This document shows positions 1 through 64,000 of a DNA stretch of 64,000 bases, piece after piece. The stretch comes from Clostridiales bacterium. GTDB lineage: Bacteria; Bacillota; Clostridia; Oscillospirales; Oscillospiraceae. A program made the translations under genes and the position numbers. The notes beneath the pieces are model-generated. The model had not been told where the DNA came from, searched no databases, and saw only the letters and a list, made by a program, of their open reading frames with translations. The stretch's first letter is position 1, and every line of letters begins with the position of its first letter. The DNA lies in assembly GCA_012719035.1 (NCBI GenBank), contig JAAYBD010000009.1, positions 246-64,245 on the forward strand, written 5' to 3'.

Positions 1-1002
1 GATATATCCGCTTTTAACCAAGTCTGTCAAGGTTCTTTCGACTGTCACTTTGCTTATATCCGGGCAAAGTTCCATTATTTCTTTTTTCGTAATTTTGCCT
101 ACTTTATGATCTATCACAGCCTTAATTCTCTCCGGTTTTGAAAGGCTGCGATTCTTCAGGTGTTCGACACGGCTCTCAAATTCATTATATGCTTTCAGTA
201 TAATGCCCAGGTAATACTTCACAAAAGGCTCATAACTGTTTTCACACTCATGCCAGCCGGTAGAACTCGCCTGAAGAGCTTCATAATAGGTTTCCTTTGT
301 TTTTTCAATCAGCATTTCCATGCTGACATATTTTCCAACAATGTAACCTGCTTTATAGAATAACAGCAACGTAAGCAAACGGCTCATACGGCCATTCCCA
401 TCGTTGAAAGGGTGAATACAAAGGAAATCCAGAATAAACATCGGAATTAAAACCAGCTTATCAATACGATCCGCTTCCCATGCGTCCAGAAACCTGCTGC
501 ACAGCTCATCCATTGCATCTGCTGTCTGAAATGCAGGAACCGGAATAAACCTTGCCTTCTGATGACCTTCTGCATCCGTTTCAGCAATCACGTTGTCGGA
601 GTTTTTATAGCTGCCGCCAGTAGCTCCCTGAGAATAGGAATATAAATCTCTGTGCAACTGCAGGATAATATTGGGACGAGGAGTTATATATTCATAGCTC
701 TCATGAATTGTGGCAAGAACTTCTCGATACCCGGCAATTTCCTGTTCTGAACGGTTGCGTGGTTCTGCTTTCTGGCTTACCAATTCTTCCAGACGTTTAT
801 CACTTGTATAGATGCCTTCAATTCGGTTCGATGCACCTGTACTCTGAATAAGTGCCACTTCAAGAAGCGTTTTCAGCTCATCAATATTTGCTTCAAGAAA
901 CAACTCTTGCTTTCCTTTATGTTCATGGATACTCGCAACCATCTGAACGATTTCGGGCGTCAGAAGTTTCTCAGGTGCTTTTATATAATCAAAACTCCTC
1001 AT
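1..1002 (-). CDS. Fic family protein (partial; C-terminus runs off the window edge)
   Basis: ATG at 1002-1000 (minus) preceded by GAAGGAG. The frame stays open to position 1, so with no stop in the window it is absent from the ORF track. My translation begins MRSFDYIKAPEKLLTPEIVQ. It contains the Fic core HPFNDGNGRMSR and an N-terminal SNRIEG (SxxxEG inhibitory-helix motif). Confidence 0.85.
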   Translation of the reverse strand, partial: MRSFDYIKAPEKLLTPEIVQMVASIHEHKGKQELFLEANIDELKTLLEVALIQSTGASNRIEGIYTSDKRLEELVSQKAEPRNRSEQEIAGYREVLATIHESYEYITPRPNIILQLHRDLYSYSQGATGGSYKNSDNVIAETDAEGHQKARFIPVPAFQTADAMDELCSRFLDAWEADRIDKLVLIPMFILDFLCIHPFNDGNGRMSRLLTLLLFYKAGYIVGKYVSMEMLIEKTKETYYEALQASSTGWHECENSYEPFVKYYLGIILKAYNEFESRVEHLKNRSLSKPERIKAVIDHKVGKITKKEIMELCPDISKVTVERTLTDLVKSGYI

Positions 1003-1140
1003 GGCAATCTCCTTCATTTATGACTTATCTCCATCATTTTAGCACTAAATGAAGGAGATTTCAACGGGCATGATGGAGATATAATTCCATCTGCAATGAT
1101 TATTATGCCATGATTGCGCACATAATAATCAATTTGTTAT

Positions 1141-1163
1141 GTAAAAGCAGCCCGAAGGCTGCC
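1141..1163 (-). terminator. rho-independent terminator after the DUF4366 gene
   Basis: GCAGCC-cgaa-GGCTGC hairpin (1147-1162), followed on the minus strand by TTTTAC. Confidence 0.45.
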
Positions 1164-1184
1164 CTGGCATCTGCCTGTTAAATA

Positions 1185-2264
1185 TTAAATGGGTTCGTTA
1201 TCGTCCTCATCCAAAGAATAATCTTCCTCTTCCTCATCGGTATTTTCCTCGGACTCGTCATAACCGTAATCTTCTTCACCATCTACATAGTCTGCATCCG
1301 GATCAGGCTTTGTCTGTTCTTTCTGCTTTTTGCCTTTGAGCTTCTTGAAAGCAAAGAAACCGCCCCCGGCAGCGAGAATAACAATCAAAAGAAGGGCAGG
1401 CATCATGTTGGGAGATGTCTTCTCCACCGGCTCCGGTTCGGTAACTACTGGTTCAGTTGTCGGTTCCGATTCAGGCTCTTTCTCAGGCTCTTCAACGGCA
1501 GGCGCATACTTTTCGGCTTCTTCTTCATCCATCAGATTGAGCAAATCAGCTTCATCAACCTGATTCAAGAAATGCACGGTCTGTTCACCCTTGTCGTCAC
1601 GGTCAATGATGATATAGAAATAGTTGCCGTTTTTCGTAACCGCCGTGATAAACTGTTTTCCTGCTCCAGTAGGAGAGCCTACATCATCTACAAGGGTAAG
1701 ATTGCCGTCTGGAGTCAATGCAGCATCGCCGGTTTCCATGTTCGCATTCTGCATAAACATATTCAGAAATAGAGCCATCATCGCCATATCCATACTATTG
1801 GCTTCTCCGGTAGATTCAATCACTTCCAGATAATCGCTGTGAACATAGCCAGTTTTTTCAGGCACCGTAACCTGATACCAGTCTCCATCTACTCCGATTA
1901 CCGTAACTTCCTCACCGGGACGAAGCTGATCAATGACCTCATAATTCATACCGGCACCGGTTCGCACATTCAGACGAGAACCATCCGTGACCACTTTTCC
2001 ATACTTAAGAGCTTCAACATCTTCTTCATCAAATGACCATTCTTCGCCATTATAAGAAAACACAATGCTGCCATCCTCAGAAACGGAAAAGCTATAAGGC
2101 GTTTCAGCAGCGTCCTGATCGTCGCTTTTCTCTGCATCCGTTTCGGCTGCTTCTGTGCTGGAGACGGATTCATCACCAGTATAGGCAAAAGCGGTGGTAC
2201 TGAACGTACCCACACACAATGCAAGTGCCATCAGCACCGAAAGGATTTTACTCTTCATCTTCAT
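1185..2264 (-). CDS. DUF4366 domain conjugative-element surface protein with SH3b domain, C-terminal TM anchor and acidic tail
   Basis: Signal peptide [29 protein letters not shown]3b-like [37 protein letters not shown]4366-like [11 protein letters not shown]...[13 protein letters not shown] segment [17 protein letters not shown]. Confidence 0.8.
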
Positions 2265-2508
2265 AATGATTTTCCTCCTCGTTCATTGAATTGATTGTTT
2301 CAGGCTTCGGCACAGTATCTCCGACCATGCGAAGCAGTTCTGCAAGCTGGGCAGGAGTGAGATTGGCGGCATGAACCATATCATGGATCTCCGTATTTTC
2401 CTCCTCACGATACCTGCGTTCCAGCTCTTTGACCTTTTTATCCCATTCATCACGTTTTTTACGGGCTTTGGCAAGGTCAGCGCCAATCTTATCAAGTTTT
2501 ACGCCCAT
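2248..2508 (-). CDS. DUF4315 family protein (ICE)
   Basis: 86-aa coiled-coil protein starting [25 protein letters not shown]. Occupies the family-typical position between the NlpC/P60 and DUF4366 genes. Confidence 0.7.
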
Positions 2509-2523
2509 AAGATGCTCCTTTCC

Positions 2524-4284
2524 TTATCGAATACGGCCCATGCAGTAATAGTGCTGTTGCCAATAGCTGGTCTCAATAGATGCGTAAGAGATGGGATTTC
2601 CGCAGTGGATCATCATTCCATTGCCAACATAAATGCCGACATGAGATGCCCCGGAAGTATCGTAGGTTCCCTGGAAAAAGATGAGGTCACCCGGTTTGGC
2701 TTCACTCTTTGGAATAATGTCGCAGACACCCATCAAGCCGTTTGCAGTCAATCGTCCAACATTCCAGCCATTTCCACAGTTGTTAATAACCCAGCTGACG
2801 AAACCGGAGCAATCGAAACTGGTACTCGGTGAACTGCCGCCCCAGACATACGGATAACCCAGATATTTCTCGGCTTCCCGTATCATGTTGGCAAATTTCT
2901 CGTCAGTCAGAGCTTCGCCCGGAATGTCATAGTCGGTATACTCTCCACTTGGTGATGCGTAGATGTCATCGCCAAAAAGGTCAGGACGATTACCTCTGGT
3001 TTCCAAAAGCAGGCGATAACGCTCCATCTGATCTTCAGACAATCCTGCATTTCCGATGACCATATTCAAGCCCTTGTTTACCAGCTTTACATTCAGGATA
3101 TAATACTCATACTCGACCTCAACCTCATATTCGTATTCTTCCGTAGTGGTTTCGCCGGTCTCAGGATCAGTAGAAGTTGTTGTACCGGTCCGGGTTTCTG
3201 TCCTTGTTCGGATTTCAACTTTTTCTGTCAAAGTCAGCTCATACTGCCGGTCAAACAGCCATTGGAGTGTACTTTGCACTTCCTCACGGGTGTAATCCTC
3301 AAACATGACAGTCAGATATGCTGCCAGCTCATAAGGATTGTGATTGATTTCGTCCAGCTCATAGCGGTATTCATCATAGCCGCTGTGCGTTCGTTCAATG
3401 TTGCTGATTTTGCTCCTCAAAGCTGCTTCCAGTGCTTTGTAATCATCATTCGCCCCGATAATATCCTCATCTTCTGCGGTGAATGAGGTTCCCAGCACCA
3501 CATGAGTACCGCCCTGGAACATGGCAGAACAAGAGGAAAAGGCACCGGCAATCAACATGAACAGCAGACCGAAAAGCAACACGACGATTATTACCTTGGA
3601 ATGTGAAGTAACAAATTCAGCCAGTTTCTCCGAGAGCTTCTTGGTCTCTTTTGCCGCCTTTTCTGCACCTTTTGATGCAGCGGAAGACGAACCAGCAACG
3701 CTCTTTCCAGCTTTGGCAGCTGCGTACTCTTTCTTAATTGCCTGTTTCTGTCTCCACCGGGAAAAGGGATTGGAAGATGCGTCTGGATTATCCTTCTTGA
3801 ATTTCTCAAAAAGGGCATCTACATTTGCTGCATCTGATTTTTCTACCAGCTTATTTGCCTTGTCATAGGCTTTCAGTTTTTTACTGTACACCGCATGATC
3901 GACAGTGTATGCGGCTGTCTCCAGAGCTTCCTCGCTCTTGTGGACAGCCTGAACACCTACATTATCATCTTCATGCTCTGAAACAGCCTGATGCACCTTG
4001 GAGCTGACAGTAGCCGCTGATGCACGGGTAATCAAATGCTTTCCCTTGGAGGGCTTATCCAGATCAACATCAACTTTTGCCTTGTCAAAACGCAGCTTTG
4101 CTTTTCTGGATGCGGAAACACCCGCTTCACTGCGCAGTTTTTGGTGCTTCTTCTTTGGAGAGACCTTATCAACTGCTTTTTCCGCTTTGTCCGCAGCTTT
4201 TTCCGCACGGTCAGCGGCTTTTTTCACTTTGCCATCGGCAAGGTCATCCTCCGTAAAACGGAGACGGGTTGGTTTCTTCGCCAT
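2524..4284 (-). CDS. CD1108-type mobile-element protein with C-terminal NlpC/P60 (C40) peptidoglycan hydrolase domain
   Basis: C-terminal YLGYPYVWGGSSPSTSFDCSGFVSW...HVGIYVGNGMMIHCG (catalytic Cys/His). One central TM segment and a Lys/Ala-rich N-terminus. Confidence 0.85.
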   Translation of the reverse strand: MAKKPTRLRFTEDDLADGKVKKAADRAEKAADKAEKAVDKVSPKKKHQKLRSEAGVSASRKAKLRFDKAKVDVDLDKPSKGKHLITRASAATVSSKVHQAVSEHEDDNVGVQAVHKSEEALETAAYTVDHAVYSKKLKAYDKANKLVEKSDAANVDALFEKFKKDNPDASSNPFSRWRQKQAIKKEYAAAKAGKSVAGSSSAASKGAEKAAKETKKLSEKLAEFVTSHSKVIIVVLLFGLLFMLIAGAFSSCSAMFQGGTHVVLGTSFTAEDEDIIGANDDYKALEAALRSKISNIERTHSGYDEYRYELDEINHNPYELAAYLTVMFEDYTREEVQSTLQWLFDRQYELTLTEKVEIRTRTETRTGTTTSTDPETGETTTEEYEYEVEVEYEYYILNVKLVNKGLNMVIGNAGLSEDQMERYRLLLETRGNRPDLFGDDIYASPSGEYTDYDIPGEALTDEKFANMIREAEKYLGYPYVWGGSSPSTSFDCSGFVSWVINNCGNGWNVGRLTANGLMGVCDIIPKSEAKPGDLIFFQGTYDTSGASHVGIYVGNGMMIHCGNPISYASIETSYWQQHYYCMGRIR

Positions 4285-4287
4285 GCG

Positions 4288-6720
4288 TTACGCCTCCTTA
4301 TCATCCACCACCTCAGACAATTTCGTGGTCATAATACGGTACAGCTCAAGGTCAGTCGGGAACCTATCAACGAACGGCAGAATAACATTGCCGTAAAACA
4401 AAAGCCCTTCACCTTCACCGGAATGGGTAACGTAGGAAAGCTGGTGCGGGCTGATATTCAGCTGTTTCGCCAGAATCTGTCTGTCACCGGATGCCTGATT
4501 CAGCATATAGATGAAGTCGCTGTTTTCAAAAATGTTCTCAACCTCACGGCTGGAAAGCAGGTCTTTGACATTCTGGGTGATACCGGTAGGAATACCGCCC
4601 CATTTCCTGAAACGCTTCCAGATTTCGACGGAATAGGCGGCAGTCTGTTCTTCCTTCAGAAGCAGATGGAACTCATCCATATAGTATCTGGTTGCTTTAC
4701 CGGCGCTTCTGTTGGCCGTCACACGCCCCCAGACCTGATCCTGAACGACCAGCATTCCAATTTTTTTAAGCTGTTTGCCCAGTTGCTTGATGTCATAGCA
4801 GACAAGGCGGTTGTGAATGTCTACGTTGGTACGGTGGTTGAAAAGGTTCAAAGAACCTTTAACATAGATTTCAAGGGCAGTCGCCACATGACGAGCTTCC
4901 TTTTCCTCCTGTTCCAGCAGAGCATTGTACAAGTCCTCCAGAATAGGCATATTCTCAGGGCAGGGGTCGTTGAAATACTTCTGATAGATCTGATGCACAC
5001 AACGGTCAATGACCGTCTTTTCAACAGGCTGCAAGCCCTCTTTTCCACCAACAATCAACTCACACAGGGAGAGAATGAAGTCCGCTTTCAAAGCAATCGG
5101 GTTATCTTCCTCTGAATAATTGGCATTGATGTCCATGGGATTGATATACTGCGTACTGGAAGGACTAATGAAAATACACTGTCCCTGAAGTTTCTGAACC
5201 AGAGCCGAATACTCGGATTCAGGGTCACAGATGATAATGTCATCATCCGTAACCAAAAAGGCGTTGGTGATCTCACGCTTTGCGCTGAAGGATTTACCAG
5301 AGCCGGGAGTACCAAGAATCAGCCCATTCGGGTTCTTCAGCATCTTTCTGTCCACCATGATAAGGTTGTTGGAAAGTGCGTTCAGACCATAATAAAGCGT
5401 TTCCTTTCCATCCTGGAACAGCTCCTGAGTGGTAAACGGAACAAATATCGCAGTAGAGCTTGTCGTAAGTCCTCGGTGAATTTCAATCTGGTTATACGCC
5501 AGCGGAAGGGAACTCATCAGTGCATTTTCCTGCTGGAAATCCAGTCGGCGCAGATTGCAGTTGTGTTTCTGTGCAATACTCTGTGCCTGGAATACATTGG
5601 TTTCCAGCTCCTGCTCTGTGCGGCCGGTGTTTAAGACGAGGAAAGTAACCATGAACATACGCTCATTCTGGCTCTGCAACTCTTTCAAAAGTGCTTTGGC
5701 GTCTTTGCCGTAGGTTGCCAAATCCGAAGGAATGATGTCCATATCATAACCGGAACGCACAGCCTTTTTCTGTTCTTCAATTTTGGAACGGTCAAGCTCC
5801 GTAATTGTGCGTTTGATGGTCTTAATTGCGGCAGTCTGGTCAACTGACTGAATGTGCATCGTTACAATCTGGCTGGATTCCATATCAAGGAAATCTGCCA
5901 GCATACGGTCACTCAGGTCAGATGCCGTAATTGCCAGATATGACATTGCCCCATAAAGACTGCCCATCTGGAATGTGCGGTTGCCTTTGAAAGCGAAGGA
6001 AGTAGGAGCAATGAAGTCTTTCACCGACAGCCCGGACTCCACAAGCCATTTCCAGTCGAACATGAACTTGTCGTTATCACCCATGTGGAACATGGAGTGC
6101 ATTACATGCAGGCGCTCTTTTCCGTTCAAAGTCTTTGCAACAACGCCCAGACGACGGAAGTTGTTCAGCAGGTCATTTTCAATGTGCATGAGTCTCGGCT
6201 TTGCCTGACGCATTGAATCGGATTCAATGCCAAAGGTAAGATATTTGGTCTTTGTCAGACCATTGTTACCCTGCGCCAGCTGTTTTCTCAACATCTGACT
6301 GTACTCGGCACGGATGGAGTTGAACTCATCATTCTTAAACGGGATGCGGATACTTTTTTCAAAGCTCTCAGCGTCGGTACTCATGTTCATAAAGGACAGC
6401 TCGAAGTGGATGGAGCTGTCAAAGAAGTTCAGGAAACCACACCACTCATCAAAGATGGCTGTCTTATCTTCCTGCTGTGCCAACTGATAATTGATGTCCT
6501 GAAACTGAATGGTTTTGGTGTAAAAGTTATCTGTCACACGGCAAATTCCATCGGGAAACATCCTCTGAAACGGGATAGAGTCCTGGGCAGTATGCGGAAC
6601 TCCGTCAGACTTCTTTGCCCGATCAATGACTTCCTTAATCTGCTTCTGCTGTGTTCTTGTGAGATTTGCGGGCATTTTTACGTTTCTTGCCTGCTGTTTC
6701 TTCTTGGAAAACAATCGCAT
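4288..6720 (-). CDS. VirB4-like conjugal transfer ATPase (CD1110 family)
   Basis: 810 aa with Walker A LGTPGSGKSFSAKRE and Walker B-like IIICDPESE. Typical position after PrgI. Confidence 0.9.
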   Translation of the reverse strand: MRLFSKKKQQARNVKMPANLTRTQQKQIKEVIDRAKKSDGVPHTAQDSIPFQRMFPDGICRVTDNFYTKTIQFQDINYQLAQQEDKTAIFDEWCGFLNFFDSSIHFELSFMNMSTDAESFEKSIRIPFKNDEFNSIRAEYSQMLRKQLAQGNNGLTKTKYLTFGIESDSMRQAKPRLMHIENDLLNNFRRLGVVAKTLNGKERLHVMHSMFHMGDNDKFMFDWKWLVESGLSVKDFIAPTSFAFKGNRTFQMGSLYGAMSYLAITASDLSDRMLADFLDMESSQIVTMHIQSVDQTAAIKTIKRTITELDRSKIEEQKKAVRSGYDMDIIPSDLATYGKDAKALLKELQSQNERMFMVTFLVLNTGRTEQELETNVFQAQSIAQKHNCNLRRLDFQQENALMSSLPLAYNQIEIHRGLTTSSTAIFVPFTTQELFQDGKETLYYGLNALSNNLIMVDRKMLKNPNGLILGTPGSGKSFSAKREITNAFLVTDDDIIICDPESEYSALVQKLQGQCIFISPSSTQYINPMDINANYSEEDNPIALKADFILSLCELIVGGKEGLQPVEKTVIDRCVHQIYQKYFNDPCPENMPILEDLYNALLEQEEKEARHVATALEIYVKGSLNLFNHRTNVDIHNRLVCYDIKQLGKQLKKIGMLVVQDQVWGRVTANRSAGKATRYYMDEFHLLLKEEQTAAYSVEIWKRFRKWGGIPTGITQNVKDLLSSREVENIFENSDFIYMLNQASGDRQILAKQLNISPHQLSYVTHSGEGEGLLFYGNVILPFVDRFPTDLELYRIMTTKLSEVVDDKEA

Positions 6721-7069
6721 TTACCTCCTTCTCAAGTTGGTGCTGCCGCTTAAGGGCGACGTAGTAATTGTTCGTCTGATAAGGGCGAACCTTAGGTCGA
6801 GTAAATTTCGACTGGATGAAGTGTCTTGCAATGACTTCCAGCGGCTGACCGTCCTTTTCGTACATAGCCAAAAAGAACAGAGGGAGCATAATGATAATCA
6901 TGCCAAGTGCCGCCAGACTGACGTTGCCGGTACGTTTGAGCAAAAAGAAAGACGGCACTCCGATCAGTGCCGCCGCACCAAAGCATACCAGCTGTCGCTT
7001 TGTCAGATTAAAAAACACTTTGGATTTGACCCTCGTAAGATCACGAGGGACGGGAATATACGCTGCCAA
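6635..7069 (-). CDS. PrgI family mobile-element membrane protein
   Basis: 144 aa, two TM segments, YEKDGQPLE...RPYQTNNYY signature. Overlaps the annotated virB4 start, so one of the two starts may be shorter. Confidence 0.7.
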   Translation of the reverse strand: MAAYIPVPRDLTRVKSKVFFNLTKRQLVCFGAAALIGVPSFFLLKRTGNVSLAALGMIIIMLPLFFLAMYEKDGQPLEVIARHFIQSKFTRPKVRPYQTNNYYVALKRQHQLEKEVNAIVFQEETAGKKRKNARKSHKNTAEAD

Positions 7070-7091
7070 TCCAAGTCCTCCTTTCTATTGG

Positions 7092-7958
7092 TTAGTGGGC
7101 GCTGAATACGCTCTTGGCAAGTGAACCAGTCTTGAACAGCGTGAAGCACAGAAGAACTGTGTAGCCCATAACACCCCAAATGGATGCGATAATGTCATCA
7201 GAGAACGCAACAGACTGAATCAAAACTGCATATATGCCAACGCAGATCATGATTAAAAAGCCCTGGAAACCTAAAGCAAACAGGGAACGCAGATAGTTTT
7301 GCCCCACCTGGCTCTGTTCTCTGTTGCCGAATGTCGAAAATGGGATCGGCGCAAGGCTGGTCATCAGGTAGATTTCTACCATACGCCCATACACAATAAC
7401 GAAAATAACGACAGAGAGGGCAGACATTGTAATCTGCACAATGAGGGATTGCAGGAACAAGCCAAGCAAAGGCCCAAGCTCCATAGCATTTAGCGTGTCC
7501 TCCATGGCTTCCAAGGCTGAAGCATCTACCGCCGTGTCTGCCGATATGATGCCCGCACTGGCATTGACGACGTGCTGCGCCACATCGAAAACTGCCATTG
7601 TAATATTGAAGGTGTTGGTAATGAGCATGACCGCAACAAAAGTCTTGAAGACCCATTTGAAAAAGATCCAGGTCTCAAAATTTGCCAGATTGTTGTGGTC
7701 AATAATCATCTGGATAAGCTCGTAGCAGGCAATGAATGTTAAAATCAAGCCTGCGATTGGGATAATCACGTTTTCGGAGATGTTTCTCACCATAGCAAAG
7801 ACCCCGGGCGAAAAATTCGCCGGGGTCATGCCAACATCGGATGCAATCTCGCCAACCTGGTTATTGACGGAATCAAACAGCCCCGACAGATTACCCATAA
7901 TGGCATCAACGAGCATTTCTTTGAGCCATTCCGTTATTTTTTGGATAATGCTGTCCAA
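7092..7958 (-). CDS. VirB6/TrbL-like polytopic T4SS membrane protein (CD0415/CD1112 family)
   Basis: 288 aa with multiple TM helices. Sits between the Maff2 and PrgI genes as in related ICEs. Confidence 0.75.
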   Translation of the reverse strand: MDSIIQKITEWLKEMLVDAIMGNLSGLFDSVNNQVGEIASDVGMTPANFSPGVFAMVRNISENVIIPIAGLILTFIACYELIQMIIDHNNLANFETWIFFKWVFKTFVAVMLITNTFNITMAVFDVAQHVVNASAGIISADTAVDASALEAMEDTLNAMELGPLLGLFLQSLIVQITMSALSVVIFVIVYGRMVEIYLMTSLAPIPFSTFGNREQSQVGQNYLRSLFALGFQGFLIMICVGIYAVLIQSVAFSDDIIASIWGVMGYTVLLCFTLFKTGSLAKSVFSAH

Positions 7959-7979
7959 AGGCGACTACCTCCTTATTGA

Positions 7980-8195
7980 TTAACCGAACAGACCGGAAAG
8001 CAAAGGTACAAGAGTGATGCCAATGAGAGCGACACCGCCGCCAGCCATCAGCTGCTTCATGCCCTGGGATTTTGCGCCAGGGTTATCATTGCCGTAACCT
8101 TCCAGAAGGTTGATTGCACCCCAAATGCCAAGACCAGCACCAAGAGCAACGACGAGGGTCTGCAGAACAGTTACTGCGCTGTTAAAGAATTCCAT
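7980..8195 (-). CDS. Maff2 family mobile-element protein (intact copy)
   Basis: 71 aa: MEFFNSAVTVLQTLVVALGAGLGIWGAINLLEGYGNDNPGAKSQGMKQLMAGGGVALIGITLVPLLSGLFG. RBS AGGAGG upstream. Confidence 0.85.
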   Translation of the reverse strand: MEFFNSAVTVLQTLVVALGAGLGIWGAINLLEGYGNDNPGAKSQGMKQLMAGGGVALIGITLVPLLSGLFG

Positions 8196-8221
8196 AAAAT
8201 TTTTCCTCCTTAGATTTTAAT

Positions 8222-8254
8222 TGAAAAGGGTGGACAGCCGAAGCCATCCACCCC
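8222..8254 (-). terminator. hairpin plus T-run between the Maff2 fragment and the intact Maff2 gene
   Basis: GGGTGGA...TCCACCC stem (8228-8253), followed on the minus strand by CTTTTC. Confidence 0.4.
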
Positions 8255-8282
8255 TGTTTTGAGTAATTTCTATTTTGCCAGA

Positions 8283-8452
8283 TTAGCCAAACAGACCGGA
8301 AAGCAGCGGCACAAGGGTGATACCAATGAGAGCGACACCGCCGCCAGCCATCAGCTGCTTCATGCCCTGGGATTTTGCGCCAGGGTTATCATTGCCGTAA
8401 CCTTCCAGAAGGTTGATTGCACCCCAGATGCCAAGACCAGCACCAAGAGCAA
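8283..8452 (-). pseudogene. Maff2 3' fragment (second copy, lacks its own 5' half)
   Basis: Encodes ALGAGLGIWGAINLLEGYGNDNPGAKSQGMKQLMAGGGVALIGITLVPLLSGLFG, identical to the C-terminal part of the 7980-8195 product. Nucleotide identity with that copy ends at 8452/8453. Confidence 0.8.
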
Positions 8453-8632
8453 AGCATTGCCGCATTCGATAACGATACTGCCTTTTGGGTCAGTCACAAC
8501 ATAGCTGGAATGCATTTGAAGCAGGTTTGGTTTCAGCCAAAAGCGGGTCTTACCGGAACCACTGCCGCCGACAATTAGGACATTCTTGTTTCTGGCATTG
8601 GCAGGGTTCTTTGGACGATTTGACATCATCAA
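8453..8632 (-). pseudogene. VirD4-like type IV coupling protein, internal about 60-codon fragment only
   Basis: MMSNRPKNPANARNKNVLIVGGSGSGKTRFWLKPNLLQMHSSYVVTDPKGSIVIECG contains the Walker A region of CD1115-type T4CPs. The N-terminal TM region and about 450 C-terminal residues are missing. The frame runs on out of frame into the Maff2 fragment (ORF 8360-8632). Confidence 0.8.
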
Positions 8633-9015
8633 TAATTCTGTTTTACCGTATCCAAATACTGACGGAGGACTGTCTCACGGCTCATGGCGTTCACAAGGGA
8701 AACTTCCAAACCAGACAGCTCGATATTTGCAGGCATTAAATCTACGCCTTCAGGATGATGGAGGATACCTTCTCCTGGTTCAATGGGTTGTTCCATCATC
8801 ACCTTACCCATGAGATCTGACAAGGTAATAGGCAAATTATCAGGCACGGGATGTCCAAGGCTTATCGTAAGAGATGCCTGAGGATCTGCATCCACAACCA
8901 GAACTTTTTTACCCTCCATTGCCAGACCGACACCCAAGTTCTCCGTGGTTGTCGTCTTGCCGGTGCCACCTTTCTGATTAACTACTGCCATGACGGTAGC
9001 TTTCTTTGCCATCAC
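8629..9015 (-). pseudogene. ParA/Soj-type ATPase truncated at codon 128
   Basis: Deviant Walker A VVNQKGGTGKTTTT is present. The ORF stops after ...LRQYLDTVKQNY, exactly where the Walker B (hhhDCPP) block should follow in full-length (about 260 aa) ParA proteins. Confidence 0.75.
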
Positions 9016-9052
9016 AAATCACCTCAACTTTCATCTTGATCTTCAAATTGCA

Positions 9053-9967
9053 TCACTCCTTCCCATGAAAAAAGCCCCCTGACATATCGTGTCGTACTTT
9101 GGAATCGTAGTAACAACCGATAGTTAGAGGGGCATTGTAAATTGCGGCAAGTAGGTATTGCCGCATATTACGGACATTTGTTGTGTTTTCCTTCAGGCAA
9201 TCAAGAACAAAACTGATATGCTCTGAATTCAACTTCATAAACCGACTTTTTACTACCTCTGCTGGCTTATCATCGCTTGCAATGCGTATCATCTTGCGAT
9301 TGGTACACACGGTATCGACAATCAGCTCAAGAATTTCCTCCAGTATATCAATATCATAAGGATGCCTTGTTTTGAGAATTTCATACTCAAGCTGCTCCAC
9401 AAAATACAAGCGATATTGCTCTCTCACAGTCATCCCTTCGATTTCCCTTCCCTGAAAATCGGAAGAAAGGAAAGGATCAGTATCACTATAATCAGTATAA
9501 ATAGTATCAGTATTATTACCTTGTGCTTTCGACAATTCCAGAGTTGTGTTTTTGACAGTTCCAGAATTGTCATTTTGACAATTCAAGAATTGTCCTTCCA
9601 CATGGTTATCCACCGAGTTATCCACAAAGTTTTTTACATAGATCAGATTGGGTTTTCCAAGACCTTGCCTTTTGCGTTCAATTAGACCGCATTTTCGCTC
9701 CAATTCATCCAGAAGTTTTACCGCTTTCTTCTCAGCACATCCAATGGAGCCTTTTATTTCATCAATCGTAAATATGATGTAGACTCGGCCTGCTTCATCC
9801 ATCCAGCCGTTTTTAGCTGACAGATTCATGCGGTCAAGTAAGATGCCATACAGCAGCTTAGCGTCAGTCGAAATATTCCAGAAACGTTCGTCAGTAAAGA
9901 GAACCTTTGGCACTCGGTAAAACGAGAACATTTCTGCCTGCTGACCGTAGAAATAATCAAAGCCCAC
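9053..9967 (-). CDS. Replication initiator protein A (RepA_N N-terminal domain, DUF6017-like C-terminus)
   Basis: FYRVPKVLFTDERFWNISTDAKLLYGILLDRMNLSAKNGWMDEAGRVYIIFTIDEI is the RepA_N signature of Firmicute ICEs and plasmids. Confidence 0.8.
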   Translation of the reverse strand: MGFDYFYGQQAEMFSFYRVPKVLFTDERFWNISTDAKLLYGILLDRMNLSAKNGWMDEAGRVYIIFTIDEIKGSIGCAEKKAVKLLDELERKCGLIERKRQGLGKPNLIYVKNFVDNSVDNHVEGQFLNCQNDNSGTVKNTTLELSKAQGNNTDTIYTDYSDTDPFLSSDFQGREIEGMTVREQYRLYFVEQLEYEILKTRHPYDIDILEEILELIVDTVCTNRKMIRIASDDKPAEVVKSRFMKLNSEHISFVLDCLKENTTNVRNMRQYLLAAIYNAPLTIGCYYDSKVRHDMSGGFFHGKE

Positions 9968-10202
9968 TCAATCTCACCACCTCTCCAGTTGGGAATGGAT
10001 TTTCTTTTAAGGGAACACCTCGAATCGTACTCCCTGATTTGTGGTAGTGACATTGCGGATAGTAGCATGAACGATATTTCCATGAAGGCTGATGAAATTC
10101 ACACTCCCGGCATGAACGAGGAGACACCCGCTTACTGGAGCGAAAGCCAGGAACTTTCCGCATTGTTTTGTCAATGCGATCAAATTCTTTATTCTCAGTC
10201 AT
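9957..10202 (-). CDS. Hypothetical 81-aa Cys/His-rich protein (ICE)
   Basis: ATG at 10202 lies 2 nt after the upstream stop (TGA-T-ATG). Sequence MTENKEFDRIDKTMRK...CRECEFHQPSWKYRSCYYPQCHYHK. The 3' end overlaps the rep start. I recognise no family. Confidence 0.4.
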   Translation of the reverse strand: MTENKEFDRIDKTMRKVPGFRSSKRVSPRSCRECEFHQPSWKYRSCYYPQCHYHKSGSTIRGVPLKENPFPTGEVVRLSGL

Positions 10203-10203
10203 A

Positions 10204-10443
10204 TCAGTGGATGCCGAGTTCTCGCATAATCTTTTTAGTACACCAGCCAATGCATGGATGATCTCGTCCATAAGGACATCCATCACATTCAGTCTTGACC
10301 TTTTTAGGTACACTAATCAGGTAATAGCAATTCTCTTTGCCCAGACTACAGCCCTTTCTCGTACCTTTCCAAAAATAGCATTTACTGCAGTCGCTTGGCT
10401 TGTCTGCGGCATAAGTTACCTCCTGCACATCCTCACCTCCCAT
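10204..10443 (-). CDS. Cysteine-rich VLP domain protein (ICE)
   Basis: 79 aa with CSKCYFW...CSLGKENCYYL...CDGCPYGRDHPCIGWC, the spacing typical of Cys_rich_VLP proteins in this ICE family. Confidence 0.6.
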   Translation of the reverse strand: MGGEDVQEVTYAADKPSDCSKCYFWKGTRKGCSLGKENCYYLISVPKKVKTECDGCPYGRDHPCIGWCTKKIMRELGIH

Positions 10444-10578
10444 CGTTTGTATTTTCCTGATAACTCAGGAATAAAAAAAGAGCGCCTATCCAGCCCCGGA
10501 GTAGGGGCGAATAAACGCTCTACGTAATCTGTATTCAGTTGTTCGGCGCATCTCTCTGAAAGAGATACGCCATGATTT

Positions 10579-10803
10579 TTATGCCATCCTCACCCTTAAT
10601 CCTGAAATGGAAGAAGTGGGGATACCAACGAGATACCAGCCTTTGTCGCCCCAGTCATACTCAATCCGGGTAGGCTTCCAACGGTTACCTACGAATACAT
10701 CCATACAAGTTCCGCAATGGAGACCACCGTAGTATTCTTCCAAACCAAACCGCACATCCATGCGCTCTGATTCAGTATCATAAATCAATACACCTTGCTT
10801 CAT
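10579..10803 (-). CDS. DUF5348 domain protein (ICE)
   Basis: MKQGVLIYDTESERMDVRFGLEEYYGGLHCGTCMDVFVGNRWKPTRIEY. I chose the internal ATG at 10803 because AGGAGG lies 8 nt upstream; the ORF track starts at 10875. Confidence 0.65.
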   Translation of the reverse strand: MKQGVLIYDTESERMDVRFGLEEYYGGLHCGTCMDVFVGNRWKPTRIEYDWGDKGWYLVGIPTSSISGLRVRMA

Positions 10804-10985
10804 AAATCCAGACCTCCTATCATTTGGATCATAGCCATGTTGCCGGACTTTTATACAGTCAACCAGCAGATGCAAACTACTTCTTCCTACATGTTTCTCA
10901 ATGGGTTTTGGTCTGAATTCTTTTGGACAAAATCAGCGAAAAACCCCGTGTTTTCAAGGCCTCCAACCTTTTGTCCTATTATAAC

Positions 10986-11024
10986 TCAATAGTCTATTCG
11001 ACGTACTATTCCTGTTGCTTTCAT
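10986..11024 (-). pseudogene. spoVT: 12-codon remnant of a SpoVT/AbrB-family gene start (MKATGIVRRIDY*)
   Basis: GGGAGG RBS, then ATG AAA GCA ACA GGA ATA GTA CGT CGA ATA GAC TAT TGA. The first 11 residues equal the B. subtilis SpoVT N-terminus MKATGIVRRID as I recall it. The conserved DLGRVVIPKEIRR continuation is absent. Confidence 0.55.
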
Positions 11025-11477
11025 AAAAACCTCCCATGCGACTGATGCGCAAAATTTGATGTTTTCCGGCGGTTTAGAAGCTTTCACTTATTTGTCTCAT
11101 CTGAATTGGGGGAAGACAGAGTATAAACCATATGAGTGAAAGAGACGCCGATAAATTTAAAATAGAGTTTTGAACAAATTCTCAGCAAGCCTATTGTTTG
11201 TAAAATGCTGGCGCATTATTCTCTTTTTCTACAAAATATGTTTTAAGCACGAAAGGAGGCAGACGGGCAGATACAGAAATTTATTTAAAAATAAAGGGTG
11301 CTTTGCTTGTTTGTTTTCTGGAAAACGGTAAGAAAAAATCATATAAATCGAATGGATTCAACAAAACGAATACAAAATCTGCAGATTATGAAAATGTCCG
11401 ATATTTATTGCGCTAAATAAGATATTATGATAACATATCACTTTAGATTAGCGTGTTTCCAAAAACTGTGAGCCTTT

Positions 11478-14400
11478 ATGAGCCGCAGTTTAATTCTCCA
11501 AGGGAGGGATTTTTTGGAGAGCGTGTACAGAAAAAACGGAAAGAGACTTACGGCAGTCATTTTAGTTATTGTCTGCCTTTTATCTGTTGCCGCCGGTTGC
11601 ACTCAGAAACATCCGTCATATATACCAGAGGCAAGCCGGCAAGGATACGGAATATCCGCAGCTGTTCTTTATAACGGAAAATCAAATGACGGGGCATGGA
11701 ACGATACACTTGATTATCTTGAGCAGTCAACTATTATCAATCTCACCGCCTGCGCTTTGGATATATCCGAGGCTTATGACCTGAGTAACTACAGCGTTTT
11801 ATATCTTGATAAAAGCATTATTGAAGCGGACGATTTGGCGGATATTTGCGCGTCTGTTGAGAGCTTTACGGAAAACGGCGGTTCAGTTTTTCTTGATAAT
11901 GCATTTTATGACGTATTCGACAAAGAATTCATAGGCGTTAGTAAATTTGTCAAAGTAACAGAATGTCCCGCTGATGTTTCTTTGCCCGAAGCGGGCGAAG
12001 ATATCCGGGAACTGCAGGAGATCATTGCGGATTTTATAAGTCTGTATACGTCTTATGCCGATTATTCAGCGCTGGCGGATTATGATTACGGTTATGCTGC
12101 TGTATGCGATACCGCTGTACCGGTAGTTACGTGGAAAGACCACGCAATTTATACTCTGAACAAATACGGCAAGGGAAATGTCTTTTTTACAAATCCCCTG
12201 CTGCCCAATGTCTTTTCGCTCAGCGGATTTTCAATGCAATACAGAAATGAGACTCAGAAAGCTTTTTCAAATACAACAGCCGGCTGCAATCAGCTGTTGT
12301 TAAACGCTTTTGCGGGGTATGTCTCAAAGCAGACCTACGGATATTATATCGGACGGGTCTTCGGAAGCTTCGGCAGCACAGATATGGCGTGGGAGCTTCA
12401 TTATGAGGAGATAAACGGCATCAAGAACAACTCGCTGAAGATTTTCAGCGAACTGTGCAGGGAATATCTTCAGGTTCCGTCATTTTCGCTCATACGCAAT
12501 TCATATTGGTGGTTCAGGCGCGCTGAAACCATCTCATACTATCTCAATAACAGCGATGACGGGAAGCTCGATTTTTCACTTGATTTTAACGAAAATGCCT
12601 ATTCATCGGGAACGCATATAGTAAGCGGCAATGAATGGCTGAATCTTGGAAGCATAGAAAATGCCGGAAGTTATTTTGCTGACTATCCGCAGTACACATA
12701 TAGGGCATATCCGGAGCTGTGTGATTATGATTCCGACGGATTAACTGATATATTCTGCGGAAGTGCTGACGGCAAATTGTACTATTATAAAGGCAAGAGC
12801 TTTGATGGACGGTTCTGCGTATCCGATGCGGCTGTTCTTACCGATGGGAGCGGAAAAGAACTTACTGTCCCGGGCTATTCTTCGCCGAATCTTATCGATA
12901 TTAACTGCGACGGCTATCCCGATATCATTTCCGGAAGCTCTGACGGCAGCATATACTGGTTTTCGGGAAACGGAACTTTGGCATTTGAACCGCAGGGTGT
13001 GCTGATAGACACAGATATTTTAGGGCAGAGTCTGCCGTCCGCCGGCGATATAAATAATGACGGTATAGCCGATATCGCGGTCGGCTCGAACGAGGGCATA
13101 CTCATCATATATTACGGAACAAAAAACTCTGACGGCAGTGTTTTCTATAGTGACAGCAACATGGGCAGCCTGTCTCTTGAATGCGCAAATGCCGGTCTTG
13201 GGACATGGCTTGCACCTGAGATTTCGGATTACAGCAAAGACGGCAGGAACGAGCTTTTAATCGGAACTTTTGACGGATATGTTGCGCTTTTCTCGTGGAT
13301 GAGTTCAGGCTCGCTCGAATTTGGCGGCTTTATTACTACAGGCGAAAAAAATTATAAGGGCAATAACAATATTAAAACCGGCAATAACTGCGTGCCCGTT
13401 CTTTACGATATAAATTCTGATGGTTCGCTCGATCTTGTCTGCGGCAGCCTTGAATACGGGCTTGCTTATCCGATAGATTCGGAATACTTCCCCTATGCCG
13501 ATGAACTGCGGGAGCAGATGGATTATGCGGCTGAGCATTATTATTACATGGGTGCTCATTTTTACACCAATTCATATTCATCCGAGGAAAGAGAAGCATA
13601 TGAGCTGAAAGCTCAAATGGATTCCTTTAAGAAGTATGGTTTGGAGACTTCCGGAATAGGCGTTAATCAGCACACATGGTATACAAGCACTCTCAGCCCT
13701 GCCCAGTCACTTCTGAGCGCCTATGATGCGGGGCTATTGTGGAACTCAGGCTTTGCTCCTGCCAGAAGCGCTTTCAATGCGCCGCAGGTTGCAGCCGAAA
13801 ATGTAATCTCGCTCCCGTTCTACCTTAAAAGCGGCGGAGAAAATACCATTTTGCTGCAAAACTGCTCCGTACTGCCGTATAAAGGCAGTGACTGGACTGA
13901 TATTTCAGCGAAATATGGCATTCCTGTCTGTGTATTCTATCACTGCGACTTTGTTTATAGATCGGATGAGGAAGCGATTCCCTATCTAAAACAACTGTCT
14001 GATTTCTGGTGGGAAAATGGCTATAATTTCGTAAAAGAAGATCAGATGATGACGGCAACGGCCGCTTCATACAATATGAACGTTACTGTAGAGGGGGTCA
14101 ATTTTGCAGTCGATTCCCCGATTGATATTTTAGTAAAGGCAAATGAAATTTCCAGCGATTTTCCGCTTTATAATAAGCTGTATCAGAATTCAGCCGGTGC
14201 AAAAATCGTTTTCAGCGAGAATATAGATGCCCGAAATATTGCGACGGATGCCGATGTATGGAAACTTGAAGGGAATACTCTTTATATCTCTTTAAACAAG
14301 CCTGTTTCCGTTAAAGATACCTTGGCAGAAGCAGAAAACAACATTCACATAGAACGGGTAAATATTGCGGCTGACATCAAAACAAATCCAGACGGCGCTG

Positions 14401-14555
14401 TGATAAGCTTTCTCGATAATGGAATGATGCAGGCGGTGGTTTCAGGACGTGCCGAAACTGCATCTGAAGGCTGGACCGTAAGTGAACGTGACGGGAAAAC
14501 AATATTTACAAAATACGGAGCTGCCGATGTACTGGATATTTCTTACAGCTCATGA
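11478..14555 (+). CDS. Large secreted lipoprotein with five FG-GAP/VCBS-type repeats
   Basis: Lipobox LSVAAG|C. Five DxD/NxDGxxD repeats: DYDSDGLTD, DINCDGYPD, DINNDGIAD, DYSKDGRNE, DINSDGSLD (nt about 12720-13460). A more likely start is TTG at 11514, 6 nt after GGGAGG, giving MESVYRKNGKRLTAVILVIVCLLSVAAGC. Confidence 0.75.
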   Translation: MSRSLILQGRDFLESVYRKNGKRLTAVILVIVCLLSVAAGCTQKHPSYIPEASRQGYGISAAVLYNGKSNDGAWNDTLDYLEQSTIINLTACALDISEAYDLSNYSVLYLDKSIIEADDLADICASVESFTENGGSVFLDNAFYDVFDKEFIGVSKFVKVTECPADVSLPEAGEDIRELQEIIADFISLYTSYADYSALADYDYGYAAVCDTAVPVVTWKDHAIYTLNKYGKGNVFFTNPLLPNVFSLSGFSMQYRNETQKAFSNTTAGCNQLLLNAFAGYVSKQTYGYYIGRVFGSFGSTDMAWELHYEEINGIKNNSLKIFSELCREYLQVPSFSLIRNSYWWFRRAETISYYLNNSDDGKLDFSLDFNENAYSSGTHIVSGNEWLNLGSIENAGSYFADYPQYTYRAYPELCDYDSDGLTDIFCGSADGKLYYYKGKSFDGRFCVSDAAVLTDGSGKELTVPGYSSPNLIDINCDGYPDIISGSSDGSIYWFSGNGTLAFEPQGVLIDTDILGQSLPSAGDINNDGIADIAVGSNEGILIIYYGTKNSDGSVFYSDSNMGSLSLECANAGLGTWLAPEISDYSKDGRNELLIGTFDGYVALFSWMSSGSLEFGGFITTGEKNYKGNNNIKTGNNCVPVLYDINSDGSLDLVCGSLEYGLAYPIDSEYFPYADELREQMDYAAEHYYYMGAHFYTNSYSSEEREAYELKAQMDSFKKYGLETSGIGVNQHTWYTSTLSPAQSLLSAYDAGLLWNSGFAPARSAFNAPQVAAENVISLPFYLKSGGENTILLQNCSVLPYKGSDWTDISAKYGIPVCVFYHCDFVYRSDEEAIPYLKQLSDFWWENGYNFVKEDQMMTATAASYNMNVTVEGVNFAVDSPIDILVKANEISSDFPLYNKLYQNSAGAKIVFSENIDARNIATDADVWKLEGNTLYISLNKPVSVKDTLAEAENNIHIERVNIAADIKTNPDGAVISFLDNGMMQAVVSGRAETASEGWTVSERDGKTIFTKYGAADVLDISYSS

Positions 14556-14572
14556 CAGGAGGTCCTTGAAAA

Positions 14573-16081
14573 ATGAACTCTGCCGTTTGTCTGCTTGAGC
14601 GGGCTTCGGAAAAATATGCATCAAGAACTGCCGTGCAGGATGAAGATATTAGCCTTACTTATGCGGAATATAGACGTATATCCAGAGCCATCGGCACAGC
14701 ATTCCTGCGTATGGACGGAGCCAGACCTGTAATTGTGTATCTGCCAAAGAGCACACATGCGCTTACCTGCTTCATGGGTGCCATGTACAGCGGAGCGCCA
14801 TACATTCCCGTTGATGCGCACATACCGATGCGAAGACTTGAAAAAATAATAGCAGGCCTTGCACCATGCTATATCGTGACAGATGAAAATTTAATAGCAA
14901 ACCTGCGGGAATGTGATACCTCGGAGGCGAGGGTGTGCTTATACAGCGAGCTGTCATCGGCAGAGGCAGACGATGCGCTGGTTGACAAAGCTCTCAGCCG
15001 CGTTATCGACACCGACCCGATATATGTAATGTTTACTTCCGGTTCTACAGGTTCGCCAAAGGGCGTGACTATACCCCACCGCGGAATTCTGGACTATGCA
15101 GAATGGGTTGTTTCCACCTTTGAGTTTAATGAAAATACAGTTATGGCAAACCAAGCGCCGTTTTATTTTGATAATTCGACCTTTGATATCTACGGCTGTA
15201 TGCGGTGCGGCGGAAAGCTTGTGCTCACGCCTGAAACGCTCTTCATGTTTCCCCTCAAATTGCCCCAGTTTCTTGATGAGCATGATATAACTTCGATATT
15301 CTGGGTGCCGACAGTAATGATAAATATTGCAAATTCCGGTGTTTTGTCGGACTACACTCTGCCGAAGCTGAAAAATGTCGCTTTCTGCGGGGAGGTTATG
15401 CCTAACAAGCAGCTGAATATTTGGAGGAAGGCGCTGCCCCATTGCAGTTATGCCAATCTATATGGGCCGACTGAAATCACAGATGTGTGCTGCTATTATA
15501 AGGTAGATAAGGAATTTGGAGATGCCGACCCGCTGCCGATAGGAAAAGCGTGTGAAAACATGCGGGTTCTTATCCTTACGGAAGACGGGCGCGAAGCTCC
15601 AGTCAATGAAGCGGGAGAGCTCTGCGTTATCGGTACGGGAGTAGCTCTTGGATACTGGAATGCTCCGGAGATTTCCGCAAAAGCTTTTGTTCAAAATCCT
15701 CTCAATCCTTTTTACAGCGAAAGAATGTACCGTACCGGTGATCTTGCATATTTCAATGAAGACGGTCTTATCATGTTCATCGGAAGAAAAGACAATCAGA
15801 TAAAACATAAGGGAAACAGAATCGAATTGGGTGAAATCGAAACGGCGGCAATGTGTGTTGAGGGAGTTGAAAACGCCTGTGCGATTTTTGACTCAAACAA
15901 GCAGGAAATAGTTCTGTTCGTTGAAACTAAAGGAACTCTGCCCCTGCGCAGATTCAATGTCGAACTAAAAAAGTACATTCCACAGTATATGCTGCCCTCT
16001 ATGCTTATACCGATGGAAAAACTGCCTCATACGGCAAATGATAAAATAGACAGGGTCACGCTGCGTAAGACCCTTGAATAA
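14573..16081 (+). CDS. dltA: DltA-like adenylation enzyme (D-alanine--D-alanyl carrier protein ligase family)
   Basis: 502 aa with AMP-binding motifs MFTSGSTGSPKGV, YGPTE, YRTGD and GRKDNQIKHKGNRIELGEIE. AGGAGG RBS. A carrier protein gene follows immediately. Substrate not verifiable from sequence. Confidence 0.8.
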   Translation: MNSAVCLLERASEKYASRTAVQDEDISLTYAEYRRISRAIGTAFLRMDGARPVIVYLPKSTHALTCFMGAMYSGAPYIPVDAHIPMRRLEKIIAGLAPCYIVTDENLIANLRECDTSEARVCLYSELSSAEADDALVDKALSRVIDTDPIYVMFTSGSTGSPKGVTIPHRGILDYAEWVVSTFEFNENTVMANQAPFYFDNSTFDIYGCMRCGGKLVLTPETLFMFPLKLPQFLDEHDITSIFWVPTVMINIANSGVLSDYTLPKLKNVAFCGEVMPNKQLNIWRKALPHCSYANLYGPTEITDVCCYYKVDKEFGDADPLPIGKACENMRVLILTEDGREAPVNEAGELCVIGTGVALGYWNAPEISAKAFVQNPLNPFYSERMYRTGDLAYFNEDGLIMFIGRKDNQIKHKGNRIELGEIETAAMCVEGVENACAIFDSNKQEIVLFVETKGTLPLRRFNVELKKYIPQYMLPSMLIPMEKLPHTANDKIDRVTLRKTLE

Positions 16082-16097
16082 TTGGCGGGAGATTATT

Positions 16098-16349
16098 ATG
16101 AAGCCTCAGGAAATAATTGAAATACTGGACAAGTTTATAAAGGAGCATTTCGAGCTGGATGGCGATCCGGATTATTCGACGGACGTAAATCTTTTTGACT
16201 ATGGTTTTGTGGATTCGCTTGGAGCGGTCGAAATCATCATGTTTGTCGAGGAGCGATTCGGCTGCTCGATTACACAGCGTGATATATCCAAATATCCCAT
16301 GAATTCCGTCGAGGAAATTGCCGAGGTAGTGGCTTCTAAGCTTCAATAG
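16098..16349 (+). CDS. dltC: DltC-like acyl/aminoacyl carrier protein
   Basis: 83 aa with phosphopantetheine site FVDSLGAVEIIMFVEE. ATG at 16098 chosen (GGGAG RBS). Confidence 0.8.
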   Translation: MKPQEIIEILDKFIKEHFELDGDPDYSTDVNLFDYGFVDSLGAVEIIMFVEERFGCSITQRDISKYPMNSVEEIAEVVASKLQ

Positions 16350-16366
16350 ACGAAAGGAGCCATTAT

Positions 16367-17515
16367 ATGTGGTTTCTCCAGACAGATATTTTGATACGGA
16401 TGCTGATTGCCTGCGTGATTGCCGCAACTGCGCTTGTAATCGCGCAAAAGTTTATGAAGCATTCCCATGTAATGAACGGTCTGATAATTCTGGATTTGCT
16501 TATGATACTTTATGTGTCAAAAAGACTGTTCGTGTTCTATATCGGGTACGTGCTTGTAACATACGCGTTTGTTCTGTTCATCAAGAAAAAGAGAAAATTC
16601 CGCAAGTTCTGGTTTGTGATGTGCTGCCTTGGCTGTACAGTGCCGTTTTTCTATACCAGAGCAACTGAGTTTTTCTCATTTCTGCCGTATGGACTTGCGA
16701 TGGTAGGTATCTCGTATAATATGCTAAAAGCAATAGATGCGATATACTATACTTACTATACTGATGAGCATATCCCGTTTCTCACATACGCGAATTATAT
16801 TCTGTTTTTTCCGGTCATCACTGCGGGGCCGATTTTCCGCTATCGTGACTTTAATAAAACTTTTCACAATCCCGAACCCCTTACGGCGGAAAAGGCGGAA
16901 TATTTTGTCAAGCGCTTTATCAGGGGAATGTTTAAAAAGGTCGTTGTTCTTGCCCTTGTCATAAATCTCATGAACTATCTGGTGACCATGAACGGGCATT
17001 GGTATCTGAGTATTTTAATTACGGTTCTCAGCTATTTGACCCTGTTTCTTGATATGTCGGGATATGCCGATATCGCGATTTCCATAGGCGGTATTATCGG
17101 TCTCAAAGTGCCGGAAAACTTTAAAGAGCCGCTCAAGGCACCGTCTTTTACTCAGTTCTGGCGCAACTGGCATATAACTCTCAGCGACTGGATCAGAGAG
17201 CATATATTCGTTGTTGTGAGCGGTAAGAAGCTAAACCGCATGCAAGGTGCGCTTATCGGCTTCCTCACTATGTTTTTTATGTGCTTATGGCACGGGTTTA
17301 CCATTGCGTACGTGATTGATGGCGTGATTTTAGGACTTGTACTTGCGTGTGAAAATCTTTTTGAAATAACTACGGTCAATAAGCGAAAAGTTAAAAAATC
17401 ATATTTTGTTTTCAGATGCTTTGTGACCAACACCATCTTTGCTCTCAACAGCCTGCTGCTTACATTGGGCGGTGCAGAAGCCGTCCGGGTAATAAAAGGC
17501 TTTTTGACATGGTAG
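16367..17515 (+). CDS. dltB: DltB-like MBOAT family membrane O-acyltransferase
   Basis: 382 aa, polytopic. FWRNWHITLSDWIREHIF and LWHG (conserved MBOAT His). Confidence 0.8.
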   Translation: MWFLQTDILIRMLIACVIAATALVIAQKFMKHSHVMNGLIILDLLMILYVSKRLFVFYIGYVLVTYAFVLFIKKKRKFRKFWFVMCCLGCTVPFFYTRATEFFSFLPYGLAMVGISYNMLKAIDAIYYTYYTDEHIPFLTYANYILFFPVITAGPIFRYRDFNKTFHNPEPLTAEKAEYFVKRFIRGMFKKVVVLALVINLMNYLVTMNGHWYLSILITVLSYLTLFLDMSGYADIAISIGGIIGLKVPENFKEPLKAPSFTQFWRNWHITLSDWIREHIFVVVSGKKLNRMQGALIGFLTMFFMCLWHGFTIAYVIDGVILGLVLACENLFEITTVNKRKVKKSYFVFRCFVTNTIFALNSLLLTLGGAEAVRVIKGFLTW

Positions 17516-17525
17516 GGAGGCATCA

Positions 17526-18434
17526 ATGATTACAAAGCTTTTATCTAAAATAAGGCGATATAGATTTATTGCCGCTCTGTTCCTTATTTTTATCGTTATG
17601 GACTGCCTGCTCGGGGTCATGTTTGAAAGCTATACGGTGAAAAGCGGGAACTTCTGGTTAAATGATTATGAAATCACCCGCCGCGATCACCCCGAGGAAA
17701 TATGGGATAAGGTTTTCTACGGGAATTCAGCGGTTATTTCGGGTTACCGAGAGGATTTGAGTACGAGCGGATACACTAATTTCGGCATTGACTATGGCTC
17801 AATGCAAGATATGCTGAAGATTCTTCGCTCGGACAAGGTGAAAATCGGGGAAGAACTTGTAATAGGCATAAATTGGGCGGCTTTGTTCGATAATATGGAA
17901 ACAAATCCAAACTATTATTGGAACAGGGTAACTCTTGAGCCGTATAGCTATTTTCAGCGGGATAGGCTTTATGCGGCGTTTACTGGAAAGCTGAAATCAA
18001 TAGTGACCGGAGAACCATGGGCGGAAGGGCAGTTTGCCTATCAGACTAAGAGCTACTATTATTCAAGCTTGCCTACAGCTCAGTTGTTGGAAAAGGTTGA
18101 TGTCTATCAAGAACGTTACTGGTCGACTGGCGTGGAAGGCTGTAGCAAAAATCTTGAGGCAATAGGAGAAATCGTCGGCTTCTGCAAGGAAAACGATATT
18201 CGGCTGCGCATAGTTTTAATGCCGTGGAATCCGGCAATAGAAAAGACTGATGTCATATCAGAGCTTGATAAGAGCGTGATTGACATATGCAGGGAAAACG
18301 ATATTGAATACCTCGATTTTTCAGATGCTTTTGATGCAGAATGCTTTTATGATTTGGGACATATGAGCTATGAATACGGCTCACATGTTTTTACGGAGGC
18401 GATTGACAAGTGGCTGAATTCAAAAAAAGAATAG
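17526..18434 (+). CDS. DltD-like membrane-anchored SGNH-type acyl transfer protein (short form, 302 aa)
   Basis: N-terminal TM (FIAALFLIFIVMDCLLGV). FYGNSAV (GxS block) and C-terminal DLGHM (DxxH block). Occupies the dltD position in the operon. Confidence 0.55.
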   Translation: MITKLLSKIRRYRFIAALFLIFIVMDCLLGVMFESYTVKSGNFWLNDYEITRRDHPEEIWDKVFYGNSAVISGYREDLSTSGYTNFGIDYGSMQDMLKILRSDKVKIGEELVIGINWAALFDNMETNPNYYWNRVTLEPYSYFQRDRLYAAFTGKLKSIVTGEPWAEGQFAYQTKSYYYSSLPTAQLLEKVDVYQERYWSTGVEGCSKNLEAIGEIVGFCKENDIRLRIVLMPWNPAIEKTDVISELDKSVIDICRENDIEYLDFSDAFDAECFYDLGHMSYEYGSHVFTEAIDKWLNSKKE

Positions 18435-18553
18435 AAGAGTTTTTAAAAACGCCTGCGGGTATCGCTGCGGAAGTTCTTGTATATGCTGTGATGATGATTT
18501 TGGTGTTAATTTTCTTTACCGGAAACGGGCAGTTCATCTACGAGGCATTTTAG
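18410..18553 (+). CDS. dltX: DltX-like 47-aa membrane micro-protein with C-terminal FxYxxF motif (not in ORF track)
   Basis: GTG at 18410, 10 nt after GGAGG. My translation: MAEFKKRIEEFLKTPAGIAAEVLVYAVMMILVLIFFTGNGQFIYEAF. One TM helix and a terminal FIYEAF. The stop codon sits inside the RBS of the next gene. Confidence 0.6.
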   Translation: MAEFKKRIEEFLKTPAGIAAEVLVYAVMMILVLIFFTGNGQFIYEAF

Positions 18554-18564
18554 GAGGCTTTATT

Positions 18565-19032
18565 ATGATAATACGCAAAGCCGAGGAACGGGACATGGAG
18601 AGTCTCCTTGATATGTACGACAAGATGTATGAGATACTGTGCGGAGAATACGGCTATCCGTTTGAGCTTAGCAGGACGGATAACCGCGAGGTTCTTGCCG
18701 TGCAGATGCGCTCAAAGCTGTGCAAGGTGCTTGTTGCCGAGGATAACGGCTCTTTGGTGGGATTTGTTCATACTTCTATTTCTAAGCTTGACCGCAGGTT
18801 TACGTTCAAAGGACAGCGGGTTATAGGCAGGATCGATGATATCTATGTTTCGGGAGAGGCAAGAGGTTCGGGACTTGCACAAGATCTTCTTGAGAAAGCT
18901 GAAGAATGGCTTCGGGAAGAAGGAATAGAAATTGTCGAAAGCTATATTCTTGACCGGAATGAGCGCTCCCTGCGTTTTCACCAAAAAGATGGTTTTCAGA
19001 TCCTGTCCAAGCGCACTTATAAAGTCTTGTGA
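18565..19032 (+). CDS. GNAT family N-acetyltransferase
   Basis: 155 aa with acetyl-CoA binding block IYVSGEARGSGLAQDLLEKAEEW. RBS TTAGGAGG overlaps the upstream stop. Confidence 0.75.
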   Translation: MIIRKAEERDMESLLDMYDKMYEILCGEYGYPFELSRTDNREVLAVQMRSKLCKVLVAEDNGSLVGFVHTSISKLDRRFTFKGQRVIGRIDDIYVSGEARGSGLAQDLLEKAEEWLREEGIEIVESYILDRNERSLRFHQKDGFQILSKRTYKVL

Positions 19033-19067
19033 AAATAATTATATGTATTTCAGCAGCAGAAATTTGA

Positions 19068-19102
19068 ATATCCCCAAAGCATTATGCTTTGGGGATATTT
19101 TC
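19068..19102 (+). terminator. rho-independent terminator closing the dlt-like/GNAT operon
   Basis: CCCCAAAGCA-tta-TGCTTTGGGG followed by ATATTTTC. Confidence 0.7.
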
Positions 19103-19132
19103 AATAAATATTAAAAAGCCATATGCAAATAT

Positions 19133-19176
19133 AAAAAGGATATGAAAAACCGAAAAGCGATTTTCCATATCCTTAA
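19133..19176 (-). terminator. terminator after hypA
   Basis: GGATATGGAAAA...TTTTCATATCC hairpin read on the minus strand, followed by TTTTTATATTT. Confidence 0.55.
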
Positions 19177-19202
19177 AATAGTATAAATTTCAAAAGGCTA
19201 TG

Positions 19203-19550
19203 CTAAATAATACCCACGCTTATGATTTGAAAACCGTATCCCGATATCAAACGAAGAGCCTGACTGCCGCAATGTTCGCAGACATATTCGGGACCAAGCT
19301 CGTTGTAAACGGTTTTTCCTCCGCATTTGCGGCAAGTAAAAACCGCCGGATCGGGTTCAATCGCAATCTCTGCGTCTTTAGCTATGGTGTCCTTTGAGAT
19401 TACGTCAAAAAACGACTGCACATAAGTCGGGATAACGCCGGACATCAGACCGACCTTTAGAGTGATTTTCGTCACTTTTTTACCGCCGTGCTCCTCGGCA
19501 ACTCGGAGAGCAGTGTCCAGCACGTCGGTCATTATGCCAAGCTCATGCAT
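19203..19550 (-). CDS. hypA: HypA-family metallochaperone (hydrogenase nickel incorporation protein-like)
   Basis: MHELGIMTDVLD N-terminus (MHE metal site) and the zinc motif CRKCGG...CEHCGS. Confidence 0.75.
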   Translation of the reverse strand: MHELGIMTDVLDTALRVAEEHGGKKVTKITLKVGLMSGVIPTYVQSFFDVISKDTIAKDAEIAIEPDPAVFTCRKCGGKTVYNELGPEYVCEHCGSQALRLISGYGFQIISVGII

Positions 19551-19553
19551 AGT

Positions 19554-20531
19554 TTATGCGTTCTGCTGAGCCTTGAGTGCCTTAATGTCCAGAGGAGCAA
19601 GGACATCGGGATCAACCAGCTCAAGAGTGATAGCATCCTTCTTGCAGGCAAGGAGACAAGCTTCGCAGCCGCGGCAGAGATCCTCGTTTACCTGAATAAG
19701 GTTGTCTTTATCTCTGTAGATTGCGAGGAAGTTACACTTCTTTTCGCACATACCGCAGTTTACGCATTTTTCTTTGTCGATCTTTGCGATGTAGCCTGAG
19801 CCCGCCATCATGGGAGCGGTGAGATAGTTCTGGGAAAGCAGGGCGGTGCAGCAGCAGGGACAGCAGTTGCAGATGCTGTACAGACGGCCTGCGGCAACAT
19901 CCTTAAAGAACGCTGCATGTACGTTTCCTCTTTCGTGGCACTCGCGGAGAACCTGAAGAGCCTCTTCCTGGGTGACAAGACGGCCGTTTAAGTATCTGTC
20001 GCGGTCAAGGCACCACGACACCCAAGGCTCACCAATAACGATGCAGACGTCGCGGGGCTCACAGCCTTTTTCGCCTCTGACGTTGCGGCATACGCAGTCG
20101 ATTACGGCGATGCGGTCCGGAGCCTCGATGATGGCGTTGCGGGCGATTTCATAGGGCATAATTGTCTTGGGCAGCTCGCCGAGATTGAGGTCCTCAGTGA
20201 GAGTAACGACCTGCTCTGCGTCCTCAAGACGGAGAACTTTAGCATGGTATGTATTCGTCATAAGTGAACCGACACCTCTGTTGCACTCGTTAACGCCGGT
20301 TTTTACAAGCTCTGCAACGATATCGAACTCAATGCCCTCGGGCTTTTTGAGATCGTCAGGCTCGGGTAGATAATTGTTGAAAGATTCTCTCATGTAGTAA
20401 ACATAGAGAGGGATATATCCGAAATAAAGCTGTGCGTGCATGAGGTTTGCAAAGCCCTCATGGTTGCGGGGGAAAGCCTTGGCGAGGGCGCGCTGCGATT
20501 TTTTTCTGACTTCGGGATCGTTGTTGTACAT
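19554..20531 (-). CDS. Cys-rich 4Fe-4S dicluster domain protein, function unknown
   Basis: C-terminal CVNCGMCEKKC and CRGCEACLLAC ferredoxin motifs, plus an unusual CNCCPCCC cluster and VIDCVCRN. AAGGAG RBS. Confidence 0.6.
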   Translation of the reverse strand: MYNNDPEVRKKSQRALAKAFPRNHEGFANLMHAQLYFGYIPLYVYYMRESFNNYLPEPDDLKKPEGIEFDIVAELVKTGVNECNRGVGSLMTNTYHAKVLRLEDAEQVVTLTEDLNLGELPKTIMPYEIARNAIIEAPDRIAVIDCVCRNVRGEKGCEPRDVCIVIGEPWVSWCLDRDRYLNGRLVTQEEALQVLRECHERGNVHAAFFKDVAAGRLYSICNCCPCCCTALLSQNYLTAPMMAGSGYIAKIDKEKCVNCGMCEKKCNFLAIYRDKDNLIQVNEDLCRGCEACLLACKKDAITLELVDPDVLAPLDIKALKAQQNA

Positions 20532-20971
20532 AATTTTGACTCCTTATTCTAAACAAAATTTTGCGTTTCGCCTGCCGGCGGGATGAGCACTTGTATTGAA
20601 CAAAGGACACAGAGTGGCCTTTTATGGGGATGAATAGCCAATTCTACAAAGTACCTCATATTATTTATACAAGTTTATTATAATTCATAGGTATTTAAAA
20701 TGCAAGCACTACGCATTTTATTAGTACCTGCCAAAGATATGCTTTAAAATACCCGGCAGCAGGTTTGAATAATAAAAATGAAACATAATGAATCAACTGT
20801 GATACAAAATGTATAGTGAATGGTTCAATATTTCTAAACACTTTTAGATTAGGGGCACATATGCCGGGAAATAAGAAATGAAGATAAAAGAAGGAGGTCC
20901 GATCATATGTAAATATTGCAAATATTCCCGATACATTATTATGTGTTTTTAACAAAAGAGGAGCTTACATC

Positions 20972-21001
20972 TTGCATTGGCACACCGTTTGCTTGTATAA
21001 T
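20972..21001 (+). promoter_or_regulatory. putative sigma-A promoter for the crotonase/fadN/thiolase genes
   Basis: TTGCAT (20972-20977), 18 nt spacer, TATAAT (20996-21001) preceded by TG. Confidence 0.4.
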
Positions 21002-21074
21002 GCATTAGTGAGTTCTCTGCAAAAGCGGAAAAACACGATAAATCTCTATTTTTCAATCAGAAAGGACAAGAATC

Positions 21075-21881
21075 ATGGAATTTACTAAGGTTAAGTATGC
21101 AGTAACTGACAGAGTTGCAATTATCTCTATGGACAGTCCCAAGAACATGAACGCATTTGATGAAGTTATGCTGGATGAGCTCGAGAAGGCAATCGGCATG
21201 GCCGATGCCAACGCCGACGTCAAGGCTATCATCATCAACAGCACCACTGACAAGGCTTTCTCTGCAGGCGGAGACGTTGCCGCAATGTATGACGGCGTGA
21301 AGAACCACTCCAAGGAAGAGTTTATTGCAGAGTTCGGCAAGTCCATCGCGAAGATGGCAAACGTTACCAAGGCAATCCTCAAAAGCCCGAAGCCCGTTGT
21401 CGGCGCTGTTCAGGGTGCTTGCGCCGGTGCTGGTGTTGGCGTGGCTCTGGCCTGCGACTACACAATGGCTACTCAGGCATCTGTCTTTATGACCGCTTTC
21501 TCCAAGCTCGGCTTGGTTCCCGATGCCGGCGGCATCTACCTTCTCACCCGCGCTGTTGGCTTCAAGAAGGCCAATGAGCTCGCAATGGACGGCGGCCAGA
21601 TGGTATTCGCAGATGACGCCAAGGCTCTTGGCATGATCAACGAAGTCATCGAGGACGACGATGCATTCGCAGACGCTGTCATGAAGAAGGCAAAGAAGTT
21701 CACCTACGGTCCTTCCGATTCTTATAAGTACATCAAGGAGCTTGTATGGGAGTCTGAGTTCAAGGGCTTTGAAGAGTACGTTAAAAAAGAAGTTGAAGCA
21801 CAGATGATCTGCGGCGGCACCGATGACTTCGCCGAGGGCGTTTCCGCATTCAACGAGAAGAGAAGAGCAAGCTTTAAATAA
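21075..21881 (+). CDS. Enoyl-CoA hydratase/isomerase (crotonase) family protein
   Basis: 268 aa with FSAGGDV oxyanion region and GAVQGACAGAGVGVALACD. Confidence 0.85.
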   Translation: MEFTKVKYAVTDRVAIISMDSPKNMNAFDEVMLDELEKAIGMADANADVKAIIINSTTDKAFSAGGDVAAMYDGVKNHSKEEFIAEFGKSIAKMANVTKAILKSPKPVVGAVQGACAGAGVGVALACDYTMATQASVFMTAFSKLGLVPDAGGIYLLTRAVGFKKANELAMDGGQMVFADDAKALGMINEVIEDDDAFADAVMKKAKKFTYGPSDSYKYIKELVWESEFKGFEEYVKKEVEAQMICGGTDDFAEGVSAFNEKRRASFK

Positions 21882-22294
21882 ACATCAAAAGCTGCGATTG
21901 CATCTGACGGGGAACGGTCATGTTCCAGATGTCACTTGTATGAATTGCAAAAAGACCTGATTTTCCTGATCTTTAAAAATGCAGGCGCGGTGCTGCCGCC
22001 TTTCCGGAGGCAGATCGGCTGTATTCAAGCATAACTGTCGTCGCCGGCGGAAGGGAACGGCTAAGCGGTTTGTATGGGCTTTATGCCTTACTGTCGTTTA
22101 ACGCCTTCCCGCCGCGGCGATAGTGACATGCTTGCAGCCATTTTCAGACCGGGTCTGCACTAACCTAAAAAGCGCGTGGCGCAAGTCAGTGCTTTAATAA
22201 GTATCGTTCCAAAGAAGTCACTAAGTAAATCCCGCACGAGACTGGGAAGTCTGGTGCTGAGTTTAATAGAAAGCAAAAGGAGAGAAGCTATCTC

Positions 22295-24634
22295 ATGAGT
22301 AAGAACATTAATAAAGCCGTCGTAATGGGCGCCGGTGTCATGGGTGCATCAATCGCCGGCCTGCTGGCAAGCGTCGGCGTACAGGTTACTCTGCTGGACA
22401 TCGTTCCGCCCAAGGGCCTGACCGATGAAGAGAAGGCAAAGGGTCTCACGGAGGAGAGCTATGAATTCCGCAACCGCTTCGCCCTTGCCGGCCTTGATAA
22501 CATCAAGAAGCCCAGGAACAACATGCTCTATTACAAGGGCGCAATCCAGAACATCCGCATCGGTAACACCACCGACAACCTCGACTACATCCGTGACGCG
22601 GACTGGATTGTCGAAGCTGCCTCCGAGAACATTGCTGTTAAGCAGAGCGTGTTCAAACAGATCGAGCCGTACCGTCAGGCGGATGCTATCGTTTCCTCCA
22701 ACACCTCCGGTGTTAACGTACACAGCATCGTTGATGGTCTGAGCGATGACCTTAAAAAGTATTTCATGGGCACCCACTTCTTCAACCCCCCCCGCTGGAT
22801 GGCTCTGTTTGAGATGATCCCCACCAAGTGGACGGACAAGGCTGCCTATGCACGTATGCAGGATTTCGCTGAGAACTCCCTCGGCAAAATCGTTGTCCAT
22901 GCTAAGGATACACCCAACTTCGTCGGAAACCGTATCGGCGTTTTCGCCGCTGTTACCGCTCTTCGTCTCTCCGAGAAGTACGGATACGACGTCCCGACTC
23001 TGGACGCACTGACCGGACCTATCATGGCTCACCCCAAGTCCGCAACCTGCAAAACCTCTGATATGGTTGGTCTGGACATTCTCTGCCATGTTGCTGACAA
23101 CGTCCTCAACGTTACAACTAACGAGCGTGAGAAGGTCGAATATGATCCTCCTCAGTTCCTCAAGGACATGGTTGCAGACGGTCACCTTGGCGACAAGGTA
23201 AAGCACGGCTTCTACAAGAAGGAAATCATCGACGGCAAAAAGACCGTTCTGTGCTATGACCCCAAGACCAAGGAATACATCAACAAGAAGGCAGACGAGC
23301 TGCCCGCAATTGAGGCTGCTAAAGCTTCCGACAATAAGTATGAATACATGACCTTTGGTGATTCCAAAGAGCAGAAGTTCACATATGAGTTCAACAAAAC
23401 CCTCCTCCTTTATGCAGCACGTCTTGTTCCCGAAATCGCAGACGATTTCAGGGAAATCGACAAGGCTCTTACCGCAGGATTCAACTGGTCCCTCGGCGTA
23501 TTCCAGCTGTGGGATAAGATCGGCGTAAGACGTTCTGTCGAGGCATGGCAGGCTGACGGCGAAGAGATCCCGAAGTGGGTTCTTGATATGCTCGCATCCG
23601 GTCAGGAGAAGTTCTATTCATCAGAAGTAACTACAAGCAAGTATCTGACACTGAAGGGCACCAACGAAGTTGCTGGAAACGAAAACGCTTCCATCCGCGA
23701 CATCGGCGACGGCGTCCTCTGCCTTGAGTTCCACAGCACCGGCAACGCCATCGGCGAACTTGTTGGTGAGATGATCCTCAAAGCTACCGATATGCTCAAG
23801 GGCGACGATTGGGCCGGTCTTGTTGTCGGTAACGAAGGCAAGAACTTCTGCGCGGGCGCAGACCTTGTTACAATCGTAAACCTTGCTCAGGATAAAGAGT
23901 TTGATAAGCTGAACGACCTTATCGTTGGTCTTCAGGAAGGCACCAAGGCACTCAAGTTTGCTGCTCGTCCTGTTGTTTCCGCACCGTTCGGTCAGACTCT
24001 CGGCGGCGGCTGCGAAGTTGCCATTCACTGCCCTGCAGCTGTACCGGTTACCGATACTTTCATGGGTCTTGTTGAAGTCGGCGTAGGTCTTATTCCTGCA
24101 GGCGGCGGCTGCACAGAAATGCTCATCCGTATGATGGATCGCTGCTTCAACGACCAGAAGAAGTCCCGCTACGATGCGATTAAGGCTCTGTGGCAGTACA
24201 TCATGATGGCTAAGGTCAACGTTGGCGCTGACGCAGCTATTGAAGCAGGCTTCTTCTCCAAGGGCACCTATGTTGAGCGCAACAAGGCAAAGCAGATTCA
24301 GTCTGCAAAAGAGCAGGTTCTTTGGATGGCAAAGCATAACTATCGTCCCGCAGCTGACCCCACCATCAAGGTTATGGGTGAATACGGCTACGGTGCAATC
24401 GCATACGACATGCTGATGATGAAGAACGGTCACTTCGGCTCTGACCACGACATCCTCATTGGTCAGAAGATAGCACACGTTATCACCGGCGGCAATCTGC
24501 CCTATGGTGCAGAGGTTCCCGCTCAGCAGATCCGCGATCTTGAGCGCGAAGCATTCTTGTCCCTTGCCGGCGAACAAAAGACACAGGATCGTATCATAGG
24601 CATGCTTATGAACGGCAAGCCTGTCCGCAATTAA
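22295..24634 (+). CDS. fadN: Bifunctional 3-hydroxyacyl-CoA dehydrogenase (N-terminal) / enoyl-CoA hydratase-like (C-terminal), FadN type
   Basis: 779 aa. NAD fold VVMGAGVMGASIAG at the N-terminus and a crotonase-like C-terminus (FCAGADL). Same domain order and size as B. subtilis FadN. Confidence 0.8.
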   Translation: MSKNINKAVVMGAGVMGASIAGLLASVGVQVTLLDIVPPKGLTDEEKAKGLTEESYEFRNRFALAGLDNIKKPRNNMLYYKGAIQNIRIGNTTDNLDYIRDADWIVEAASENIAVKQSVFKQIEPYRQADAIVSSNTSGVNVHSIVDGLSDDLKKYFMGTHFFNPPRWMALFEMIPTKWTDKAAYARMQDFAENSLGKIVVHAKDTPNFVGNRIGVFAAVTALRLSEKYGYDVPTLDALTGPIMAHPKSATCKTSDMVGLDILCHVADNVLNVTTNEREKVEYDPPQFLKDMVADGHLGDKVKHGFYKKEIIDGKKTVLCYDPKTKEYINKKADELPAIEAAKASDNKYEYMTFGDSKEQKFTYEFNKTLLLYAARLVPEIADDFREIDKALTAGFNWSLGVFQLWDKIGVRRSVEAWQADGEEIPKWVLDMLASGQEKFYSSEVTTSKYLTLKGTNEVAGNENASIRDIGDGVLCLEFHSTGNAIGELVGEMILKATDMLKGDDWAGLVVGNEGKNFCAGADLVTIVNLAQDKEFDKLNDLIVGLQEGTKALKFAARPVVSAPFGQTLGGGCEVAIHCPAAVPVTDTFMGLVEVGVGLIPAGGGCTEMLIRMMDRCFNDQKKSRYDAIKALWQYIMMAKVNVGADAAIEAGFFSKGTYVERNKAKQIQSAKEQVLWMAKHNYRPAADPTIKVMGEYGYGAIAYDMLMMKNGHFGSDHDILIGQKIAHVITGGNLPYGAEVPAQQIRDLEREAFLSLAGEQKTQDRIIGMLMNGKPVRN

Positions 24635-24646
24635 GGGGGAAATATC

Positions 24647-25831
24647 ATGAGAGAAGCAGTAGTAGTAGCATATGGACGTAGTGCCATCGGAAAGTCTCCC
24701 AAGGGCACACTGAAAGATACAAGACCTGAAGAGTATGCAGCACAGGTCATAAAGGGCGTACTTGCAAAGGTTCCTACCTTTAATCCCGCTCTGATCGACG
24801 ACCTTATCCTCGGCTGCGCCTTCCAGGAAGCTGAAACAGGCACAAACGTAGCTCGTAACATCGGTCTTCTTGCAGGCATTCCTGAGACCGTTCCTGCACA
24901 GACTGTTAACCGTTTCTGCTCTTCCGGAATTCAGTCCATCGCAATGGGCGCAAACGCAATTATGGCAGGACAGGCTGACGTCATCCTCGCCGGCGGCGTT
25001 GAAACCATGTCCATGGTTCCCATGGGCGGCAACCTTAACGTTCCTAACGTTAAGCTTGGTACGGAAGTTATGCCCACAGCTATGACAGCAATGGGTAACA
25101 CAGCTGAAAACGTTGCTGCAAAATACGGCATTACCCGTGAAATGCAGGATGAGTTTGCTTTAAACAGCCACAAGAAGGCAGAAGCAGCTCAGGCAGCCGG
25201 CAAGTTTGATGACGAAATCATCACGGTTGACGCTGTCAAGTACAAAAAAGACCATAAGACCGGTCATGTTGTTAAGTACACCGAGCCCTTTAACAAGGAC
25301 GAAGGTATCCGTTACAACCTCACCATGGAGCAGCTTCAGAAGCTTAAGCCCGTTTTCCAGAAGGATGGAACAGTTACCGCAGGTAACGCTTCCCAGATGA
25401 ACGACGCAGCATCTGTTGTTCTTCTTATGTCCAAGGAGAAGGCTGAAGAGCTTGGTCTCAAGCCCATCGCAAAATTTGTCAGCTTTGCAGTAGCAGGCTG
25501 CGCTCCCGATTACATGGGACTTGGTCCTATTTATGCAGTACCCAAGGCACTTAAGCTCGCTGGCCTCAAGCAGGAAGATATCGATGTTTGGGAACTCAAC
25601 GAAGCTTTCGCTGCTCAGGCTCTTGGCTGCATCAAAGAAATGGGTCTTGAGAATGCAAATGTCAACCCCAACGGCGGCGGCGTAGCTCTGGGTCACCCCC
25701 TCGGCTGCACAGGCGCGATGCTGACCTGCAAGCTCCTTTCCGAGCTCAAGCGCACCGGCAAAAAGTACGGTGTTGTATCCATGTGCATCGGCGGCGGTAT
25801 GGGTGCTGCCGGCGTATATGAAATGTGCTAA
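24647..25831 (+). CDS. fadA: Acetyl-CoA C-acyltransferase (thiolase)
   Basis: 394 aa with VNRFCSSGIQS (active Cys) and the C-terminal NPNGGGVALGHPLGCTG...CIGGGMG. Confidence 0.9.
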   Translation: MREAVVVAYGRSAIGKSPKGTLKDTRPEEYAAQVIKGVLAKVPTFNPALIDDLILGCAFQEAETGTNVARNIGLLAGIPETVPAQTVNRFCSSGIQSIAMGANAIMAGQADVILAGGVETMSMVPMGGNLNVPNVKLGTEVMPTAMTAMGNTAENVAAKYGITREMQDEFALNSHKKAEAAQAAGKFDDEIITVDAVKYKKDHKTGHVVKYTEPFNKDEGIRYNLTMEQLQKLKPVFQKDGTVTAGNASQMNDAASVVLLMSKEKAEELGLKPIAKFVSFAVAGCAPDYMGLGPIYAVPKALKLAGLKQEDIDVWELNEAFAAQALGCIKEMGLENANVNPNGGGVALGHPLGCTGAMLTCKLLSELKRTGKKYGVVSMCIGGGMGAAGVYEMC

Positions 25832-25876
25832 CACTTTCTGATTAACAATTCAAGTTAACTTCATAACACAATAGGG

Positions 25877-25919
25877 TTCCCGCACTTCCTGATATGGGAG
25901 TGCGGGAATCTTATTTTTA
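25877..25919 (+). terminator. rho-independent terminator after the thiolase gene
   Basis: TTCCCGCACT...AGTGCGGGAA followed by TCTTATTTTT. Confidence 0.75.
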
Positions 25920-26135
25920 AGGATATTTAATATATAATTGCCAATAAAAACTCAGACAGGTAATAAACAGAGATTTATAATATTGAAAGAATTGCTATTC
26001 TGGGATATAATAACTAAAAGCAGGTATTATATCTAATCAAATAAAATATATCACAATGCCGCTTTGCGGCTGTAACATAAAAGGTATATAGTTTTCTGAA
26101 CGAGCATTAAAAACAGACCATGGGGGTGTATAGCT

Positions 26136-26966
26136 ATGAGCGCGGCAGACGAAATATTCATTCAAAACTGCAAGGATATCTTGGAGAACGGCGTTTGGGA
26201 TACGGACAGAGAGGTTCGACCAAGATGGGAGGACGGCGCTCCTGCACACACCGTCAAAAAATTCGGAATAGTAAATAGATATGATTTGTCAAAGGAGTTT
26301 CCGATTTTGACGCTTCGGCGTACTTATTTAAAATCGGCAGTTGATGAGCTTTTGTGGATTTGGCAGGCGAAATCCAACAACGTGAATGAACTGCGTACAA
26401 GGGTCTGGGATCAATGGGCGGATGAAAACGGCAGCATAGGGAAAGCCTATGGATATCAGCTTGGCATCAAGCATCATTATCCCGAGGGGGATATGGATCA
26501 GGTGGACAGGGTGCTTTTTGATCTCAAGAATAATCCCGCAAGCCGACGAATTATGACGAATATTTATAATTTTGAGGATCTTGCCGAGATGGCGCTATAC
26601 CCCTGTGCTTACTCGATGACCTTCAATGTGTCAGGCAATAAGCTCAACAGCATATTAAATCAGAGGTCGCAGGATATGCTTGCCGCTAATAACTGGAATG
26701 TCTGCCAATATGCCGTCTTGACGCATATGTTTGCTCAGGTCAGCGGACTGGAAGTCGGCGAGATGATACATGTTATCGCAGACGCGCATATATATGACCG
26801 TCACGTTCCAATAATTCAGAAGATTATCACAAATGAGCCGAAAAAAGCTCCAAGATTTATTCTTGATAAGAGCGTGAAAGATTTCTATAAATTTACGCGT
26901 GACAGTTTTACCCTCGAAGGTTACGAATATAGCGAATTCAATGAGAAAATCCCTGTTGCGGTATAA
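26136..26966 (+). CDS. thyA: Thymidylate synthase
   Basis: 276 aa. FPILTLRRTYLKSAVDELLWIWQ and ALYPCAYSMTFNV (catalytic Cys region). Confidence 0.9.
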   Translation: MSAADEIFIQNCKDILENGVWDTDREVRPRWEDGAPAHTVKKFGIVNRYDLSKEFPILTLRRTYLKSAVDELLWIWQAKSNNVNELRTRVWDQWADENGSIGKAYGYQLGIKHHYPEGDMDQVDRVLFDLKNNPASRRIMTNIYNFEDLAEMALYPCAYSMTFNVSGNKLNSILNQRSQDMLAANNWNVCQYAVLTHMFAQVSGLEVGEMIHVIADAHIYDRHVPIIQKIITNEPKKAPRFILDKSVKDFYKFTRDSFTLEGYEYSEFNEKIPVAV

Positions 26967-27033
26967 AACTAAAAATGGACGCAGTAGAGCCGCATTTTGG
27001 ATAAATTTATTACTGAGGTAAAGGAGAGAAAAA

Positions 27034-27543
27034 ATGGACGCAATAGTAGCATATTATCAGAACTGGGGCATCGGCAAAGACGGAACGCAGCCTATAGTTA
27101 TTCCCGAGGATAGAAAGCGTTTTCAGGAAATGACAGAGGGTGCAACCGTCATCGTAGGGCGGCGTACCTTAGAAGATTTTCCGGATGGCAAGCCGCTCAA
27201 AAACCGCAAAAATATCGTAATGACACGTCAGGATATCGAAATTGAGGGCGCAACTGTTGCCCACAGCGTTCAGGAAGTTCTGGAAATGGTTAAGGATCAG
27301 CCGCGTGTTTATGTCATTGGGGGCGAAAGTGTCTATGAGGCCCTTGTTCCCTATTGCGAGAAAATATACATTACCAAGATCTATGCAAAACCGGAATGCG
27401 ATGCTTTTTTCCAGAATCTTGACGAGCAGTTTGCGTGGTCATTTGAAAGTGAAAGCGAGATAATGACCTCTTCAACAGGTCACAGGTATCAATATTATGT
27501 TTATGAGAAGTATTATATTACAGATAATATAAAAAAACTCTGA
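27034..27543 (+). CDS. folA: Dihydrofolate reductase
   Basis: 169 aa. NWGIGKDG, VIVGRRTLEDF, VYVIGGESVY. Directly follows thyA. Confidence 0.85.
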   Translation: MDAIVAYYQNWGIGKDGTQPIVIPEDRKRFQEMTEGATVIVGRRTLEDFPDGKPLKNRKNIVMTRQDIEIEGATVAHSVQEVLEMVKDQPRVYVIGGESVYEALVPYCEKIYITKIYAKPECDAFFQNLDEQFAWSFESESEIMTSSTGHRYQYYVYEKYYITDNIKKL

Positions 27544-27639
27544 TGCTTTCTCCGGTAATTTAACAAATATAACAATTGACATTATATAATAAAAGCAGTA
27601 TATTTGTTACAGACTTTTACGCATTACAATGTTGAATTA

Positions 27640-27890
27640 GTCAAACGCGTTGATGGGGACAGGAAAAAGCCTTAGCAGATTCAAGAGAGCTGTCGTCTGG
27701 TGAAAGACAGTATCTGCCGCTGATTTCATATCACCCCTGAGCGGTATGCTGAACTTTTAGTAAGCATTTCCGGGTCTTCCCGTTACAGAAGCGGACGCTT
27801 GCCGACGTCTATGAGTGGCCCTAAAAATGGGCAACAAGAGTGGTACCACGGATATTTACCTCCGTCTCTTATTGGGAGACGGAGGTTTTT
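27640..27890 (+). promoter_or_regulatory. T-box leader (predicted Ile specifier AUC) with intrinsic terminator
   Basis: AGAGAG (27683-27688). GGTGAAA distal loop. ATC-A at 27730-27733 just before the closing CCCC stem. T-box motif AAGAGTGGTACCACGG (27835-27850). Terminator CCTCCGTCTC-ttattg-GGAGACGGAGG-TTTTT (27859-27890). A weak TTGTTA/TACAAT promoter lies at 27604-27630. Confidence 0.8.
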
Positions 27891-27928
27891 GTTATTAAAA
27901 ACATAGTTTAAAAAAGGACTGATACTCA

Positions 27929-29125
27929 ATGCTGATGCTTGATAAGATTTACCATGCGGCTTTTACAATGAAAAATGCAATCCGCCAGACAGATTTGATA
28001 TACGCACCAAATATCCCTTCTGAGGGGGAGCTGTACCTTAAAACCGAGAACCTACAAGTGACGGGGTCTTTTAAAGTCCGCGGGGCATATTACAAGATCA
28101 GCCAACTGTCCGCAGAGGAAAAAGCGCGGGGTGTTATAGCCTGCAGTGCAGGAAACCACGCTCAGGGAGTTGCGCGTGCCGCGGCAATGGAGGGGATATC
28201 TTCGAAAATCTGTCTTCCGGACAACGCACCTATCAGCAAAATTGAAGCGACAAAAAATTATGGTGCGGAGGTCGTTCTTGTTAACGGCGTTTATGACGAT
28301 GCATATGCAAAATCCCGTGAGCTGGAGAAGAGCGAGGGCAGGGTTTTCATACATCCTTTTGACGATGAGGATGTTATAGCAGGTCAGGGGACTATCGGGC
28401 TTGAACTTTTGGAACAGCTTCCCGATATGGATGCGGTGATAGTACCCATCGGCGGCGGGGGGTTGATATCTGGTGTTGCCTTTGCCGTTAAAACACTAAA
28501 TCCGAGATGTAAAGTTTACGGCGTTCAGGCGGCGGGAGCTTCTGCGATGGCAAATTCGGTCAGGGACGGGATGATAGAAACGTTACCGGGCGTTGCCACA
28601 TTTGCCGATGGAATTGCTGTAAAGCGCCCCGGTGATTTAACATACGATTTGGTCTCCAAATACGTGGATGAAGTTGTGACTGTTACAGACGATGAGACTG
28701 CGACGGCTGTTTTAGCACTTATCGAGCAGCAAAAGTTAATAGCAGAGGGTGCAGGAGCAGTTGCGGTTGCGGCGGCGATGTTCGGCAAAGTGGATATAAA
28801 GGGTAAAAAGGCGGTTTGCATTGTCAGCGGAGGGAATATAGACGTAAACATTCTTAGCCGTGTCATAACGCGGGGATTGCTGAAGGCAGGACGATTTGTT
28901 AATCTTTGTGTTGCGCTGACAGATAAACCCGGGCAGCTCGAACTCGTCTCCAGAGTAATTGCAAAGCAGGGAGGAAACGTTGTCTCTGTATACTACAACA
29001 GGAGCGAGGAAAATATGGCAATAAACTCCTGCTTTCTGACTCTCCAGCTTGAAACACGAGACTATGCACAGGTCGAGGCAATACGAAAAGCGCTGAAAGA
29101 AGAGGGCTTTGAAATAGTACCTTAG
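27929..29125 (+). CDS. ilvA: Threonine ammonia-lyase (biosynthetic threonine dehydratase, single ACT-like domain)
   Basis: 398 aa. PLP lysine block QVTGSFKVRGA and GGGGLISG. Confidence 0.85.
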   Translation: MLMLDKIYHAAFTMKNAIRQTDLIYAPNIPSEGELYLKTENLQVTGSFKVRGAYYKISQLSAEEKARGVIACSAGNHAQGVARAAAMEGISSKICLPDNAPISKIEATKNYGAEVVLVNGVYDDAYAKSRELEKSEGRVFIHPFDDEDVIAGQGTIGLELLEQLPDMDAVIVPIGGGGLISGVAFAVKTLNPRCKVYGVQAAGASAMANSVRDGMIETLPGVATFADGIAVKRPGDLTYDLVSKYVDEVVTVTDDETATAVLALIEQQKLIAEGAGAVAVAAAMFGKVDIKGKKAVCIVSGGNIDVNILSRVITRGLLKAGRFVNLCVALTDKPGQLELVSRVIAKQGGNVVSVYYNRSEENMAINSCFLTLQLETRDYAQVEAIRKALKEEGFEIVP

Positions 29126-29137
29126 CAGCGGATATTG

Positions 29138-29180
29138 AAAAATCCCGCAGAATTATAATTCTGCGGGATTTTTGATTTTT
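29138..29180. terminator. bidirectional terminator between convergent ilvA and rluD
   Basis: AAAAATCCCGCAGAATT-at-AATTCTGCGGGATTTTT, a perfect palindrome with A/T runs on both sides. Confidence 0.8.
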
Positions 29181-30099
29181 ATCCGATTGGCTCTCCAAGA
29201 CGTGACAGGACATCCTTAAAATAATCCGGCAGCTCGCTTGTTAGTTCGCAGGGAGCATTTGTGCGCGGGTGTATAAAGCGTAGGCTTCGGGCGTGCAGGC
29301 ATTGACCTTCGAGACCTTTTTCCGCACGTTTTTTCCCGTAGACCATATCGCCCAGAAGAGGATGACCGATGTATGCCATGTGGACTCTTATCTGGTGCGT
29401 GCGCCCCGTTTCCAAACGGCAGCGGACATGGGTATAGCCGTTATAGCGGGAGATAACCTCATAATGAGTTACAGCGCTTTTTGAATTGTGCTCTGTAACT
29501 GCCATGCGCTTTCTGTCCGCAGGGTGGCGTCCTATCGGTGCATTGACAATGCCCGAGTCATTACGTATTCCACCGTAGACAAGCGCCTCATAAGTGCGAT
29601 TCAGGCTGTGATCCGCAAGCTGCGCGGATAAAAACCGATGGGCATAGTCGTTTTTTGCAACTATGAGCAGTCCTGAAGTGTCCATGTCTATCCTATGGAC
29701 TATTCCCGGGCGCTTTTCGCCTCCTACGCCCGAAAGACTGTTTCCACAGTGCCAGAGCAGGGCGTTGACAAGTGTTCCGCTTGTGTGCCCCGGAGCAGGA
29801 TGAACGACCATGCCGCGCGGCTTATTAATAACTGCAAGATCGTCATCTTCAAAAACAATGTCAAGCGGAATATCCTCCGCAGCTATTTCCGTTTCCTCAG
29901 CCTCAGGGATTTCGACAACGAAAATTTCTCCTGCTGTTACGCGGTGATTCTTTTTTATAGGACCGCAACGCAGGGTAACGGCGCCCTGTTCAATGAGCCG
30001 CGCCGCCTGTGAGCGTGTGATTTCTTCGATTTCTTTAGCAAGGAGAGCGTCGATACGCTCGCCGCTCTCCTGTGCCTGAACAGTGTATGTGTTTGTCAT
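29179..30099 (-). CDS. rluD: RluA-family 23S rRNA pseudouridine synthase (RluD-like) with S4 domain
   Basis: 306 aa. HRIDMDTSGLL catalytic Asp motif. Conserved position after lspA. Confidence 0.85.
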   Translation of the reverse strand: MTNTYTVQAQESGERIDALLAKEIEEITRSQAARLIEQGAVTLRCGPIKKNHRVTAGEIFVVEIPEAEETEIAAEDIPLDIVFEDDDLAVINKPRGMVVHPAPGHTSGTLVNALLWHCGNSLSGVGGEKRPGIVHRIDMDTSGLLIVAKNDYAHRFLSAQLADHSLNRTYEALVYGGIRNDSGIVNAPIGRHPADRKRMAVTEHNSKSAVTHYEVISRYNGYTHVRCRLETGRTHQIRVHMAYIGHPLLGDMVYGKKRAEKGLEGQCLHARSLRFIHPRTNAPCELTSELPDYFKDVLSRLGEPIG

Positions 30100-30974
30100 T
30101 AGTCTTTGAACTCCGCAATGATATCTTCCAATGTGAAATCCGCGCCGCTCTTTTTTGCGGGCTGAGAGGGCTTATTGGAACGTTCCTCAAAAACATCGGG
30201 TTTAGAGGGGGATGCGGGTTTGGGGTCGGAAACAGGATTTATCTGTTCCTTTAAATCCGGTTTGGGCATGGGTGAGGGTTTTACAGGGGGAACCGGCTTG
30301 CTGTCTTTATCGAACTCGGGCATATTCCAATCCGTAAAGCGGTCTTCATTATTACGCGCGGACGAAGCCTCGGCACGTTTTGCGGCTAATTCAGCTTCAA
30401 TAGTCTTGCGAACTTCAACAACAGGCCTCTTGAGCTGGGTAATATAGTCCGAATTCCTTATAGGACGTTCACTTGCCTTGGGCATGGGACGCGGAAGCTC
30501 TTTTTCCGGCAGTTTATCGGTATATTCCTCAGGCTCTTTGTGGAAAATGATATAAAAGCAGAAAATTATTCCGCAGACTGTAACGAAAATATCTGCAACA
30601 TTAAAAACTGCAAACTCTGCAAATTCAAAATGGAACATATCCACTACATAGCCGTTAATAATACGGTCGATGCTGTTTCCAAGTCCGCCCGCAGTTACCA
30701 TGACAAGCATCCAGCGCCCAAGCTTCCCTTTAATAATATCCTTGGACAGCATGTAGATGACAGCAACAGTGAACAGAAGTGTCAATATGACAAAAAACCA
30801 TCGCCCGCCGTCAAGTATATTGAAAGCAGCGCCGGTGTTATGAACATTCATCAGTTCAATAAAGCCGGGGATAAAAGGTATACGCCCGGTATTCAGCGCA
30901 ATATTAATGGTTGTCCAATATTTAACTGCCTGATCGAGAATTAGGATGATTACCGCTACTATTGCATACAGCAT
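30099..30974 (-). CDS. lspA: Signal peptidase II with an approximately 140-aa Pro/Lys-rich C-terminal extension
   Basis: The N-terminal about 150 aa is a typical LspA (NTGAAFNIL, GNSIDRIINGYVVDMF, FNVADIF). It is followed by a non-membrane tail rich in P, K and E. Confidence 0.85.
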   Translation of the reverse strand: MLYAIVAVIILILDQAVKYWTTINIALNTGRIPFIPGFIELMNVHNTGAAFNILDGGRWFFVILTLLFTVAVIYMLSKDIIKGKLGRWMLVMVTAGGLGNSIDRIINGYVVDMFHFEFAEFAVFNVADIFVTVCGIIFCFYIIFHKEPEEYTDKLPEKELPRPMPKASERPIRNSDYITQLKRPVVEVRKTIEAELAAKRAEASSARNNEDRFTDWNMPEFDKDSKPVPPVKPSPMPKPDLKEQINPVSDPKPASPSKPDVFEERSNKPSQPAKKSGADFTLEDIIAEFKD

Positions 30975-31046
30975 TGCGGATACCCCCTGTGATAAATTTT
31001 TTGTTCAGCGGCAAGGTTCGTTTGCCTGCCGCTGATTCGATTCATT

Positions 31047-33857
31047 TTATTCGGTAAGGGCGGCGGCACAACGGGGGCAAAGCTCCGGATGCTCCGCGTG
31101 CTCGCCAACGTGCTCACTGTGCATCCAGCAGCGTATGCACTTAGGTGCGGAATTGGATTCGACAAGAATGGTGACGCCCTTGAACTCATCTCCCTCATAG
31201 CCCTTACCCTCTCCGTAAACAACTTTTGTTTCGGAAACGATGAACAGGGTTGAAAGAGGCATGGAAGCGATTTTTTCAAAGTTTGCTCTTGCACTGTCAG
31301 ATACAAAGAGCGTTACCTTTGCCTCAAGCGGCTTTCCTATTATCTTTTCTGTGCGGGCAAGCTCCAAAGCCTTGTTCACATCGTCGCGAAGACCGATGAT
31401 TGCGTTGAAGCGCTCTTCGGTTTCAGCGTCAAATACGTATTCGGTGTTTATCTTGGGCATATCATTGAGCATCACGTGCTCGGGGTTTGCGCTCTTGTCA
31501 TGGTTCATGGACAGCCATATCTCATTTGATGTGAATGCAAGTATGGGAGCGATAAGACGAACCATGGCATCCAGAATCTCATACATCGCGGACTGGGCGC
31601 TGCGGCGCAGCAGGCTGTCGCGCTTTTCGCAGTATAGCCTGTCCTTTATAATGTCCAGATAGAAGTTTGACATGTCCATAACGCAGAACTTGTGGACTGC
31701 ATGGACGACATTATAGAACTCATAGTTCTCGTAAGAGGAGGTGCAGCGCTCGATAAGTTTATTCGTGCGGACGAGCGCCCATTGGTCAAGCTCCTCCATA
31801 TCGGAGAACGCAACGCGGTTATCGGGGTCAAAGCCGTAAAGGTTTCCAAGCATAAAGCGCGCGGTGTTGCGTATTTTCAGGTAAGTGTCTGAGAGCTGCT
31901 TGAAAATCCCGTCAGAACAGCGCATATCTACGCGGTAATCGGCGCTTGCCGCCCATAGACGCATGAGGTCTGCACCGTATTTAGGGATAAGCTCATCGGG
32001 CAGGACGCTGTTTCCAAGGCTCTTGTGCATCGCCTTGCCCTCTCCGTCAACTGTCCAGCCATGGGTGAGCACAGCCTTATAAGGTGCGCTGCCCTTTGTT
32101 GCAACGGCTGTGAGCAGGGAGGATTGGAACCAGCCGCGGTATTGGTCTGCGCCTTCGAGGTAAAGGTCAGATGGCCAGTCGCTGGGGCTGTCATGCTCAA
32201 GCGAAGCATAATGCGTTGAGCCTGAGTCGAACCAGCCGTCCAGAGTATCGGTACCTTTTGTAAAGTGATTGCCGCCGCATTTCGGGCAGACGGAGCCTTC
32301 CGGCAGGAAAGCGGAAGCGTCCATCAAAAACCATGCATTAGAACCGTGTTCACCGAAGATTTTGGAGATGATCTCAATGGTTTCCGGTGTGCAGATCGGC
32401 TCTCCACAGTCCTCGCAGTATAAAACAGGTATGGGGAGACCCCACTGACGCTGGCGTGAGATGCACCAGTCGGCTCTCTCGCGAACCATGGATATGATGC
32501 GGTCGTGACCCCACTCGGGAAGCCATGTGACGCTTTCGCAGGACTTTATTGCCTGCTCCTTGAAAGCATCGACAGAGCAGAACCATTGGTCTGTGGCGCG
32601 GTATATTATGGGCTTTTTGCAGCGCCAGCAGTGGGGGTAGGAGTGGTTCATCGTCTGTGATGCGAGCAGAGCGCCGCAGTCATCCAGATCCTGCAAGATC
32701 GCGTCGTTTGCCTTTGCGTAGAACATACCCTCGTATTTGCCTGACTCTGCGGTCATATGTCCGCGATCATCAACCGGAACGATTATACCTATGTTCGTTT
32801 TACCGCTGTGATCGTATTTCTGGCAGACGAGATAGTCGTCCATACCATGTCCGGGAGCGGTGTGGACGCAGCCCGTACCGGCATCTAATGTTACGTGTTC
32901 GCCGTTTATAACGATGCTCTCGCGGTCGTAGAGCGGGTGCTTTGCGCGCATCAGCTCAAAATACGAACCCTTCTGCTCGGTAAGAATTTCAAAGCTTTCA
33001 ATTCCGGCAGTCTTTGCGACATTTTCGGAAAGCTCTTTGGCAAGGATATAGACTTCACCACCCGGTGTCTTGGCAAGCACATAGCTGAGATCGGGGTTGA
33101 GGCTGATTGCAAGGTTTCCCGGGATGGTCCACGTGGTAGTGGTCCATATTACGAAATAGATATTATTCAGATCGGTATATTTTGACAGTTTGCCGAGGTC
33201 ATCGGTTACTTTAAATTTAACATATATGGACTTGCAGATATCGTCGCCATACTCGATTTCTGCCTCAGCAAGGGCGGTCTCATCGTGGCAGCACCAATAG
33301 ACGGGCTTTTTACCGCGATAGATGTAACCCTTTTCAAACATCTTCCCAAAAACCTTAACTTCCTCCGCCTCAAAAGCGGGGTCCATGGTGAGGTAGGGCT
33401 TGTCCCACTCGCCTAAAACACCAAGACGTTTGAACTGGTCGCGCTGGATATCCACAAAATTGCTGGCAAAGTCACGACAGGCATCGCGGAATTCGGGAAT
33501 GGACATTTTCTTTCTGTCCAGCTTATTCTGCTTTATGATGGCACTTTCTATGGGCATACCATGGTTGTCCCAGCCGGGAACATAGGGAGCCTGAAAGCCC
33601 GACATATTCCTGTATCTTATTATGAAGTCCTTAAGGCACTTGTTCATGGCGGTGCCCATATGGATATATCCGTTGGAAAACGGGGGACCGTCATGAAGAA
33701 TAAACCTCGGCTTACCCTCATTTCGGGCTATCATCTTGTGATAGATGTCGTTGTCATACCAGCTTTTAAGCATGTCCGGCTCGCGCGCCGGCAGTGAGGC
33801 GCGCATAGGGAAATCGGTTTGCGGAAGGTTAACTGTTTTATTATAGTCCTGTGACAT
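31047..33857 (-). CDS. ileS: Isoleucine--tRNA ligase
   Basis: 936 aa. HDGPPFSNGYIHMGT (HIGH) and KMHKSLGN (KMSKS). C-terminal Zn-ribbon CIRC...CPRC. Confidence 0.95.
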   Translation of the reverse strand: MSQDYNKTVNLPQTDFPMRASLPAREPDMLKSWYDNDIYHKMIARNEGKPRFILHDGPPFSNGYIHMGTAMNKCLKDFIIRYRNMSGFQAPYVPGWDNHGMPIESAIIKQNKLDRKKMSIPEFRDACRDFASNFVDIQRDQFKRLGVLGEWDKPYLTMDPAFEAEEVKVFGKMFEKGYIYRGKKPVYWCCHDETALAEAEIEYGDDICKSIYVKFKVTDDLGKLSKYTDLNNIYFVIWTTTTWTIPGNLAISLNPDLSYVLAKTPGGEVYILAKELSENVAKTAGIESFEILTEQKGSYFELMRAKHPLYDRESIVINGEHVTLDAGTGCVHTAPGHGMDDYLVCQKYDHSGKTNIGIIVPVDDRGHMTAESGKYEGMFYAKANDAILQDLDDCGALLASQTMNHSYPHCWRCKKPIIYRATDQWFCSVDAFKEQAIKSCESVTWLPEWGHDRIISMVRERADWCISRQRQWGLPIPVLYCEDCGEPICTPETIEIISKIFGEHGSNAWFLMDASAFLPEGSVCPKCGGNHFTKGTDTLDGWFDSGSTHYASLEHDSPSDWPSDLYLEGADQYRGWFQSSLLTAVATKGSAPYKAVLTHGWTVDGEGKAMHKSLGNSVLPDELIPKYGADLMRLWAASADYRVDMRCSDGIFKQLSDTYLKIRNTARFMLGNLYGFDPDNRVAFSDMEELDQWALVRTNKLIERCTSSYENYEFYNVVHAVHKFCVMDMSNFYLDIIKDRLYCEKRDSLLRRSAQSAMYEILDAMVRLIAPILAFTSNEIWLSMNHDKSANPEHVMLNDMPKINTEYVFDAETEERFNAIIGLRDDVNKALELARTEKIIGKPLEAKVTLFVSDSARANFEKIASMPLSTLFIVSETKVVYGEGKGYEGDEFKGVTILVESNSAPKCIRCWMHSEHVGEHAEHPELCPRCAAALTE

Positions 33858-34029
33858 TTTGCATTGGCTCCTATCTGAAATAAGTGATACCTGTTAAATG
33901 GCGGCTTTGTGTATTATTAAACCGCAGAATCCTTTGCCCAAAGGAGAAAGAAAGTATATAAATAATAGCCGCGGGGCGCGGCACAGCGTTACAGCGTATT
34001 ATGCCCCGCCCCGACAATATTTATTGTGA

Positions 34030-34725
34030 TTATTTCCCAAATCGGAGATTTTCAAAACTGAACTGGCCACCCTGAGCATTTGCGCTGCTTGCAGAAAACA
34101 GGCGGGTTGGTTCCTCGGCGCTGTTTGCGGGAGACTCGGCTTTATTAGTAACGACCCTGCGAATCTCCTCATCTGCGTCGCCGGCATCTGAAAAGCTCTC
34201 GACGGAGTTTTCGATGCTGCGAACAGTTTCGTCAACTGTCTGAGAAGTGGAGGAGGGGCGAGCAAGATCTTCAAGCTTCATGCTTTGAAGGCTATCCAAA
34301 AAGTCAAGCTGCTTTGAGCAGAGCAGGCGCATGTTTTCTATGTACTGGGTGCTTTCACGCTTTGCTTCAAGAAGCTTTGCTTCCTCTGTGGCGCGCTGGG
34401 TATATGCTTCGCGGGTTATCCGCTCCGCCTCATTGCGGGCGTTGGCGAGCATCTCATCAGCTTTTTGACGCGCCTCTTCCTCAAGCTGGGTAGCCAGCTT
34501 TTGAGCAGAGAGCAAAGTCATGCGCATAGAGTCTTCTGTGGCTCTGTACTCCTCTATTTTGTCCACAAGAACCTTCATTTTGCTTTTTAGAACCATATTT
34601 TCCTTCGCGACGGCTGCATAGTCATTAGCAGCCTCGTCAAGAAAATCATCGACTGCTCCCATATCGTAGCCGCCGAAAAGTGCCTTTTCAAAGGTTTTTT
34701 CCCTAAAATTTTGAGGTGTCAGCAT
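34030..34725 (-). CDS. divIVA: DivIVA domain cell-division protein
   Basis: MLTPQNFREKTFEKALFGGYDMGAVDDFLDE followed by coiled coil. The ATG at 34725 is preferred over the track start at 34773. Confidence 0.85.
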   Translation of the reverse strand: MLTPQNFREKTFEKALFGGYDMGAVDDFLDEAANDYAAVAKENMVLKSKMKVLVDKIEEYRATEDSMRMTLLSAQKLATQLEEEARQKADEMLANARNEAERITREAYTQRATEEAKLLEAKRESTQYIENMRLLCSKQLDFLDSLQSMKLEDLARPSSTSQTVDETVRSIENSVESFSDAGDADEEIRRVVTNKAESPANSAEEPTRLFSASSANAQGGQFSFENLRFGK

Positions 34726-34840
34726 ATCCAAAAGCCCTTTCTTTTTTGTTGAAGCGCAAAACCTGATATTCATTAATCAGAAATCAGATATGGATTTGCA
34801 GCTTCGCGAGATGAGAGATTTATAACACTGCATGCATTTA

Positions 34841-35344
34841 CTACATATAAAGCCCGCTGTTTTCGATCTCATCGATCAGATCGCCCATCACGTCGACATT
34901 ATAGGGGGTGATGATGTAGGAATTGGCGGCAATTTTTCTGATTTTGCCGTCAAGTGCATATGCAACACCGCTCAAAAAGTCGATAAGACGGCGTGCCGTA
35001 TCTTTGCTCGTCTGCTCAAGATTCATGACAACAGAACGCCTCTCACGCAGGTGGTCGGCGATTTCCGCAGCAGTTTCAAACCGTTCCGGTTTGACCAGCA
35101 CTACCTGAGCCTGAGGAGGACCGCCGAGATTTACGACTTTATCACGCTTTGCGGGCGCGATTGGATGAGTGTCATAATCCGAAAAAGGATTACGGCGTTC
35201 GGTTGGTGCTGCATATTTTTTTGTAGTATCGGCAGCCGGAACACGTGTTTCCGCCGGAGTTTCGGAATATTCATCTCCGAATTCGTCATATTCATCGCCG
35301 CTGTAGGGGCGAGTGAGCTTTTTCAGCTCGTCAAAAAGACCCAT
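34841..35344 (-). CDS. sepF: Cell division protein SepF
   Basis: VVLVKPERFETAAEIADHLRERRSVVMNLE...ARRLIDFLSGVAYALDG. ATG at 35344 (MGLFDELKK) chosen. Confidence 0.85.
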   Translation of the reverse strand: MGLFDELKKLTRPYSGDEYDEFGDEYSETPAETRVPAADTTKKYAAPTERRNPFSDYDTHPIAPAKRDKVVNLGGPPQAQVVLVKPERFETAAEIADHLRERRSVVMNLEQTSKDTARRLIDFLSGVAYALDGKIRKIAANSYIITPYNVDVMGDLIDEIENSGLYM

Positions 35345-35515
35345 AATAAAGACCTTTCCCTTCGCAGTACAAAAATACAAAACAGAAATACTTTATAGCG
35401 CTTTGCATATTAGCCGAAAAACGGCTGGTACCTATAATGAAGAATTATTCAAAGCTTGTTCGTGTAATCTTAATAATTAGGGCAGTCGTGCCGGATAATA
35501 GTCTTTTTATTATAC

Positions 35516-36262
35516 CTAAGCGGGAGGATACGGACGGGCGCCAAAAATCGCAGAGCCGACCCGAACCATATTCGAGCCCTCCGCTATGGCGTCCTCAAAA
35601 TCACCGCTCATGCCCATTGATAGAAAATCCATGCTGACATTATCATATTTTTTTAATGAATTGTCAACAAAAAGCTTGTACATACGGGCAAAATAGGCGC
35701 GATTTTCACCTTTTGAGAGAGAAATGGGAGGTATTGCCATAAGTCCGCGTATAAAAACGGAGGAAAAAGCCCCAGCCTTTTCCAAAAATAGAGGGAGCTC
35801 AGATTCTCTCATTCCCGATTTTGATTCTTCGCCTGCAATATTTATCTCAAGAAGCACGTCTTGCCTTATGCCAAGCGCCTTTGCTCTTTTGTCTATGAGC
35901 GACATCAGCTCGAGAGAGTCGACAGACTGGATAAGACTGCAGACGCCGACTACATGCTTGACTTTGTTTTTCTGGAGATGACCGATAAAATGGAGCGATG
36001 CGCCGCGATAAGCGTTCTGGGCGTTCTTTTCAAGAAGTTCCTGTACGCGGTTTTCTCCGCAGACCTTTATACCGCCACGTATTGCCTCCGCAATATTGTC
36101 TGCGGAGTTCATTTTTGTCGCCGCTATGAGAGTGATCTCATCGGCTGATCTGCCTGAGGCTTTGGCTGCCGCCTCTATCCGGTCAAATACCGAACCGACA
36201 TTTTCAGTAATGCTCAAAAAACTCAACCTTCTTCTTTTGCCCTGTGATATATGTATTATCAA
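35516..36262 (-). CDS. yggS: YggS family pyridoxal phosphate homeostasis protein
   Basis: LIAATKMNS (PLP Lys), HFIGHLQKNK, MGMSGDFE..GSNMVRVGSAIFG. The true start may be downstream of the listed ATG. Confidence 0.85.
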   Translation of the reverse strand: MIIHISQGKRRRLSFLSITENVGSVFDRIEAAAKASGRSADEITLIAATKMNSADNIAEAIRGGIKVCGENRVQELLEKNAQNAYRGASLHFIGHLQKNKVKHVVGVCSLIQSVDSLELMSLIDKRAKALGIRQDVLLEINIAGEESKSGMRESELPLFLEKAGAFSSVFIRGLMAIPPISLSKGENRAYFARMYKLFVDNSLKKYDNVSMDFLSMGMSGDFEDAIAEGSNMVRVGSAIFGARPYPPA

Positions 36263-37455
36263 TCCATTACCTTGCCGTCATAAAGTCCCTTGGTGGTAAG
36301 GATTATGTCGTTGCCGGCTCTTAGTCCGGCAGCTTTCTCCGAAACAGCAGCAAGAAAGTATTCGTCTGTTTCCCAGACAATATCTATGTATTTCTTCTCT
36401 GCTTGAAGTCCTGTCATTGTGTAGACATACGAACCATTTTCATCCGATAAAACGGCCTCTTTGGGTACTCTGATTCCCTCGTGGGCATCAAAAATGATTT
36501 CTGCGGCTGCCCTTCTTACAGACAGCATTACCGAAGGGGACTCGGTGCATCTGAAAACAACGACACATTCGCCTTGTTTCGGTGAGCTGACTGAAAACAC
36601 CTTTGCTTTAAGAGTGTTGCTGCAGTATCGTCCGAAATCCAAGGAAGTGTAAGTGCCGGCTTCCAGCCGTTTTGCCCCGCTTTCGGAAACCACGGCTGCA
36701 AAAAACCACTCAAAAGAGGAAACCAGCTTGCCGCGGACATCATCCGGAATTTCTTCGGGTGATTCCTCAAGTTTTTTAAGCTTTTCGGGGTTAAGCCCCG
36801 AAAGCATTTCGGGAGTAATGTACTCATAGCCGTCAGGCGATGAGGAAAACAGCCCCGGCTTGTCCGCTTTGATCGTATCAGTATCTCTTTGGGCGCTTTT
36901 TTTAAGCTCGTTAAGCTCGGAGATTACAAGACCAAGATCCACCTCGGTAGCCTGTACATCGGAGTTTTCCATTACAAGGGAGCTGAGAGCCATGGAGGCT
37001 GAAGCAAGATTTTCTGTTTCGCGCCTTACTGCGGAGGCTGCAAGCGATGTAACTGCGCTTTTGATGGCACCGTCCCTGTCGGAAAGGTTCTCCGCGGAAT
37101 ATGAGCCGGACAGCGCGGATTGTATGTATTGCTTTTTCAGCTCCAGCTCCTTTATTTTAGCCGCGCGTGAAAGCGCCTCCTCGCCGGAATAGGCAACGGC
37201 AATGGGCTCGCCCGCCGCCACAGCCTGTCCGTTTTCAGCAACTACGTTCAGGTATTTTTCATTGCTGCGAATAAGGGTTTCATGTCTTATGATAATTCCG
37301 GATGCGACCGCATTTTCGGTAAGAGAAACATAGACTGCGGGAGCTGTTCTGACATTATTTGTTAAAGAGTGGCCGATATATATACTCAAGTATGCCAGTA
37401 AAGCCCCAAAAAGGAGCAGTGATACAAGCTTAGTCAATGTGTCAGTTCGTTTCAT
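36259..37455 (-). CDS. HlyD-like membrane-fusion-type protein (N-terminal TM, barrel-sandwich and coiled coil)
   Basis: 398 aa. TM LVSLLLFGALLAYLSIYI, lipoyl-like GQAVAAGEPIAVAY, coiled-coil segment. Family assignment is tentative. Confidence 0.45.
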   Translation of the reverse strand: MKRTDTLTKLVSLLLFGALLAYLSIYIGHSLTNNVRTAPAVYVSLTENAVASGIIIRHETLIRSNEKYLNVVAENGQAVAAGEPIAVAYSGEEALSRAAKIKELELKKQYIQSALSGSYSAENLSDRDGAIKSAVTSLAASAVRRETENLASASMALSSLVMENSDVQATEVDLGLVISELNELKKSAQRDTDTIKADKPGLFSSSPDGYEYITPEMLSGLNPEKLKKLEESPEEIPDDVRGKLVSSFEWFFAAVVSESGAKRLEAGTYTSLDFGRYCSNTLKAKVFSVSSPKQGECVVVFRCTESPSVMLSVRRAAAEIIFDAHEGIRVPKEAVLSDENGSYVYTMTGLQAEKKYIDIVWETDEYFLAAVSEKAAGLRAGNDIILTTKGLYDGKVMD

Positions 37456-37521
37456 CTGTATATCTCCTATTTGGGGCCGTTTTGGAACTTATGTAAGATA
37501 AACTAAATAAACTGCGAAACT

Positions 37522-37773
37522 CTATGAATGTTCCTTATCGTCAACATACCTCGGTTCTCTCAAATCCACCGTACTGGCCGGAACAATAGTTGATATCGCG
37601 TGCTTATAAATCATTTGCTGACGTCCGTCTGTTTCCAGAATGACGACAAAGCTGTCAAAGCTCCTCACAACACCCTTAAGCTGAAAACCGTTCATCAAAA
37701 AGAATGTTACTGTCTGTTTTTCCCGTCTGATTTGATTAAGTAAGGTGTCCTGAATGTTCTGTGTCTTTTGCAT
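37522..37773 (-). CDS. hfq: RNA chaperone Hfq
   Basis: [66 protein letters not shown] at 37773 with GAGGGAG RBS. Confidence 0.9.
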
Positions 37774-37943
37774 AGAAGCCAACTCCCTCTCGGAGCGGTC
37801 AAAAATAATTCGTGATTTTCGCATTGTGCCCACTGATAGTGGACGGACATCTATGTCTGACAGCAATTTTATCACAGTTTACCGCTCCATTAAATAGTTA
37901 TTTTTAAACAAAACGCGATTAAAAAAATGCGGATTGTTCAGAA

Positions 37944-38897
37944 CTATTCTAATCCGTTGGCAATAAAGAACTTTGTCGAAAATTGTCGGGCGAATTCAAA
38001 ATCTGGAGTTGTTTTCCAAAGAATCCAACCGATACCTTCTTTTCGCCTAAGCCATGTGAGCTGGCGCTTGGCGTATCTGCGGCTTTCCCGTTTTATCAGT
38101 TCTATGGCTTCGCCTTCACTGATTTCGCCGCGAACCGCCAATGCCGCTTCCTTATAGCCTATAGCCTGCATAGAGGTGCATTTGTCAGAAACTCCGCTGT
38201 CAATAAGGGAGCGGACTTCATCAAAAAGCCCTGCTTTTGCCATAAGGTCGGCGCGCTTGTCTATGCGCGCGTATAGGTCCTCCCGGTTTTCAAAGGAGAG
38301 CGCAACGGTTACAGCGTCATACTTTGGGGGAAGCTTTTGCGTTTCCTTATCGTGCTCCGTTATTGTCCTGCCGGTAGTGTAATATACCTCAATAGCCCGC
38401 AGAATCCGCTTTCTGTCTGATGGATGAAGCTTCTGCGCACGCTCAGGGTCGATTTTTGACAGCTCCTCCAGCATTTTTTCACCGCCGAGAAGTACATATC
38501 TCTCCTCAAGCTCTTTTCTGAGGCTTTCATCCGAAGCATTGTCGTCAAAATCGCGTCCTGAGGCTAACGAATCGATGTAAAGTCCTGTCCCCCCGACGAT
38601 TACAGGGAGCTTGCCGCGCATGAAAATGTCCTGAACACAGGCATCTGCTTCCTTAACATAGCGGGCGACACTATAATTTTCATAAGGCTCGGCAACGTCT
38701 ATCATATGGTGGGGGATTCCCTGCATTTCCTCAGGTGTTACCTTTGCTGTTCCGATATCCATACGCTTATAAACCTGCATGGAATCCGCCGAAACGATTT
38801 CTCCGTTAAGCTCTTTTGCAAGGCAAACGCCAAGTGCGGTCTTCCCGGTTGCCGTCGGACCGGTTATAACTGCGATTTTTGGGGTTTTAGTGCTCAT
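37944..38897 (-). CDS. miaA: tRNA dimethylallyltransferase
   Basis: VITGPTATGKTALGV P-loop and IVGGTGLY. Start uncertain: ATG at 38897 or GTG at 38927. Confidence 0.85.
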   Translation of the reverse strand: MSTKTPKIAVITGPTATGKTALGVCLAKELNGEIVSADSMQVYKRMDIGTAKVTPEEMQGIPHHMIDVAEPYENYSVARYVKEADACVQDIFMRGKLPVIVGGTGLYIDSLASGRDFDDNASDESLRKELEERYVLLGGEKMLEELSKIDPERAQKLHPSDRKRILRAIEVYYTTGRTITEHDKETQKLPPKYDAVTVALSFENREDLYARIDKRADLMAKAGLFDEVRSLIDSGVSDKCTSMQAIGYKEAALAVRGEISEGEAIELIKRESRRYAKRQLTWLRRKEGIGWILWKTTPDFEFARQFSTKFFIANGLE

Positions 38898-38977
38898 CTG
38901 TTCACCGCCGCTGAGTTTTTCGGACACCGGGCTGCGTCCGTCTTAAAAATATTTTGTCCCGATATCGGCAGAATGTC

Positions 38978-40957
38978 TCATACTATCCGGGAAAATTCTT
39001 TATCGAGCTGTTTTTTGGAAAGAACGATTGAAACCGGTCTGCCGTGGGGGCAGTATTTCACTTTGCCCGAAACAACTTCTTCCGCGATGCTCAAGAGTTC
39101 TTCGTCCGCGGTGTTCCATCCGGCCTTTATAGCCGCCTTGCAGGCAATCGTATGCAGTATATCATCAATAGCATCAGATTCTGAAAGAGAAGCGCCTTTT
39201 TTAAGCTTTTCGCATATCTCCTCAATCATTGCGGCAGCGTCCGAGGCATCGGTTCCGGATGGGATGCCGCGCAGAATGATGCTGTCCGCGCCGTACGGTT
39301 CGATTTCAAAGCCAAGATCGGAAAGCTTCTCGGAATATTGCTCGATAAGTTCGATTTCGTCCGCCGGCATATTCATTGTGACAGGGATCATGAGGGACTG
39401 GGACATTATTTCGTGCCCATGCTCTTTCAGCCTGTCAAAAATCATGCGTTCATGCGCGGCGTGCTTGTCTATAAGAAGAAGCTCATCACCCTTTTCAATG
39501 ATGATATAAGTCTTCATCGCTTCACCGACAAGGCGGAATTCATCATGGACATCGCGAAAGATCCCCTGTACAGGGCTTTCCTTTATCTCGTTTACGGGTT
39601 CTGCCTCAAAGCCCTTTATCAGCTCAACGCCCTCTTGTACGGCGCTATCCGCGCTGTCAGTACATTTTGCGGAACTTCCAGAGCTTATGTAAGGGCTTTC
39701 GCTTTCGCGAACAAGGGAAGCGCCGGAAGTGCCAGAAGAGAGAGTCCTGTTCCAGACGATGGTGCCCTTATCAATATCGGGAGAGGGTTTTGGGGGAATA
39801 GCATGAGAAAGGCTTTCTGACGACCGGGGCGGAAATGTGGAACCTGATGTTTTGGGTAAGCCGGAGTATTTTTCGCGGAACTCTCCCGCGTTCATTGATT
39901 TGAAAAAGTCTTTTTTAGGGGAGGGTGAAGATTTTACGAGGGGCTGCAGGTTTATTTCCGCCGCAGACTTCTCTCCGTCTAAAGCGGAAAGCACTGCATA
40001 ATATACGGCATCAAAAATCTGCCGCTCATCGCGGAACTTGACCTCTGTTTTGGCAGGGTGCACATTAACGTCCACTGCCCCGGGACTGACGCTGAGATAA
40101 ACGACGCAGGCGGGGTAGCGTCCGGTTAAGAGCGTATTTTTATATGCCTGCTCGACTGCCGCCTGTAAAAGCTGAGATTTTATACTGCGTTTATTGCAGA
40201 AGAAAAACTGCTTTGACCTGTTGCCGTGCCCCGCTTTAGGCGAGCCGACAAAGCCGGAAACGGAAACCTTTTCGCAATTGGAAGCCAGCTCTAAAAGTCC
40301 CATTGCCGTTTCGCGCCCAAGAAGGCTGTATACGCAGGATTCTAATTTCCCGTCGCCGGGAGAAAAGAATTCATCCTCACCGTCTTTGATTAAGCGAACG
40401 GAAACATCGGGATGTCCCAGAGCGCAGCGCAGTGCGGCGGATGAGCAGGCGGAGCTTTCCGTGCGGTCTGATTTCATAAACTTCAGTCTTGCGGGCGTGT
40501 TGAAAAACAGGTCCCTGATTATCATGGTCGTACCTTCCGGGCAGCCGCAGGGAAGCATTTCTATGATATCGCCTGCCTCAAGGACAACGCGGGTACCGAC
40601 ATCAGTTCCTCTTTTTTTGGTAAGAAGTTCAACGCGTGAGACTGAGGAAACGGCGGCGAGAGCCTCGCCGCGGAAGCCCATAGTTCCGATGCTTTCAAGA
40701 CCGCGCTCATCCCGCAGCTTGCTTGTTGCGTGGCGGAGAAAACACAGTCCGGCGTCCTCCGGAAGCATGCCGCCCCCGTCGTCTGTGACGCGGATATAGG
40801 TCATTCCGCCGCCTTTGATTTCTATAGTTATATTTTTTGAGCCCGCATCGAAGGAGTTTTCCAAAAGCTCCTTTATGACGGAGGCGGGACGCTCGACAAC
40901 TTCACCCGCGGCTATCATGTCTGCCACGTGCGGAGAAAGTATGTTGATATCGGGCAT
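38978..40957 (-). CDS. mutL: DNA mismatch repair protein MutL
   Basis: 659 aa. IAAGEVVERPASVIKELLENSFDAG GHKL ATPase N-terminus. C-terminal dimerisation/endonuclease region with DKHAAHERMIF. Confidence 0.95.
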   Translation of the reverse strand: MPDINILSPHVADMIAAGEVVERPASVIKELLENSFDAGSKNITIEIKGGGMTYIRVTDDGGGMLPEDAGLCFLRHATSKLRDERGLESIGTMGFRGEALAAVSSVSRVELLTKKRGTDVGTRVVLEAGDIIEMLPCGCPEGTTMIIRDLFFNTPARLKFMKSDRTESSACSSAALRCALGHPDVSVRLIKDGEDEFFSPGDGKLESCVYSLLGRETAMGLLELASNCEKVSVSGFVGSPKAGHGNRSKQFFFCNKRSIKSQLLQAAVEQAYKNTLLTGRYPACVVYLSVSPGAVDVNVHPAKTEVKFRDERQIFDAVYYAVLSALDGEKSAAEINLQPLVKSSPSPKKDFFKSMNAGEFREKYSGLPKTSGSTFPPRSSESLSHAIPPKPSPDIDKGTIVWNRTLSSGTSGASLVRESESPYISSGSSAKCTDSADSAVQEGVELIKGFEAEPVNEIKESPVQGIFRDVHDEFRLVGEAMKTYIIIEKGDELLLIDKHAAHERMIFDRLKEHGHEIMSQSLMIPVTMNMPADEIELIEQYSEKLSDLGFEIEPYGADSIILRGIPSGTDASDAAAMIEEICEKLKKGASLSESDAIDDILHTIACKAAIKAGWNTADEELLSIAEEVVSGKVKYCPHGRPVSIVLSKKQLDKEFSRIV

Positions 40958-41307
40958 GATAAATTAATCCCTTCTATTTGCCTGTTGCTATTATCGCCTT
41001 TTATAATCAGGCGCTATTATATGTTTCAAATGATGTCCGCTTGCAGATGCCTGTGTTGCGGAACTGGACTGGGAATTTCTAATGCGATTGAAAGCCGTTC
41101 GCATAAACTCAAGCATACGGATACATTATATACTAAAAATGTTGAAAATGCCACAATAAAATGGTATTATCAAGCATATGCATTGATTTGATTTTCAAGA
41201 TAAGCGGGAATTGCACCGCGTTTTTTAGATGGAAATCAAGCGGCAGCTTCTACGAATTATAATTTAAATCTCAGCCGGATAAGGCATTTTATGATAGGAA
41301 ACGCAAA

Positions 41308-42711
41308 ATGAGCTATAAACGAACAGAAATATCACCCGAGGAAATAAAAAAACAATTGAACATATGTGCCGATATAAGGGCGGGCTTTGAGGGTCAAAGC
41401 CGCCTTGCTCTTGTTGAGACATTTGGCTGCCAGCAAAACGAGGAGGACAGCGAAAAAATCCGCGGATACCTCTGCGAGATGGGTTTTGAAATGACTGAAG
41501 ACGAATTTTCGGCAGACCTTATCGTAATCAACACCTGTGCTGTGCGCGAGCACGCGGAGATGCGCGTTTTCGGTAATCTTGGGGCGCTCACGCACACGAA
41601 AAAAGATAAACCGCAGCAGATAATTGCAGTCTGCGGCTGCATGGTTCAGCAGGAGCATATAACCGAAAAAATCAAAAAATCATTTCGTCAGGTGGATTTG
41701 GTTTTCGGACCGGATGAACTGTGGCGTTTTCCCGAGCTTATAAAAACCGTCATGTCGGAGCGCAAGCGCGTTTTTGCTCCGGGAAGCGGGGACGGCTGTA
41801 TTTCAGAGGGAGTGCCGCACCTGCGCTCGGACAAGGTGAAAGCTTGGCTTTCCATAATGAACGGCTGCAACAATTTCTGCACTTACTGCATCGTACCTTA
41901 CACACGCTTCCGCGAGCGCTCAAGGCGGCCGGAGGATATTCTTGATGAAGCAAAAAAGCTTGTGGCAGACGGCTACAAAGAAATCACGCTTTTGGGGCAG
42001 AACGTAAACTCATACGGCAGAGATCTGGACTGCGGAGCGAGCTTTGCCCAGCTTATCCGTCAAGTGAACGATATCGAGGGCGACTTTGTCATCCGTTTTA
42101 TGACCAGCCATCCTAAAGATGCCAACGAGGAACTTTTTGCCGCTATGAGAGACTGCGAGAAATGCGAAAAGCACCTGCACCTGCCATTGCAGTCCGGAAG
42201 CGATAGGATATTAAAGGCGATGAACAGGCATTATAACGCAGAAAAATACCTTGCCCTTGTGGACAAGGTTCGCGAATATGTGCCCGATGTAGTTCTGACG
42301 ACCGACATTATAGTCGGCTTCCCCGGCGAAACGGACGAAGATTTTGAGGAGACGATGAGGGTCGTTGAAAAAGTGAGATATGATGCGATGTTCACCTTTA
42401 TCTACTCAAAGCGAGTGGGAACGCCCGCCGCCGAGATGCCAGACCCCTTTACCCGAGAAGAAAAGCAGATACACTTCGACAGGCTCATCGAAACGCAGAA
42501 CAGAATATCCGAGGAAAAGCACAGAGAATATATTGGCAAAACCGTCCGCGTCCTTCTTGACGGAAAAGACAGGGAAGACGGGATACTCACTGCGCGAACC
42601 ATCGGCGGCAGGCTTGTAAGGACAGCGGGGGACGAAAGCGCTATAGGCAGCTTCGTGAATGTAAAAATCAACGACTGCAATACATGGGCGCTGCGGGGGG
42701 ATATAGTTTAG
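41308..42711 (+). CDS. miaB: tRNA-2-methylthio-N6-dimethylallyladenosine synthase (radical SAM)
   Basis: 467 aa. UPF0004 N-terminal domain, CNNFCTYCIVP radical-SAM triad, C-terminal TRAM domain. Confidence 0.9.
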   Translation: MSYKRTEISPEEIKKQLNICADIRAGFEGQSRLALVETFGCQQNEEDSEKIRGYLCEMGFEMTEDEFSADLIVINTCAVREHAEMRVFGNLGALTHTKKDKPQQIIAVCGCMVQQEHITEKIKKSFRQVDLVFGPDELWRFPELIKTVMSERKRVFAPGSGDGCISEGVPHLRSDKVKAWLSIMNGCNNFCTYCIVPYTRFRERSRRPEDILDEAKKLVADGYKEITLLGQNVNSYGRDLDCGASFAQLIRQVNDIEGDFVIRFMTSHPKDANEELFAAMRDCEKCEKHLHLPLQSGSDRILKAMNRHYNAEKYLALVDKVREYVPDVVLTTDIIVGFPGETDEDFEETMRVVEKVRYDAMFTFIYSKRVGTPAAEMPDPFTREEKQIHFDRLIETQNRISEEKHREYIGKTVRVLLDGKDREDGILTARTIGGRLVRTAGDESAIGSFVNVKINDCNTWALRGDIV

Positions 42712-42814
42712 AAGGCATCGCCGGACGGGATATGTCCGGTAAAAAACGGCATATGCCCGTCCTTAAAAAGAAAGCAGCAGGCAGAGAATATAAAACTACA
42801 CCGGAGGTAAAACC

Positions 42815-45418
42815 ATGGCAGATACGCCAATGAAAAGACAATACAAAGAAATCAAGGCGCAGTATGGGGACTGCCTTCTGTTTTTCAGACTGGGCGACTT
42901 TTACGAAATGTTCGACGAGGACGCTTTGATAGCTTCCCGCGAGCTTGAACTTGCGCTTACAACGCGCGACAGAAATATTGAGAACCCCGACGAGCGTACC
43001 CCAATGTGCGGAGTTCCGTATCACAGCTGTGAGGCATACATCGCCCGTCTTATCTCTAAGGGCTACAAGGTGGCAATCTGCGAGCAGACGGAGGATCCCG
43101 CACTTGCGAAAGGGCTTGTGAGCCGCGACGTTATCAGGATAATTACACCGGGGACAGTGACGGAAAGCTCCATGCTTGAAGAGGGGCGCTCCAACTATGT
43201 CTGTTCCATTTTCCTTGATAAGACAGCAGGCGCCGTTGCGTTCTGCGATGTTTCCACAGGCGAATTCTGCGTTTCCGGATTTAGCAGCTCCCCGGTGACG
43301 CATATTTTAAACGAGCTTGCGCGCTTTCTGCCGCGGGAGGCAGTGCTGAGCCAAGGTGCTGCGGAAAATGAGGAGCTTACTGTTTTTCTTAGAAAAAAGC
43401 TGGACTGCCTTATCGAAAACGGTGTGGACCGCTTTGACTATATGCAAGGTGCGGCAAGAGCCTGCGAGCAGTTCGGCGCAGATGATATCGACAGCTTGGG
43501 GCTGTGCGATGACAGCGCCTCTGTCTGCGCAGTGGGGGGGCTTCTCAGCTACATAATCGAGACTCAGAAGTTCGATATAAGACATATCAACACGCTTGAT
43601 GTGTTTACGACAGGTCGCTTTATGGAGCTTGACTACACGACGCGCCGAAATCTTGAGCTTACGGAAAATCTCCGCACCGGGGAGAAAAAAGGCAGCCTTC
43701 TGTGGGTTATTGACAAGACAAAAACCCCGATGGGCGGAAGGCTTCTCCGCGCATGGACGGAACGTCCTCTGCTTTCGCCGGTTGCAATAAAGCGGCGGCA
43801 GTCGGCGGTTCAGGAGCTGTATTCCGACAATGTTACAAGAGGCGAGATAATCGAAATACTCCGGGATGTGGGCGACATTCAGCGTCTTGTCGGAAGAGCT
43901 GTATACGGGACGGCAAACGGGCGCGATCTGCTGGCGCTGGGGCGCTACTGTGCGGTGCTGCCCAAGCTCGCTGAACTCCTTGCGGGTAAGCAGAGCCTGA
44001 TGCTTCGAGCGATTGCGGAAACAGACCCGGTGTCGCGCATATCTGCCCTGATAATTCGGGCGATCTGTGATGAGCCGCCTTTTTCCGTTCGTGAGGGAGG
44101 GATACTGAGAGAGGGGTTCAGCGAAGAAGTTGACAGACTGAGAAATGTCCGGGACAATGGTGCTAAGATGGTGTCGGAGCTTGAACAGCGCGAGCGTGAG
44201 CGGACGGGAATCAAAAAGCTGAAAGTCGGCTATAACCGGGTATTCGGCTATTACATAGATATACCAAGGGCGTTTTCGGAAAACGTTCCGGAGGAATATA
44301 TAAGAAAGCAGACCTTATCGACAAGTGAACGGTTTTTTACTCAGGAACTGAAAGAGCTTGAAAATACGCTGATTACGGCGCGTGACAGTCTTGCCGACCT
44401 TGAGTTCAGATTTTTTGAGGAAGTACGCTTAACGGTCGCTTCCGAGGTGACGAGGATACAGGCGGTTGCCGATGCCGTTGCGGAGCTTGATGCCCTGTGT
44501 TCGCTTGCAGAGGTTGCGGTAAAAAACGGCTATTCTATGCCCGAGGTTGATTTATCAGGGACGCTGTCCATTACCGCCGGAAGACACCCCGTTGTTGAAC
44601 TGACCCAGAGCGATACGCTTTTTGTTCCGAACGATACTTTCCTTAACATTTCGGATGACCGCGTGGCAATTATAACAGGTCCTAATATGGCGGGAAAATC
44701 TACATATATGCGCCAGACCGCGCTTATCGTACTTATGGCGCAGATGGGAAGCTTCGTGCCCGCAAAAAGCGCCGTTATCGGCGTTGTGGACAGGGTGTTC
44801 ACACGCATAGGTGCGTCGGACGACCTTGCGGGAGGACGAAGCACGTTTATGGTCGAGATGACCGAAGTTGCAGATATACTGCGCTATGCCACATCTTCAA
44901 GCCTGCTTATTCTGGATGAAATAGGCAGGGGAACCTCCACATACGACGGCATGGCGATTGCCCGCGCAGTCCTTGAATACTGCGCCGATAAAAAGAAACT
45001 GGGGGCAAAAACAATGTTTGCAACCCACTACCATGAGTTGACCTCGCTGGAGGGGCAGCTTGATGGGGTGCGAAATTATAACATCACCGCGAAAAAACGC
45101 GGCGGCGATCTGATTTTCCTGCGCAAAATCGTCCGCGGAGCGGCGGACGACAGCTACGGTATTGAGGTGGCAAAGCTTGCGGGAGTGCCCGACTCGGTCA
45201 TTTCAAGGGCTAAGCTCTGCCTTAGCGAGCTGGAAAGCGGGACTTATGAAAAACCGGCGCCAAAAGAGGAGCGCGGAAGAGACAGTGACCAGATTAGTTT
45301 TTCGGATTTCGGTTCAAACGATATACTCCGGAGAATAAAGGAGACAAATCTTGACACTTTGACCCCGATTGAGGCAATGAACCTGCTTTATGAGTTGAAG
45401 AGAAAGGCGGATGCCTGA
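42815..45418 (+). CDS. mutS: DNA mismatch repair protein MutS
   Basis: 867 aa. TPMKRQYKEIK...FFRLGDFYEMF N-terminus and Walker A GPNMAGKSTYMRQ. Confidence 0.95.
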   Translation: MADTPMKRQYKEIKAQYGDCLLFFRLGDFYEMFDEDALIASRELELALTTRDRNIENPDERTPMCGVPYHSCEAYIARLISKGYKVAICEQTEDPALAKGLVSRDVIRIITPGTVTESSMLEEGRSNYVCSIFLDKTAGAVAFCDVSTGEFCVSGFSSSPVTHILNELARFLPREAVLSQGAAENEELTVFLRKKLDCLIENGVDRFDYMQGAARACEQFGADDIDSLGLCDDSASVCAVGGLLSYIIETQKFDIRHINTLDVFTTGRFMELDYTTRRNLELTENLRTGEKKGSLLWVIDKTKTPMGGRLLRAWTERPLLSPVAIKRRQSAVQELYSDNVTRGEIIEILRDVGDIQRLVGRAVYGTANGRDLLALGRYCAVLPKLAELLAGKQSLMLRAIAETDPVSRISALIIRAICDEPPFSVREGGILREGFSEEVDRLRNVRDNGAKMVSELEQRERERTGIKKLKVGYNRVFGYYIDIPRAFSENVPEEYIRKQTLSTSERFFTQELKELENTLITARDSLADLEFRFFEEVRLTVASEVTRIQAVADAVAELDALCSLAEVAVKNGYSMPEVDLSGTLSITAGRHPVVELTQSDTLFVPNDTFLNISDDRVAIITGPNMAGKSTYMRQTALIVLMAQMGSFVPAKSAVIGVVDRVFTRIGASDDLAGGRSTFMVEMTEVADILRYATSSSLLILDEIGRGTSTYDGMAIARAVLEYCADKKKLGAKTMFATHYHELTSLEGQLDGVRNYNITAKKRGGDLIFLRKIVRGAADDSYGIEVAKLAGVPDSVISRAKLCLSELESGTYEKPAPKEERGRDSDQISFSDFGSNDILRRIKETNLDTLTPIEAMNLLYELKRKADA

Positions 45419-46122
45419 TGAAAGTTGTTATAGACGGATTTGTAAACACAATGTCAAAACCTCAGCGTACAGCAGGATTTGTTTATCTTCCGTTCCACAT
45501 TTTTCTGATACCGCTTTTTGTGGAAATGCTTGCGCATTATCTTCCCAATGGGCTTGATGATATTGCCGCAAACATAATCTATTATGGCATGGGCTTTTCG
45601 TTCTGCCTGATTTGTATGTGGCGATATCTCAGGGGCGCGTATGACGTTTTAATCGACAATTTGGTAAAGAATATTGTGGCATTTATTTTTTCCTATGTTA
45701 TTTTCATCCTGCTCAGCTACATTGCCGCGGGAGCAGTCTTTGCAATACTGGGAGACTCGGTTTTAAATCCTAACAATGACGCTGTGAAAGCTATGGCGAA
45801 CGAAAGCCCCCGGGCGGTATGGGGGCTGACGGTGTTTCTTGCTCCGGTAGTTGAGGAAACTTTGTTTCGCGGTGTGCTTTTCGGCTCGGTGCAGCCAAAG
45901 AACAGAACGCTTGCTTATATCCTGTCCATAGCCGCATTCGGATTTTACCATGAATGGCAGTATGCGCTTGCCTTTATGGACTGGAAAATACTTATATATA
46001 TGCTTCAATATGTCCCTGCGGGCTATGCTCTTGCGTGGCTTTATGAAAAGACAAACTGCATCTGGATGCCTGTTTTTCTGCATATGACTGTAAACCTTAT
46101 TACGATGACGATTATGGTCTGA
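45418..46122 (+). CDS. CPBP family intramembrane glutamic endopeptidase
   Basis: VEETLFRG, FGFYHE and FLHMTVN motifs in a polytopic protein. Confidence 0.8.
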   Translation: MKVVIDGFVNTMSKPQRTAGFVYLPFHIFLIPLFVEMLAHYLPNGLDDIAANIIYYGMGFSFCLICMWRYLRGAYDVLIDNLVKNIVAFIFSYVIFILLSYIAAGAVFAILGDSVLNPNNDAVKAMANESPRAVWGLTVFLAPVVEETLFRGVLFGSVQPKNRTLAYILSIAAFGFYHEWQYALAFMDWKILIYMLQYVPAGYALAWLYEKTNCIWMPVFLHMTVNLITMTIMV

Positions 46123-46263
46123 CGATTTTAGAATATTGATTATCGGAATTTGTACAATAATCTCTAAAAATAGCTTTTTTCATTGTTTTTCTAAAAAAAT
46201 GTGATAAAATAACCTATATTTAAAAGCTCATACCCGTCAATGTTACATAAGGAGATAATGAAA

Positions 46264-47376
46264 ATGTCGCTGTTAAGAAATGCGACCGGATTAATGGTGG
46301 ACAGGGCTGGCAAGATAAGATATTATTTTCGCAATGCAAAGTGCGAAGTAGCTGAAAGAAATTTATTTTCTTTAAAAATAGCGAGTGTTGGCGGAGTTTT
46401 TCTGACGCTGTTTATATATGCCGTATCACGGCTGGTATATGGAGCGTGGAAAATGACATGGCACGGCTGGCTTTTGATAATTGTGCTGGCAGCGTTTTCT
46501 CTTTTTGCCCTTTTATACGGTAAACGCAGAACAATAGATTTCAACACAGTACAGGCAGTCTGCATTTTTTTCATTTCAATCACAATAATCCTGCTTGTTA
46601 ACATAAGCGTTTTTCCGTTTCCGCATGAACCCGAATCGCTCATAGGCTGCTACCTTATACTTGTGCCGCTTTTTTTCATTATCCGCCCATTGATAATCAC
46701 CCTTCTCGTTATAACAGGCGGAGCGATATTCTGCATATTGGCATATATGTTCAAAACTCCGCTCAGTGCTTCCCATGATATTTTTACAACGATTCTGGGT
46801 ATGATTTTTTCTCTTATCGTACTCGCATACACTTGCCGTCTTAGATCCAATGATTATTTTTCAAGAGAAAAGTACAGAAAGCTCAGCCATACGGATCTTT
46901 TAACGGGACTGCTGAATAAGCGCAGCTACGAGTTTCTGTGCCAGCAGCAGCTAAAGGAGCGGGATGTTGATTCTCCCTGCGCGCTTTTTGTGTTTGATAT
47001 TGACAATTTCAAGCGTATAAATGACACATATGGGCATATTATGGGCGACAGGGTGCTTGAGCTTGTTGGTAAGAATCTTTCGGCGTATTTTAGAGAGGGC
47101 GATCTTGTCGGGCGTATCGGCGGCGATGAGTTCAGCGCGTTTGTCTGCATCCGCGGAAGCTGCGATGCGATTAGTTTGAGAGCTGAACAAATATTGGCTG
47201 AGATACAAGAGTGCGCCTGCAGGGAACTGAATGTAGAAGTGACGATGAGCTTGGGAATTGCCATTATACAAAGAGGGGCTGTAAAATTCCATGAGCTGTA
47301 TGCAAATGCGGATAAGGCGCTCTATTCATTGAAGCGTTCCCCCGGTAAGGGCTGGCAGATAAATATAATAAAATAG
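46264..47376 (+). CDS. Membrane-bound diguanylate cyclase (GGDEF domain with RxxD I-site)
   Basis: About 5-6 N-terminal TM helices. REGDLVGRIGGDEFSAF. ATG at 46264 chosen (AAGGAG 9 nt upstream). Confidence 0.8.
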   Translation: MSLLRNATGLMVDRAGKIRYYFRNAKCEVAERNLFSLKIASVGGVFLTLFIYAVSRLVYGAWKMTWHGWLLIIVLAAFSLFALLYGKRRTIDFNTVQAVCIFFISITIILLVNISVFPFPHEPESLIGCYLILVPLFFIIRPLIITLLVITGGAIFCILAYMFKTPLSASHDIFTTILGMIFSLIVLAYTCRLRSNDYFSREKYRKLSHTDLLTGLLNKRSYEFLCQQQLKERDVDSPCALFVFDIDNFKRINDTYGHIMGDRVLELVGKNLSAYFREGDLVGRIGGDEFSAFVCIRGSCDAISLRAEQILAEIQECACRELNVEVTMSLGIAIIQRGAVKFHELYANADKALYSLKRSPGKGWQINIIK

Positions 47377-47381
47377 CTATA

Positions 47382-47425
47382 AAAAAACTCTCGGAAGCAC
47401 TATCTGCGCTTTCGGGAGTTTTTGT
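47382..47425. terminator. bidirectional terminator between the GGDEF gene and proS
   Basis: AAAAAAACTCTCGGAAGC...GCTTTCGGGAGTTTTTG, an imperfect hairpin flanked by A and T runs. Confidence 0.6.
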
Positions 47426-47434
47426 TGTCTTAAA

Positions 47435-48871
47435 TCAGTATGCAACGCCCCAAATAATCATCTTATTCGCAGGTTTTCCGCAGATGGGGCAGGTGTCGGA
47501 GAGGCTTTCCTGAACGAAAGGTATGCAGCGGCTTGTGACACCGGCTTTTTCTTTCATTGCCAGCTCGCACTCGAGGTCGCCGCACCACATGGTCTTTATA
47601 AAGCCTCCGCCTGTTTCCACGATGCTTTTTACTTCCTCGATAGAGGAGGCTGTATATGTGTGTTCCTCAAGGTTCTTTTTTGCCTTTGCATACATTCCGG
47701 CATGGATTTCTTCAAGAAGCTGAGGAATCTTTGTTTCAAGCTCGCTGAGAGAGACAATGGTTTTTTCGCGGTTATCGCGCCGTACACATACACAGTGACC
47801 GGCTTCAATGTCCTTGGGGCCGATTTCGACGCGGAGGGGAACGCCCTTCATTTCATATTCGGCGAATTTCCATCCGGGAGAGTTGTCAGAGAAATCACCT
47901 TTGACGCGAAGTCCCACAGACTTCAACCTGCCGATGAGCTCCTCTGCTTTTTCGATGACGCCCTCCTTATGCTGTGCTATAGGCAGTACGATGACCTGAA
48001 TGGGTGCAATTTGGGGGGGGAGGACAAGACCGTTGTTGTCGCCGTGGGTCATGATGATACCGCCGATGATGCGAGTGGAAAGTCCCCATGAAGTCTGATG
48101 GGGAGTTGTCAGCTTATTTTCCTTGTCGGTGAATGAGATGTCGAATGCCTCGGCAAAACCATCTCCGAAATAGTGGCTTGTGCCGCTTTGCAGAGCCTTG
48201 TGGTCGTGCATCATGCACTCAATGGTATAGGTCCGCACCGCACCGGCGAATTTTTCCTTATCTGTTTTGCAGCCGCGGACAACCGGCATAGCGAGAACAT
48301 TCTCGCAAAGCTCGGCATAGGTTTCGAGCTGCTGCTCGGTTTCGGCTATAGCCTCCTCGGCCGTTGCATGGAGAGTATGACCCTCCTGCCACAGGAATTC
48401 GCGGTGACGGAGGAAGGGTCTTGTGGTTTTTTCCCAGCGCAGCACGCTGCACCACTGGTTATAAAGCAGGGGAAGGTCGCGCCATGAATGAACGATGTTG
48501 TGCCAGTGGTCGCAGAAGAGCGTTTCCGAGGTGGGGCGTATGCAAAGCTTTTCCTCAAGCTCTTCCTCGCCGCCCAGAGTTACCCATGCACATTCGGGCG
48601 CAAATCCCACAACATGATCTTTTTCCTTTTGCAGAAGGGATTCTGGTATCAAAAGAGGCATATATACGTTTTGATGTCCGGTTTCTTTAAAACGTCTGTC
48701 GAGTTCAGATTGGATGTTTTCCCAAATGGCATAGCCGTAAGGGCGGAGGATGAGCAGTCCCTTTACGCTGGAATACTCTATCAGCTCAGCCTTTTTGCAT
48801 ACGTCCGTATACCATTTTGCGAAATCGACCTCCATGTCGGTTATCTGTTCGACCTTTTTGTCCATAGCCAT
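47435..48871 (-). CDS. proS: Proline--tRNA ligase (short archaeal/eukaryote-like type)
   Basis: 478 aa class II synthetase. [23 protein letters not shown]-terminal Zn motif CIPF...CPICG. Confidence 0.9.
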
Positions 48872-49077
48872 TTTGTATGATCAATCCCTTCGATTATTTC
48901 ATAAGCATAATGTTTTCAGATGCACTCTTTTTATCTTTCTAAAATGCAGTGGTTTGGCGGGACAAAATGCTCCGCCGAGTTTCATCCTGTAATTCTATAA
49001 AATATATACGTGCTTGTCAAGAACAATAGGGTATTTGCCGCCGTATTATGGGGTGATATTCATAATAATGGAGGCGG

Positions 49078-49389
49078 GTGCTGGTGAGCGCTTTTGCTAA
49101 ATTCTATTTTCGTCCGTCAAAGGGTGAAAAAATACACACGGTGGTTACGCCGAAAGAAGACGAAAGCTGCGGAATATGCGGGAAAGTGACGGATGGCGAA
49201 AGACCGGTAACGGGGGCGTTTGTCCTGCTTTTTGAAACAGAAGGACAGGAAACGAAAAAGCTCCTGTCGGCGGTTACGACTGATGAAGACGGGGAGTTTG
49301 CTTTTGGACCGCTTGCTGAAAAGGAGCTTTACGTGATCAAAATATACAAGGACAGTCTGAAACTCCGCGAGCTTGAAATAACAGTATAG
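49078..49389 (+). CDS. Hypothetical small protein with carboxypeptidase-regulatory-like beta-sandwich signature
   Basis: GKVTDGERPVTGAFVLLFE...TTDEDGEFAFGPL. Start uncertain (non-ATG). Confidence 0.4.
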   Translation: MLVSAFAKFYFRPSKGEKIHTVVTPKEDESCGICGKVTDGERPVTGAFVLLFETEGQETKKLLSAVTTDEDGEFAFGPLAEKELYVIKIYKDSLKLRELEITV

Positions 49390-49403
49390 TGCAGTTTGCA
49401 GAT

Positions 49404-49441
49404 GAAAAAAAGTGGCGGTTCGGCTTCATACCGAACCGCCA
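49404..49441. terminator. bidirectional terminator
   Basis: AAAAAAA-GT-GGCGGTTCGG-cttcata-CCGAACCGCC. Confidence 0.7.
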
Positions 49442-49453
49442 TGTAAGTGTTTT

Positions 49454-50458
49454 TTATTTGAACCCTCGTTCGCGCTTTATTGCTCTAATATCCCTGCCTG
49501 CAAAGTTTAGAGGGAAGTATTCGCCCTCAAGCCGTGAAACGATCTGAGGCGTGTAACGCTTTCGCATCTCATCCTCGCTGAGGTTCGTGGTAATGATTGT
49601 CTTGCCTCCGCTTATTAGACGGCTGTTTATGAGCGTGTACATTGCACTGAGTGTAAAATTCGTCGTCATTTCCGTACCAAGATCATCCAGAATTAGGAGA
49701 TCGCAGTCCATATAGCGCCTGACACGAGAGGAAATCTCTTCGGAATTGCCTCCACGGTCAAATTTCTGAATTTCGAAGGCTTCCATAACTGAAACGGCGG
49801 TGTCATATACGACCGAAAAGCCCTTTTCCGAAACAACTCTCGCTATACAGGCGGAAAGAAAGGTCTTGCCCAGACCTGTGTTTCCACGGAAAAGGAGGTT
49901 TACCGATTTGTTGTCGAAGCCTTCGGCATACTCGCGGCAGATACTGAGTGTGGCTGACATCACCGCCCTCGGAGAATCATGCCAAGTGTGGTCGTATTTA
50001 TCATCGTAAAAGCTAAGGTCAAAGCTTTCAAAGGACTGTCCGCTGATATTCAGCATGCTGCTGAGCTCGCGGACGGTTTCGGCTTTATACAGGTTTTGTA
50101 GGCAGTCGCAGGGTCTGCCGAGAACATAGCCTGTGTCTTTGCATTTTGGACAATTGAAGATTTCATCGATATAGTCTGCGGGATATCCGCCGGAAGAGAG
50201 CAGCTCTGCACGTCTTTTTAGTAGAGCTTCGCAGCTGCTTCTGGCATTTTCAACGGCGGCACCGGCATCGGCGCCCTTTTTCAGCGCTTCGGAGGCAACG
50301 CCTGTCATCAGACGTGTTATTTCAGCTTCAGTTTCTCTGACAGCGGGTATGCAGGCGTACACCTCCGCCCTGCGGCGGCTGAGTTCCGTTTCGTTTTTTT
50401 GTTTTATTTCTGCTATAGTATCCCTGACTCGAGCCAGAATTCTGCCGTCGTATGTCAT
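49454..50458 (-). CDS. DnaC/DnaI-like replicative helicase loader (AAA+)
   Basis: Zn-ribbon CPKCKDTGYVLGRPCDC, Walker A GNTGLGKTFL, Walker B LLILDDLG. Confidence 0.8.
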   Translation of the reverse strand: MTYDGRILARVRDTIAEIKQKNETELSRRRAEVYACIPAVRETEAEITRLMTGVASEALKKGADAGAAVENARSSCEALLKRRAELLSSGGYPADYIDEIFNCPKCKDTGYVLGRPCDCLQNLYKAETVRELSSMLNISGQSFESFDLSFYDDKYDHTWHDSPRAVMSATLSICREYAEGFDNKSVNLLFRGNTGLGKTFLSACIARVVSEKGFSVVYDTAVSVMEAFEIQKFDRGGNSEEISSRVRRYMDCDLLILDDLGTEMTTNFTLSAMYTLINSRLISGGKTIITTNLSEDEMRKRYTPQIVSRLEGEYFPLNFAGRDIRAIKRERGFK

Positions 50459-50475
50459 AAGTTCACCTCAAAAAG

Positions 50476-51432
50476 TCAGCCGTTCTTGACCTTGTCCCAG
50501 ATTTTTTTCATTCGCTCCGATTCGGATTCGGAAGCTGCGCCGCCGTTAGACCTGAGGGAGGGACGAGAAGACTCCGCGCCGGTTCCCGAGGGTCTGTCGC
50601 CTGCAGTTATCTCCTCTATGGTATGGAGGTTTTTGTTGTGCCAGTTCACGAGGATGGAGTTCATGTACTTCCATGCAAGGCTGCCGGTTTTTATAATGGT
50701 TTTGTCGTATGCAACGGCGATAGCCTCAAATCCAAAGCCCATGTCCAGCCAGCTTTCGACATATCTGCGCTCTGTAGAACTGAAATTCCGTCCGCTGATT
50801 TGAAGCAGACGTTTGATGTCTGCAATCTCGCCGCTTCTTGCTCTTTTCTTCATTAAGTATTCTTCCGCGCGCTCGAGTGTAAGTATTTCGCAGTTATACC
50901 AGACATAAGCTTCCTTTTCCACTGTGCGCATGGAGGGAAGCTTGCCGGGACCGAGGCGTTCGCGGGTCTCTTCAACGCAGTGGTTGATAAGTATAAATAT
51001 GACCTCGGCGGGCAGCCGCAGATAATCGTATATGCCGAAAAGTATTTTTAAATCCGCGCCTGTCAGAATATGCCCCATTATGCGCTGAGTTTCGTCTACA
51101 ATGGCTTTGAATTCACCATTTTCGCATGTGCGCAGAGAAATATCCTCCGCCGTATATTCCGGAAGCTCTTCCGCGGGCATGGGAACCGTTTTTTCCGGTG
51201 CATTATTAAACAGCCCCATGTCACAGAGCAGCTTTATAGCTTTTGAAATTTCCGTTTTAGTTCTCTTCAGAGCCGTCGCCGCGCTCTGCTCTGTAAAATC
51301 ACTGCCGCTTCGTAATGCGTAAAGATACAGCAGGGCGGCAGTCCCGTCACAGGTGCTAAGCAGCTTGTCCGCATCGGTGATAGGGACGGCGAGACTCATT
51401 TCTCTTGAAAGCCTGTATTTTTTGTCGTCCAT
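50476..51432 (-). CDS. DnaD-domain replication initiation protein
   Basis: Tandem DnaD-like regions (YVESWLDMGFGFEAIAVAYDKT). ATG at 51432 with GGAGGG RBS is preferred over the GTG at 51465. Confidence 0.7.
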   Translation of the reverse strand: MDDKKYRLSREMSLAVPITDADKLLSTCDGTAALLYLYALRSGSDFTEQSAATALKRTKTEISKAIKLLCDMGLFNNAPEKTVPMPAEELPEYTAEDISLRTCENGEFKAIVDETQRIMGHILTGADLKILFGIYDYLRLPAEVIFILINHCVEETRERLGPGKLPSMRTVEKEAYVWYNCEILTLERAEEYLMKKRARSGEIADIKRLLQISGRNFSSTERRYVESWLDMGFGFEAIAVAYDKTIIKTGSLAWKYMNSILVNWHNKNLHTIEEITAGDRPSGTGAESSRPSLRSNGGAASESESERMKKIWDKVKNG

Positions 51433-51504
51433 GTGTCCCTCCGCGTTGTATTTTGTAAGGAACACATTATAACATTATTTTTGACTTGTAGCAATACATC
51501 TATT

Positions 51505-51660
51505 TATGATATAATATCTGCGAACAGATATTATATCTGATTAAAATAAATATATCATAACGCCGTTTTACGGCTATGATATAATATCCGCGAACAGATA
51601 TTATGCCTGATCAAAATTAAATATATCATAACGCCGTTTTACGGCTATGATATAATCCGC
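51505..51660. repeat. 70/71-bp tandem direct repeat, 2.2 copies, each unit containing two palindromes and a TGaTATAAT motif
   Basis: Units start at 51505, 51575 and 51646. Palindrome 1 is ATAATATCTG-cgaa-CAGATATTAT. Palindrome 2 is ATATCATAacGCCGT-ttt-ACGGCTATGATAT. Confidence 0.9.
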
Positions 51661-51788
51661 TTTAGGATTGCATATGGGTAAAGCGGCATTTCAGAATATT
51701 TAAACAACCGCCATTAAATAAAAAGGCGCACCAAATATGATTTGTTTTAGCTAAAGTATCAGTAATTACGAAAGAGGTGTATAGCCGA

Positions 51789-52061
51789 ATGATGAAGAAT
51801 ATTATTGTCGAAATAGCCGGGCGCGAATACCAGTTAAAGACCGATGAAGATGCGGAATACGTACGCGAGCTTGCAAATATCGTGACTGTTAAGGTGCTTG
51901 AAATAAAACGTGACTCGGGCGCATCCGCCCTTGACTGTGCCACAATGGCGGCGCTCGATTTTGCGGACCGCTATTGTAAAGAAATGCTCAATAAGAAAAA
52001 GCCATCGACAAAAAAGCAGGCGACCGCCCAGACACAGACGGAGCCGACAAAGCTTCTCTGA
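51789..52061 (+). CDS. zapA: Cell division protein ZapA
   Basis: MMKNIIVEIAGREYQLKTDEDAEYVRELANIV...ALDCATMAALDFADRY. AAAGAGG RBS. Confidence 0.8.
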   Translation: MMKNIIVEIAGREYQLKTDEDAEYVRELANIVTVKVLEIKRDSGASALDCATMAALDFADRYCKEMLNKKKPSTKKQATAQTQTEPTKLL

Positions 52062-52085
52062 CGGCGGGCACCGAAAGGCAAAGTT

Positions 52086-54173
52086 ATGTTAGAATTACTT
52101 TCACCTGCCGGTTCGCCGGAGGCGGTTGTTGCCGCCGTTCAGAGCGGGGCTGATGCGATTTATATGGGCTTTGGAGGCTTTAACGCACGCCGCGGCGCAA
52201 AAAATTTCACGGACGAGGAATTTGATTCCGCCGTCCGCTATTGTCGTGTCCGCGGCTGTAAGGTATATGTAACGCTCAACACACTTGTAAGCGACAGGGA
52301 GGTGACCGAAGCTGTCAAGCTTGCCTGTCATGCCGCTGAAATCGGCGTTGATGCGATTATTGTTCAGGACCTTGGGTTTGCCCGTGTTTTGAGATGCGTT
52401 CTTCCCGATATGCCGCTTCATGCAAGCACTCAGATGAGCATACACAATCTTGCCGGTGTTGAGGCTGCGGCCGAAATGGGAATTTCACGCGCGGTTCTGG
52501 CAAGAGAACTGAGCTTTGAGCAGATTTCCATGATTGCTGAAAAATCGCCCATAGAGCTTGAGGTTTTTGCTCATGGCGCACTGTGCTTCTGCCATTCGGG
52601 TCAGTGCTATATGAGCGCTCTCATAGGCAGGCGCAGCGGAAACCGGGGCGCCTGTGCTCAGCCATGCAGATTGCAGTACAGTCTTGGCGGAAGGATGGAC
52701 AACTATCCTCTCAGCCTTAAAGACAACTGTCTTGTAGCACACCTTAAAGAACTTGAAAAAGCGGGTGTTGCCTGTGTTAAAATAGAGGGACGCATGAAGC
52801 GTCCGGAATATTCAGCGATAGTTACAAAAATTTATTCCCGCGCAATACACGATGGAGCGGAGCCGTCCGAACTTGAAATGCAGCAGCTTGAAACGGCTTT
52901 TTCCCGCCAAGGTTTTACGGAAGGTTACTTTGATGGCAAAAAGGGAGCGCATATGTTCGGAGTTCGAGGAGAACCGGACAGGGACGTCAATAAGCTTTAT
53001 AACTCCGCAAGGAAGGAATACGCTCATTCAGAACTCCGGCGTGTTCCAATAAAGTTTTTTTCAATGATAAAAGCGGGCGAAAAATCACGCTTTGCCGTTG
53101 AAGATCAGCAGGGCAACAAAGTCATCAAAGAAGGACCCGTACCTCAAAAAGCAGAGAATCAGGCTCTTACTCAGAAGGGCATATATGACCAGTTCTACAA
53201 AACGGGAGGAACTCCCTTTCTTTGCTCCGATGTTTCGGCGGTTGTTGACGAGGGACTTTTCATGCCCTCTTCCGTACTGAATGAGATGCGCCGTTCGCTT
53301 CTTGAAGCTCTTTCCGAAGAAAGAAAAAGACCCCCTGTGAGAAAAGTCGGCAAAATGCCGAAAACTCCCGTTGATGTCAAAGTTCTGGGAGAGCCAAAGC
53401 TTATTATGCAGATAAGCTCCGCCGACCAGCTTACGGAGGAGCTCGCGGAGTTTTCACCTGATTACATCTATGTTCCCCTGGAAATACTTATAAATAACCC
53501 CGCTGCCGTCCTGCCCTTTGCAAAAAAAGGGGCTGTTCCGGTTGCGGTTTTGCCGCGTGTGATCACGGACGACCAAATGCCTGAAATAATCGCCATGCTC
53601 AGCAGGGCAAGTGCGATGGGCGTGACTCAGGCGCTCATAGGAAATATGGGGCATATCCGTTTTACAAGACTTTCCGGATTTGATTTGAGAGGCGATTTTG
53701 GACTTAATGTCTATAACTCGGACACCTTGCAGGTTCTTAATGCAGCGGGATTTTTATCCGCGACTGCCTCGTTCGAGCTGCGTTTGAGTCAGATAAGAGA
53801 TATGCAGAAACCTATAAACACCGAGATTATTGCCTATGGGCGTTTGCCGCTTATGGTAAGCGACCAATGCATTATTAAAAACAGCGCGGGTCAATGCAAC
53901 TGTCAGAATCCCGTTTCGCTTTCGGACCGCACAGGGCAGATTTTTCCCGTTATGAGGGAATTTGGATGCAGGAATGTGATATTCAATGCGCACAAACTGT
54001 TTTTGGCGGATAAGCAGGAAGATTACGGGGACATTGGCGTTTGGGGGATAAGGCTTATCTTTACAAACGAAGGTGCCAAAGAATGTGTACGTATTGCGGA
54101 AAGCTATACGGGAAAGACAGACTACGTTCCAAACGGACTGACAAGAGGTCTTTATTACAGGGGTGTTGAGTAG
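52086..54173 (+). CDS. Peptidase U32 family protein (long form with C-terminal DUF3656-like region)
   Basis: 695 aa. N-terminal MLELLSPAGS..AVQSGADAIY, and EVFAHGALCFCHSGQCYMS. Confidence 0.85.
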   Translation: MLELLSPAGSPEAVVAAVQSGADAIYMGFGGFNARRGAKNFTDEEFDSAVRYCRVRGCKVYVTLNTLVSDREVTEAVKLACHAAEIGVDAIIVQDLGFARVLRCVLPDMPLHASTQMSIHNLAGVEAAAEMGISRAVLARELSFEQISMIAEKSPIELEVFAHGALCFCHSGQCYMSALIGRRSGNRGACAQPCRLQYSLGGRMDNYPLSLKDNCLVAHLKELEKAGVACVKIEGRMKRPEYSAIVTKIYSRAIHDGAEPSELEMQQLETAFSRQGFTEGYFDGKKGAHMFGVRGEPDRDVNKLYNSARKEYAHSELRRVPIKFFSMIKAGEKSRFAVEDQQGNKVIKEGPVPQKAENQALTQKGIYDQFYKTGGTPFLCSDVSAVVDEGLFMPSSVLNEMRRSLLEALSEERKRPPVRKVGKMPKTPVDVKVLGEPKLIMQISSADQLTEELAEFSPDYIYVPLEILINNPAAVLPFAKKGAVPVAVLPRVITDDQMPEIIAMLSRASAMGVTQALIGNMGHIRFTRLSGFDLRGDFGLNVYNSDTLQVLNAAGFLSATASFELRLSQIRDMQKPINTEIIAYGRLPLMVSDQCIIKNSAGQCNCQNPVSLSDRTGQIFPVMREFGCRNVIFNAHKLFLADKQEDYGDIGVWGIRLIFTNEGAKECVRIAESYTGKTDYVPNGLTRGLYYRGVE

Positions 54174-54217
54174 CGCTTGTGTTAAGTCTAAGACCTCAAT
54201 GTGAGGAGATGATATAT

Positions 54218-54790
54218 TTGGATATTGTTCTTGCGTCCGCATCCCCGCGCAGGCGAGAGCTTCTCAAAATGCTGGGAGTGGAGAATTTTAAAGTTGTCCC
54301 GGCAGTTGGGGAGGAGGTCATCACAAACGGGATGACCGCGTCTGATGCCGTCTGTTCGCTTTCTTTTGCAAAAGCAAGCGAGGTTTCAAAGCTCTGTGCC
54401 GAAGCAGATGTCATAATCGCCGCGGACACCGTGGTTGCTTTGGATGGAAAGATTTTAGGAAAACCTGTTAACAAGACTGACGCATTCCATATGCTGTCAC
54501 GTTTGTCGGGCAGAACTCATAATGTTTTTACGGGTGTAACGGTAATGAAAGGCGAAACGTCTTATACCGAATGTGAGAGGACAAGCGTCCGCTTTCGGGA
54601 ACTGACAGAACGCGAGATTTTTGCCTATATCGAAACGGGTGAACCAATGGATAAGGCGGGCGCATACGGCGCTCAGGGAATAGGCTCCCTTTTCGTCGAG
54701 GGCATTGAGGGCGATTTTTTCAATGTCGTAGGACTTCCCCTTTGCAGACTTTCAAAAATGCTTGAAAAAGTGGGCGTGAATTTGATTTGA
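54218..54790 (+). CDS. maf: Maf-like nucleoside triphosphate pyrophosphatase
   Basis: DIVLASASPRRRELL..., ADTVV, KAGAYGAQG. TTG at 54218 lies 9 nt after GAGGAG; the track ORF starts at 54179. Confidence 0.85.
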   Translation: MDIVLASASPRRRELLKMLGVENFKVVPAVGEEVITNGMTASDAVCSLSFAKASEVSKLCAEADVIIAADTVVALDGKILGKPVNKTDAFHMLSRLSGRTHNVFTGVTVMKGETSYTECERTSVRFRELTEREIFAYIETGEPMDKAGAYGAQGIGSLFVEGIEGDFFNVVGLPLCRLSKMLEKVGVNLI

Positions 54791-55638
54791 ATAAATTTAA
54801 AGAATACATCGTAAAAAACGGTATACGTCTCGGCGCGGTCATCGTGGTGGTTGCGCTTATTTCCGGTCTGGCGGCGGGGCGCTCAGAGGGCAGGGCGGGC
54901 GCCGCCGAAAATGCGGCGGCATCACTTACCTTGCCGGTAAAGCAAGGTTCTACAGGCATAGTGGCATGGCTTGAGAGCGTTTATGGCTATATGTACAGGT
55001 ACGACTCGCTTGCCGCCGAAAATGAGGACCTTAAAGTACAGCTCGCGCAGGCAGAGCGGCGGCTTCGCGAGGCGAAGGATGCTGAGAACGAAAATAAACG
55101 TCTTCGCGAACTTTTAAATCTGCGTGAAAAACACAGGGATTTTGTTTTTGAATCTGCAAAGATAATCGACCGTCCCCCCTCTAACTGGAGCAGGACATAT
55201 ACTATAAGCAAGGGCGAGGAATGTGATATCGCTGTGGGCGACTGCGTCATCGACAGCTGCTACAACCTTGTCGGACAGGTAATCGAAATAGGCTCGGGCT
55301 GGGCAACGGTCCGTTCTGTCATCGATACAGACATGAGGGTCGGAGTGCTGGTTGGCGAGGGAGGCAATGCCGCGATGGTAGTCGGCGATTTTGGGCTTAT
55401 GCAGAAAAGCGAGACCAAGCTTACATATCTTACGGAAGAAACGCGGGTGCTTGAGGGCGACGTGCTTATAACATCCGGCAAAGGCGGCGCATTCCCAAGA
55501 GGACTTACGGTCGGTGTCGTGACCAATGTTAAGACAGAGGCGGGCGGACAGATCGAATTTGCGACTATTGCTCCCGCTTGTGAGCTTGGGGCGCTGTCAC
55601 AGGTTTTTGTAATCAAGGATTTCAATATTGTTGAATAG
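54787..55638 (+). CDS. mreC: Rod shape-determining protein MreC
   Basis: TM, then coiled coil (ENEDLKVQLAQAERRLREAKDAENENKRLRELL), then beta-barrel domains (ITSGKGGAFPRGLTVG). TTG start overlaps the maf stop. Confidence 0.85.
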   Translation: MNKFKEYIVKNGIRLGAVIVVVALISGLAAGRSEGRAGAAENAAASLTLPVKQGSTGIVAWLESVYGYMYRYDSLAAENEDLKVQLAQAERRLREAKDAENENKRLRELLNLREKHRDFVFESAKIIDRPPSNWSRTYTISKGEECDIAVGDCVIDSCYNLVGQVIEIGSGWATVRSVIDTDMRVGVLVGEGGNAAMVVGDFGLMQKSETKLTYLTEETRVLEGDVLITSGKGGAFPRGLTVGVVTNVKTEAGGQIEFATIAPACELGALSQVFVIKDFNIVE

Positions 55639-55674
55639 TTTCTGGTCTGCGCTTAGGCGTATTGGAGGCATTTT

Positions 55675-56190
55675 ATGCTGTTTGATCTTATAAACATAGA
55701 AAAAATACGCAGAGCCATAATTTATGCGGGCGTTTTGCTGATTGTGCTTTTTGTTCAGAACATAGTGCTTTCAAAAATTGATGTTTTAGGAGTTCACGCG
55801 ATTATTGCGCCAATTGCTGTCGTTGCAGTAGGCTTTTTTGAAGGCGGTATATGGGGCGGAGTATTTGGACTCATTATGGGACTGTTTTGTGATATGTATT
55901 TCAACGATGCCCCCGTTCTTTTAACGGCGGTTTTTCCAATCATCGGTTTTATTTCAGGAACTATGGCGATGTTCTTTGTCAACAAGCGCTTTTTCTCCTT
56001 CTTTTTTGTGAGTTTGGCGGCGCTTGTTTTGACCGCGGCATGTCAGATGTTCAGATTCATCGTGATTCCGGAAGCTGATGTTTTATCGATTCTTATGACC
56101 GCCGGACTTCAGACATTGTGGTCGCTCCCGTTTACGTTCGTGGTGTATTATCCGTGCCGCGCGCTGACCGGCGTTGACTTGAGCGAATGA
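55675..56190 (+). CDS. mreD: Rod shape-determining protein MreD
   Basis: 171-aa polytopic membrane protein directly after mreC. GGAGG RBS. Confidence 0.75.
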   Translation: MLFDLINIEKIRRAIIYAGVLLIVLFVQNIVLSKIDVLGVHAIIAPIAVVAVGFFEGGIWGGVFGLIMGLFCDMYFNDAPVLLTAVFPIIGFISGTMAMFFVNKRFFSFFFVSLAALVLTAACQMFRFIVIPEADVLSILMTAGLQTLWSLPFTFVVYYPCRALTGVDLSE

Positions 56191-56212
56191 ACCCCTGCGA
56201 AAGGAATAGCTT

Positions 56213-58306
56213 ATGGATAAAATTATTAAGCCGTCACGTTTGGTGATAACTATAATATTAATAATATCTATGTCGGCTGTTTTTGTGGTTTCACTGTACC
56301 GCCTGCAGATAATTGAGGGCGCTGCATACTATGAGCAGTCAAAAAACAGCGTAATGACAAAAAGTACCGTAGTGGCAGCAAGAGGAAATATCCTTGACCG
56401 CTACGGGCGTGTTTTGGTTTCAAACAGGGTCTGCAACAACCTTACAATAAACACAAGAGAATTGTTCGAGCAGCCGGACCCAAATGCCATTATTCTCGAA
56501 CTCGTACAGACTGTTGATGATTCGGGCAACGCACATATTGATACCCTTCCAATAACGAAAGAAGCTCCTTTTGAATATGTCCCGAACATGACGGATATCC
56601 AGAAAACCCGCCTTGAAGCATACCTCAAGGAAAACAAGCTTCCGGCTTCCACTACGGCGGTTGAGCTGATGGCGTTTTTCAGAAACGGTTTCAAAATCGA
56701 CAATAACTATGCCTCTGAACAAATGCGTACCATTGCCGGCGTACGATATGAGCTAAAGATCCGCAGTATCATTGGAACCTCCGATTATATCTTTGCGGAA
56801 GATGTCAGCATTGACCTGATTACAAAGATGATGGAAAGCAATATTCCCGGATTTGAAGTAACGCCCTCCTACGTCAGGGAATACAACACCGATTATGCAG
56901 CTCATCTTTTAGGTTACATCGGCATGATGAACGAGGAAGAGTATAAAGAGTACCGGAATGACGGCTATCCGCTCAACGCATTGGTCGGGAAAAACGGTGC
57001 CGAAAAGGCGTTTGAGTCTTATCTGCACGGCAGGGACGGACAGGCAGTCGTTACAAAAACTCGGGGCGGGACGATAATCAACACCAAGTATACGCAGGAA
57101 CCTGAGCCGGGCACCCACACTTACCTTACGATCGATCTGGGACTTCAAGAGACTGCGGAGAATTCACTCAATAATTATATTGAAAAAACCAACAAACAGC
57201 GAGAAATGGACAACGCAGCATACAAAGCACAGGGTCTGACTAAGGAAGTAAAGGAGATGATACCCGGCGGTGCGGTAGTCGGCATTAACATCAAAACGGG
57301 CGAGCCGCTATGTATCGCGAGTGCTCCCTCCTTTAAGCTCGACACGTTTTTGCAGGATTATTCGGACCTTTTGGAGGAGGAAAACAAGCCTTTGCTCAAC
57401 CGCGCCCTTATGGGACTTTATGCGCCGGGCTCAACCTTCAAACCCGTATCTGCAATTGCCGCGCTGAATGAGAACATCGTTACTACCGGTACAACGATAA
57501 ATTGCGAGGGAATTTACGATAAATATGCCGACAAAGGATATTCGCCCACCTGCTGGATTTATCCCGGAAACCACGGTCCTGTAAACGTGACAAAAGCCAT
57601 CGAGGTTTCGTGTAACTATTACTTCTACACGGTTGCAGATAACGAAAATTTTACTATTTACAAGCTTGCAAACTATGCGAAACGCTTTGGGCTTGGGGAA
57701 TCAACGGGAATTGAGCTTAGTGAATACAAGGGCATGATGGCAAATCCGAAATATAAGGAAGAAAATGAGAACCTGCAGTGGTATAACGGCGATACTCTTG
57801 CAGCGGCGATTGGTCAGTCCTCCAGCATATTTACACCTATACAGATTGCAAATTACATTGCTGCCATCGCGAATAACGGGACGAGATATGAGGCTTCCAT
57901 ACTGAAGTCAGCAAGGAGCTATGATTATTCGAAAAGCATCTTCGAGCGCAGACCGGAAGTTGCAGGTACAGTTAATGTAAATCAAGAGTATTTTGATGCG
58001 ATAAATATAGGTATGTATAACGTTGCCAATTCTGTTAATGGTACGGCGTATCAGGTCTTCGGGAATTATCCGGTAAAGGTAGCCGCTAAAACCGGTACGG
58101 CTCAGCTTGGCGAAAATGTTACAAACAACGGTGTTTTTGTATGCTATGCACCCTATGATGACCCGGAAATTGCTATTGCAGTAGTTGTTGAAAAAGCCAG
58201 TGCGGGCATTGCAATAGCCGGCATAGCCAAAGACGTTTTAGATTACTATTTTAGCTTTAAAAACAGTTCTGCCGAATTGGAGAAGGAAAACTCGCTATTG
58301 AAATGA
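56213..58306 (+). CDS. mrdA: Penicillin-binding protein 2 (class B transpeptidase)
   Basis: 697 aa. N-terminal TM, SxxK as APGSTFKP, SxN as SCN, KTGTAQ. Confidence 0.9.
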   Translation: MDKIIKPSRLVITIILIISMSAVFVVSLYRLQIIEGAAYYEQSKNSVMTKSTVVAARGNILDRYGRVLVSNRVCNNLTINTRELFEQPDPNAIILELVQTVDDSGNAHIDTLPITKEAPFEYVPNMTDIQKTRLEAYLKENKLPASTTAVELMAFFRNGFKIDNNYASEQMRTIAGVRYELKIRSIIGTSDYIFAEDVSIDLITKMMESNIPGFEVTPSYVREYNTDYAAHLLGYIGMMNEEEYKEYRNDGYPLNALVGKNGAEKAFESYLHGRDGQAVVTKTRGGTIINTKYTQEPEPGTHTYLTIDLGLQETAENSLNNYIEKTNKQREMDNAAYKAQGLTKEVKEMIPGGAVVGINIKTGEPLCIASAPSFKLDTFLQDYSDLLEEENKPLLNRALMGLYAPGSTFKPVSAIAALNENIVTTGTTINCEGIYDKYADKGYSPTCWIYPGNHGPVNVTKAIEVSCNYYFYTVADNENFTIYKLANYAKRFGLGESTGIELSEYKGMMANPKYKEENENLQWYNGDTLAAAIGQSSSIFTPIQIANYIAAIANNGTRYEASILKSARSYDYSKSIFERRPEVAGTVNVNQEYFDAINIGMYNVANSVNGTAYQVFGNYPVKVAAKTGTAQLGENVTNNGVFVCYAPYDDPEIAIAVVVEKASAGIAIAGIAKDVLDYYFSFKNSSAELEKENSLLK

Positions 58307-58408
58307 AAGCACTTTTTATTGCGTTTTCGGGCAGACTAATGTATAATATAACATCGGCATTAAGGTTTTGCCAAAATCTGCCGCAAATGTACTGAAAGGA
58401 TGAAGGCC

Positions 58409-58810
58409 ATGAATATCGCTCTTATGGCACATGACAACAAAAAGGAGCTGATGGTGCAGTTCTGCATTGCATATTGCGGAATACTGTCCGAACACTCTAT
58501 TTGTGCAACCGCAACAACAGGCCGCCTGGTCGCCGAAGCGACCGGTCTTCCGATAACTCTCTACCTAAGTGCGGCTCAGGGCGGAAGCCAGCAAATCAAA
58601 TCACGAATCGCATATAACGAAATTGATCTCGTTTTGTTTTTCTGGGATCCTTCAAGCGATGACGATGACAAGGAAGTTGTTGCGATATCTCGTGCCTGTG
58701 ACCAGCATAGCATTCCCTTTGCTTCAAATGTCGCAACCGCAGAGGTTCTCATTCAGGGCTTAAAGCGCGGCGACCTTGGCTGGCGCGATATAGTAAACCC
58801 TAAGAAATAG
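58409..58810 (+). CDS. mgsA: Methylglyoxal synthase
   Basis: MNIALMAHDNKKELMVQF...ATATTGRLV...FFWDP. Confidence 0.85.
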   Translation: MNIALMAHDNKKELMVQFCIAYCGILSEHSICATATTGRLVAEATGLPITLYLSAAQGGSQQIKSRIAYNEIDLVLFFWDPSSDDDDKEVVAISRACDQHSIPFASNVATAEVLIQGLKRGDLGWRDIVNPKK

Positions 58811-58916
58811 TGTTTCTATGTTATTCTGTAACGCTCTCGTCCCTTTGCGGGAGGGAGCGTTATTGACTTTATACAATTATGTATTAAAATACCGATACCG
58901 AAAGGAATTATTATAT

Positions 58917-60269
58917 ATGGAGAGAGTGAAACCCCGTACCCTGTCAGGATTTATGGAGCTTTTACCCGAAAAACAGACTCAGATGGAGCGCATACAGGAG
59001 ATACTCCGCAAGACTTATTCGCTCTACGGCTTTACACCGCTTGATACCCCCCTTATCGAAGCCTCCGAGGTGTTGCTTGCCAAGGGCGGCGGCGAAACCG
59101 AGAAGCAGATATACCGTTTTACAAAAGGCGATGCCGATTTATCACTGCGCTTTGACCTTACGGTTCCGCTTGCAAAGTATGTCGCGCTGAACTACGGACA
59201 GCTTAGTTTTCCGTTCAGGCGATATCAGATAGGCAAGGTATACAGAGGTGAGAGGGCGCAGCGCGGACGTTTCCGCGAGTTCTATCAGGCGGATATCGAT
59301 ATCATCGGCGACGGCGAACTTGACATTATGAACGAAGCAGAGATACCGGCTATAATTTACCGCACTTTTACAGCCTTGGGATTGAGCAGATTTAAGATTC
59401 GAGTGAATAACCGCAAGGTTCTGAATGGCTTTTTTGCTATAATGGGTCTGAACGATAGGACTGCGGACATAATGCGCAGCATAGATAAGCTCGATAAAAT
59501 CGGGGAAGAAAAATGCCGCGCTTTGCTTATTGAGGACGGTGTTCCCGAAAAAGCGGCAAACGAAATTATGAGCTTTATCACTATTTCCGGTACGAGTGCG
59601 GAGAAACTTGAGGCTCTGAAAAAATACGAAGGAAAAAATGAAATTTTTGACCTCGGTCTTTCCGAACTTAGGGCTGTTACAAGCTATTTGCCCGGATTCG
59701 GTGTGCCTGAATCGAATTTTGAAATCGACCTTACCATTGCGCGCGGACTTGACTACTACACTGGAACGGTCTATGAGACAATTCTTATCGATCACCCGGA
59801 AATCGGTTCAGTCTGCTCCGGAGGGCGCTATGACAACCTTGCGGAGTATTATACTGATAAAAAGCTCCCCGGTGTGGGCATTTCGATCGGTCTTACACGC
59901 CTGTTTTATATTCTGGAGGAGCAGGGGATGCTGTCCGATGAAATAATCACCGCGCCCGCCGATGTGCTTATTATACCCATGACGGAGGATATTTCCAAAG
60001 CTGTTGAGACTGCTACTAAGCTGCGCGAGCAGGGAATCCGCACACAGCTTTACAGCGAGAACAAGAAGTTTAAGGCAAAGATGAGCTATGCGGACAAAAT
60101 CAGTGTCCCTTTTGTCGTCTTTATCGGGGACGACGAGATAAAAGAGGGCGTTATAAAAGTCAAAGATATGCGAAGCGGAGAGCAGCTTGCCGAGGAAGCC
60201 GAGGCGGCGGCGCTCAGAATTAAAGCGACGATAGACAACCAAAATAGGAAGCCTGTTATCAAAGAATAA
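58917..60269 (+). CDS. hisS: Histidine--tRNA ligase
   Basis: Class II motifs: YRFTKGDADLSLRFDLTVPLAKY, FRRYQIGKVYRGERAQRGRFREFYQ, GGRYDNL. ATG at 58917 (MERVKPRTLSGF) preferred over the track start. Confidence 0.9.
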   Translation: MERVKPRTLSGFMELLPEKQTQMERIQEILRKTYSLYGFTPLDTPLIEASEVLLAKGGGETEKQIYRFTKGDADLSLRFDLTVPLAKYVALNYGQLSFPFRRYQIGKVYRGERAQRGRFREFYQADIDIIGDGELDIMNEAEIPAIIYRTFTALGLSRFKIRVNNRKVLNGFFAIMGLNDRTADIMRSIDKLDKIGEEKCRALLIEDGVPEKAANEIMSFITISGTSAEKLEALKKYEGKNEIFDLGLSELRAVTSYLPGFGVPESNFEIDLTIARGLDYYTGTVYETILIDHPEIGSVCSGGRYDNLAEYYTDKKLPGVGISIGLTRLFYILEEQGMLSDEIITAPADVLIIPMTEDISKAVETATKLREQGIRTQLYSENKKFKAKMSYADKISVPFVVFIGDDEIKEGVIKVKDMRSGEQLAEEAEAAALRIKATIDNQNRKPVIKE

Positions 60270-60321
60270 AAATGCGGCGAACCAAAAGCAAATTCATAGA
60301 TTTGAAAAGGACAGAGATAAG

Positions 60322-62103
60322 ATGAAAACATCCATGAGAACAACATACTGCGGCATTCCGCGTATTGAAAATGCCGGGGAAACGATGACGGTCTGCGGCT
60401 GGGTTCAGCGCCAGCGCGATCTTGGGCAGCTTATATTCATTGACTTACGCGACCGTACGGGCATTTTACAGCTTGCCTTTGATGAAAATACGGACAGGGA
60501 AGCTTTTGATACCGCTTTTTCCTGCCGCGCTGAATACGTTTTGCAGGCTGAGGGCGTTTTGCGTGAGCGCAGTTCCAAAAACATGGATATCCCTACGGGC
60601 GAGGTGGAGCTTGCGGTTACAAAGCTAAAAGTGCTCTGCAAAAGCGAAACACCCCCCTTTGAGATTGCGGAAAATAGCGATGTCAACGATACACTGCGTT
60701 TGAAGTATCGTTACCTTGACCTGCGCCGCCCCGATATGCAAAGGGCGATTATGATGCGCCACAGAGTGACAAAGATCGCCCGTGACTATTTTAATGAGCA
60801 GGGCTTTCTTGAAATTGAAACACCCATGCTTACAAAGTCTACCCCGGAGGGCGCCCGCGACTATCTTGTTCCCTCGCGCGTCCATCAGGGAAAGTTTTAT
60901 GCTCTGCCCCAATCCCCCCAGCAATATAAGCAGCTTTTGATGCTTTCGGGCTTTGACCGCTATATGCAGATCGTCCGCTGTTTCCGCGATGAGGACCTGC
61001 GTGCGGACCGCCAGCCCGAGTTTACACAGATAGACCTTGAGATGTCCTTCGTAGACGAGGAGGACGTTATGACCGTTCAGGAGGGCTTCATAAAGCGCGT
61101 GTTCAAGGAGGTCTTGGATGTTGACGTCGAGACACCGTTCCTGCGCCTGCCTTTCAGCGAGGCGATGGAGCGCTTTGGTTCGGACAAGCCCGATATGCGC
61201 TTTGGCATGGAGCTTAAAAATATCTCCGATATCGTGGGAAAGAGCGAGATACCCTTTTTCAAAGCTCCGGTCGAAGCGGGCGGCAGCGTGCGCTGCATCT
61301 GCGTTCCCGAGGGGGCGGATAAATTTGCGCGAAAGCAGATTGACAAGCTTGTGGATTATGTAAAAACATACCGGGCAGGCGGTCTTGCATGGATGAAGCT
61401 CACAAATGAGGGCGTTTCTTCGTCTTTTGCAAAATTCTCAACAGATGAGATAAATTCGGAAATTGCGGCTTGCGCAGGCGCGAATACGGGGGATCTTATC
61501 CTTATCGTAGGCGATGCCAAAGATGAAATCGTTTTTGCCGCCTTGGGCGCACTGCGCTGCGAAATTGCCAAAAATCTTGGAATCCTCAAAAAGGACGACT
61601 ACAAATTCCTGTGGGTTACGGAATTTCCGATGTTCGAGTTTTCCGAGGAGGAAAACCGCTATGTTGCGATGCACCATCCTTTCACGGCGCCACTCGACGA
61701 GGATGTGGATAAGCTTGCTGAGGACAAGGCAAAATGCAGAGCCAAGGCTTATGACATCGTATTGAACGGTATAGAGCTTGGCGGCGGCAGCATACGCATC
61801 AACCGTCCCGAAATGCAGGAAACAATGTTCAAAGCACTCGGATTTTCGGCGGAGGATGCAAATGAGCGCTTTGGGCATCTGATTAACGCGTTCAAATACG
61901 GTGCGCCTCCCCATGGCGGTCTTGCCTATGGGCTGGACAGGCTTGTTATGCTCATGGCGGGGCAGGATTCTATCCGCGATGTAATTGCTTTCCCAAAAGT
62001 GCAGAACGCAAGCGAGCCGATGACAGCCTGCCCCGATGTGGTGGACGACAAGCAGCTTCTTGAGCTGGGGATTGCAGTCAGCGTCAGTGATAAGGAACAG
62101 TAA
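60322..62103 (+). CDS. aspS: Aspartate--tRNA ligase
   Basis: 593 aa. OB-fold N-terminus (GWVQRQRDLGQLIFIDLRD), FRDEDLRADRQPEFTQID, GGGSIRI, GLDR. Confidence 0.95.
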   Translation: MKTSMRTTYCGIPRIENAGETMTVCGWVQRQRDLGQLIFIDLRDRTGILQLAFDENTDREAFDTAFSCRAEYVLQAEGVLRERSSKNMDIPTGEVELAVTKLKVLCKSETPPFEIAENSDVNDTLRLKYRYLDLRRPDMQRAIMMRHRVTKIARDYFNEQGFLEIETPMLTKSTPEGARDYLVPSRVHQGKFYALPQSPQQYKQLLMLSGFDRYMQIVRCFRDEDLRADRQPEFTQIDLEMSFVDEEDVMTVQEGFIKRVFKEVLDVDVETPFLRLPFSEAMERFGSDKPDMRFGMELKNISDIVGKSEIPFFKAPVEAGGSVRCICVPEGADKFARKQIDKLVDYVKTYRAGGLAWMKLTNEGVSSSFAKFSTDEINSEIAACAGANTGDLILIVGDAKDEIVFAALGALRCEIAKNLGILKKDDYKFLWVTEFPMFEFSEEENRYVAMHHPFTAPLDEDVDKLAEDKAKCRAKAYDIVLNGIELGGGSIRINRPEMQETMFKALGFSAEDANERFGHLINAFKYGAPPHGGLAYGLDRLVMLMAGQDSIRDVIAFPKVQNASEPMTACPDVVDDKQLLELGIAVSVSDKEQ

Positions 62104-62154
62104 GGTCTGATATGCAGCGGTGATTAGCCGCATTGACCGCGCAGAGGTGCTTTT

Positions 62155-62553
62155 ATGACGGATGAGGAACTGAAAAAAGAAATTCGGAAGGCGAAAAGGT
62201 TCAATTACACAGTTTTCACGATTTTGATTATCGGTATTTTGCTGTGTACTGTTTGGGGAATCCGCTATAAATATCAGCATACGTTCTCGACCTCAAAATG
62301 GATTGAGAATCCGCATGAGCGGGTGAATATAGTCGATGATATGCTGTCAAAAAATGATTTAATCGGAAAAACAAAGCAGGAGATTATCGCCTTGCTTGGC
62401 GAGGAAAGCGGAAAGAAAATCAGTTCCGCAAAGGAGAACAGTTTCGCTTATTATTTGGGAGACGAACGCCGTCTTATCAGCATCGACAGCGAATGGCTGA
62501 TTATTACCTTTGCAGACGGTTTTGTTTCCGACTATGAAATAACAACGGATTAA
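62155..62553 (+). CDS. Hypothetical membrane-anchored protein
   Basis: 132 aa with one N-terminal TM (FTILIIGILLCTVWGI). No recognisable family. Confidence 0.4.
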   Translation: MTDEELKKEIRKAKRFNYTVFTILIIGILLCTVWGIRYKYQHTFSTSKWIENPHERVNIVDDMLSKNDLIGKTKQEIIALLGEESGKKISSAKENSFAYYLGDERRLISIDSEWLIITFADGFVSDYEITTD

Positions 62554-62807
62554 AAGATAGGATCTATTTTGTACTAACTGTATCTTATGAAAATGTACAC
62601 AGCAGCAAACGGATATTTGTACGGTCAATATATGGATAGGACAAAAGGTGCTGTGTGCTGCAGTCTTGAAAAAACGTCCGAAACCTTATGATGGGCATGC
62701 CCACACAGACCGGGCAGAGGCAGCCTGACGAACTGCATATTACTATCGTTGAAAAGAGCGGTCTACTGATTTAATACTAATCATCTTGAAAGCGAGAAAA
62801 CTGTTAT

Positions 62808-63329
62808 ATGATACTTTCGGGAAAAGAAATATTGAGATGCATCGGAAAAGAAATCATTATTGAACCATTTTATGAAAACAGGATAAACCCTAATAGTTAC
62901 AATCTGTCTTTGGCGAATGAACTTTTGGTTTATGAAGATGATGTCTTGGATATGAAAAAGCCGAATCATACAAGGAAAATCATTATTCCCGAAGAAGGTC
63001 TGCTTTTGGAACCCCACAAATTATATTTGGGAAGGACAAATGAATTTACAAAGACGGACAAATATGTTCCCATGCTTGAGGGACGTTCATCAACAGGCAG
63101 ACTTGGATTGTTCATTCATGTAACAGCCGGATTTGGCGATATAGGTTTTGCCGGATATTGGACTTTGGAAATGTTCTGCGTTCAACCGGTAAAAATATAT
63201 CCGAATATTGAAATTTGCCAAATATATTACCATGATATAGCCGGCGAATATGACTTATATAAAAGCGGCAAATATCAGAACAATACCGGCATTCAGCCAA
63301 GTCTGATGTATAAGGACTTCGAAAAATAG
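62808..63329 (+). CDS. dcd: dCTP deaminase (dUTPase superfamily)
   Basis: MILSGKEILR...INPNSYNLSL...LEGRSSTGRLGLFIHVTAGFGDIGFAGYWTLEM. Confidence 0.85.
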   Translation: MILSGKEILRCIGKEIIIEPFYENRINPNSYNLSLANELLVYEDDVLDMKKPNHTRKIIIPEEGLLLEPHKLYLGRTNEFTKTDKYVPMLEGRSSTGRLGLFIHVTAGFGDIGFAGYWTLEMFCVQPVKIYPNIEICQIYYHDIAGEYDLYKSGKYQNNTGIQPSLMYKDFEK

Positions 63330-63360
63330 ATGGGTTAAACCGACCAGGGGAGAGTGTCGT

Positions 63361-63489
63361 ATGGTATCAAAAATGCGCTCGCTGGGTATTAAAGGCATAG
63401 GCGGATACGAGGTTTCCGTTGAATGTTTTTTATCCTCGGGACTGCCGGCCTTTGAGAAAGTGGGTAACTTAGACCAGACGCATAAATAA
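63361..63489 (+). pseudogene. comM: N-terminal 42-codon remnant of ComM/YifB (Mg-chelatase-like) gene
   Basis: My translation is MVSKMRSLGIKGIGGYEVSVECFLSSGLPAFEKVGNLDQTHK*. It matches the conserved start of ComM/YifB proteins (xSKxxSxxLxGIxGYxVxVExxxSxGLPAFxIVGLPD) and then terminates. No continuation in any other frame. Confidence 0.65.
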
Positions 63490-63552
63490 AGGGGTTTTCG
63501 AGTTTTCTTAACTCGGATTTATGCCATTAATCTTATCCGAGGTGAATACGGT

Positions 63553-64000
63553 ATGATAATTGGAGCATATCAGTTTGAGGGCAGCGGAAATATATCAAAT
63601 AACTTTGAGGCTATGCGAAACGCCATCATTCAAGCTTCATCACAAAATGTAAGACTGCTCGCATTTCACGAATGTGCATTGACAGGTTATCCTCCGTTGA
63701 AAACCGGCAATGCAAAAGAAATCGATTATAGTTTGGTTGCAGACTGTATGTCAAATTTTCAGAGACTTTCAGAACAATATGATATGTTCCTCGTTGTTGG
63801 AAGCACAACAAAAAGAGAAAATAGTATCTACAATTCCATGCATGTGTTTTCTCCTTACGGTGAAAAACTCAATTCTTATGATAAAAGAGCATTATGGGGT
63901 TGGGATTGTGAAGATTTCACGGAAGGGCATAATAATGGAATCTATGAAATTGATGGTCTAAAAATTGGTGTGAGAATTTGCTTTGAGGTGCGTTTCCCTG
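63553..64000 (+). CDS. Carbon-nitrogen hydrolase (nitrilase superfamily), partial; runs off the window edge
   Basis: ATG at 63553 after GAGGTG. MIIGAYQFEGSGNISNNFEAMRNAIIQASSQNVRLLAFHECALTGYPP...YDKRALWGW...GLKIGVRICFEVRFP (catalytic Glu, Lys and Cys contexts). Absent from the ORF track because there is no stop in the window. Confidence 0.75.
   Translation, partial: MIIGAYQFEGSGNISNNFEAMRNAIIQASSQNVRLLAFHECALTGYPPLKTGNAKEIDYSLVADCMSNFQRLSEQYDMFLVVGSTTKRENSIYNSMHVFSPYGEKLNSYDKRALWGWDCEDFTEGHNNGIYEIDGLKIGVRICFEVRFP

What the first reader, a model, noticed from the sequence alone, without database searches (positions are those of the whole stretch)
11478..19032. Non-canonical seven-gene envelope acylation locus: FG-GAP lipoprotein + DltA/DltC/DltB-like + short SGNH partner + terminal DltX-like peptide + GNAT
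All seven ORFs lie on one strand with 0-20 nt gaps or overlaps, and one strong terminator sits at 19068-19102, so they look like a single operon. The core is clearly dlt-like: an adenylation enzyme, a carrier protein with DSL serine, and an MBOAT with WHITLS/LWHG. It departs from the canonical dltXABCD in four ways. The order is A-C-B-D'-X. The DltD position is filled by a 302-aa protein that keeps only GNS...DLGH blocks. The DltX-like peptide is at the 3' end and overlaps the upstream gene. The cassette is bracketed by a 1025-aa FG-GAP lipoprotein and a translationally coupled GNAT. I infer that this is an aminoacyl/acyl transfer system for a cell-envelope polymer whose acceptor, and possibly donor amino acid, differ from classical LTA D-alanylation. 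The lipoprotein may act as acceptor-handling module, and the GNAT could cap the transferred amino group. The locus also sits directly beside the ICE/spoVT junction.
Basis: partly seen in the sequence, partly recalled or inferred. Interest (0 to 1): 0.72.

Follow-up and report, generated by a model that had tools for sequence, protein, structure and literature searches.

The report
Dlt-like envelope aminoacylation cassette, non-canonical
This is a real seven-gene operon in a gut-type Clostridia genome that resembles the machinery Gram-positive bacteria use to attach D-alanine to cell-wall polymers, but its amino-acid pocket, outer transferase and two extra partner genes differ, and it recurs in at least 129 species without ever having been described.

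Summary
Seven co-directional, tightly spaced genes (11514/11478-19032) end in a strong terminator.

The genes encode:
- a ~1013-aa FG-GAP lipoprotein;
- a stand-alone amino-acid adenylation enzyme;
- a carrier protein (DSL);
- a DltB-like MBOAT;
- a 302-aa membrane-anchored SGNH-fold protein with an invariant Ser68/Asp276/His279;
- a 47-aa microprotein ending in FIYEAF, which fits the FxYxxF acyl-shuttle motif of DltX;
- a GNAT.

None of the five Dlt-like proteins reaches the curated DltA, B, C, D or X thresholds. The adenylation pocket code is DNFFACLDVK, against DLMTLCTVAK in DltA.

Relatives of the SGNH gene occur in 129 species genomes, almost all Clostridia. Among 41 loci with full context:
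- the microprotein is present in 36;
- the FG-GAP protein is present in 34;
- the GNAT is present in 18.

The GNAT moves position within the cassette, and its presence tracks the adenylation-pocket type without exception.

Best reading: a Dlt-type relay runs from adenylation enzyme to carrier protein to MBOAT to microprotein Tyr to SGNH Ser to an acceptor. It transfers a probably non-D-Ala aminoacyl group to an extracytoplasmic polymer. The GNAT and the lipoprotein are dedicated accessories. Donor and acceptor remain unknown. This is a new variant of a known kind.

The parts
11136..11206 (+). Two candidate sigma-70-like promoters in the 390-nt AT-rich region upstream of g1. The evidence is weak.
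   Evidence: The consensus scan gives 9/12 matches at 11136-11163 and at 11179-11206, but the total number of such sites in the region is no higher than in shuffled sequence. No Rfam leader or riboswitch is found in 10800-11600.
11514..14555 (+). g1: extracytoplasmic FG-GAP/VCBS lipoprotein of about 1013 aa. An alternative ATG at 11478 would give 1025 aa.
   Evidence: PF13517 scores 69.6 bits and PF01839 48.3 bits over residues 474-555. The lipobox Cys41 is invariant in 26 homologues. The AF2 model has pLDDT 87.8. By Foldseek the central region matches beta-propellers, and the remainder matches PelA, GH42/GH164 enzymes and STM3548. An identical protein is annotated only as 'VCBS repeat-containing protein'.
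14573..16081 (+). g2: stand-alone amino-acid adenylation enzyme (DltA-like / NRPS A-domain-like).
   Evidence: TIGR01733 scores 334.5 bits (cut-off 317.4). The DltA equivalog TIGR01734 scores 300.1, well below its 559.85 cut-off. PDB bit scores are equal for DltA 3dhv (214.6) and LgrA module 2 (214.5). The specificity code is DNFFACLDVK.
16098..16349 (+). g3: 83-aa carrier protein with the phosphopantetheine-attachment serine in DSL (Ser40).
   Evidence: PF00550 scores 34.1 bits. The DltC models score 33.9 (cut-off 68) and 26 (cut-off 52.35). The ribosome-binding site GGGAG lies before ATG 16098.
16367..17515 (+). g4: 382-aa DltB-like MBOAT with no fused C-terminal acyl-shuttle motif.
   Evidence: PF03062 scores 82 bits. 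The DltB equivalog TIGR04091 scores 154.3, below its 375 cut-off. PDB DltB entries 8jem and 6bug match at 7e-20, with WHxxLS and WHG aligned. The C-terminus reads ...VIKGFLTW and contains no FxYxxF.
17526..18434 (+). g5 (D'): 302-aa protein with an N-terminal membrane helix and an SGNH-fold domain. The catalytic residues are Ser68, Asp276 and His279.
   Evidence: It has no Pfam or NCBIfam hit. The AF2 model has pLDDT 93.9. Foldseek matches GDSL/SGNH hydrolases at probability 1.0, DltD (7dxm, 6o93, 6pfx) at 0.99-1.0, and PatB. G66, S68, D276 and H279 are invariant in 33 sequences. Remote relatives belong to DUF1574, not DltD.
18410..18553 (+). g6 (X): 47-aa single-helix microprotein with a GTG start that overlaps g5 by 25 nt. 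It ends in FIYEAF (Tyr44).
   Evidence: Pfam DltX PF12459 scores 14 bits (cut-off 25) and aligns to the C-terminal end of the model. F42, Y44, E45 and G40 are invariant in 59 orthologues. The C-terminus FF(T/S)G(N/H)GxFIYE(A/G)F is conserved across loci. The FxYxxF acyl-shuttle motif of DltX is described in PMC12148441. The same 47-aa product is annotated publicly as hypothetical.
18565..19032 (+). g7: 155-aa GNAT-family N-acetyltransferase.
   Evidence: PF00583 scores 59.9 bits. Matches to PDB and NCBIfam are generic only. Its presence in related loci tracks the adenylation-pocket type.
19066..19100 (+). Intrinsic terminator closing the operon.
   Evidence: A 16-bp hairpin folds at -23.6 kcal/mol (z = -5.76; 0 of 200 shuffles fold as well) and is followed by a UUUUC tail.

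Best explanation
The locus encodes a Dlt-type acyl relay that is carrier-protein-dependent and MBOAT/SGNH-based, but it is not the canonical D-alanylation system.

Proposed path:
1. In the cytoplasm, g2 adenylates a small amino acid. The alpha-amine-binding Asp and the carboxylate-binding Lys are kept, but the side-chain pocket differs from DltA.
2. g2 loads the amino acid as a thioester on the phosphopantetheine arm of g3.
3. In roughly half of the family, including this window, the GNAT g7 probably acetylates the amino group. It could act on the carrier-bound amino acid or on its free precursor.
4. The MBOAT g4 passes the acyl group across the membrane onto Tyr44 of the microprotein g6.
5. 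g6 hands it to Ser68 of the membrane-anchored SGNH protein g5.
6. g5 esterifies an extracytoplasmic acceptor, most likely a secondary cell-wall glycopolymer.
7. The FG-GAP lipoprotein g1 is a dedicated extracellular partner. It may bind or process the acceptor polymer, or move or edit the transferred group.

What is shown and what is inferred:
- Shown here: the gene set, the folds, the catalytic residues and motifs, the conserved linkage, and the non-DltA pocket.
- Inferred from the established Dlt mechanism: the order of the transfers.
- Not known: the donor identity, the acceptor, and what g1 and g7 do.
For: **All five relay components are present, with their catalytic features.**
- g2 is an amino-acid adenylation domain above the curated cut-off.
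- g3 carries the DSL serine.
- g4 has its MBOAT histidines aligned to DltB structures. Like DltB, it lacks the fused C-terminal shuttle found on acetyl-CoA-dependent MBOATs (PMC12148441).
- g6 is a microprotein with an invariant F-x-Y in a C-terminal FxYxxF-type motif.
- g5 has a high-confidence SGNH fold with an invariant Ser/Asp/His and an N-terminal membrane helix.

**Functional coupling.**
- A natural MBOAT-D' fusion protein exists (P0192).
- The X gene overlaps the 3' end of D' in most loci.

**It is not canonical Dlt.**
- Every Dlt equivalog or Pfam model scores far below its cut-off.
- The pocket code shares 3 of 10 positions with DltA: D235, C301 and K517 (reference fragments checked against PDB).
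- D' is related to DUF1574-type SGNH proteins, not to DltD.
- Many loci carry two adenylation enzymes.

**The accessories are dedicated.**
- FG-GAP is adjacent in 34 of 41 complete loci and in 3 of 3 reverse look-ups.
- The GNAT is present with Cys301-type single A enzymes in 17 of 17 loci, and with the A + 'VALVD' A2 combination in 8 of 8.
- The GNAT is absent with Ala301-type A enzymes (0 of 14) and with the A + 'LAMDI' A2 combination (0 of 18).

**Envelope context.**
- SLH and Cu_amine_oxidN1 surface-protein genes are the most frequent flanking families.
- Some loci lie among SLH, WecG, pyruvyl-transferase and flippase genes.
- Outside the propeller, the g1 model resembles polysaccharide-processing enzymes such as PelA, GH42 and GH164.
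Against: - No biochemical data exist for any member.
- The pocket keeps the DltA Cys that favours D-alanine over L-alanine (PMC4176424), and two Phe residues make it shallow. D-Ala or another very small residue therefore cannot be excluded as donor.
- Whether these genomes also carry a canonical dlt operon could not be checked.
- The GNAT is missing from 56% of complete loci and FG-GAP from 17%, so neither is essential to the relay.
- A subgroup (15 of 80 loci) has A-A-carrier-MBOAT-D' but no detectable X microprotein and no FxYxxF motif anywhere. Either X is encoded elsewhere, or the Tyr-shuttle step is not universal.
- The similarity of the g1 non-propeller domains to carbohydrate enzymes is fold-level only, with low TM-scores of 0.11-0.23 and no sequence-level support.
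- The co-occurrence counts are not phylogenetically independent.
Confidence: 0.72

Rival explanations
1. This is an ordinary dlt operon with shuffled gene order. It D-alanylates lipoteichoic or wall teichoic acid, and the FG-GAP and GNAT genes are incidental neighbours.
For: - The nearest named families for g2, g3, g4 and g6 are DltA, DltC, DltB and DltX.
- The DltA enantiomer-selecting Cys (C269 in B. cereus) is kept at code position 301.
- JGI pipelines already label g2 as D-alanine--poly(phosphoribitol) ligase.
Against: - All equivalog scores are about half of their cut-offs or less.
- Seven of 10 pocket positions differ from DltA, and the differences are conserved across the family.
- The SGNH partner is not in the DltD family.
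- FG-GAP and GNAT linkage is conserved despite rearrangements.
- Many loci have two adenylation enzymes.
- The cassette also occurs in a Planococcus (Bacillales), an order whose members usually have a canonical dlt operon (for the occurrence; the rest is my own knowledge and was not checked).
Confidence: 0.12
2. The acceptor is a protein rather than a glycopolymer. The relay O-aminoacylates the FG-GAP lipoprotein itself or other surface proteins (for example SLH proteins), and g1 is substrate rather than helper.
For: - g1 is the most tightly linked non-relay gene.
- It is extracytoplasmic and lipid-anchored next to the membrane-bound relay.
- Surface-protein genes are the commonest neighbours.
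Against: - All characterised bacterial MBOAT-SGNH systems modify glycopolymers or teichoic acids (PMC12148441; PMC9487903).
- g1 has many invariant His, Glu and Asp residues outside the propeller, which suggests it is an enzyme.
- 17% of complete loci lack g1.
Confidence: 0.1
3. This is a small-molecule (NRPS-like) pathway. The A enzyme, the carrier protein and the GNAT make an N-acetyl-aminoacyl or dipeptidyl thioester that is released or exported as a metabolite, and the membrane proteins serve export.
For: - g2 is as similar to NRPS A domains as to DltA.
- Two stand-alone A enzymes with one carrier occur in many loci.
- The GNAT co-varies with A type.
Against: - No condensation, thioesterase or reductase domain appears in any locus.
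- The invariant MBOAT + SGNH + Tyr-microprotein trio is the signature of envelope polymer acylation.
- The SGNH domain and g1 are extracytoplasmic.
Confidence: 0.05

Closest known systems
Dlt pathway (DltX-DltA-DltB-DltC-DltD), D-alanylation of teichoic acids in Firmicutes
   Same: It has the same five functional roles and the same logic. A stand-alone adenylation enzyme loads a small carrier protein. An MBOAT without a fused shuttle motif works with a separate single-helix microprotein that ends in FxYxxF. A membrane-anchored SGNH-fold transferase has a Ser/Asp/His triad (mechanism from PMC12148441).
   Different: - The gene order is A-C-B-D'-X instead of X-A-B-C-D.
- Every protein scores below the curated Dlt family cut-offs.
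- The substrate pocket is DNFFACLDVK rather than DLMTLCTVAK.
- D' is about 100 aa shorter than DltD, and its sequence relatives are DUF1574 proteins.
- There is a conserved ~1000-aa FG-GAP lipoprotein, a frequent GNAT and often a second adenylation enzyme.
Acetyl-CoA-dependent MBOAT-SGNH O-acetylation systems (PatA/PatB for peptidoglycan, AlgI/AlgJ/AlgX for alginate, and the SCWP O-acetyltransferases of the DHHW family)
   Same: These also pair an MBOAT with an extracytoplasmic SGNH protein and use a Tyr-based FxYxxF acyl shuttle to modify envelope glycopolymers (PMC9487903). One related locus (L005) carries such a pair (MBOAT + AlgX/DHHW) right beside the cassette.
   Different: Those systems use acetyl-CoA, have no adenylation enzyme or carrier protein, and have the shuttle motif fused to the MBOAT C-terminus. 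Here the donor is carrier-protein-bound and the shuttle is a separate microprotein.
Vibrio cholerae AlmEFG (glycine addition to lipid A)
   Same: A DltA-like ligase and a DltC-like carrier were recruited to put an amino acid other than D-Ala on an envelope molecule. This comes from my own knowledge of the published system and was not checked with the tools.
   Different: AlmG is a cytoplasmic-face lysophospholipid-acyltransferase-type enzyme. The system has no MBOAT, SGNH protein or microprotein (own knowledge).
DltE of Lactiplantibacillus plantarum (an extracellular accessory enzyme encoded in the dlt operon)
   Same: It is a precedent for an extra extracytoplasmic protein, encoded at the head of a dlt-type operon, that interacts with the DltD/DltX end of the pathway (title and abstract of PMC13653941).
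   Different: DltE is unrelated in fold and size to the FG-GAP lipoprotein g1. I infer an analogy of role only.
DUF1574 (PF07611) / PF27429 'LB_356' SGNH proteins
   Same: These are the nearest sequence relatives of g5 outside its own family. Some g5 homologues carry a precomputed weak PF27429 tag.
   Different: The family has no known function or structure (PMC9487903). g5 itself does not reach any Pfam model in the local library.

Membership tests
DltA (TIGR01734 / NF003417, D-alanine--carrier protein ligase) | Whole-protein score at or above the curated equivalog cut-off | tested here: not met
   The scores are 300.1 bits against a 559.85 cut-off, and 306.1 against 476.
DltA | D-alanine binding pocket (code DLMTLCTVAK in B. 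cereus DltA, 3dhv) | tested here: not met
   The window code is DNFFACLDVK. Only D235, C301 and K517 are shared (reference fragments verified).
Amino-acid adenylation domain (TIGR01733) | Score above the cut-off; alpha-amine-binding Asp and carboxylate-binding Lys present | tested here: met
   The score is 334.5 bits against a 317.4 cut-off. The Asp lies in FDNS and the Lys in NDKIDR.
DltC (NF003464 / TIGR01688) | Score above the equivalog cut-off | tested here: not met
   The scores are 33.9 against 68, and 26 against 52.35. The generic PP-binding domain and the DSL serine are present.
DltB (TIGR04091) | Score above the equivalog cut-off | tested here: not met
   The score is 154.3 against a 375 cut-off.
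MBOAT superfamily (PF03062) | Domain score above the gathering threshold; conserved histidines | tested here: met
   The score is 82 bits against 27. WHITLS and LWHG align with the DltB structures 8jem and 6bug.
DltD (PF04914 and related) | Match to the DltD family model | tested here: not met
   No DltD hit appears even at E <= 10. Foldseek similarity to DltD (E about 4e-4 to 1e-3) is no better than to generic GDSL hydrolases. The remote sequence relatives are DUF1574 proteins.
SGNH hydrolase/transferase superfamily | SGNH fold with a block I Ser and a block V Asp-x-x-His | tested here: met
   The model has pLDDT 93.9. Foldseek probability is 1.0 to several GDSL/SGNH structures. S68, D276 and H279 are invariant.
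DltX (PF12459) | Score above the gathering threshold | tested here: not met
   The score is 14 bits against 25 (E 0.036). Only 8 of 59 orthologues hit the model at E <= 1.
DltX-type acyl-shuttle microprotein (functional class) | Single membrane helix followed by a C-terminal FxYxxF with an invariant Tyr | tested here: met
   The peptide ends in FIYEAF. F42 and Y44 are invariant in 59 sequences. The motif definition comes from PMC12148441. Acylation of the Tyr cannot be tested with these tools.
Acetyl-CoA-dependent MBOAT-SGNH systems (PatAB / AlgIJ type) | Shuttle motif fused to the MBOAT C-terminus; no carrier protein | tested here: not met
   The MBOAT C-terminus lacks FxYxxF. A carrier protein and an adenylation enzyme are encoded in the operon.
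GNAT N-acetyltransferases (PF00583) | Domain score above the threshold | tested here: met
   The score is 59.9 bits against 20.7. No specific subfamily reaches its cut-off.
FG-GAP / VCBS repeat proteins (PF13517, PF01839) | Repeat score above the threshold; beta-propeller fold | tested here: met
   The scores are 69.6 and 48.3 bits. The model matches integrin, CRTAC1 and UmbA4 propellers.

The most novel reading that the evidence does not exclude
This would be a second, previously unrecognised family of carrier-protein- and microprotein-dependent MBOAT-SGNH envelope modification systems, widespread in gut Clostridia.

- It installs an amino acid other than D-alanine on a secondary cell-wall polymer. 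The group is N-acetylated where the GNAT is present, and possibly extended or replaced where a second adenylation enzyme is present.
- A dedicated ~1000-aa FG-GAP lipoprotein acts as an extracellular enzyme or adaptor for the acceptor.
Probability: 0.4. Interest if true: 0.78.

Novelty: new variant of a known kind. Interest (0 to 1): 0.62.

Why it matters
Recent mechanistic work describes Dlt as the only MBOAT/SGNH pathway that uses a carrier protein and a separate Tyr-shuttle microprotein (PMC12148441).

This cassette would be a second such system, and it differs in four ways:
- a different substrate pocket;
- a different SGNH family;
- modular accessories (GNAT, second adenylation enzyme);
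- a large dedicated lipoprotein.

It occurs in at least 129 species, mostly uncultured gut, rumen and poultry Clostridia whose envelope chemistry is almost unknown. It also occurs in cultured strains that could be tested, such as Agathobaculum desmolans ATCC 43058 and Planococcus chinensis MB653.

Aminoacyl esters on envelope polymers control surface charge, resistance to cationic peptides and host recognition. A new modification chemistry in abundant commensals would therefore bear on host-microbe interaction. It would also show how the Dlt relay can be re-tooled for other donors and acceptors. All seven products are currently annotated generically or as hypothetical.

Tried and rejected
- **Leader RNA.** I looked for a T-box or other leader upstream of g1 that could reveal the amino acid and found none. 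The only T-box in the window is at 27641-27872 and is unrelated.
- **g1 non-propeller regions.** Sequence searches against Pfam and PDB, with both a single sequence and a profile, matched only the propeller.
- **Flanking genes.** I screened 120 ORFs from 46 loci. No flank is conserved. There is only a mild excess of SLH (8) and Cu_amine_oxidN1 (5) surface-protein genes.
- **GNAT substrate.** PDB and NCBIfam gave only generic, sub-threshold hits.
- **Literature.** Six searches found no description of this cassette. The primary DltX mechanism paper (PMC10664464) is not held in the library, so the mechanism is cited through PMC12148441.
- **ICE cargo.** I considered that the cassette is cargo of the adjacent ICE and rejected it for this window. 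The ICE-like genes end at about 10.9 kb, at a truncated spoVT/abrB-like start whose promoter side faces the cassette. However, one relative (L090) sits between a relaxase and a serine recombinase, so mobility elsewhere is possible.
- **Fatty-acyl or aryl-acid ligase reading of g2.** I rejected this because the alpha-amine Asp is conserved and the amino-acid adenylation model passes its cut-off.

Full report
**1. Observation.**

The window carries seven co-directional ORFs between 11478 and 19032. Gaps between them are 10-17 nt, and g5 and g6 overlap by 25 nt. The stop codon of g6 lies inside the ribosome-binding site of g7. A 16-bp hairpin at about 19066-19100 folds at -23.6 kcal/mol (z = -5.8 against shuffles) and closes the unit.

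Two start codons need correcting:
- g1 most likely begins at TTG 11514. This start lies behind a GGGAGGG ribosome-binding site and matches the 1013-aa public annotation.
- g3 begins at ATG 16098, giving 83 aa.

The window is a contig of a 'Clostridiales bacterium' metagenome-assembled genome. Its products are annotated there as follows:

| Gene | Public annotation |
|---|---|
| g1 | VCBS repeat protein |
| g2 | amino acid adenylation domain protein |
| g3 | acyl carrier protein |
| g4, g5, g6 | hypothetical protein (three entries) |
| g7 | GNAT |

**2. The relay components.**

- **g2** is a stand-alone amino-acid adenylation enzyme. TIGR01733 scores 334.5 bits (cut-off 317.4), but the DltA equivalog model reaches only 300 of the 560 bits it needs. 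Against solved structures, g2 is as close to an NRPS module (LgrA, 214.5 bits) as to B. cereus DltA (214.6 bits).
- **g3** is a carrier protein with a DSL serine. It scores below both DltC cut-offs.
- **g4** is an MBOAT whose only NCBIfam match is DltB, at 154 bits against a 375 cut-off. Both conserved histidine motifs align to the DltB structures 8jem and 6bug. Like DltB, it has no fused C-terminal FxYxxF.
- **g5** has no Pfam or NCBIfam hit.
  - A 33-sequence alignment shows invariant G66, S68, D276 and H279.
  - The AlphaFold2 model (pLDDT 93.9) has an N-terminal membrane helix followed by an SGNH fold.
  - It matches GDSL hydrolases, DltD and PatB at probability 0.99-1.0.
- **g6** is a 47-aa single-helix peptide ending in FIYEAF. 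This is the FxYxxF 'acyl shuttle' motif whose tyrosine carries D-Ala in DltX (PMC12148441).
  - F42, Y44, E45 and G40 are invariant in 59 orthologues.
  - The Pfam DltX model scores only 14 of the 25 bits it needs.

All five Dlt roles are therefore filled, but none of the proteins is a member of the corresponding Dlt family by curated thresholds.

**3. Donor specificity.**

I extracted the ten specificity-conferring positions by aligning g2 and 100 related adenylation enzymes to fragments of PheA (1amu) and B. cereus DltA (3dhv). I first verified both fragments residue by residue against the PDB.
- The window code is DNFFACLDVK; DltA is DLMTLCTVAK.
- The three shared residues are the alpha-amine Asp, the carboxylate Lys and the Cys that contributes to D- over L-alanine selection in DltA (PMC4176424).
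- The seven side-chain-lining positions differ, and the differences are conserved across the family as DNFF[ASVL]CLDVK.
- Other clades use DVMYAALDVK.
- Second adenylation enzymes use DNFFVALVDK or DNFFLAMDIK.

The substrate cannot be named from this. Two Phe residues and a conserved Asp at position 330 suggest a small residue, possibly polar. That is inference. D-Ala is not excluded.

**4. Conservation and architecture.**

Homologues of g5 are few in the 5.8-billion-protein collection (40 clusters). A scan of species-representative genomes still found relatives in 129 genomes.
- Almost all are Clostridia: Oscillospiraceae, Scatomorpha, Avilachnospira, Ornithomonoglobus, Agathobaculum, Flavonifractor and Lachnospiraceae.
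- One is a Planococcus.

I searched the window proteins against all ORFs of the 88 loci held at that point. Among 41 non-redundant loci with full context, X is present in 36, FG-GAP in 34 and the GNAT in 18. The architectures were:

| Architecture | Loci |
|---|---|
| FGGAP-A-C-B-D'-X | 11 |
| A-A-C-B-D'-X-FGGAP | 6 |
| FGGAP-A-GNAT-C-B-D'-X | 5 |
| FGGAP-A-A-GNAT-C-B-D'-X | 5 |
| FGGAP-A-C-GNAT-B-D'-X | 5 |
| A-A-C-B-D' | 5 |
| Window order, GNAT last | 1 |
| Other (one locus each) | 3 |

Other points on linkage:
- Look-ups that started from three FG-GAP homologues on long contigs found the cassette adjacent in all three.
- A 717-aa natural fusion of the MBOAT and D' exists.
- The flanks are not conserved. 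SLH and Cu_amine_oxidN1 surface-protein genes are the commonest neighbours.
- Some loci lie among secondary cell-wall polymer genes, including WecG, pyruvyl transferase and flippase.

**5. GNAT pattern.**

GNAT presence partitions cleanly with adenylation-enzyme type:

| Adenylation enzymes in locus | Loci with GNAT |
|---|---|
| Single A, Cys at position 301 | 17 of 17 |
| Cys301 A + 'VALVD' second A | 8 of 8 |
| Cys301 A + 'LAMDI' second A | 0 of 18 |
| Single A, Ala at position 301 | 0 of 14 |

The counts are not phylogenetically independent. Even so, the GNAT sits in three different positions and keeps this association. That argues it acts on the product of the Cys301-type enzyme, and that a 'LAMDI' second A enzyme may substitute for it. 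Acetylation of the amino group is the simplest reading but is untested. The GNAT itself gives only generic matches.

**6. The FG-GAP lipoprotein.**

- The lipobox cysteine is invariant.
- The model (pLDDT 87.8) shows an N-terminal alpha/beta domain and a central FG-GAP beta-propeller (about 385-665). The propeller is inserted into a second alpha/beta domain (about 289-355 plus 670-870). C-terminal beta-sandwiches follow.
- Foldseek matches propellers (UmbA4, integrin alpha-V, CRTAC1). At lower TM-scores it also matches the Pel polysaccharide-modifying enzyme PelA, GH42/GH164 glycosidases and STM3548.
- Sequence searches detect only the propeller.
- Ten invariant His, Glu and Asp residues outside the propeller suggest an enzyme active site.

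I infer an extracellular role in binding or processing the acceptor polymer, or in moving or editing the transferred group. The extracellular accessory DltE in L. plantarum dlt operons is a loose precedent (PMC13653941).

**7. Relation to known systems.**

The cassette works like Dlt. It fails the curated membership tests for DltA, DltB, DltC, DltD and DltX, and its SGNH partner is related to the function-unknown DUF1574 family (PMC9487903).

It differs from acetyl-CoA-dependent MBOAT-SGNH systems (PatAB, AlgIJX), which have no carrier protein and carry the shuttle motif on the MBOAT. That paper states that MBOAT/SGNH pathways other than Dlt lack a carrier protein and a DltX-like microprotein. 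This cassette has both. It is therefore either a deeply divergent Dlt or a second system of that type. Six literature searches found no description of it.

**8. Verdict.**

The conserved unit is A(1-2)-carrier-MBOAT-SGNH-X plus the FG-GAP lipoprotein. The GNAT is a clade-specific accessory.

- The relay mechanism is likely (about 0.7).
- A donor other than D-Ala is plausible but unproven.
- The acceptor and the roles of g1 and g7 are inferred.

I rate this as a new variant of a known kind, of moderate-to-good interest. It is experimentally tractable through cultured carriers.

Noticed in passing
window 10986-11024 (- strand), with the block at 1-10900: A 12-codon ORF (MKATGIVRRIDY*) behind a GGGAGG ribosome-binding site looks like the N-terminus of an AbrB/SpoVT-type regulator. 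It is cut off exactly where an ICE-like block begins. That block encodes VirB4/TraG ATPase, TrbL, NlpC/P60, RepA_N, ParA and DUF5348, all on the - strand. This suggests the element integrated into that gene.
   Followed up: partly
window 27641-27872 (+): A full-length T-box leader (111.8 bits, gathering score 93) lies upstream of the 398-aa ORF at 27929-29125. I did not read the specifier codon or identify the regulated gene.
   Followed up: no
Related loci L032, L033, L039, L040, L042, L045, L048, L050, L051, L055, L056, L058, L062, L063, L068: This subgroup (Ornithomonoglobus and others) has A-A-carrier-MBOAT-D' but no X microprotein, no FG-GAP protein and no GNAT. Where sequence downstream of D' was read, a DUF805-like membrane protein of roughly 120 aa follows D'. 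The four MBOAT and D' proteins checked contain no FxYxxF motif. How the acyl group would reach the SGNH serine in these loci is unexplained.
   Followed up: partly
Protein P0192 (717 aa, from the 50%-identity representative library): This is a natural single-polypeptide fusion of the cassette-type MBOAT (N-terminal ~400 aa) with a full-length D' SGNH protein (residues 416-707).
   Followed up: partly
L090 1-19054 (JGI metagenome contig, 185 kb): Here the cassette (FGGAP-A-GNAT-C-B-D'-X) sits directly between MobC/relaxase genes and a large serine recombinase, so it may be cargo of a mobilisable element. The cassette also turns up in a Planococcus (L078), and the window copy lies beside an ICE. 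Together these hint at horizontal spread.
   Followed up: no
L005 9334-11950 (- strand) and L004 15919-20888: Some relatives are embedded in cell-surface neighbourhoods. L005 has a second MBOAT with an AlgX/DHHW-type SGNH partner and several SLH proteins. L004 has an SLH glucosaminidase, a WecG glycosyltransferase, a Wzx/MurJ-type flippase and a polysaccharide pyruvyl transferase.
   Followed up: partly
window 19136-19174 (- strand) and 19203-20531 (-): A convergent hypA gene and an Fe-S protein gene on the opposite strand end in their own 17-bp terminator. The 19033-19200 spacer therefore holds two back-to-back terminators.
   Followed up: no

What the first reader, a model, noticed from the sequence alone, without database searches (positions are those of the whole stretch)
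18410..18553. Unlisted 47-codon ORF encoding a DltX-like peptide ending in FIYEAF
This ORF is below the 60-aa cutoff of the ORF track. Reading frame +2 from GTG 18410 (GGAGG 10 nt upstream) gives MAEFKKRIEEFLKTPAGIAAEVLVYAVMMILVLIFFTGNGQFIYEAF. It has one TM helix followed by a C-terminal FxYxxF hexapeptide. Published work on the Dlt pathway describes a small DltX protein whose conserved C-terminal tyrosine-containing motif accepts D-Ala from DltB before transfer by DltD. Here it overlaps the 3' end of the DltD-like gene by 25 nt, and its stop lies inside the GNAT RBS, which argues for real translation.
Basis: partly seen in the sequence, partly recalled or inferred. Interest (0 to 1): 0.65.

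Follow-up and report, generated by a model that had tools for sequence, protein, structure and literature searches.

The report
Divergent DltX-like acyl-shuttle microprotein gene
The unlisted 47-codon ORF is a real, strongly conserved gene for a one-helix membrane microprotein. It most likely carries an aminoacyl group on a C-terminal tyrosine between a DltB-like membrane enzyme and a DltD-like esterase-fold enzyme, in a non-canonical cell-envelope modification operon of gut Clostridia.

Summary
GTG 18410 to TAG 18553 encodes a 47-aa protein with one TM helix, ending in FIYEAF. It has a GGAGG 10 nt upstream, overlaps the upstream gene by 25 nt, and its stop lies inside the GNAT Shine-Dalgarno sequence.

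It is a real gene. Homologues of 35-48 aa occupy the same position in 64 of 80 genomes retrieved through the neighbouring SGNH protein. dN/dS is about 0.1-0.3 with saturated synonymous sites. G-x-F-I-Y-E is invariant.

The neighbours fit the Dlt logic:
- a stand-alone amino-acid adenylation enzyme;
- a carrier protein;
- a DltB-like MBOAT with no fused shuttle motif;
- a TM-anchored SGNH-fold protein (AF2 pLDDT 95; Foldseek hits include DltD and PatB).

The "DltX-like acyl shuttle" reading is therefore well supported by motif, topology and context. Formal membership of the DltX family is not shown: Pfam DltX scores 14 bits against a cutoff of 25, NCBIfam gives no hit, and hhalign gives 47% probability.

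The system differs from canonical dlt in several ways:
- gene order is A-C-B-D-X;
- the D protein does not match DltD by sequence;
- the adenylation pocket differs from DltA;
- X co-occurs strictly with a ~1000-aa FG-GAP lipoprotein;
- X is sometimes fused to a PMT_2-like membrane protein.

I rate it a new variant of a known kind, of moderate interest.

The parts
18410..18553 (+). Gene for the 47-aa DltX-like microprotein ('X'). GTG start, TAG stop.
   Evidence: Searches give the sequence. Fifteen close homologues of 43-48 aa were found. dN/dS is 0.08-0.27. It is present at the same place in 64 of 80 genomes.
18395..18399 (+). Shine-Dalgarno GGAGG, 10 nt before the GTG, inside the 3' end of the upstream gene.
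   Evidence: An SD-like element lies upstream of the start in 62 of 64 orthologues.
18461..18517 (+). Codons 18-36: the single predicted transmembrane helix IAAEVLVYAVMMILVLIFF.
   Evidence: Kyte-Doolittle 19-residue window, score 2.72. Y25, M28 and F36 are nearly invariant in the wider family.
18533..18550 (+). Codons 42-47: the terminal hexapeptide F-I-Y-E-A-F. Tyr44 is encoded by TAC at 18539-18541 and is the proposed acyl-acceptor residue.
   Evidence: F, I, Y and E are invariant or nearly so in 59 unique sequences. It aligns end-to-end with FIYNEF of Bacillus DltX.
17526..18434 (+). 302-aa 'D-like' protein: an N-terminal TM helix plus an SGNH-fold domain. Putative catalytic residues are Ser68 (in FYGNS), Asp276 and His279 (in DLGH).
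   Evidence: It has no Pfam family. G66, S68, D276 and H279 are invariant in 38 sequences. The AF2 model has pLDDT 94.8. Foldseek finds GDSL/SGNH hydrolases at probability 1.0, including DltD 7dxm/6o93/6pfx/3bma and PatB 7tlv.
16367..17515 (+). 382-aa MBOAT, DltB-like, without a fused C-terminal shuttle motif.
   Evidence: Pfam MBOAT E 6.5e-23. NCBIfam DltB scores 154 bits, below the cutoff of 375. The best PDB hits are DltB 8jem/6bug at E 7e-20, with WRNWHITLS and WHGFT aligned. It is 31% identical to Bacillus DltB. The C-terminus is ...VIKGFLTW.
16074..16349 (+). Carrier protein (PP-binding, DltC-like). The start codon is uncertain: orthologues are 83-85 aa.
   Evidence: Pfam PP-binding E 3.4e-8. 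The best NCBIfam hit is DltC at 33.9 bits, below the cutoff of 68. It is 36% identical to Bacillus DltC over 39 aa.
14573..16081 (+). Stand-alone amino-acid adenylation enzyme (DltA-like / NRPS A-domain type).
   Evidence: TIGR01733 scores 334.5 bits, above the cutoff of 317.4. The DltA equivalog scores 300 bits, below the cutoff of 560. It is 31% identical to Bacillus DltA. The FDxS Asp is present. The pocket residues differ from DltA.
11478..14555 (+). 1025-aa FG-GAP/VCBS-repeat protein with a lipoprotein-like signal (LLSVAAGC). It is the first gene of the cluster and co-occurs with X across genomes.
   Evidence: Pfam FG-GAP_3 E 3.6e-19. A single N-terminal hydrophobic segment is followed by Cys. 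Co-occurrence with X is shown.
18565..19032 (+). 155-aa GNAT acetyltransferase, a variable accessory gene of the cluster. Its SD overlaps the stop codon of X.
   Evidence: Pfam Acetyltransf_1 E 3.5e-16. Its position varies or it is absent in relatives.
19136..19174 (.). 17-bp hairpin between the convergent GNAT gene and the minus-strand gene 19554-20531. It is the likely end of the operon.
   Evidence: Terminator-like site reported by the consensus scan only.

Best explanation
The ORF encodes a bitopic membrane microprotein with a cytoplasmic N-terminus, one TM helix and an 11-residue extracytoplasmic tail ending in F-I-Y-E-A-F. It works as the free-standing 'acyl shuttle' of a carrier-protein-dependent MBOAT-SGNH acylation system.

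Proposed pathway. Only the gene set, conservation and folds are shown; every transfer step is inferred by analogy with Dlt.
1. The adenylation enzyme (14573-16081) activates an amino acid and loads it on the carrier protein (16074-16349).
2. The DltB-like MBOAT (16367-17515) passes the aminoacyl group through the membrane onto the hydroxyl of Tyr44 of the microprotein.
3. The flexible tail delivers it to Ser68 of the TM-anchored SGNH protein (17526-18434).
4. The SGNH protein esterifies an extracytoplasmic envelope polymer. This may happen together with the FG-GAP lipoprotein that always accompanies X.

Translation is probably coupled to the SGNH gene, given the 16-25 nt overlap and the SD inside the upstream gene. 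This fits the idea that the SGNH protein and X act as a complex, although their stoichiometry was not examined.
For: Real gene.
- 15 close homologues, and 63 clusters at 50% identity with E<=1e-3.
- dN/dS 0.08-0.27, with 35 of 37 third positions variable.
- An SD-like element in 62 of 64 orthologues.
- The antisense ORF is not conserved.

Position. X is found immediately 3' of the SGNH gene in 64 of 80 genomes that were retrieved through the SGNH protein, not through X.

Motif and topology. The single TM helix and the C-terminal G-x-F-I-Y-E-[AG]-F match the described DltX architecture. Bt407 DltX ends ...TFIYNEF, with its invariant Tyr three residues from the end. The FXYXXF acyl-shuttle model is described in PMC12148441.

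Sequence links to DltX.
- Pfam DltX is the only Pfam hit, covering residues 23-47 against profile positions 16-43 of 43, at E 0.036. That is about 1.5e-6 per model by my arithmetic.
- DltX is the most frequent hit in the family: 9 of 52 members, best E 0.0011.
- hhalign of the family against Bacillus DltX gives P 2e-4 over 38 columns, aligned to both C-termini.

Partners.
- The MBOAT is closest to DltB and lacks the fused motif that acyl-CoA MBOATs carry.
- The SGNH fold has invariant Ser, Asp and His and an N-terminal anchor like DltD.
- A and C are homologous to DltA and DltC.

Free C-terminus. In the PMT_2-like::X fusions the module is still the extreme C-terminus, consistent with a need for a free C-terminal tail.
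Against: - Curated family thresholds are not reached. Pfam DltX scores 14 bits against 25, and NCBIfam gives no hit.
- hhalign probability is only 47%.
- A narrow B. cereus-group DltX profile does not distinguish this ORF from noise in the window. Homology and convergence on a short motif therefore cannot be separated.
- 16 of 80 related loci have the A-A-C-B-D genes but no X within up to 7 kb, and their MBOATs carry no motif either. X may therefore not be indispensable to this MBOAT-SGNH pair, or it may be encoded elsewhere.
- X presence tracks the FG-GAP gene rather than B or D.
- The last motif residue is not always aromatic: V, L, G or I occur, or it is absent, in about 8 of 59.
- There are no expression, peptide or biochemical data.
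- No complex model could be computed here.
Confidence: 0.75

Rival explanations
1. X is a real membrane microprotein but not a covalent carrier. It is a structural or assembly subunit, for example one that tethers or regulates the FG-GAP lipoprotein or stabilises the SGNH anchor. On this view the tyrosine motif is a binding epitope.
For: X and the FG-GAP gene are present together or absent together across 80 loci. The related A-A-C-B-D loci appear to function without X. In L. plantarum the DltX C-terminal peptide is also a binding element for DltD and DltE.
Against: The invariant residues are the same ones that define the catalytic shuttle (F-x-Y, always 3-5 residues from a free C-terminus). 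The MBOAT lacks its own shuttle, and the SGNH active site cannot reach the MBOAT funnel in the Dlt model.
Confidence: 0.15
2. It is a chance or non-coding ORF, or a remnant split off the 3' end of the SGNH gene by a frameshift.
For: Short ORFs are abundant here. It overlaps the upstream gene.
Against: The same separate frame, start codon and SD occur in 64 genomes at 35-98% identity. Synonymous sites are saturated while amino acids are kept. Gene callers of several sources call it.
Confidence: 0.02
3. It is a leader or coupling ORF whose only role is to drive translation of the downstream GNAT, or it is a ribosomally made peptide-natural-product precursor for the adjacent adenylation and GNAT enzymes.
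For: The stop codon lies inside the GNAT SD. The cluster contains adenylation, carrier and GNAT genes.
Against: The GNAT follows X in only 2 of the 80 loci, plus L007, L011 and L012. Elsewhere it lies before C or B, or is absent, while X keeps its sequence and place. The peptide is a TM helix with the conserved part at the C-terminus, and no RiPP-type maturation enzymes are present.
Confidence: 0.03

Closest known systems
DltX (Pfam PF12459, formerly DUF3687; 'teichoic acid D-Ala incorporation-associated protein DltX') of the dltXABCD operon of Bacillota
   Same: - Under 50 aa, with a charged N-terminus, one TM helix and a short extracytoplasmic tail.
- The C-terminus has F-I-Y-x-x-F with the Tyr at position -3.
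- It is encoded with a DltA-type adenylation enzyme, a DltC-type carrier, a DltB-type MBOAT that lacks a fused shuttle, and a TM-anchored SGNH protein.
   Different: - It falls below the curated thresholds (14 bits against 25).
- The family signature is F-[TS]-G-[NH]-G-x-F-I-Y-E-[AG]-F with an invariant Glu at +1, against ...F-I-Y-N-E-F.
- The gene is last (A-C-B-D-X), overlapping the SGNH gene, rather than first.
- The partner SGNH protein is about 300 aa and unrelated to DltD by sequence.
- The adenylation pocket is DNFACLDV against DLMLCTVA in DltA.
- X co-occurs with an FG-GAP lipoprotein.
Fused C-terminal acyl-shuttle motif of acyl-CoA-dependent bacterial MBOATs (PatA/PatB peptidoglycan O-acetylation and similar MBOAT-SGNH pairs; PMC12148441)
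   Same: It shares the proposed chemistry: an acyl-Tyr intermediate on a C-terminal hexapeptide that moves between the MBOAT funnel and the SGNH Ser. PatB is among the structural neighbours of the window's SGNH protein.
   Different: Here the motif sits on a separate microprotein and the donor is a carrier protein rather than acyl-CoA. The MBOAT is 382 aa and ends without the motif. That paper states that MBOAT pathways other than Dlt lack a DltX-like microprotein.
PMT_2-like (GT-C-type) membrane proteins carrying the same module at their C-terminus (P0031, P0036, P0050, P0070, P0073; metagenomic, uncharacterised)
   Same: They carry the same TM helix and ...FFTGNGxFIYEAF terminus (E 2e-8 to 8e-5). 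In L095 the fusion gene sits exactly where X sits, after an MBOAT (54% identical) and an SGNH gene (38% identical).
   Different: They are polytopic proteins of 386-536 aa, not microproteins. Only one of them (P0050) reaches Pfam PMT_2. No function is known.

Membership tests
DltX (Pfam PF12459 / NCBIfam DltX) | Match to the curated family profile at or above its gathering or trusted score | tested here: not met
   PF12459 scores 14.0 bits, E 0.036, against a cutoff of 25. No NCBIfam hit at E<=10. Nine of 52 family members hit PF12459 at E<=1, best 0.0011, none above the cutoff.
DltX (Pfam PF12459 / NCBIfam DltX) | Protein of about 50 aa or less, with a single TM helix, a charged N-terminus and a short C-terminal tail outside the membrane | tested here: met
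   47 aa with one hydrophobic segment at residues 18-36. K5, K6, R8 and K13 lie N-terminal, and the tail has no positive charge. Orientation is inferred from the positive-inside rule, not measured.
DltX (Pfam PF12459 / NCBIfam DltX) | C-terminal hexapeptide F-x-Y-x-x-F with an invariant Tyr | tested here: met
   FIYEAF in the window. Tyr is invariant in 59 unique orthologues. The final F is present in 51 of 59.
DltX (Pfam PF12459 / NCBIfam DltX) | Detectable homology to bona fide DltX sequences | tested here: inconclusive
   hhalign of the family against B. cereus-group DltX gives probability 46.7% and P 2e-4 over 38 columns. Reciprocal HMM searches give E 1e-4 to 1e-2 in tiny databases, and the narrow profile does not single out the ORF within the window. 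BLASTP finds no hit.
DltX (Pfam PF12459 / NCBIfam DltX) | Encoded as the first gene of a dltXABCD operon | tested here: not met
   The order here is FG-GAP, A, C, B, D, X, GNAT. The same A-C-B-D-X order holds in 64 genomes. The canonical order X-A-B-C-D is seen in Bacillus locus L097.
DltX (Pfam PF12459 / NCBIfam DltX) | Tyr is transiently aminoacylated by DltB and hands the group to DltD | not testable with these tools
   This needs biochemistry or mass spectrometry. The model comes from PMC12148441 and PMC13653941.
Carrier-protein-dependent MBOAT-SGNH (Dlt-type) acylation system | MBOAT of DltB type with the catalytic His motifs and no fused C-terminal shuttle | tested here: met
   The best PDB hits are DltB 8jem/6bug at E 7e-20, with WRNWHITLS and WHGFT aligned to the DltB His motifs. 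It is 382 aa and ends ...VIKGFLTW. The NCBIfam DltB equivalog is nonetheless below its cutoff (154 against 375).
Carrier-protein-dependent MBOAT-SGNH (Dlt-type) acylation system | Membrane-anchored extracytoplasmic SGNH partner with Ser, Asp and His | tested here: met
   There is an N-terminal TM helix. G66, S68, D276 and H279 are invariant. The AF2 model has pLDDT 94.8. Foldseek gives probability 1.0 to GDSL/SGNH enzymes, including DltD and PatB.
Carrier-protein-dependent MBOAT-SGNH (Dlt-type) acylation system | The SGNH partner belongs to the DltD family (Pfam PF04914) | tested here: not met
   The window protein gives no PF04914 hit at E<=10. Two homologues hit it weakly at E 0.046 and 0.13. 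BLASTP against Bacillus DltD gives E 0.88.
Carrier-protein-dependent MBOAT-SGNH (Dlt-type) acylation system | Dedicated amino-acid adenylation enzyme and carrier protein; D-alanine as the acyl group | tested here: inconclusive
   The adenylation domain (TIGR01733) is above its cutoff, and the FDxS Asp is present, indicating an alpha-amino acid. The DltA equivalog is below its cutoff (300 against 560). The pocket differs from DltA at 6 of the 8 positions I mapped. The substrate is unknown.

The most novel reading that the evidence does not exclude
X defines a second, so far undescribed family of free-standing acyl-shuttle microproteins. It belongs to a Clostridia-wide envelope-acylation system distinct from teichoic-acid D-alanylation. 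On this reading:
- a non-D-Ala amino acid, or in two-adenylase loci two different ones, is exported through a DltB-like MBOAT;
- it is carried on Tyr44 of X and installed by a new SGNH family;
- the target is handled by the co-inherited ~1000-aa FG-GAP lipoprotein.
The same shuttle module can be grafted onto a PMT_2/GT-C-like membrane protein. This would show that the Tyr shuttle is a portable module, not restricted to DltX or to MBOAT C-termini.
Probability: 0.4. Interest if true: 0.7.

Novelty: new variant of a known kind. Interest (0 to 1): 0.55.

Why it matters
Published work describes DltX as the only free-standing acyl-shuttle microprotein. It states that other bacterial MBOAT pathways lack a DltX-like microprotein and carry the motif fused to the MBOAT (PMC12148441).

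This locus shows a sequence-divergent shuttle microprotein that current family models miss. It is annotated only as 'hypothetical protein' or not called at all. It sits in a differently organised operon that is widespread in gut and rumen Clostridia (Oscillospiraceae and Lachnospiraceae MAGs, Agathobaculum desmolans ATCC 43058) and also occurs in a Planococcus.

It matters for three reasons:
- It gives annotators a handle: a family profile, and the signature G-x-F-I-Y-E-[AG]-F at the C-terminus of a 35-48-aa ORF overlapping an SGNH gene.
- It points to an uncharacterised envelope modification in abundant commensals, with a probably different acyl group and an FG-GAP partner.
- It offers natural experiments on how the Tyr-shuttle mechanism is wired, namely the X-less loci and the PMT_2::X fusions.

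None of this changes the known mechanism, so the interest is moderate.

Tried and rejected
- **PDB sequence searches for X.** Searches with X alone and with the family profile found nothing meaningful. No DltX chain was retrievable that way.
- **PDB sequence searches for the 302-aa protein.** The single sequence and a 7-sequence profile gave only sub-threshold GDSL hits (E 0.18-0.29). The fold search was needed.
- **Canonical DltX set.** The word-indexed homologue search with the Bt407 DltX sequence returned only B. cereus-group proteins. The canonical profile (A5) is therefore narrow and insensitive.
- **FG-GAP protein against the PMT_2-like fusion partner.** I tested whether they are related. 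They are not (BLASTP E 1.6).
- **X-less loci.** I searched for a hidden shuttle in three ways, and none turned up:
  - the family HMM at E<=10 and a loose C-terminal Tyr regex;
  - inspection of the MBOAT C-termini;
  - inspection of the downstream gene, which is an ordinary DUF805 protein whose Y-containing motif is the DUF805 consensus and is followed by a basic, presumably cytoplasmic tail.
- **Promoter and terminator scan.** Promoter-like sites were at the level of the shuffles (21 found, 20.1 expected). The only useful terminator-like site was the hairpin after the GNAT gene.
- **Rfam and tRNA scans of the window.** They found only a T-box at 27641-27872, unrelated to this locus.
- **Rejected readings.** Chance ORF, frameshift remnant, GNAT leader peptide and RiPP precursor; see the rival explanations.
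- **Not attempted.** A structure prediction of X alone would be uninformative for a single helix.
Full report
**1. The observation**

The window contains an ORF at 18410-18553 on the + strand, in frame +2. It has a GTG start, 47 sense codons and a TAG stop.

- GGAGG lies at 18395-18399, 10 nt before the GTG.
- The upstream 302-codon gene ends at 18434, giving a 25-nt overlap.
- The TAG at 18551-18553 overlaps AGGAGG at 18552-18557, which precedes the GNAT ATG at 18565 by 7 nt.

A hydropathy scan finds one TM segment, residues 18-36. Four basic residues lie N-terminal of it and none lie in the C-terminal tail. This predicts an N-in, C-out orientation. The orientation is an inference from the positive-inside rule.

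An ORF of this length is not significant in itself, since there are 139 ORFs of at least 30 aa in 13 kb. Among 1810 stop-to-stop segments of at least 20 aa in the window, three end in a loose aromatic-x-Y-x-x-hydrophobic motif. This is the only one of the three that ends in a strict F-x-Y-x-x-F; the other two end in Y-G-V-L and Y-H-A-V.

**2. Is it a gene?**

Yes.
- A search of 5.8 billion proteins found 15 clusters of 43-48 aa at 55-98% identity. FTGNGQFIYE is invariant in them. Several are called as 'hypothetical protein' in Oscillospiraceae MAGs.
- I compared seven distinct syntenic loci over 37 ungapped codons. Synonymous differences are near saturation (pS 0.5-0.9) while non-synonymous ones are few (pN 0.07-0.27). 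dN/dS is 0.08-0.27 where it can be computed.
- 35 of 37 third positions vary, against 17 and 16 for first and second positions. The other frames give pN/pS of 0.5-2.4, and the antisense ORF 18391-18537 is interrupted in relatives.
- An exhaustive HMM search of 1.84 billion representatives found 63 clusters at E<=1e-3. Nearly all are microproteins of 35-66 aa with the match running to their last residue.

**3. An independent synteny test**

I retrieved loci through the neighbouring 302-aa protein, not through X. This gave 119 relatives in GTDB species genomes, of which 80 loci were kept. Nearly all are Clostridia: Oscillospiraceae, Lachnospiraceae, Ca. Scatomorpha, Avoscillospira and Avilachnospira. 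They include Agathobaculum desmolans ATCC 43058 and, outside Clostridia, Planococcus chinensis MB653.

In 64 of the 80 loci, the family HMM finds exactly one hit. It is always on the same strand and always at the 3' end of that gene.

Over the 59 unique sequences:
- F(-8) and G(-6) are each kept in 58 of 59.
- G(-4), F(-2), Y(0) and E(+1) are invariant.
- I(-1) is present in 58 of 59, and F(+3) in 51 of 59.
- 62 of the 64 genes have an SD-like element. 57 start with ATG and 7 with GTG.

**4. The neighbours**

| Coordinates | Product | Key evidence |
|---|---|---|
| 11478-14555 | 1025-aa FG-GAP repeat protein with a lipoprotein-type signal | |
| 14573-16081 | Stand-alone amino-acid adenylation enzyme | TIGR01733 above cutoff; DltA equivalog 300 bits against 560; 31% identical to Bacillus DltA |
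| 16074-16349 | PP-binding carrier | best NCBIfam hit DltC, below cutoff |
| 16367-17515 | 382-aa MBOAT | best solved relatives DltB 8jem/6bug (E 7e-20); both His motifs aligned; 31% identical to Bacillus DltB; ends ...VIKGFLTW with no fused FxYxxF |
| 17526-18434 | 302-aa protein with no Pfam family | see below |
| 18410-18553 | X | this finding |
| 18565-19032 | GNAT | |

The 302-aa protein has an N-terminal TM helix. G66, S68 (FYGNS), D276 and H279 (DLGH) are invariant in 38 sequences. An AlphaFold2 model from that alignment has mean pLDDT 94.8. Foldseek against the PDB returns SGNH/GDSL hydrolases at probability 1.0. These include DltD (7dxm, 6o93, 6pfx, 3bma) and the peptidoglycan O-acetyltransferase PatB (7tlv).

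By sequence, however, it is not a DltD. The window protein gives no PF04914 hit. BLASTP against Bacillus DltD gives E 0.88. Two homologues give only weak PF04914 hits.

**5. Comparison with DltX**

The literature held here describes DltX as a membrane microprotein of under 50 aa. An invariant Tyr in its C-terminal FXYXXF 'acyl shuttle' receives D-Ala from DltC through the MBOAT DltB and passes it to the Ser of the SGNH protein DltD. Other MBOAT pathways lack such a microprotein and carry the motif on the MBOAT C-terminus (PMC12148441; PMC13653941).

The B. thuringiensis DltX sequence printed in PMC5541007 is MERLKEIWSRPLTQWVAKTVYYLAILFALLWLYGFHDTNTSTFIYNEF. It has the same length, layout and F-I-Y terminus as the window protein.

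Sequence statistics are weak but consistent:
- Pfam DltX is the only Pfam hit of the window protein. It scores 14 bits at E 0.036, with residues 23-47 aligned to profile positions 16-43 of 43, and lies below the 25-bit cutoff.
- Pfam DltX is the commonest hit in the family: 9 of 52 members, best E 0.0011.
- NCBIfam gives nothing.
- hhalign of the family against a B. cereus-group DltX alignment gives 46.7% probability and P 2e-4 over 38 columns, aligned to both C-termini.
- BLASTP finds nothing, and the narrow Bacillus profile does not single out the ORF in the window.

I therefore conclude that it works like DltX. Whether it is a remote homologue or a convergent solution is not settled.

**6. 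How this system differs from canonical dlt**

- Gene order is A-C-B-D-X, with X overlapping D by 16-25 nt. The canonical order is X-A-B-C-D.
- The family motif has an invariant Glu after the Tyr and a G-[NH]-G turn before it.
- I compared the adenylation pocket by my own motif-anchored mapping of eight specificity positions, which is approximate. It reads DNFACLDV in the window and in 28 other family genes, against DLMLCTVA in Bacillus DltA. Second adenylases in two-A loci read DNFLAMDI or DNFVALVD. The acyl group is thus probably an alpha-amino acid, because the FDxS Asp is kept, but it need not be D-Ala.
- The GNAT is mobile within the cluster or absent.

**7. Unexpected patterns**

- **Co-occurrence with FG-GAP.** Wherever X is present and enough flank is available, the FG-GAP lipoprotein gene is there too. 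It lies either before A or directly after X. The 16 loci without X show no FG-GAP gene either.
- **The X-less loci.** They are A-A-C-B-D followed by a DUF805 gene, from Ca. Ornithomonoglobus and others. No shuttle is identifiable within up to 7 kb, and their MBOATs end without the motif. This is the main unexplained point and the main evidence against X being obligatory for this MBOAT-SGNH pair.
- **Fusions.** Five representative proteins of 386-536 aa are polytopic, and one reaches Pfam PMT_2. They carry the same helix and ...FFTGNGxFIYEAF as their extreme C-terminus. In L095 such a gene sits exactly where X sits, after an MBOAT (54% identical) and an SGNH gene (38% identical). The module is therefore portable, but it always keeps a free C-terminus.

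**8. Mechanism proposed**

What is shown: the gene is real. It encodes a bitopic microprotein with a conserved C-terminal Tyr motif. It is co-inherited and probably translationally coupled with an SGNH protein, next to a DltB-like MBOAT, a carrier protein and an adenylation enzyme.

What is inferred: the sequence adenylation, then carrier thioester, then MBOAT-mediated transfer to Tyr44-OH outside the membrane, then Ser68 of the SGNH protein, then an envelope polymer, possibly presented by the FG-GAP lipoprotein.

My confidence is about 0.97 that it is a translated gene and about 0.75 that it acts as a covalent acyl shuttle. The main rival, at about 0.15, is a non-covalent assembly or partner role tied to the FG-GAP protein. 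Chance ORF, frameshift remnant, GNAT leader and RiPP precursor are rejected.

**9. Novelty and verdict**

The gene is not captured by the Pfam or NCBIfam DltX models. It is unannotated or 'hypothetical' in public records. I found no paper in the held library that describes DltX-like microproteins outside canonical dlt.

It is best classed as a new variant of a known kind: a divergent Dlt-type, carrier-protein-dependent MBOAT-SGNH system with its own shuttle-microprotein family. Interest is moderate (0.55). It is valuable for annotation and as an entry to an uncharacterised envelope modification in gut Clostridia, but it is mechanistically anticipated by the Dlt paradigm.

Noticed in passing
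window 11478-14555; loci L014-L093: The ~1000-aa FG-GAP/VCBS-repeat lipoprotein gene and the X microprotein gene are present together or absent together across the 80 related loci. FG-GAP lies before the adenylase or directly after X. The 16 X-less loci show no FG-GAP gene.
   Followed up: partly
L029, L037, L038, L044, L045, L047, L050, L053, L055, L056, L060, L061, L063, L067, L068, L073: A subgroup has two adenylases, a carrier, an MBOAT and an SGNH gene, followed by a DUF805 protein. It shows no X-like ORF and no MBOAT-fused motif within the locus, so its shuttle is unaccounted for.
   Followed up: partly
L095 1561-3159; proteins P0031, P0036, P0050, P0070, P0073: Polytopic membrane proteins of 386-536 aa carry the same TM helix and ...FFTGNGxFIYEAF as their extreme C-terminus. 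One of them (P0050) reaches Pfam PMT_2. In L095 the fusion gene replaces X directly after the MBOAT and SGNH genes.
   Followed up: partly
window 14573-16081; second adenylase genes in L028, L035, L041-L043, L064 and others: The adenylation-pocket residues (my own approximate mapping) differ from DltA and fall into a few discrete types: DNFACLDV, DVMAALDV, DNFLAMDI and DNFVALVD. Many loci carry two adenylases with different pockets, which suggests more than one acyl substrate.
   Followed up: partly
L001-L006 8146-10638; L013 2545-5049: In one Oscillospiraceae lineage, X is followed within 1-3 nt by an ~830-aa sulfatase-family protein. This protein has faint precomputed Pfam hits to SLH, and in L013 also to LtaS_N, which hints at a link to a glycerophosphate or teichoic-type polymer.
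   Followed up: no
L083 (Planococcus chinensis MB653, NZ_JABWTK010000005.1): A Bacillales isolate carries the complete FG-GAP, A, C, GNAT, B, D, X cluster. Its X is the most divergent found (…FFNNSGPFIYEGF, E 2e-9). It is the only locus attributed to a non-Clostridia taxon among the 80.
   Followed up: no
window 27641-27872 (+): A T-box leader (Rfam RF00230, 111.8 bits, E 7e-24), unrelated to the dlt-like cluster. No tRNA genes were found in the window.
   Followed up: no
L012 8001-8132: The called 43-aa X homologue P0010 has an in-frame ATG four codons upstream (MAQIMIKMKQFL...). Using it would make the protein 47 aa with the family's usual 'MA' start, so the database start is probably mis-called.
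   Followed up: no
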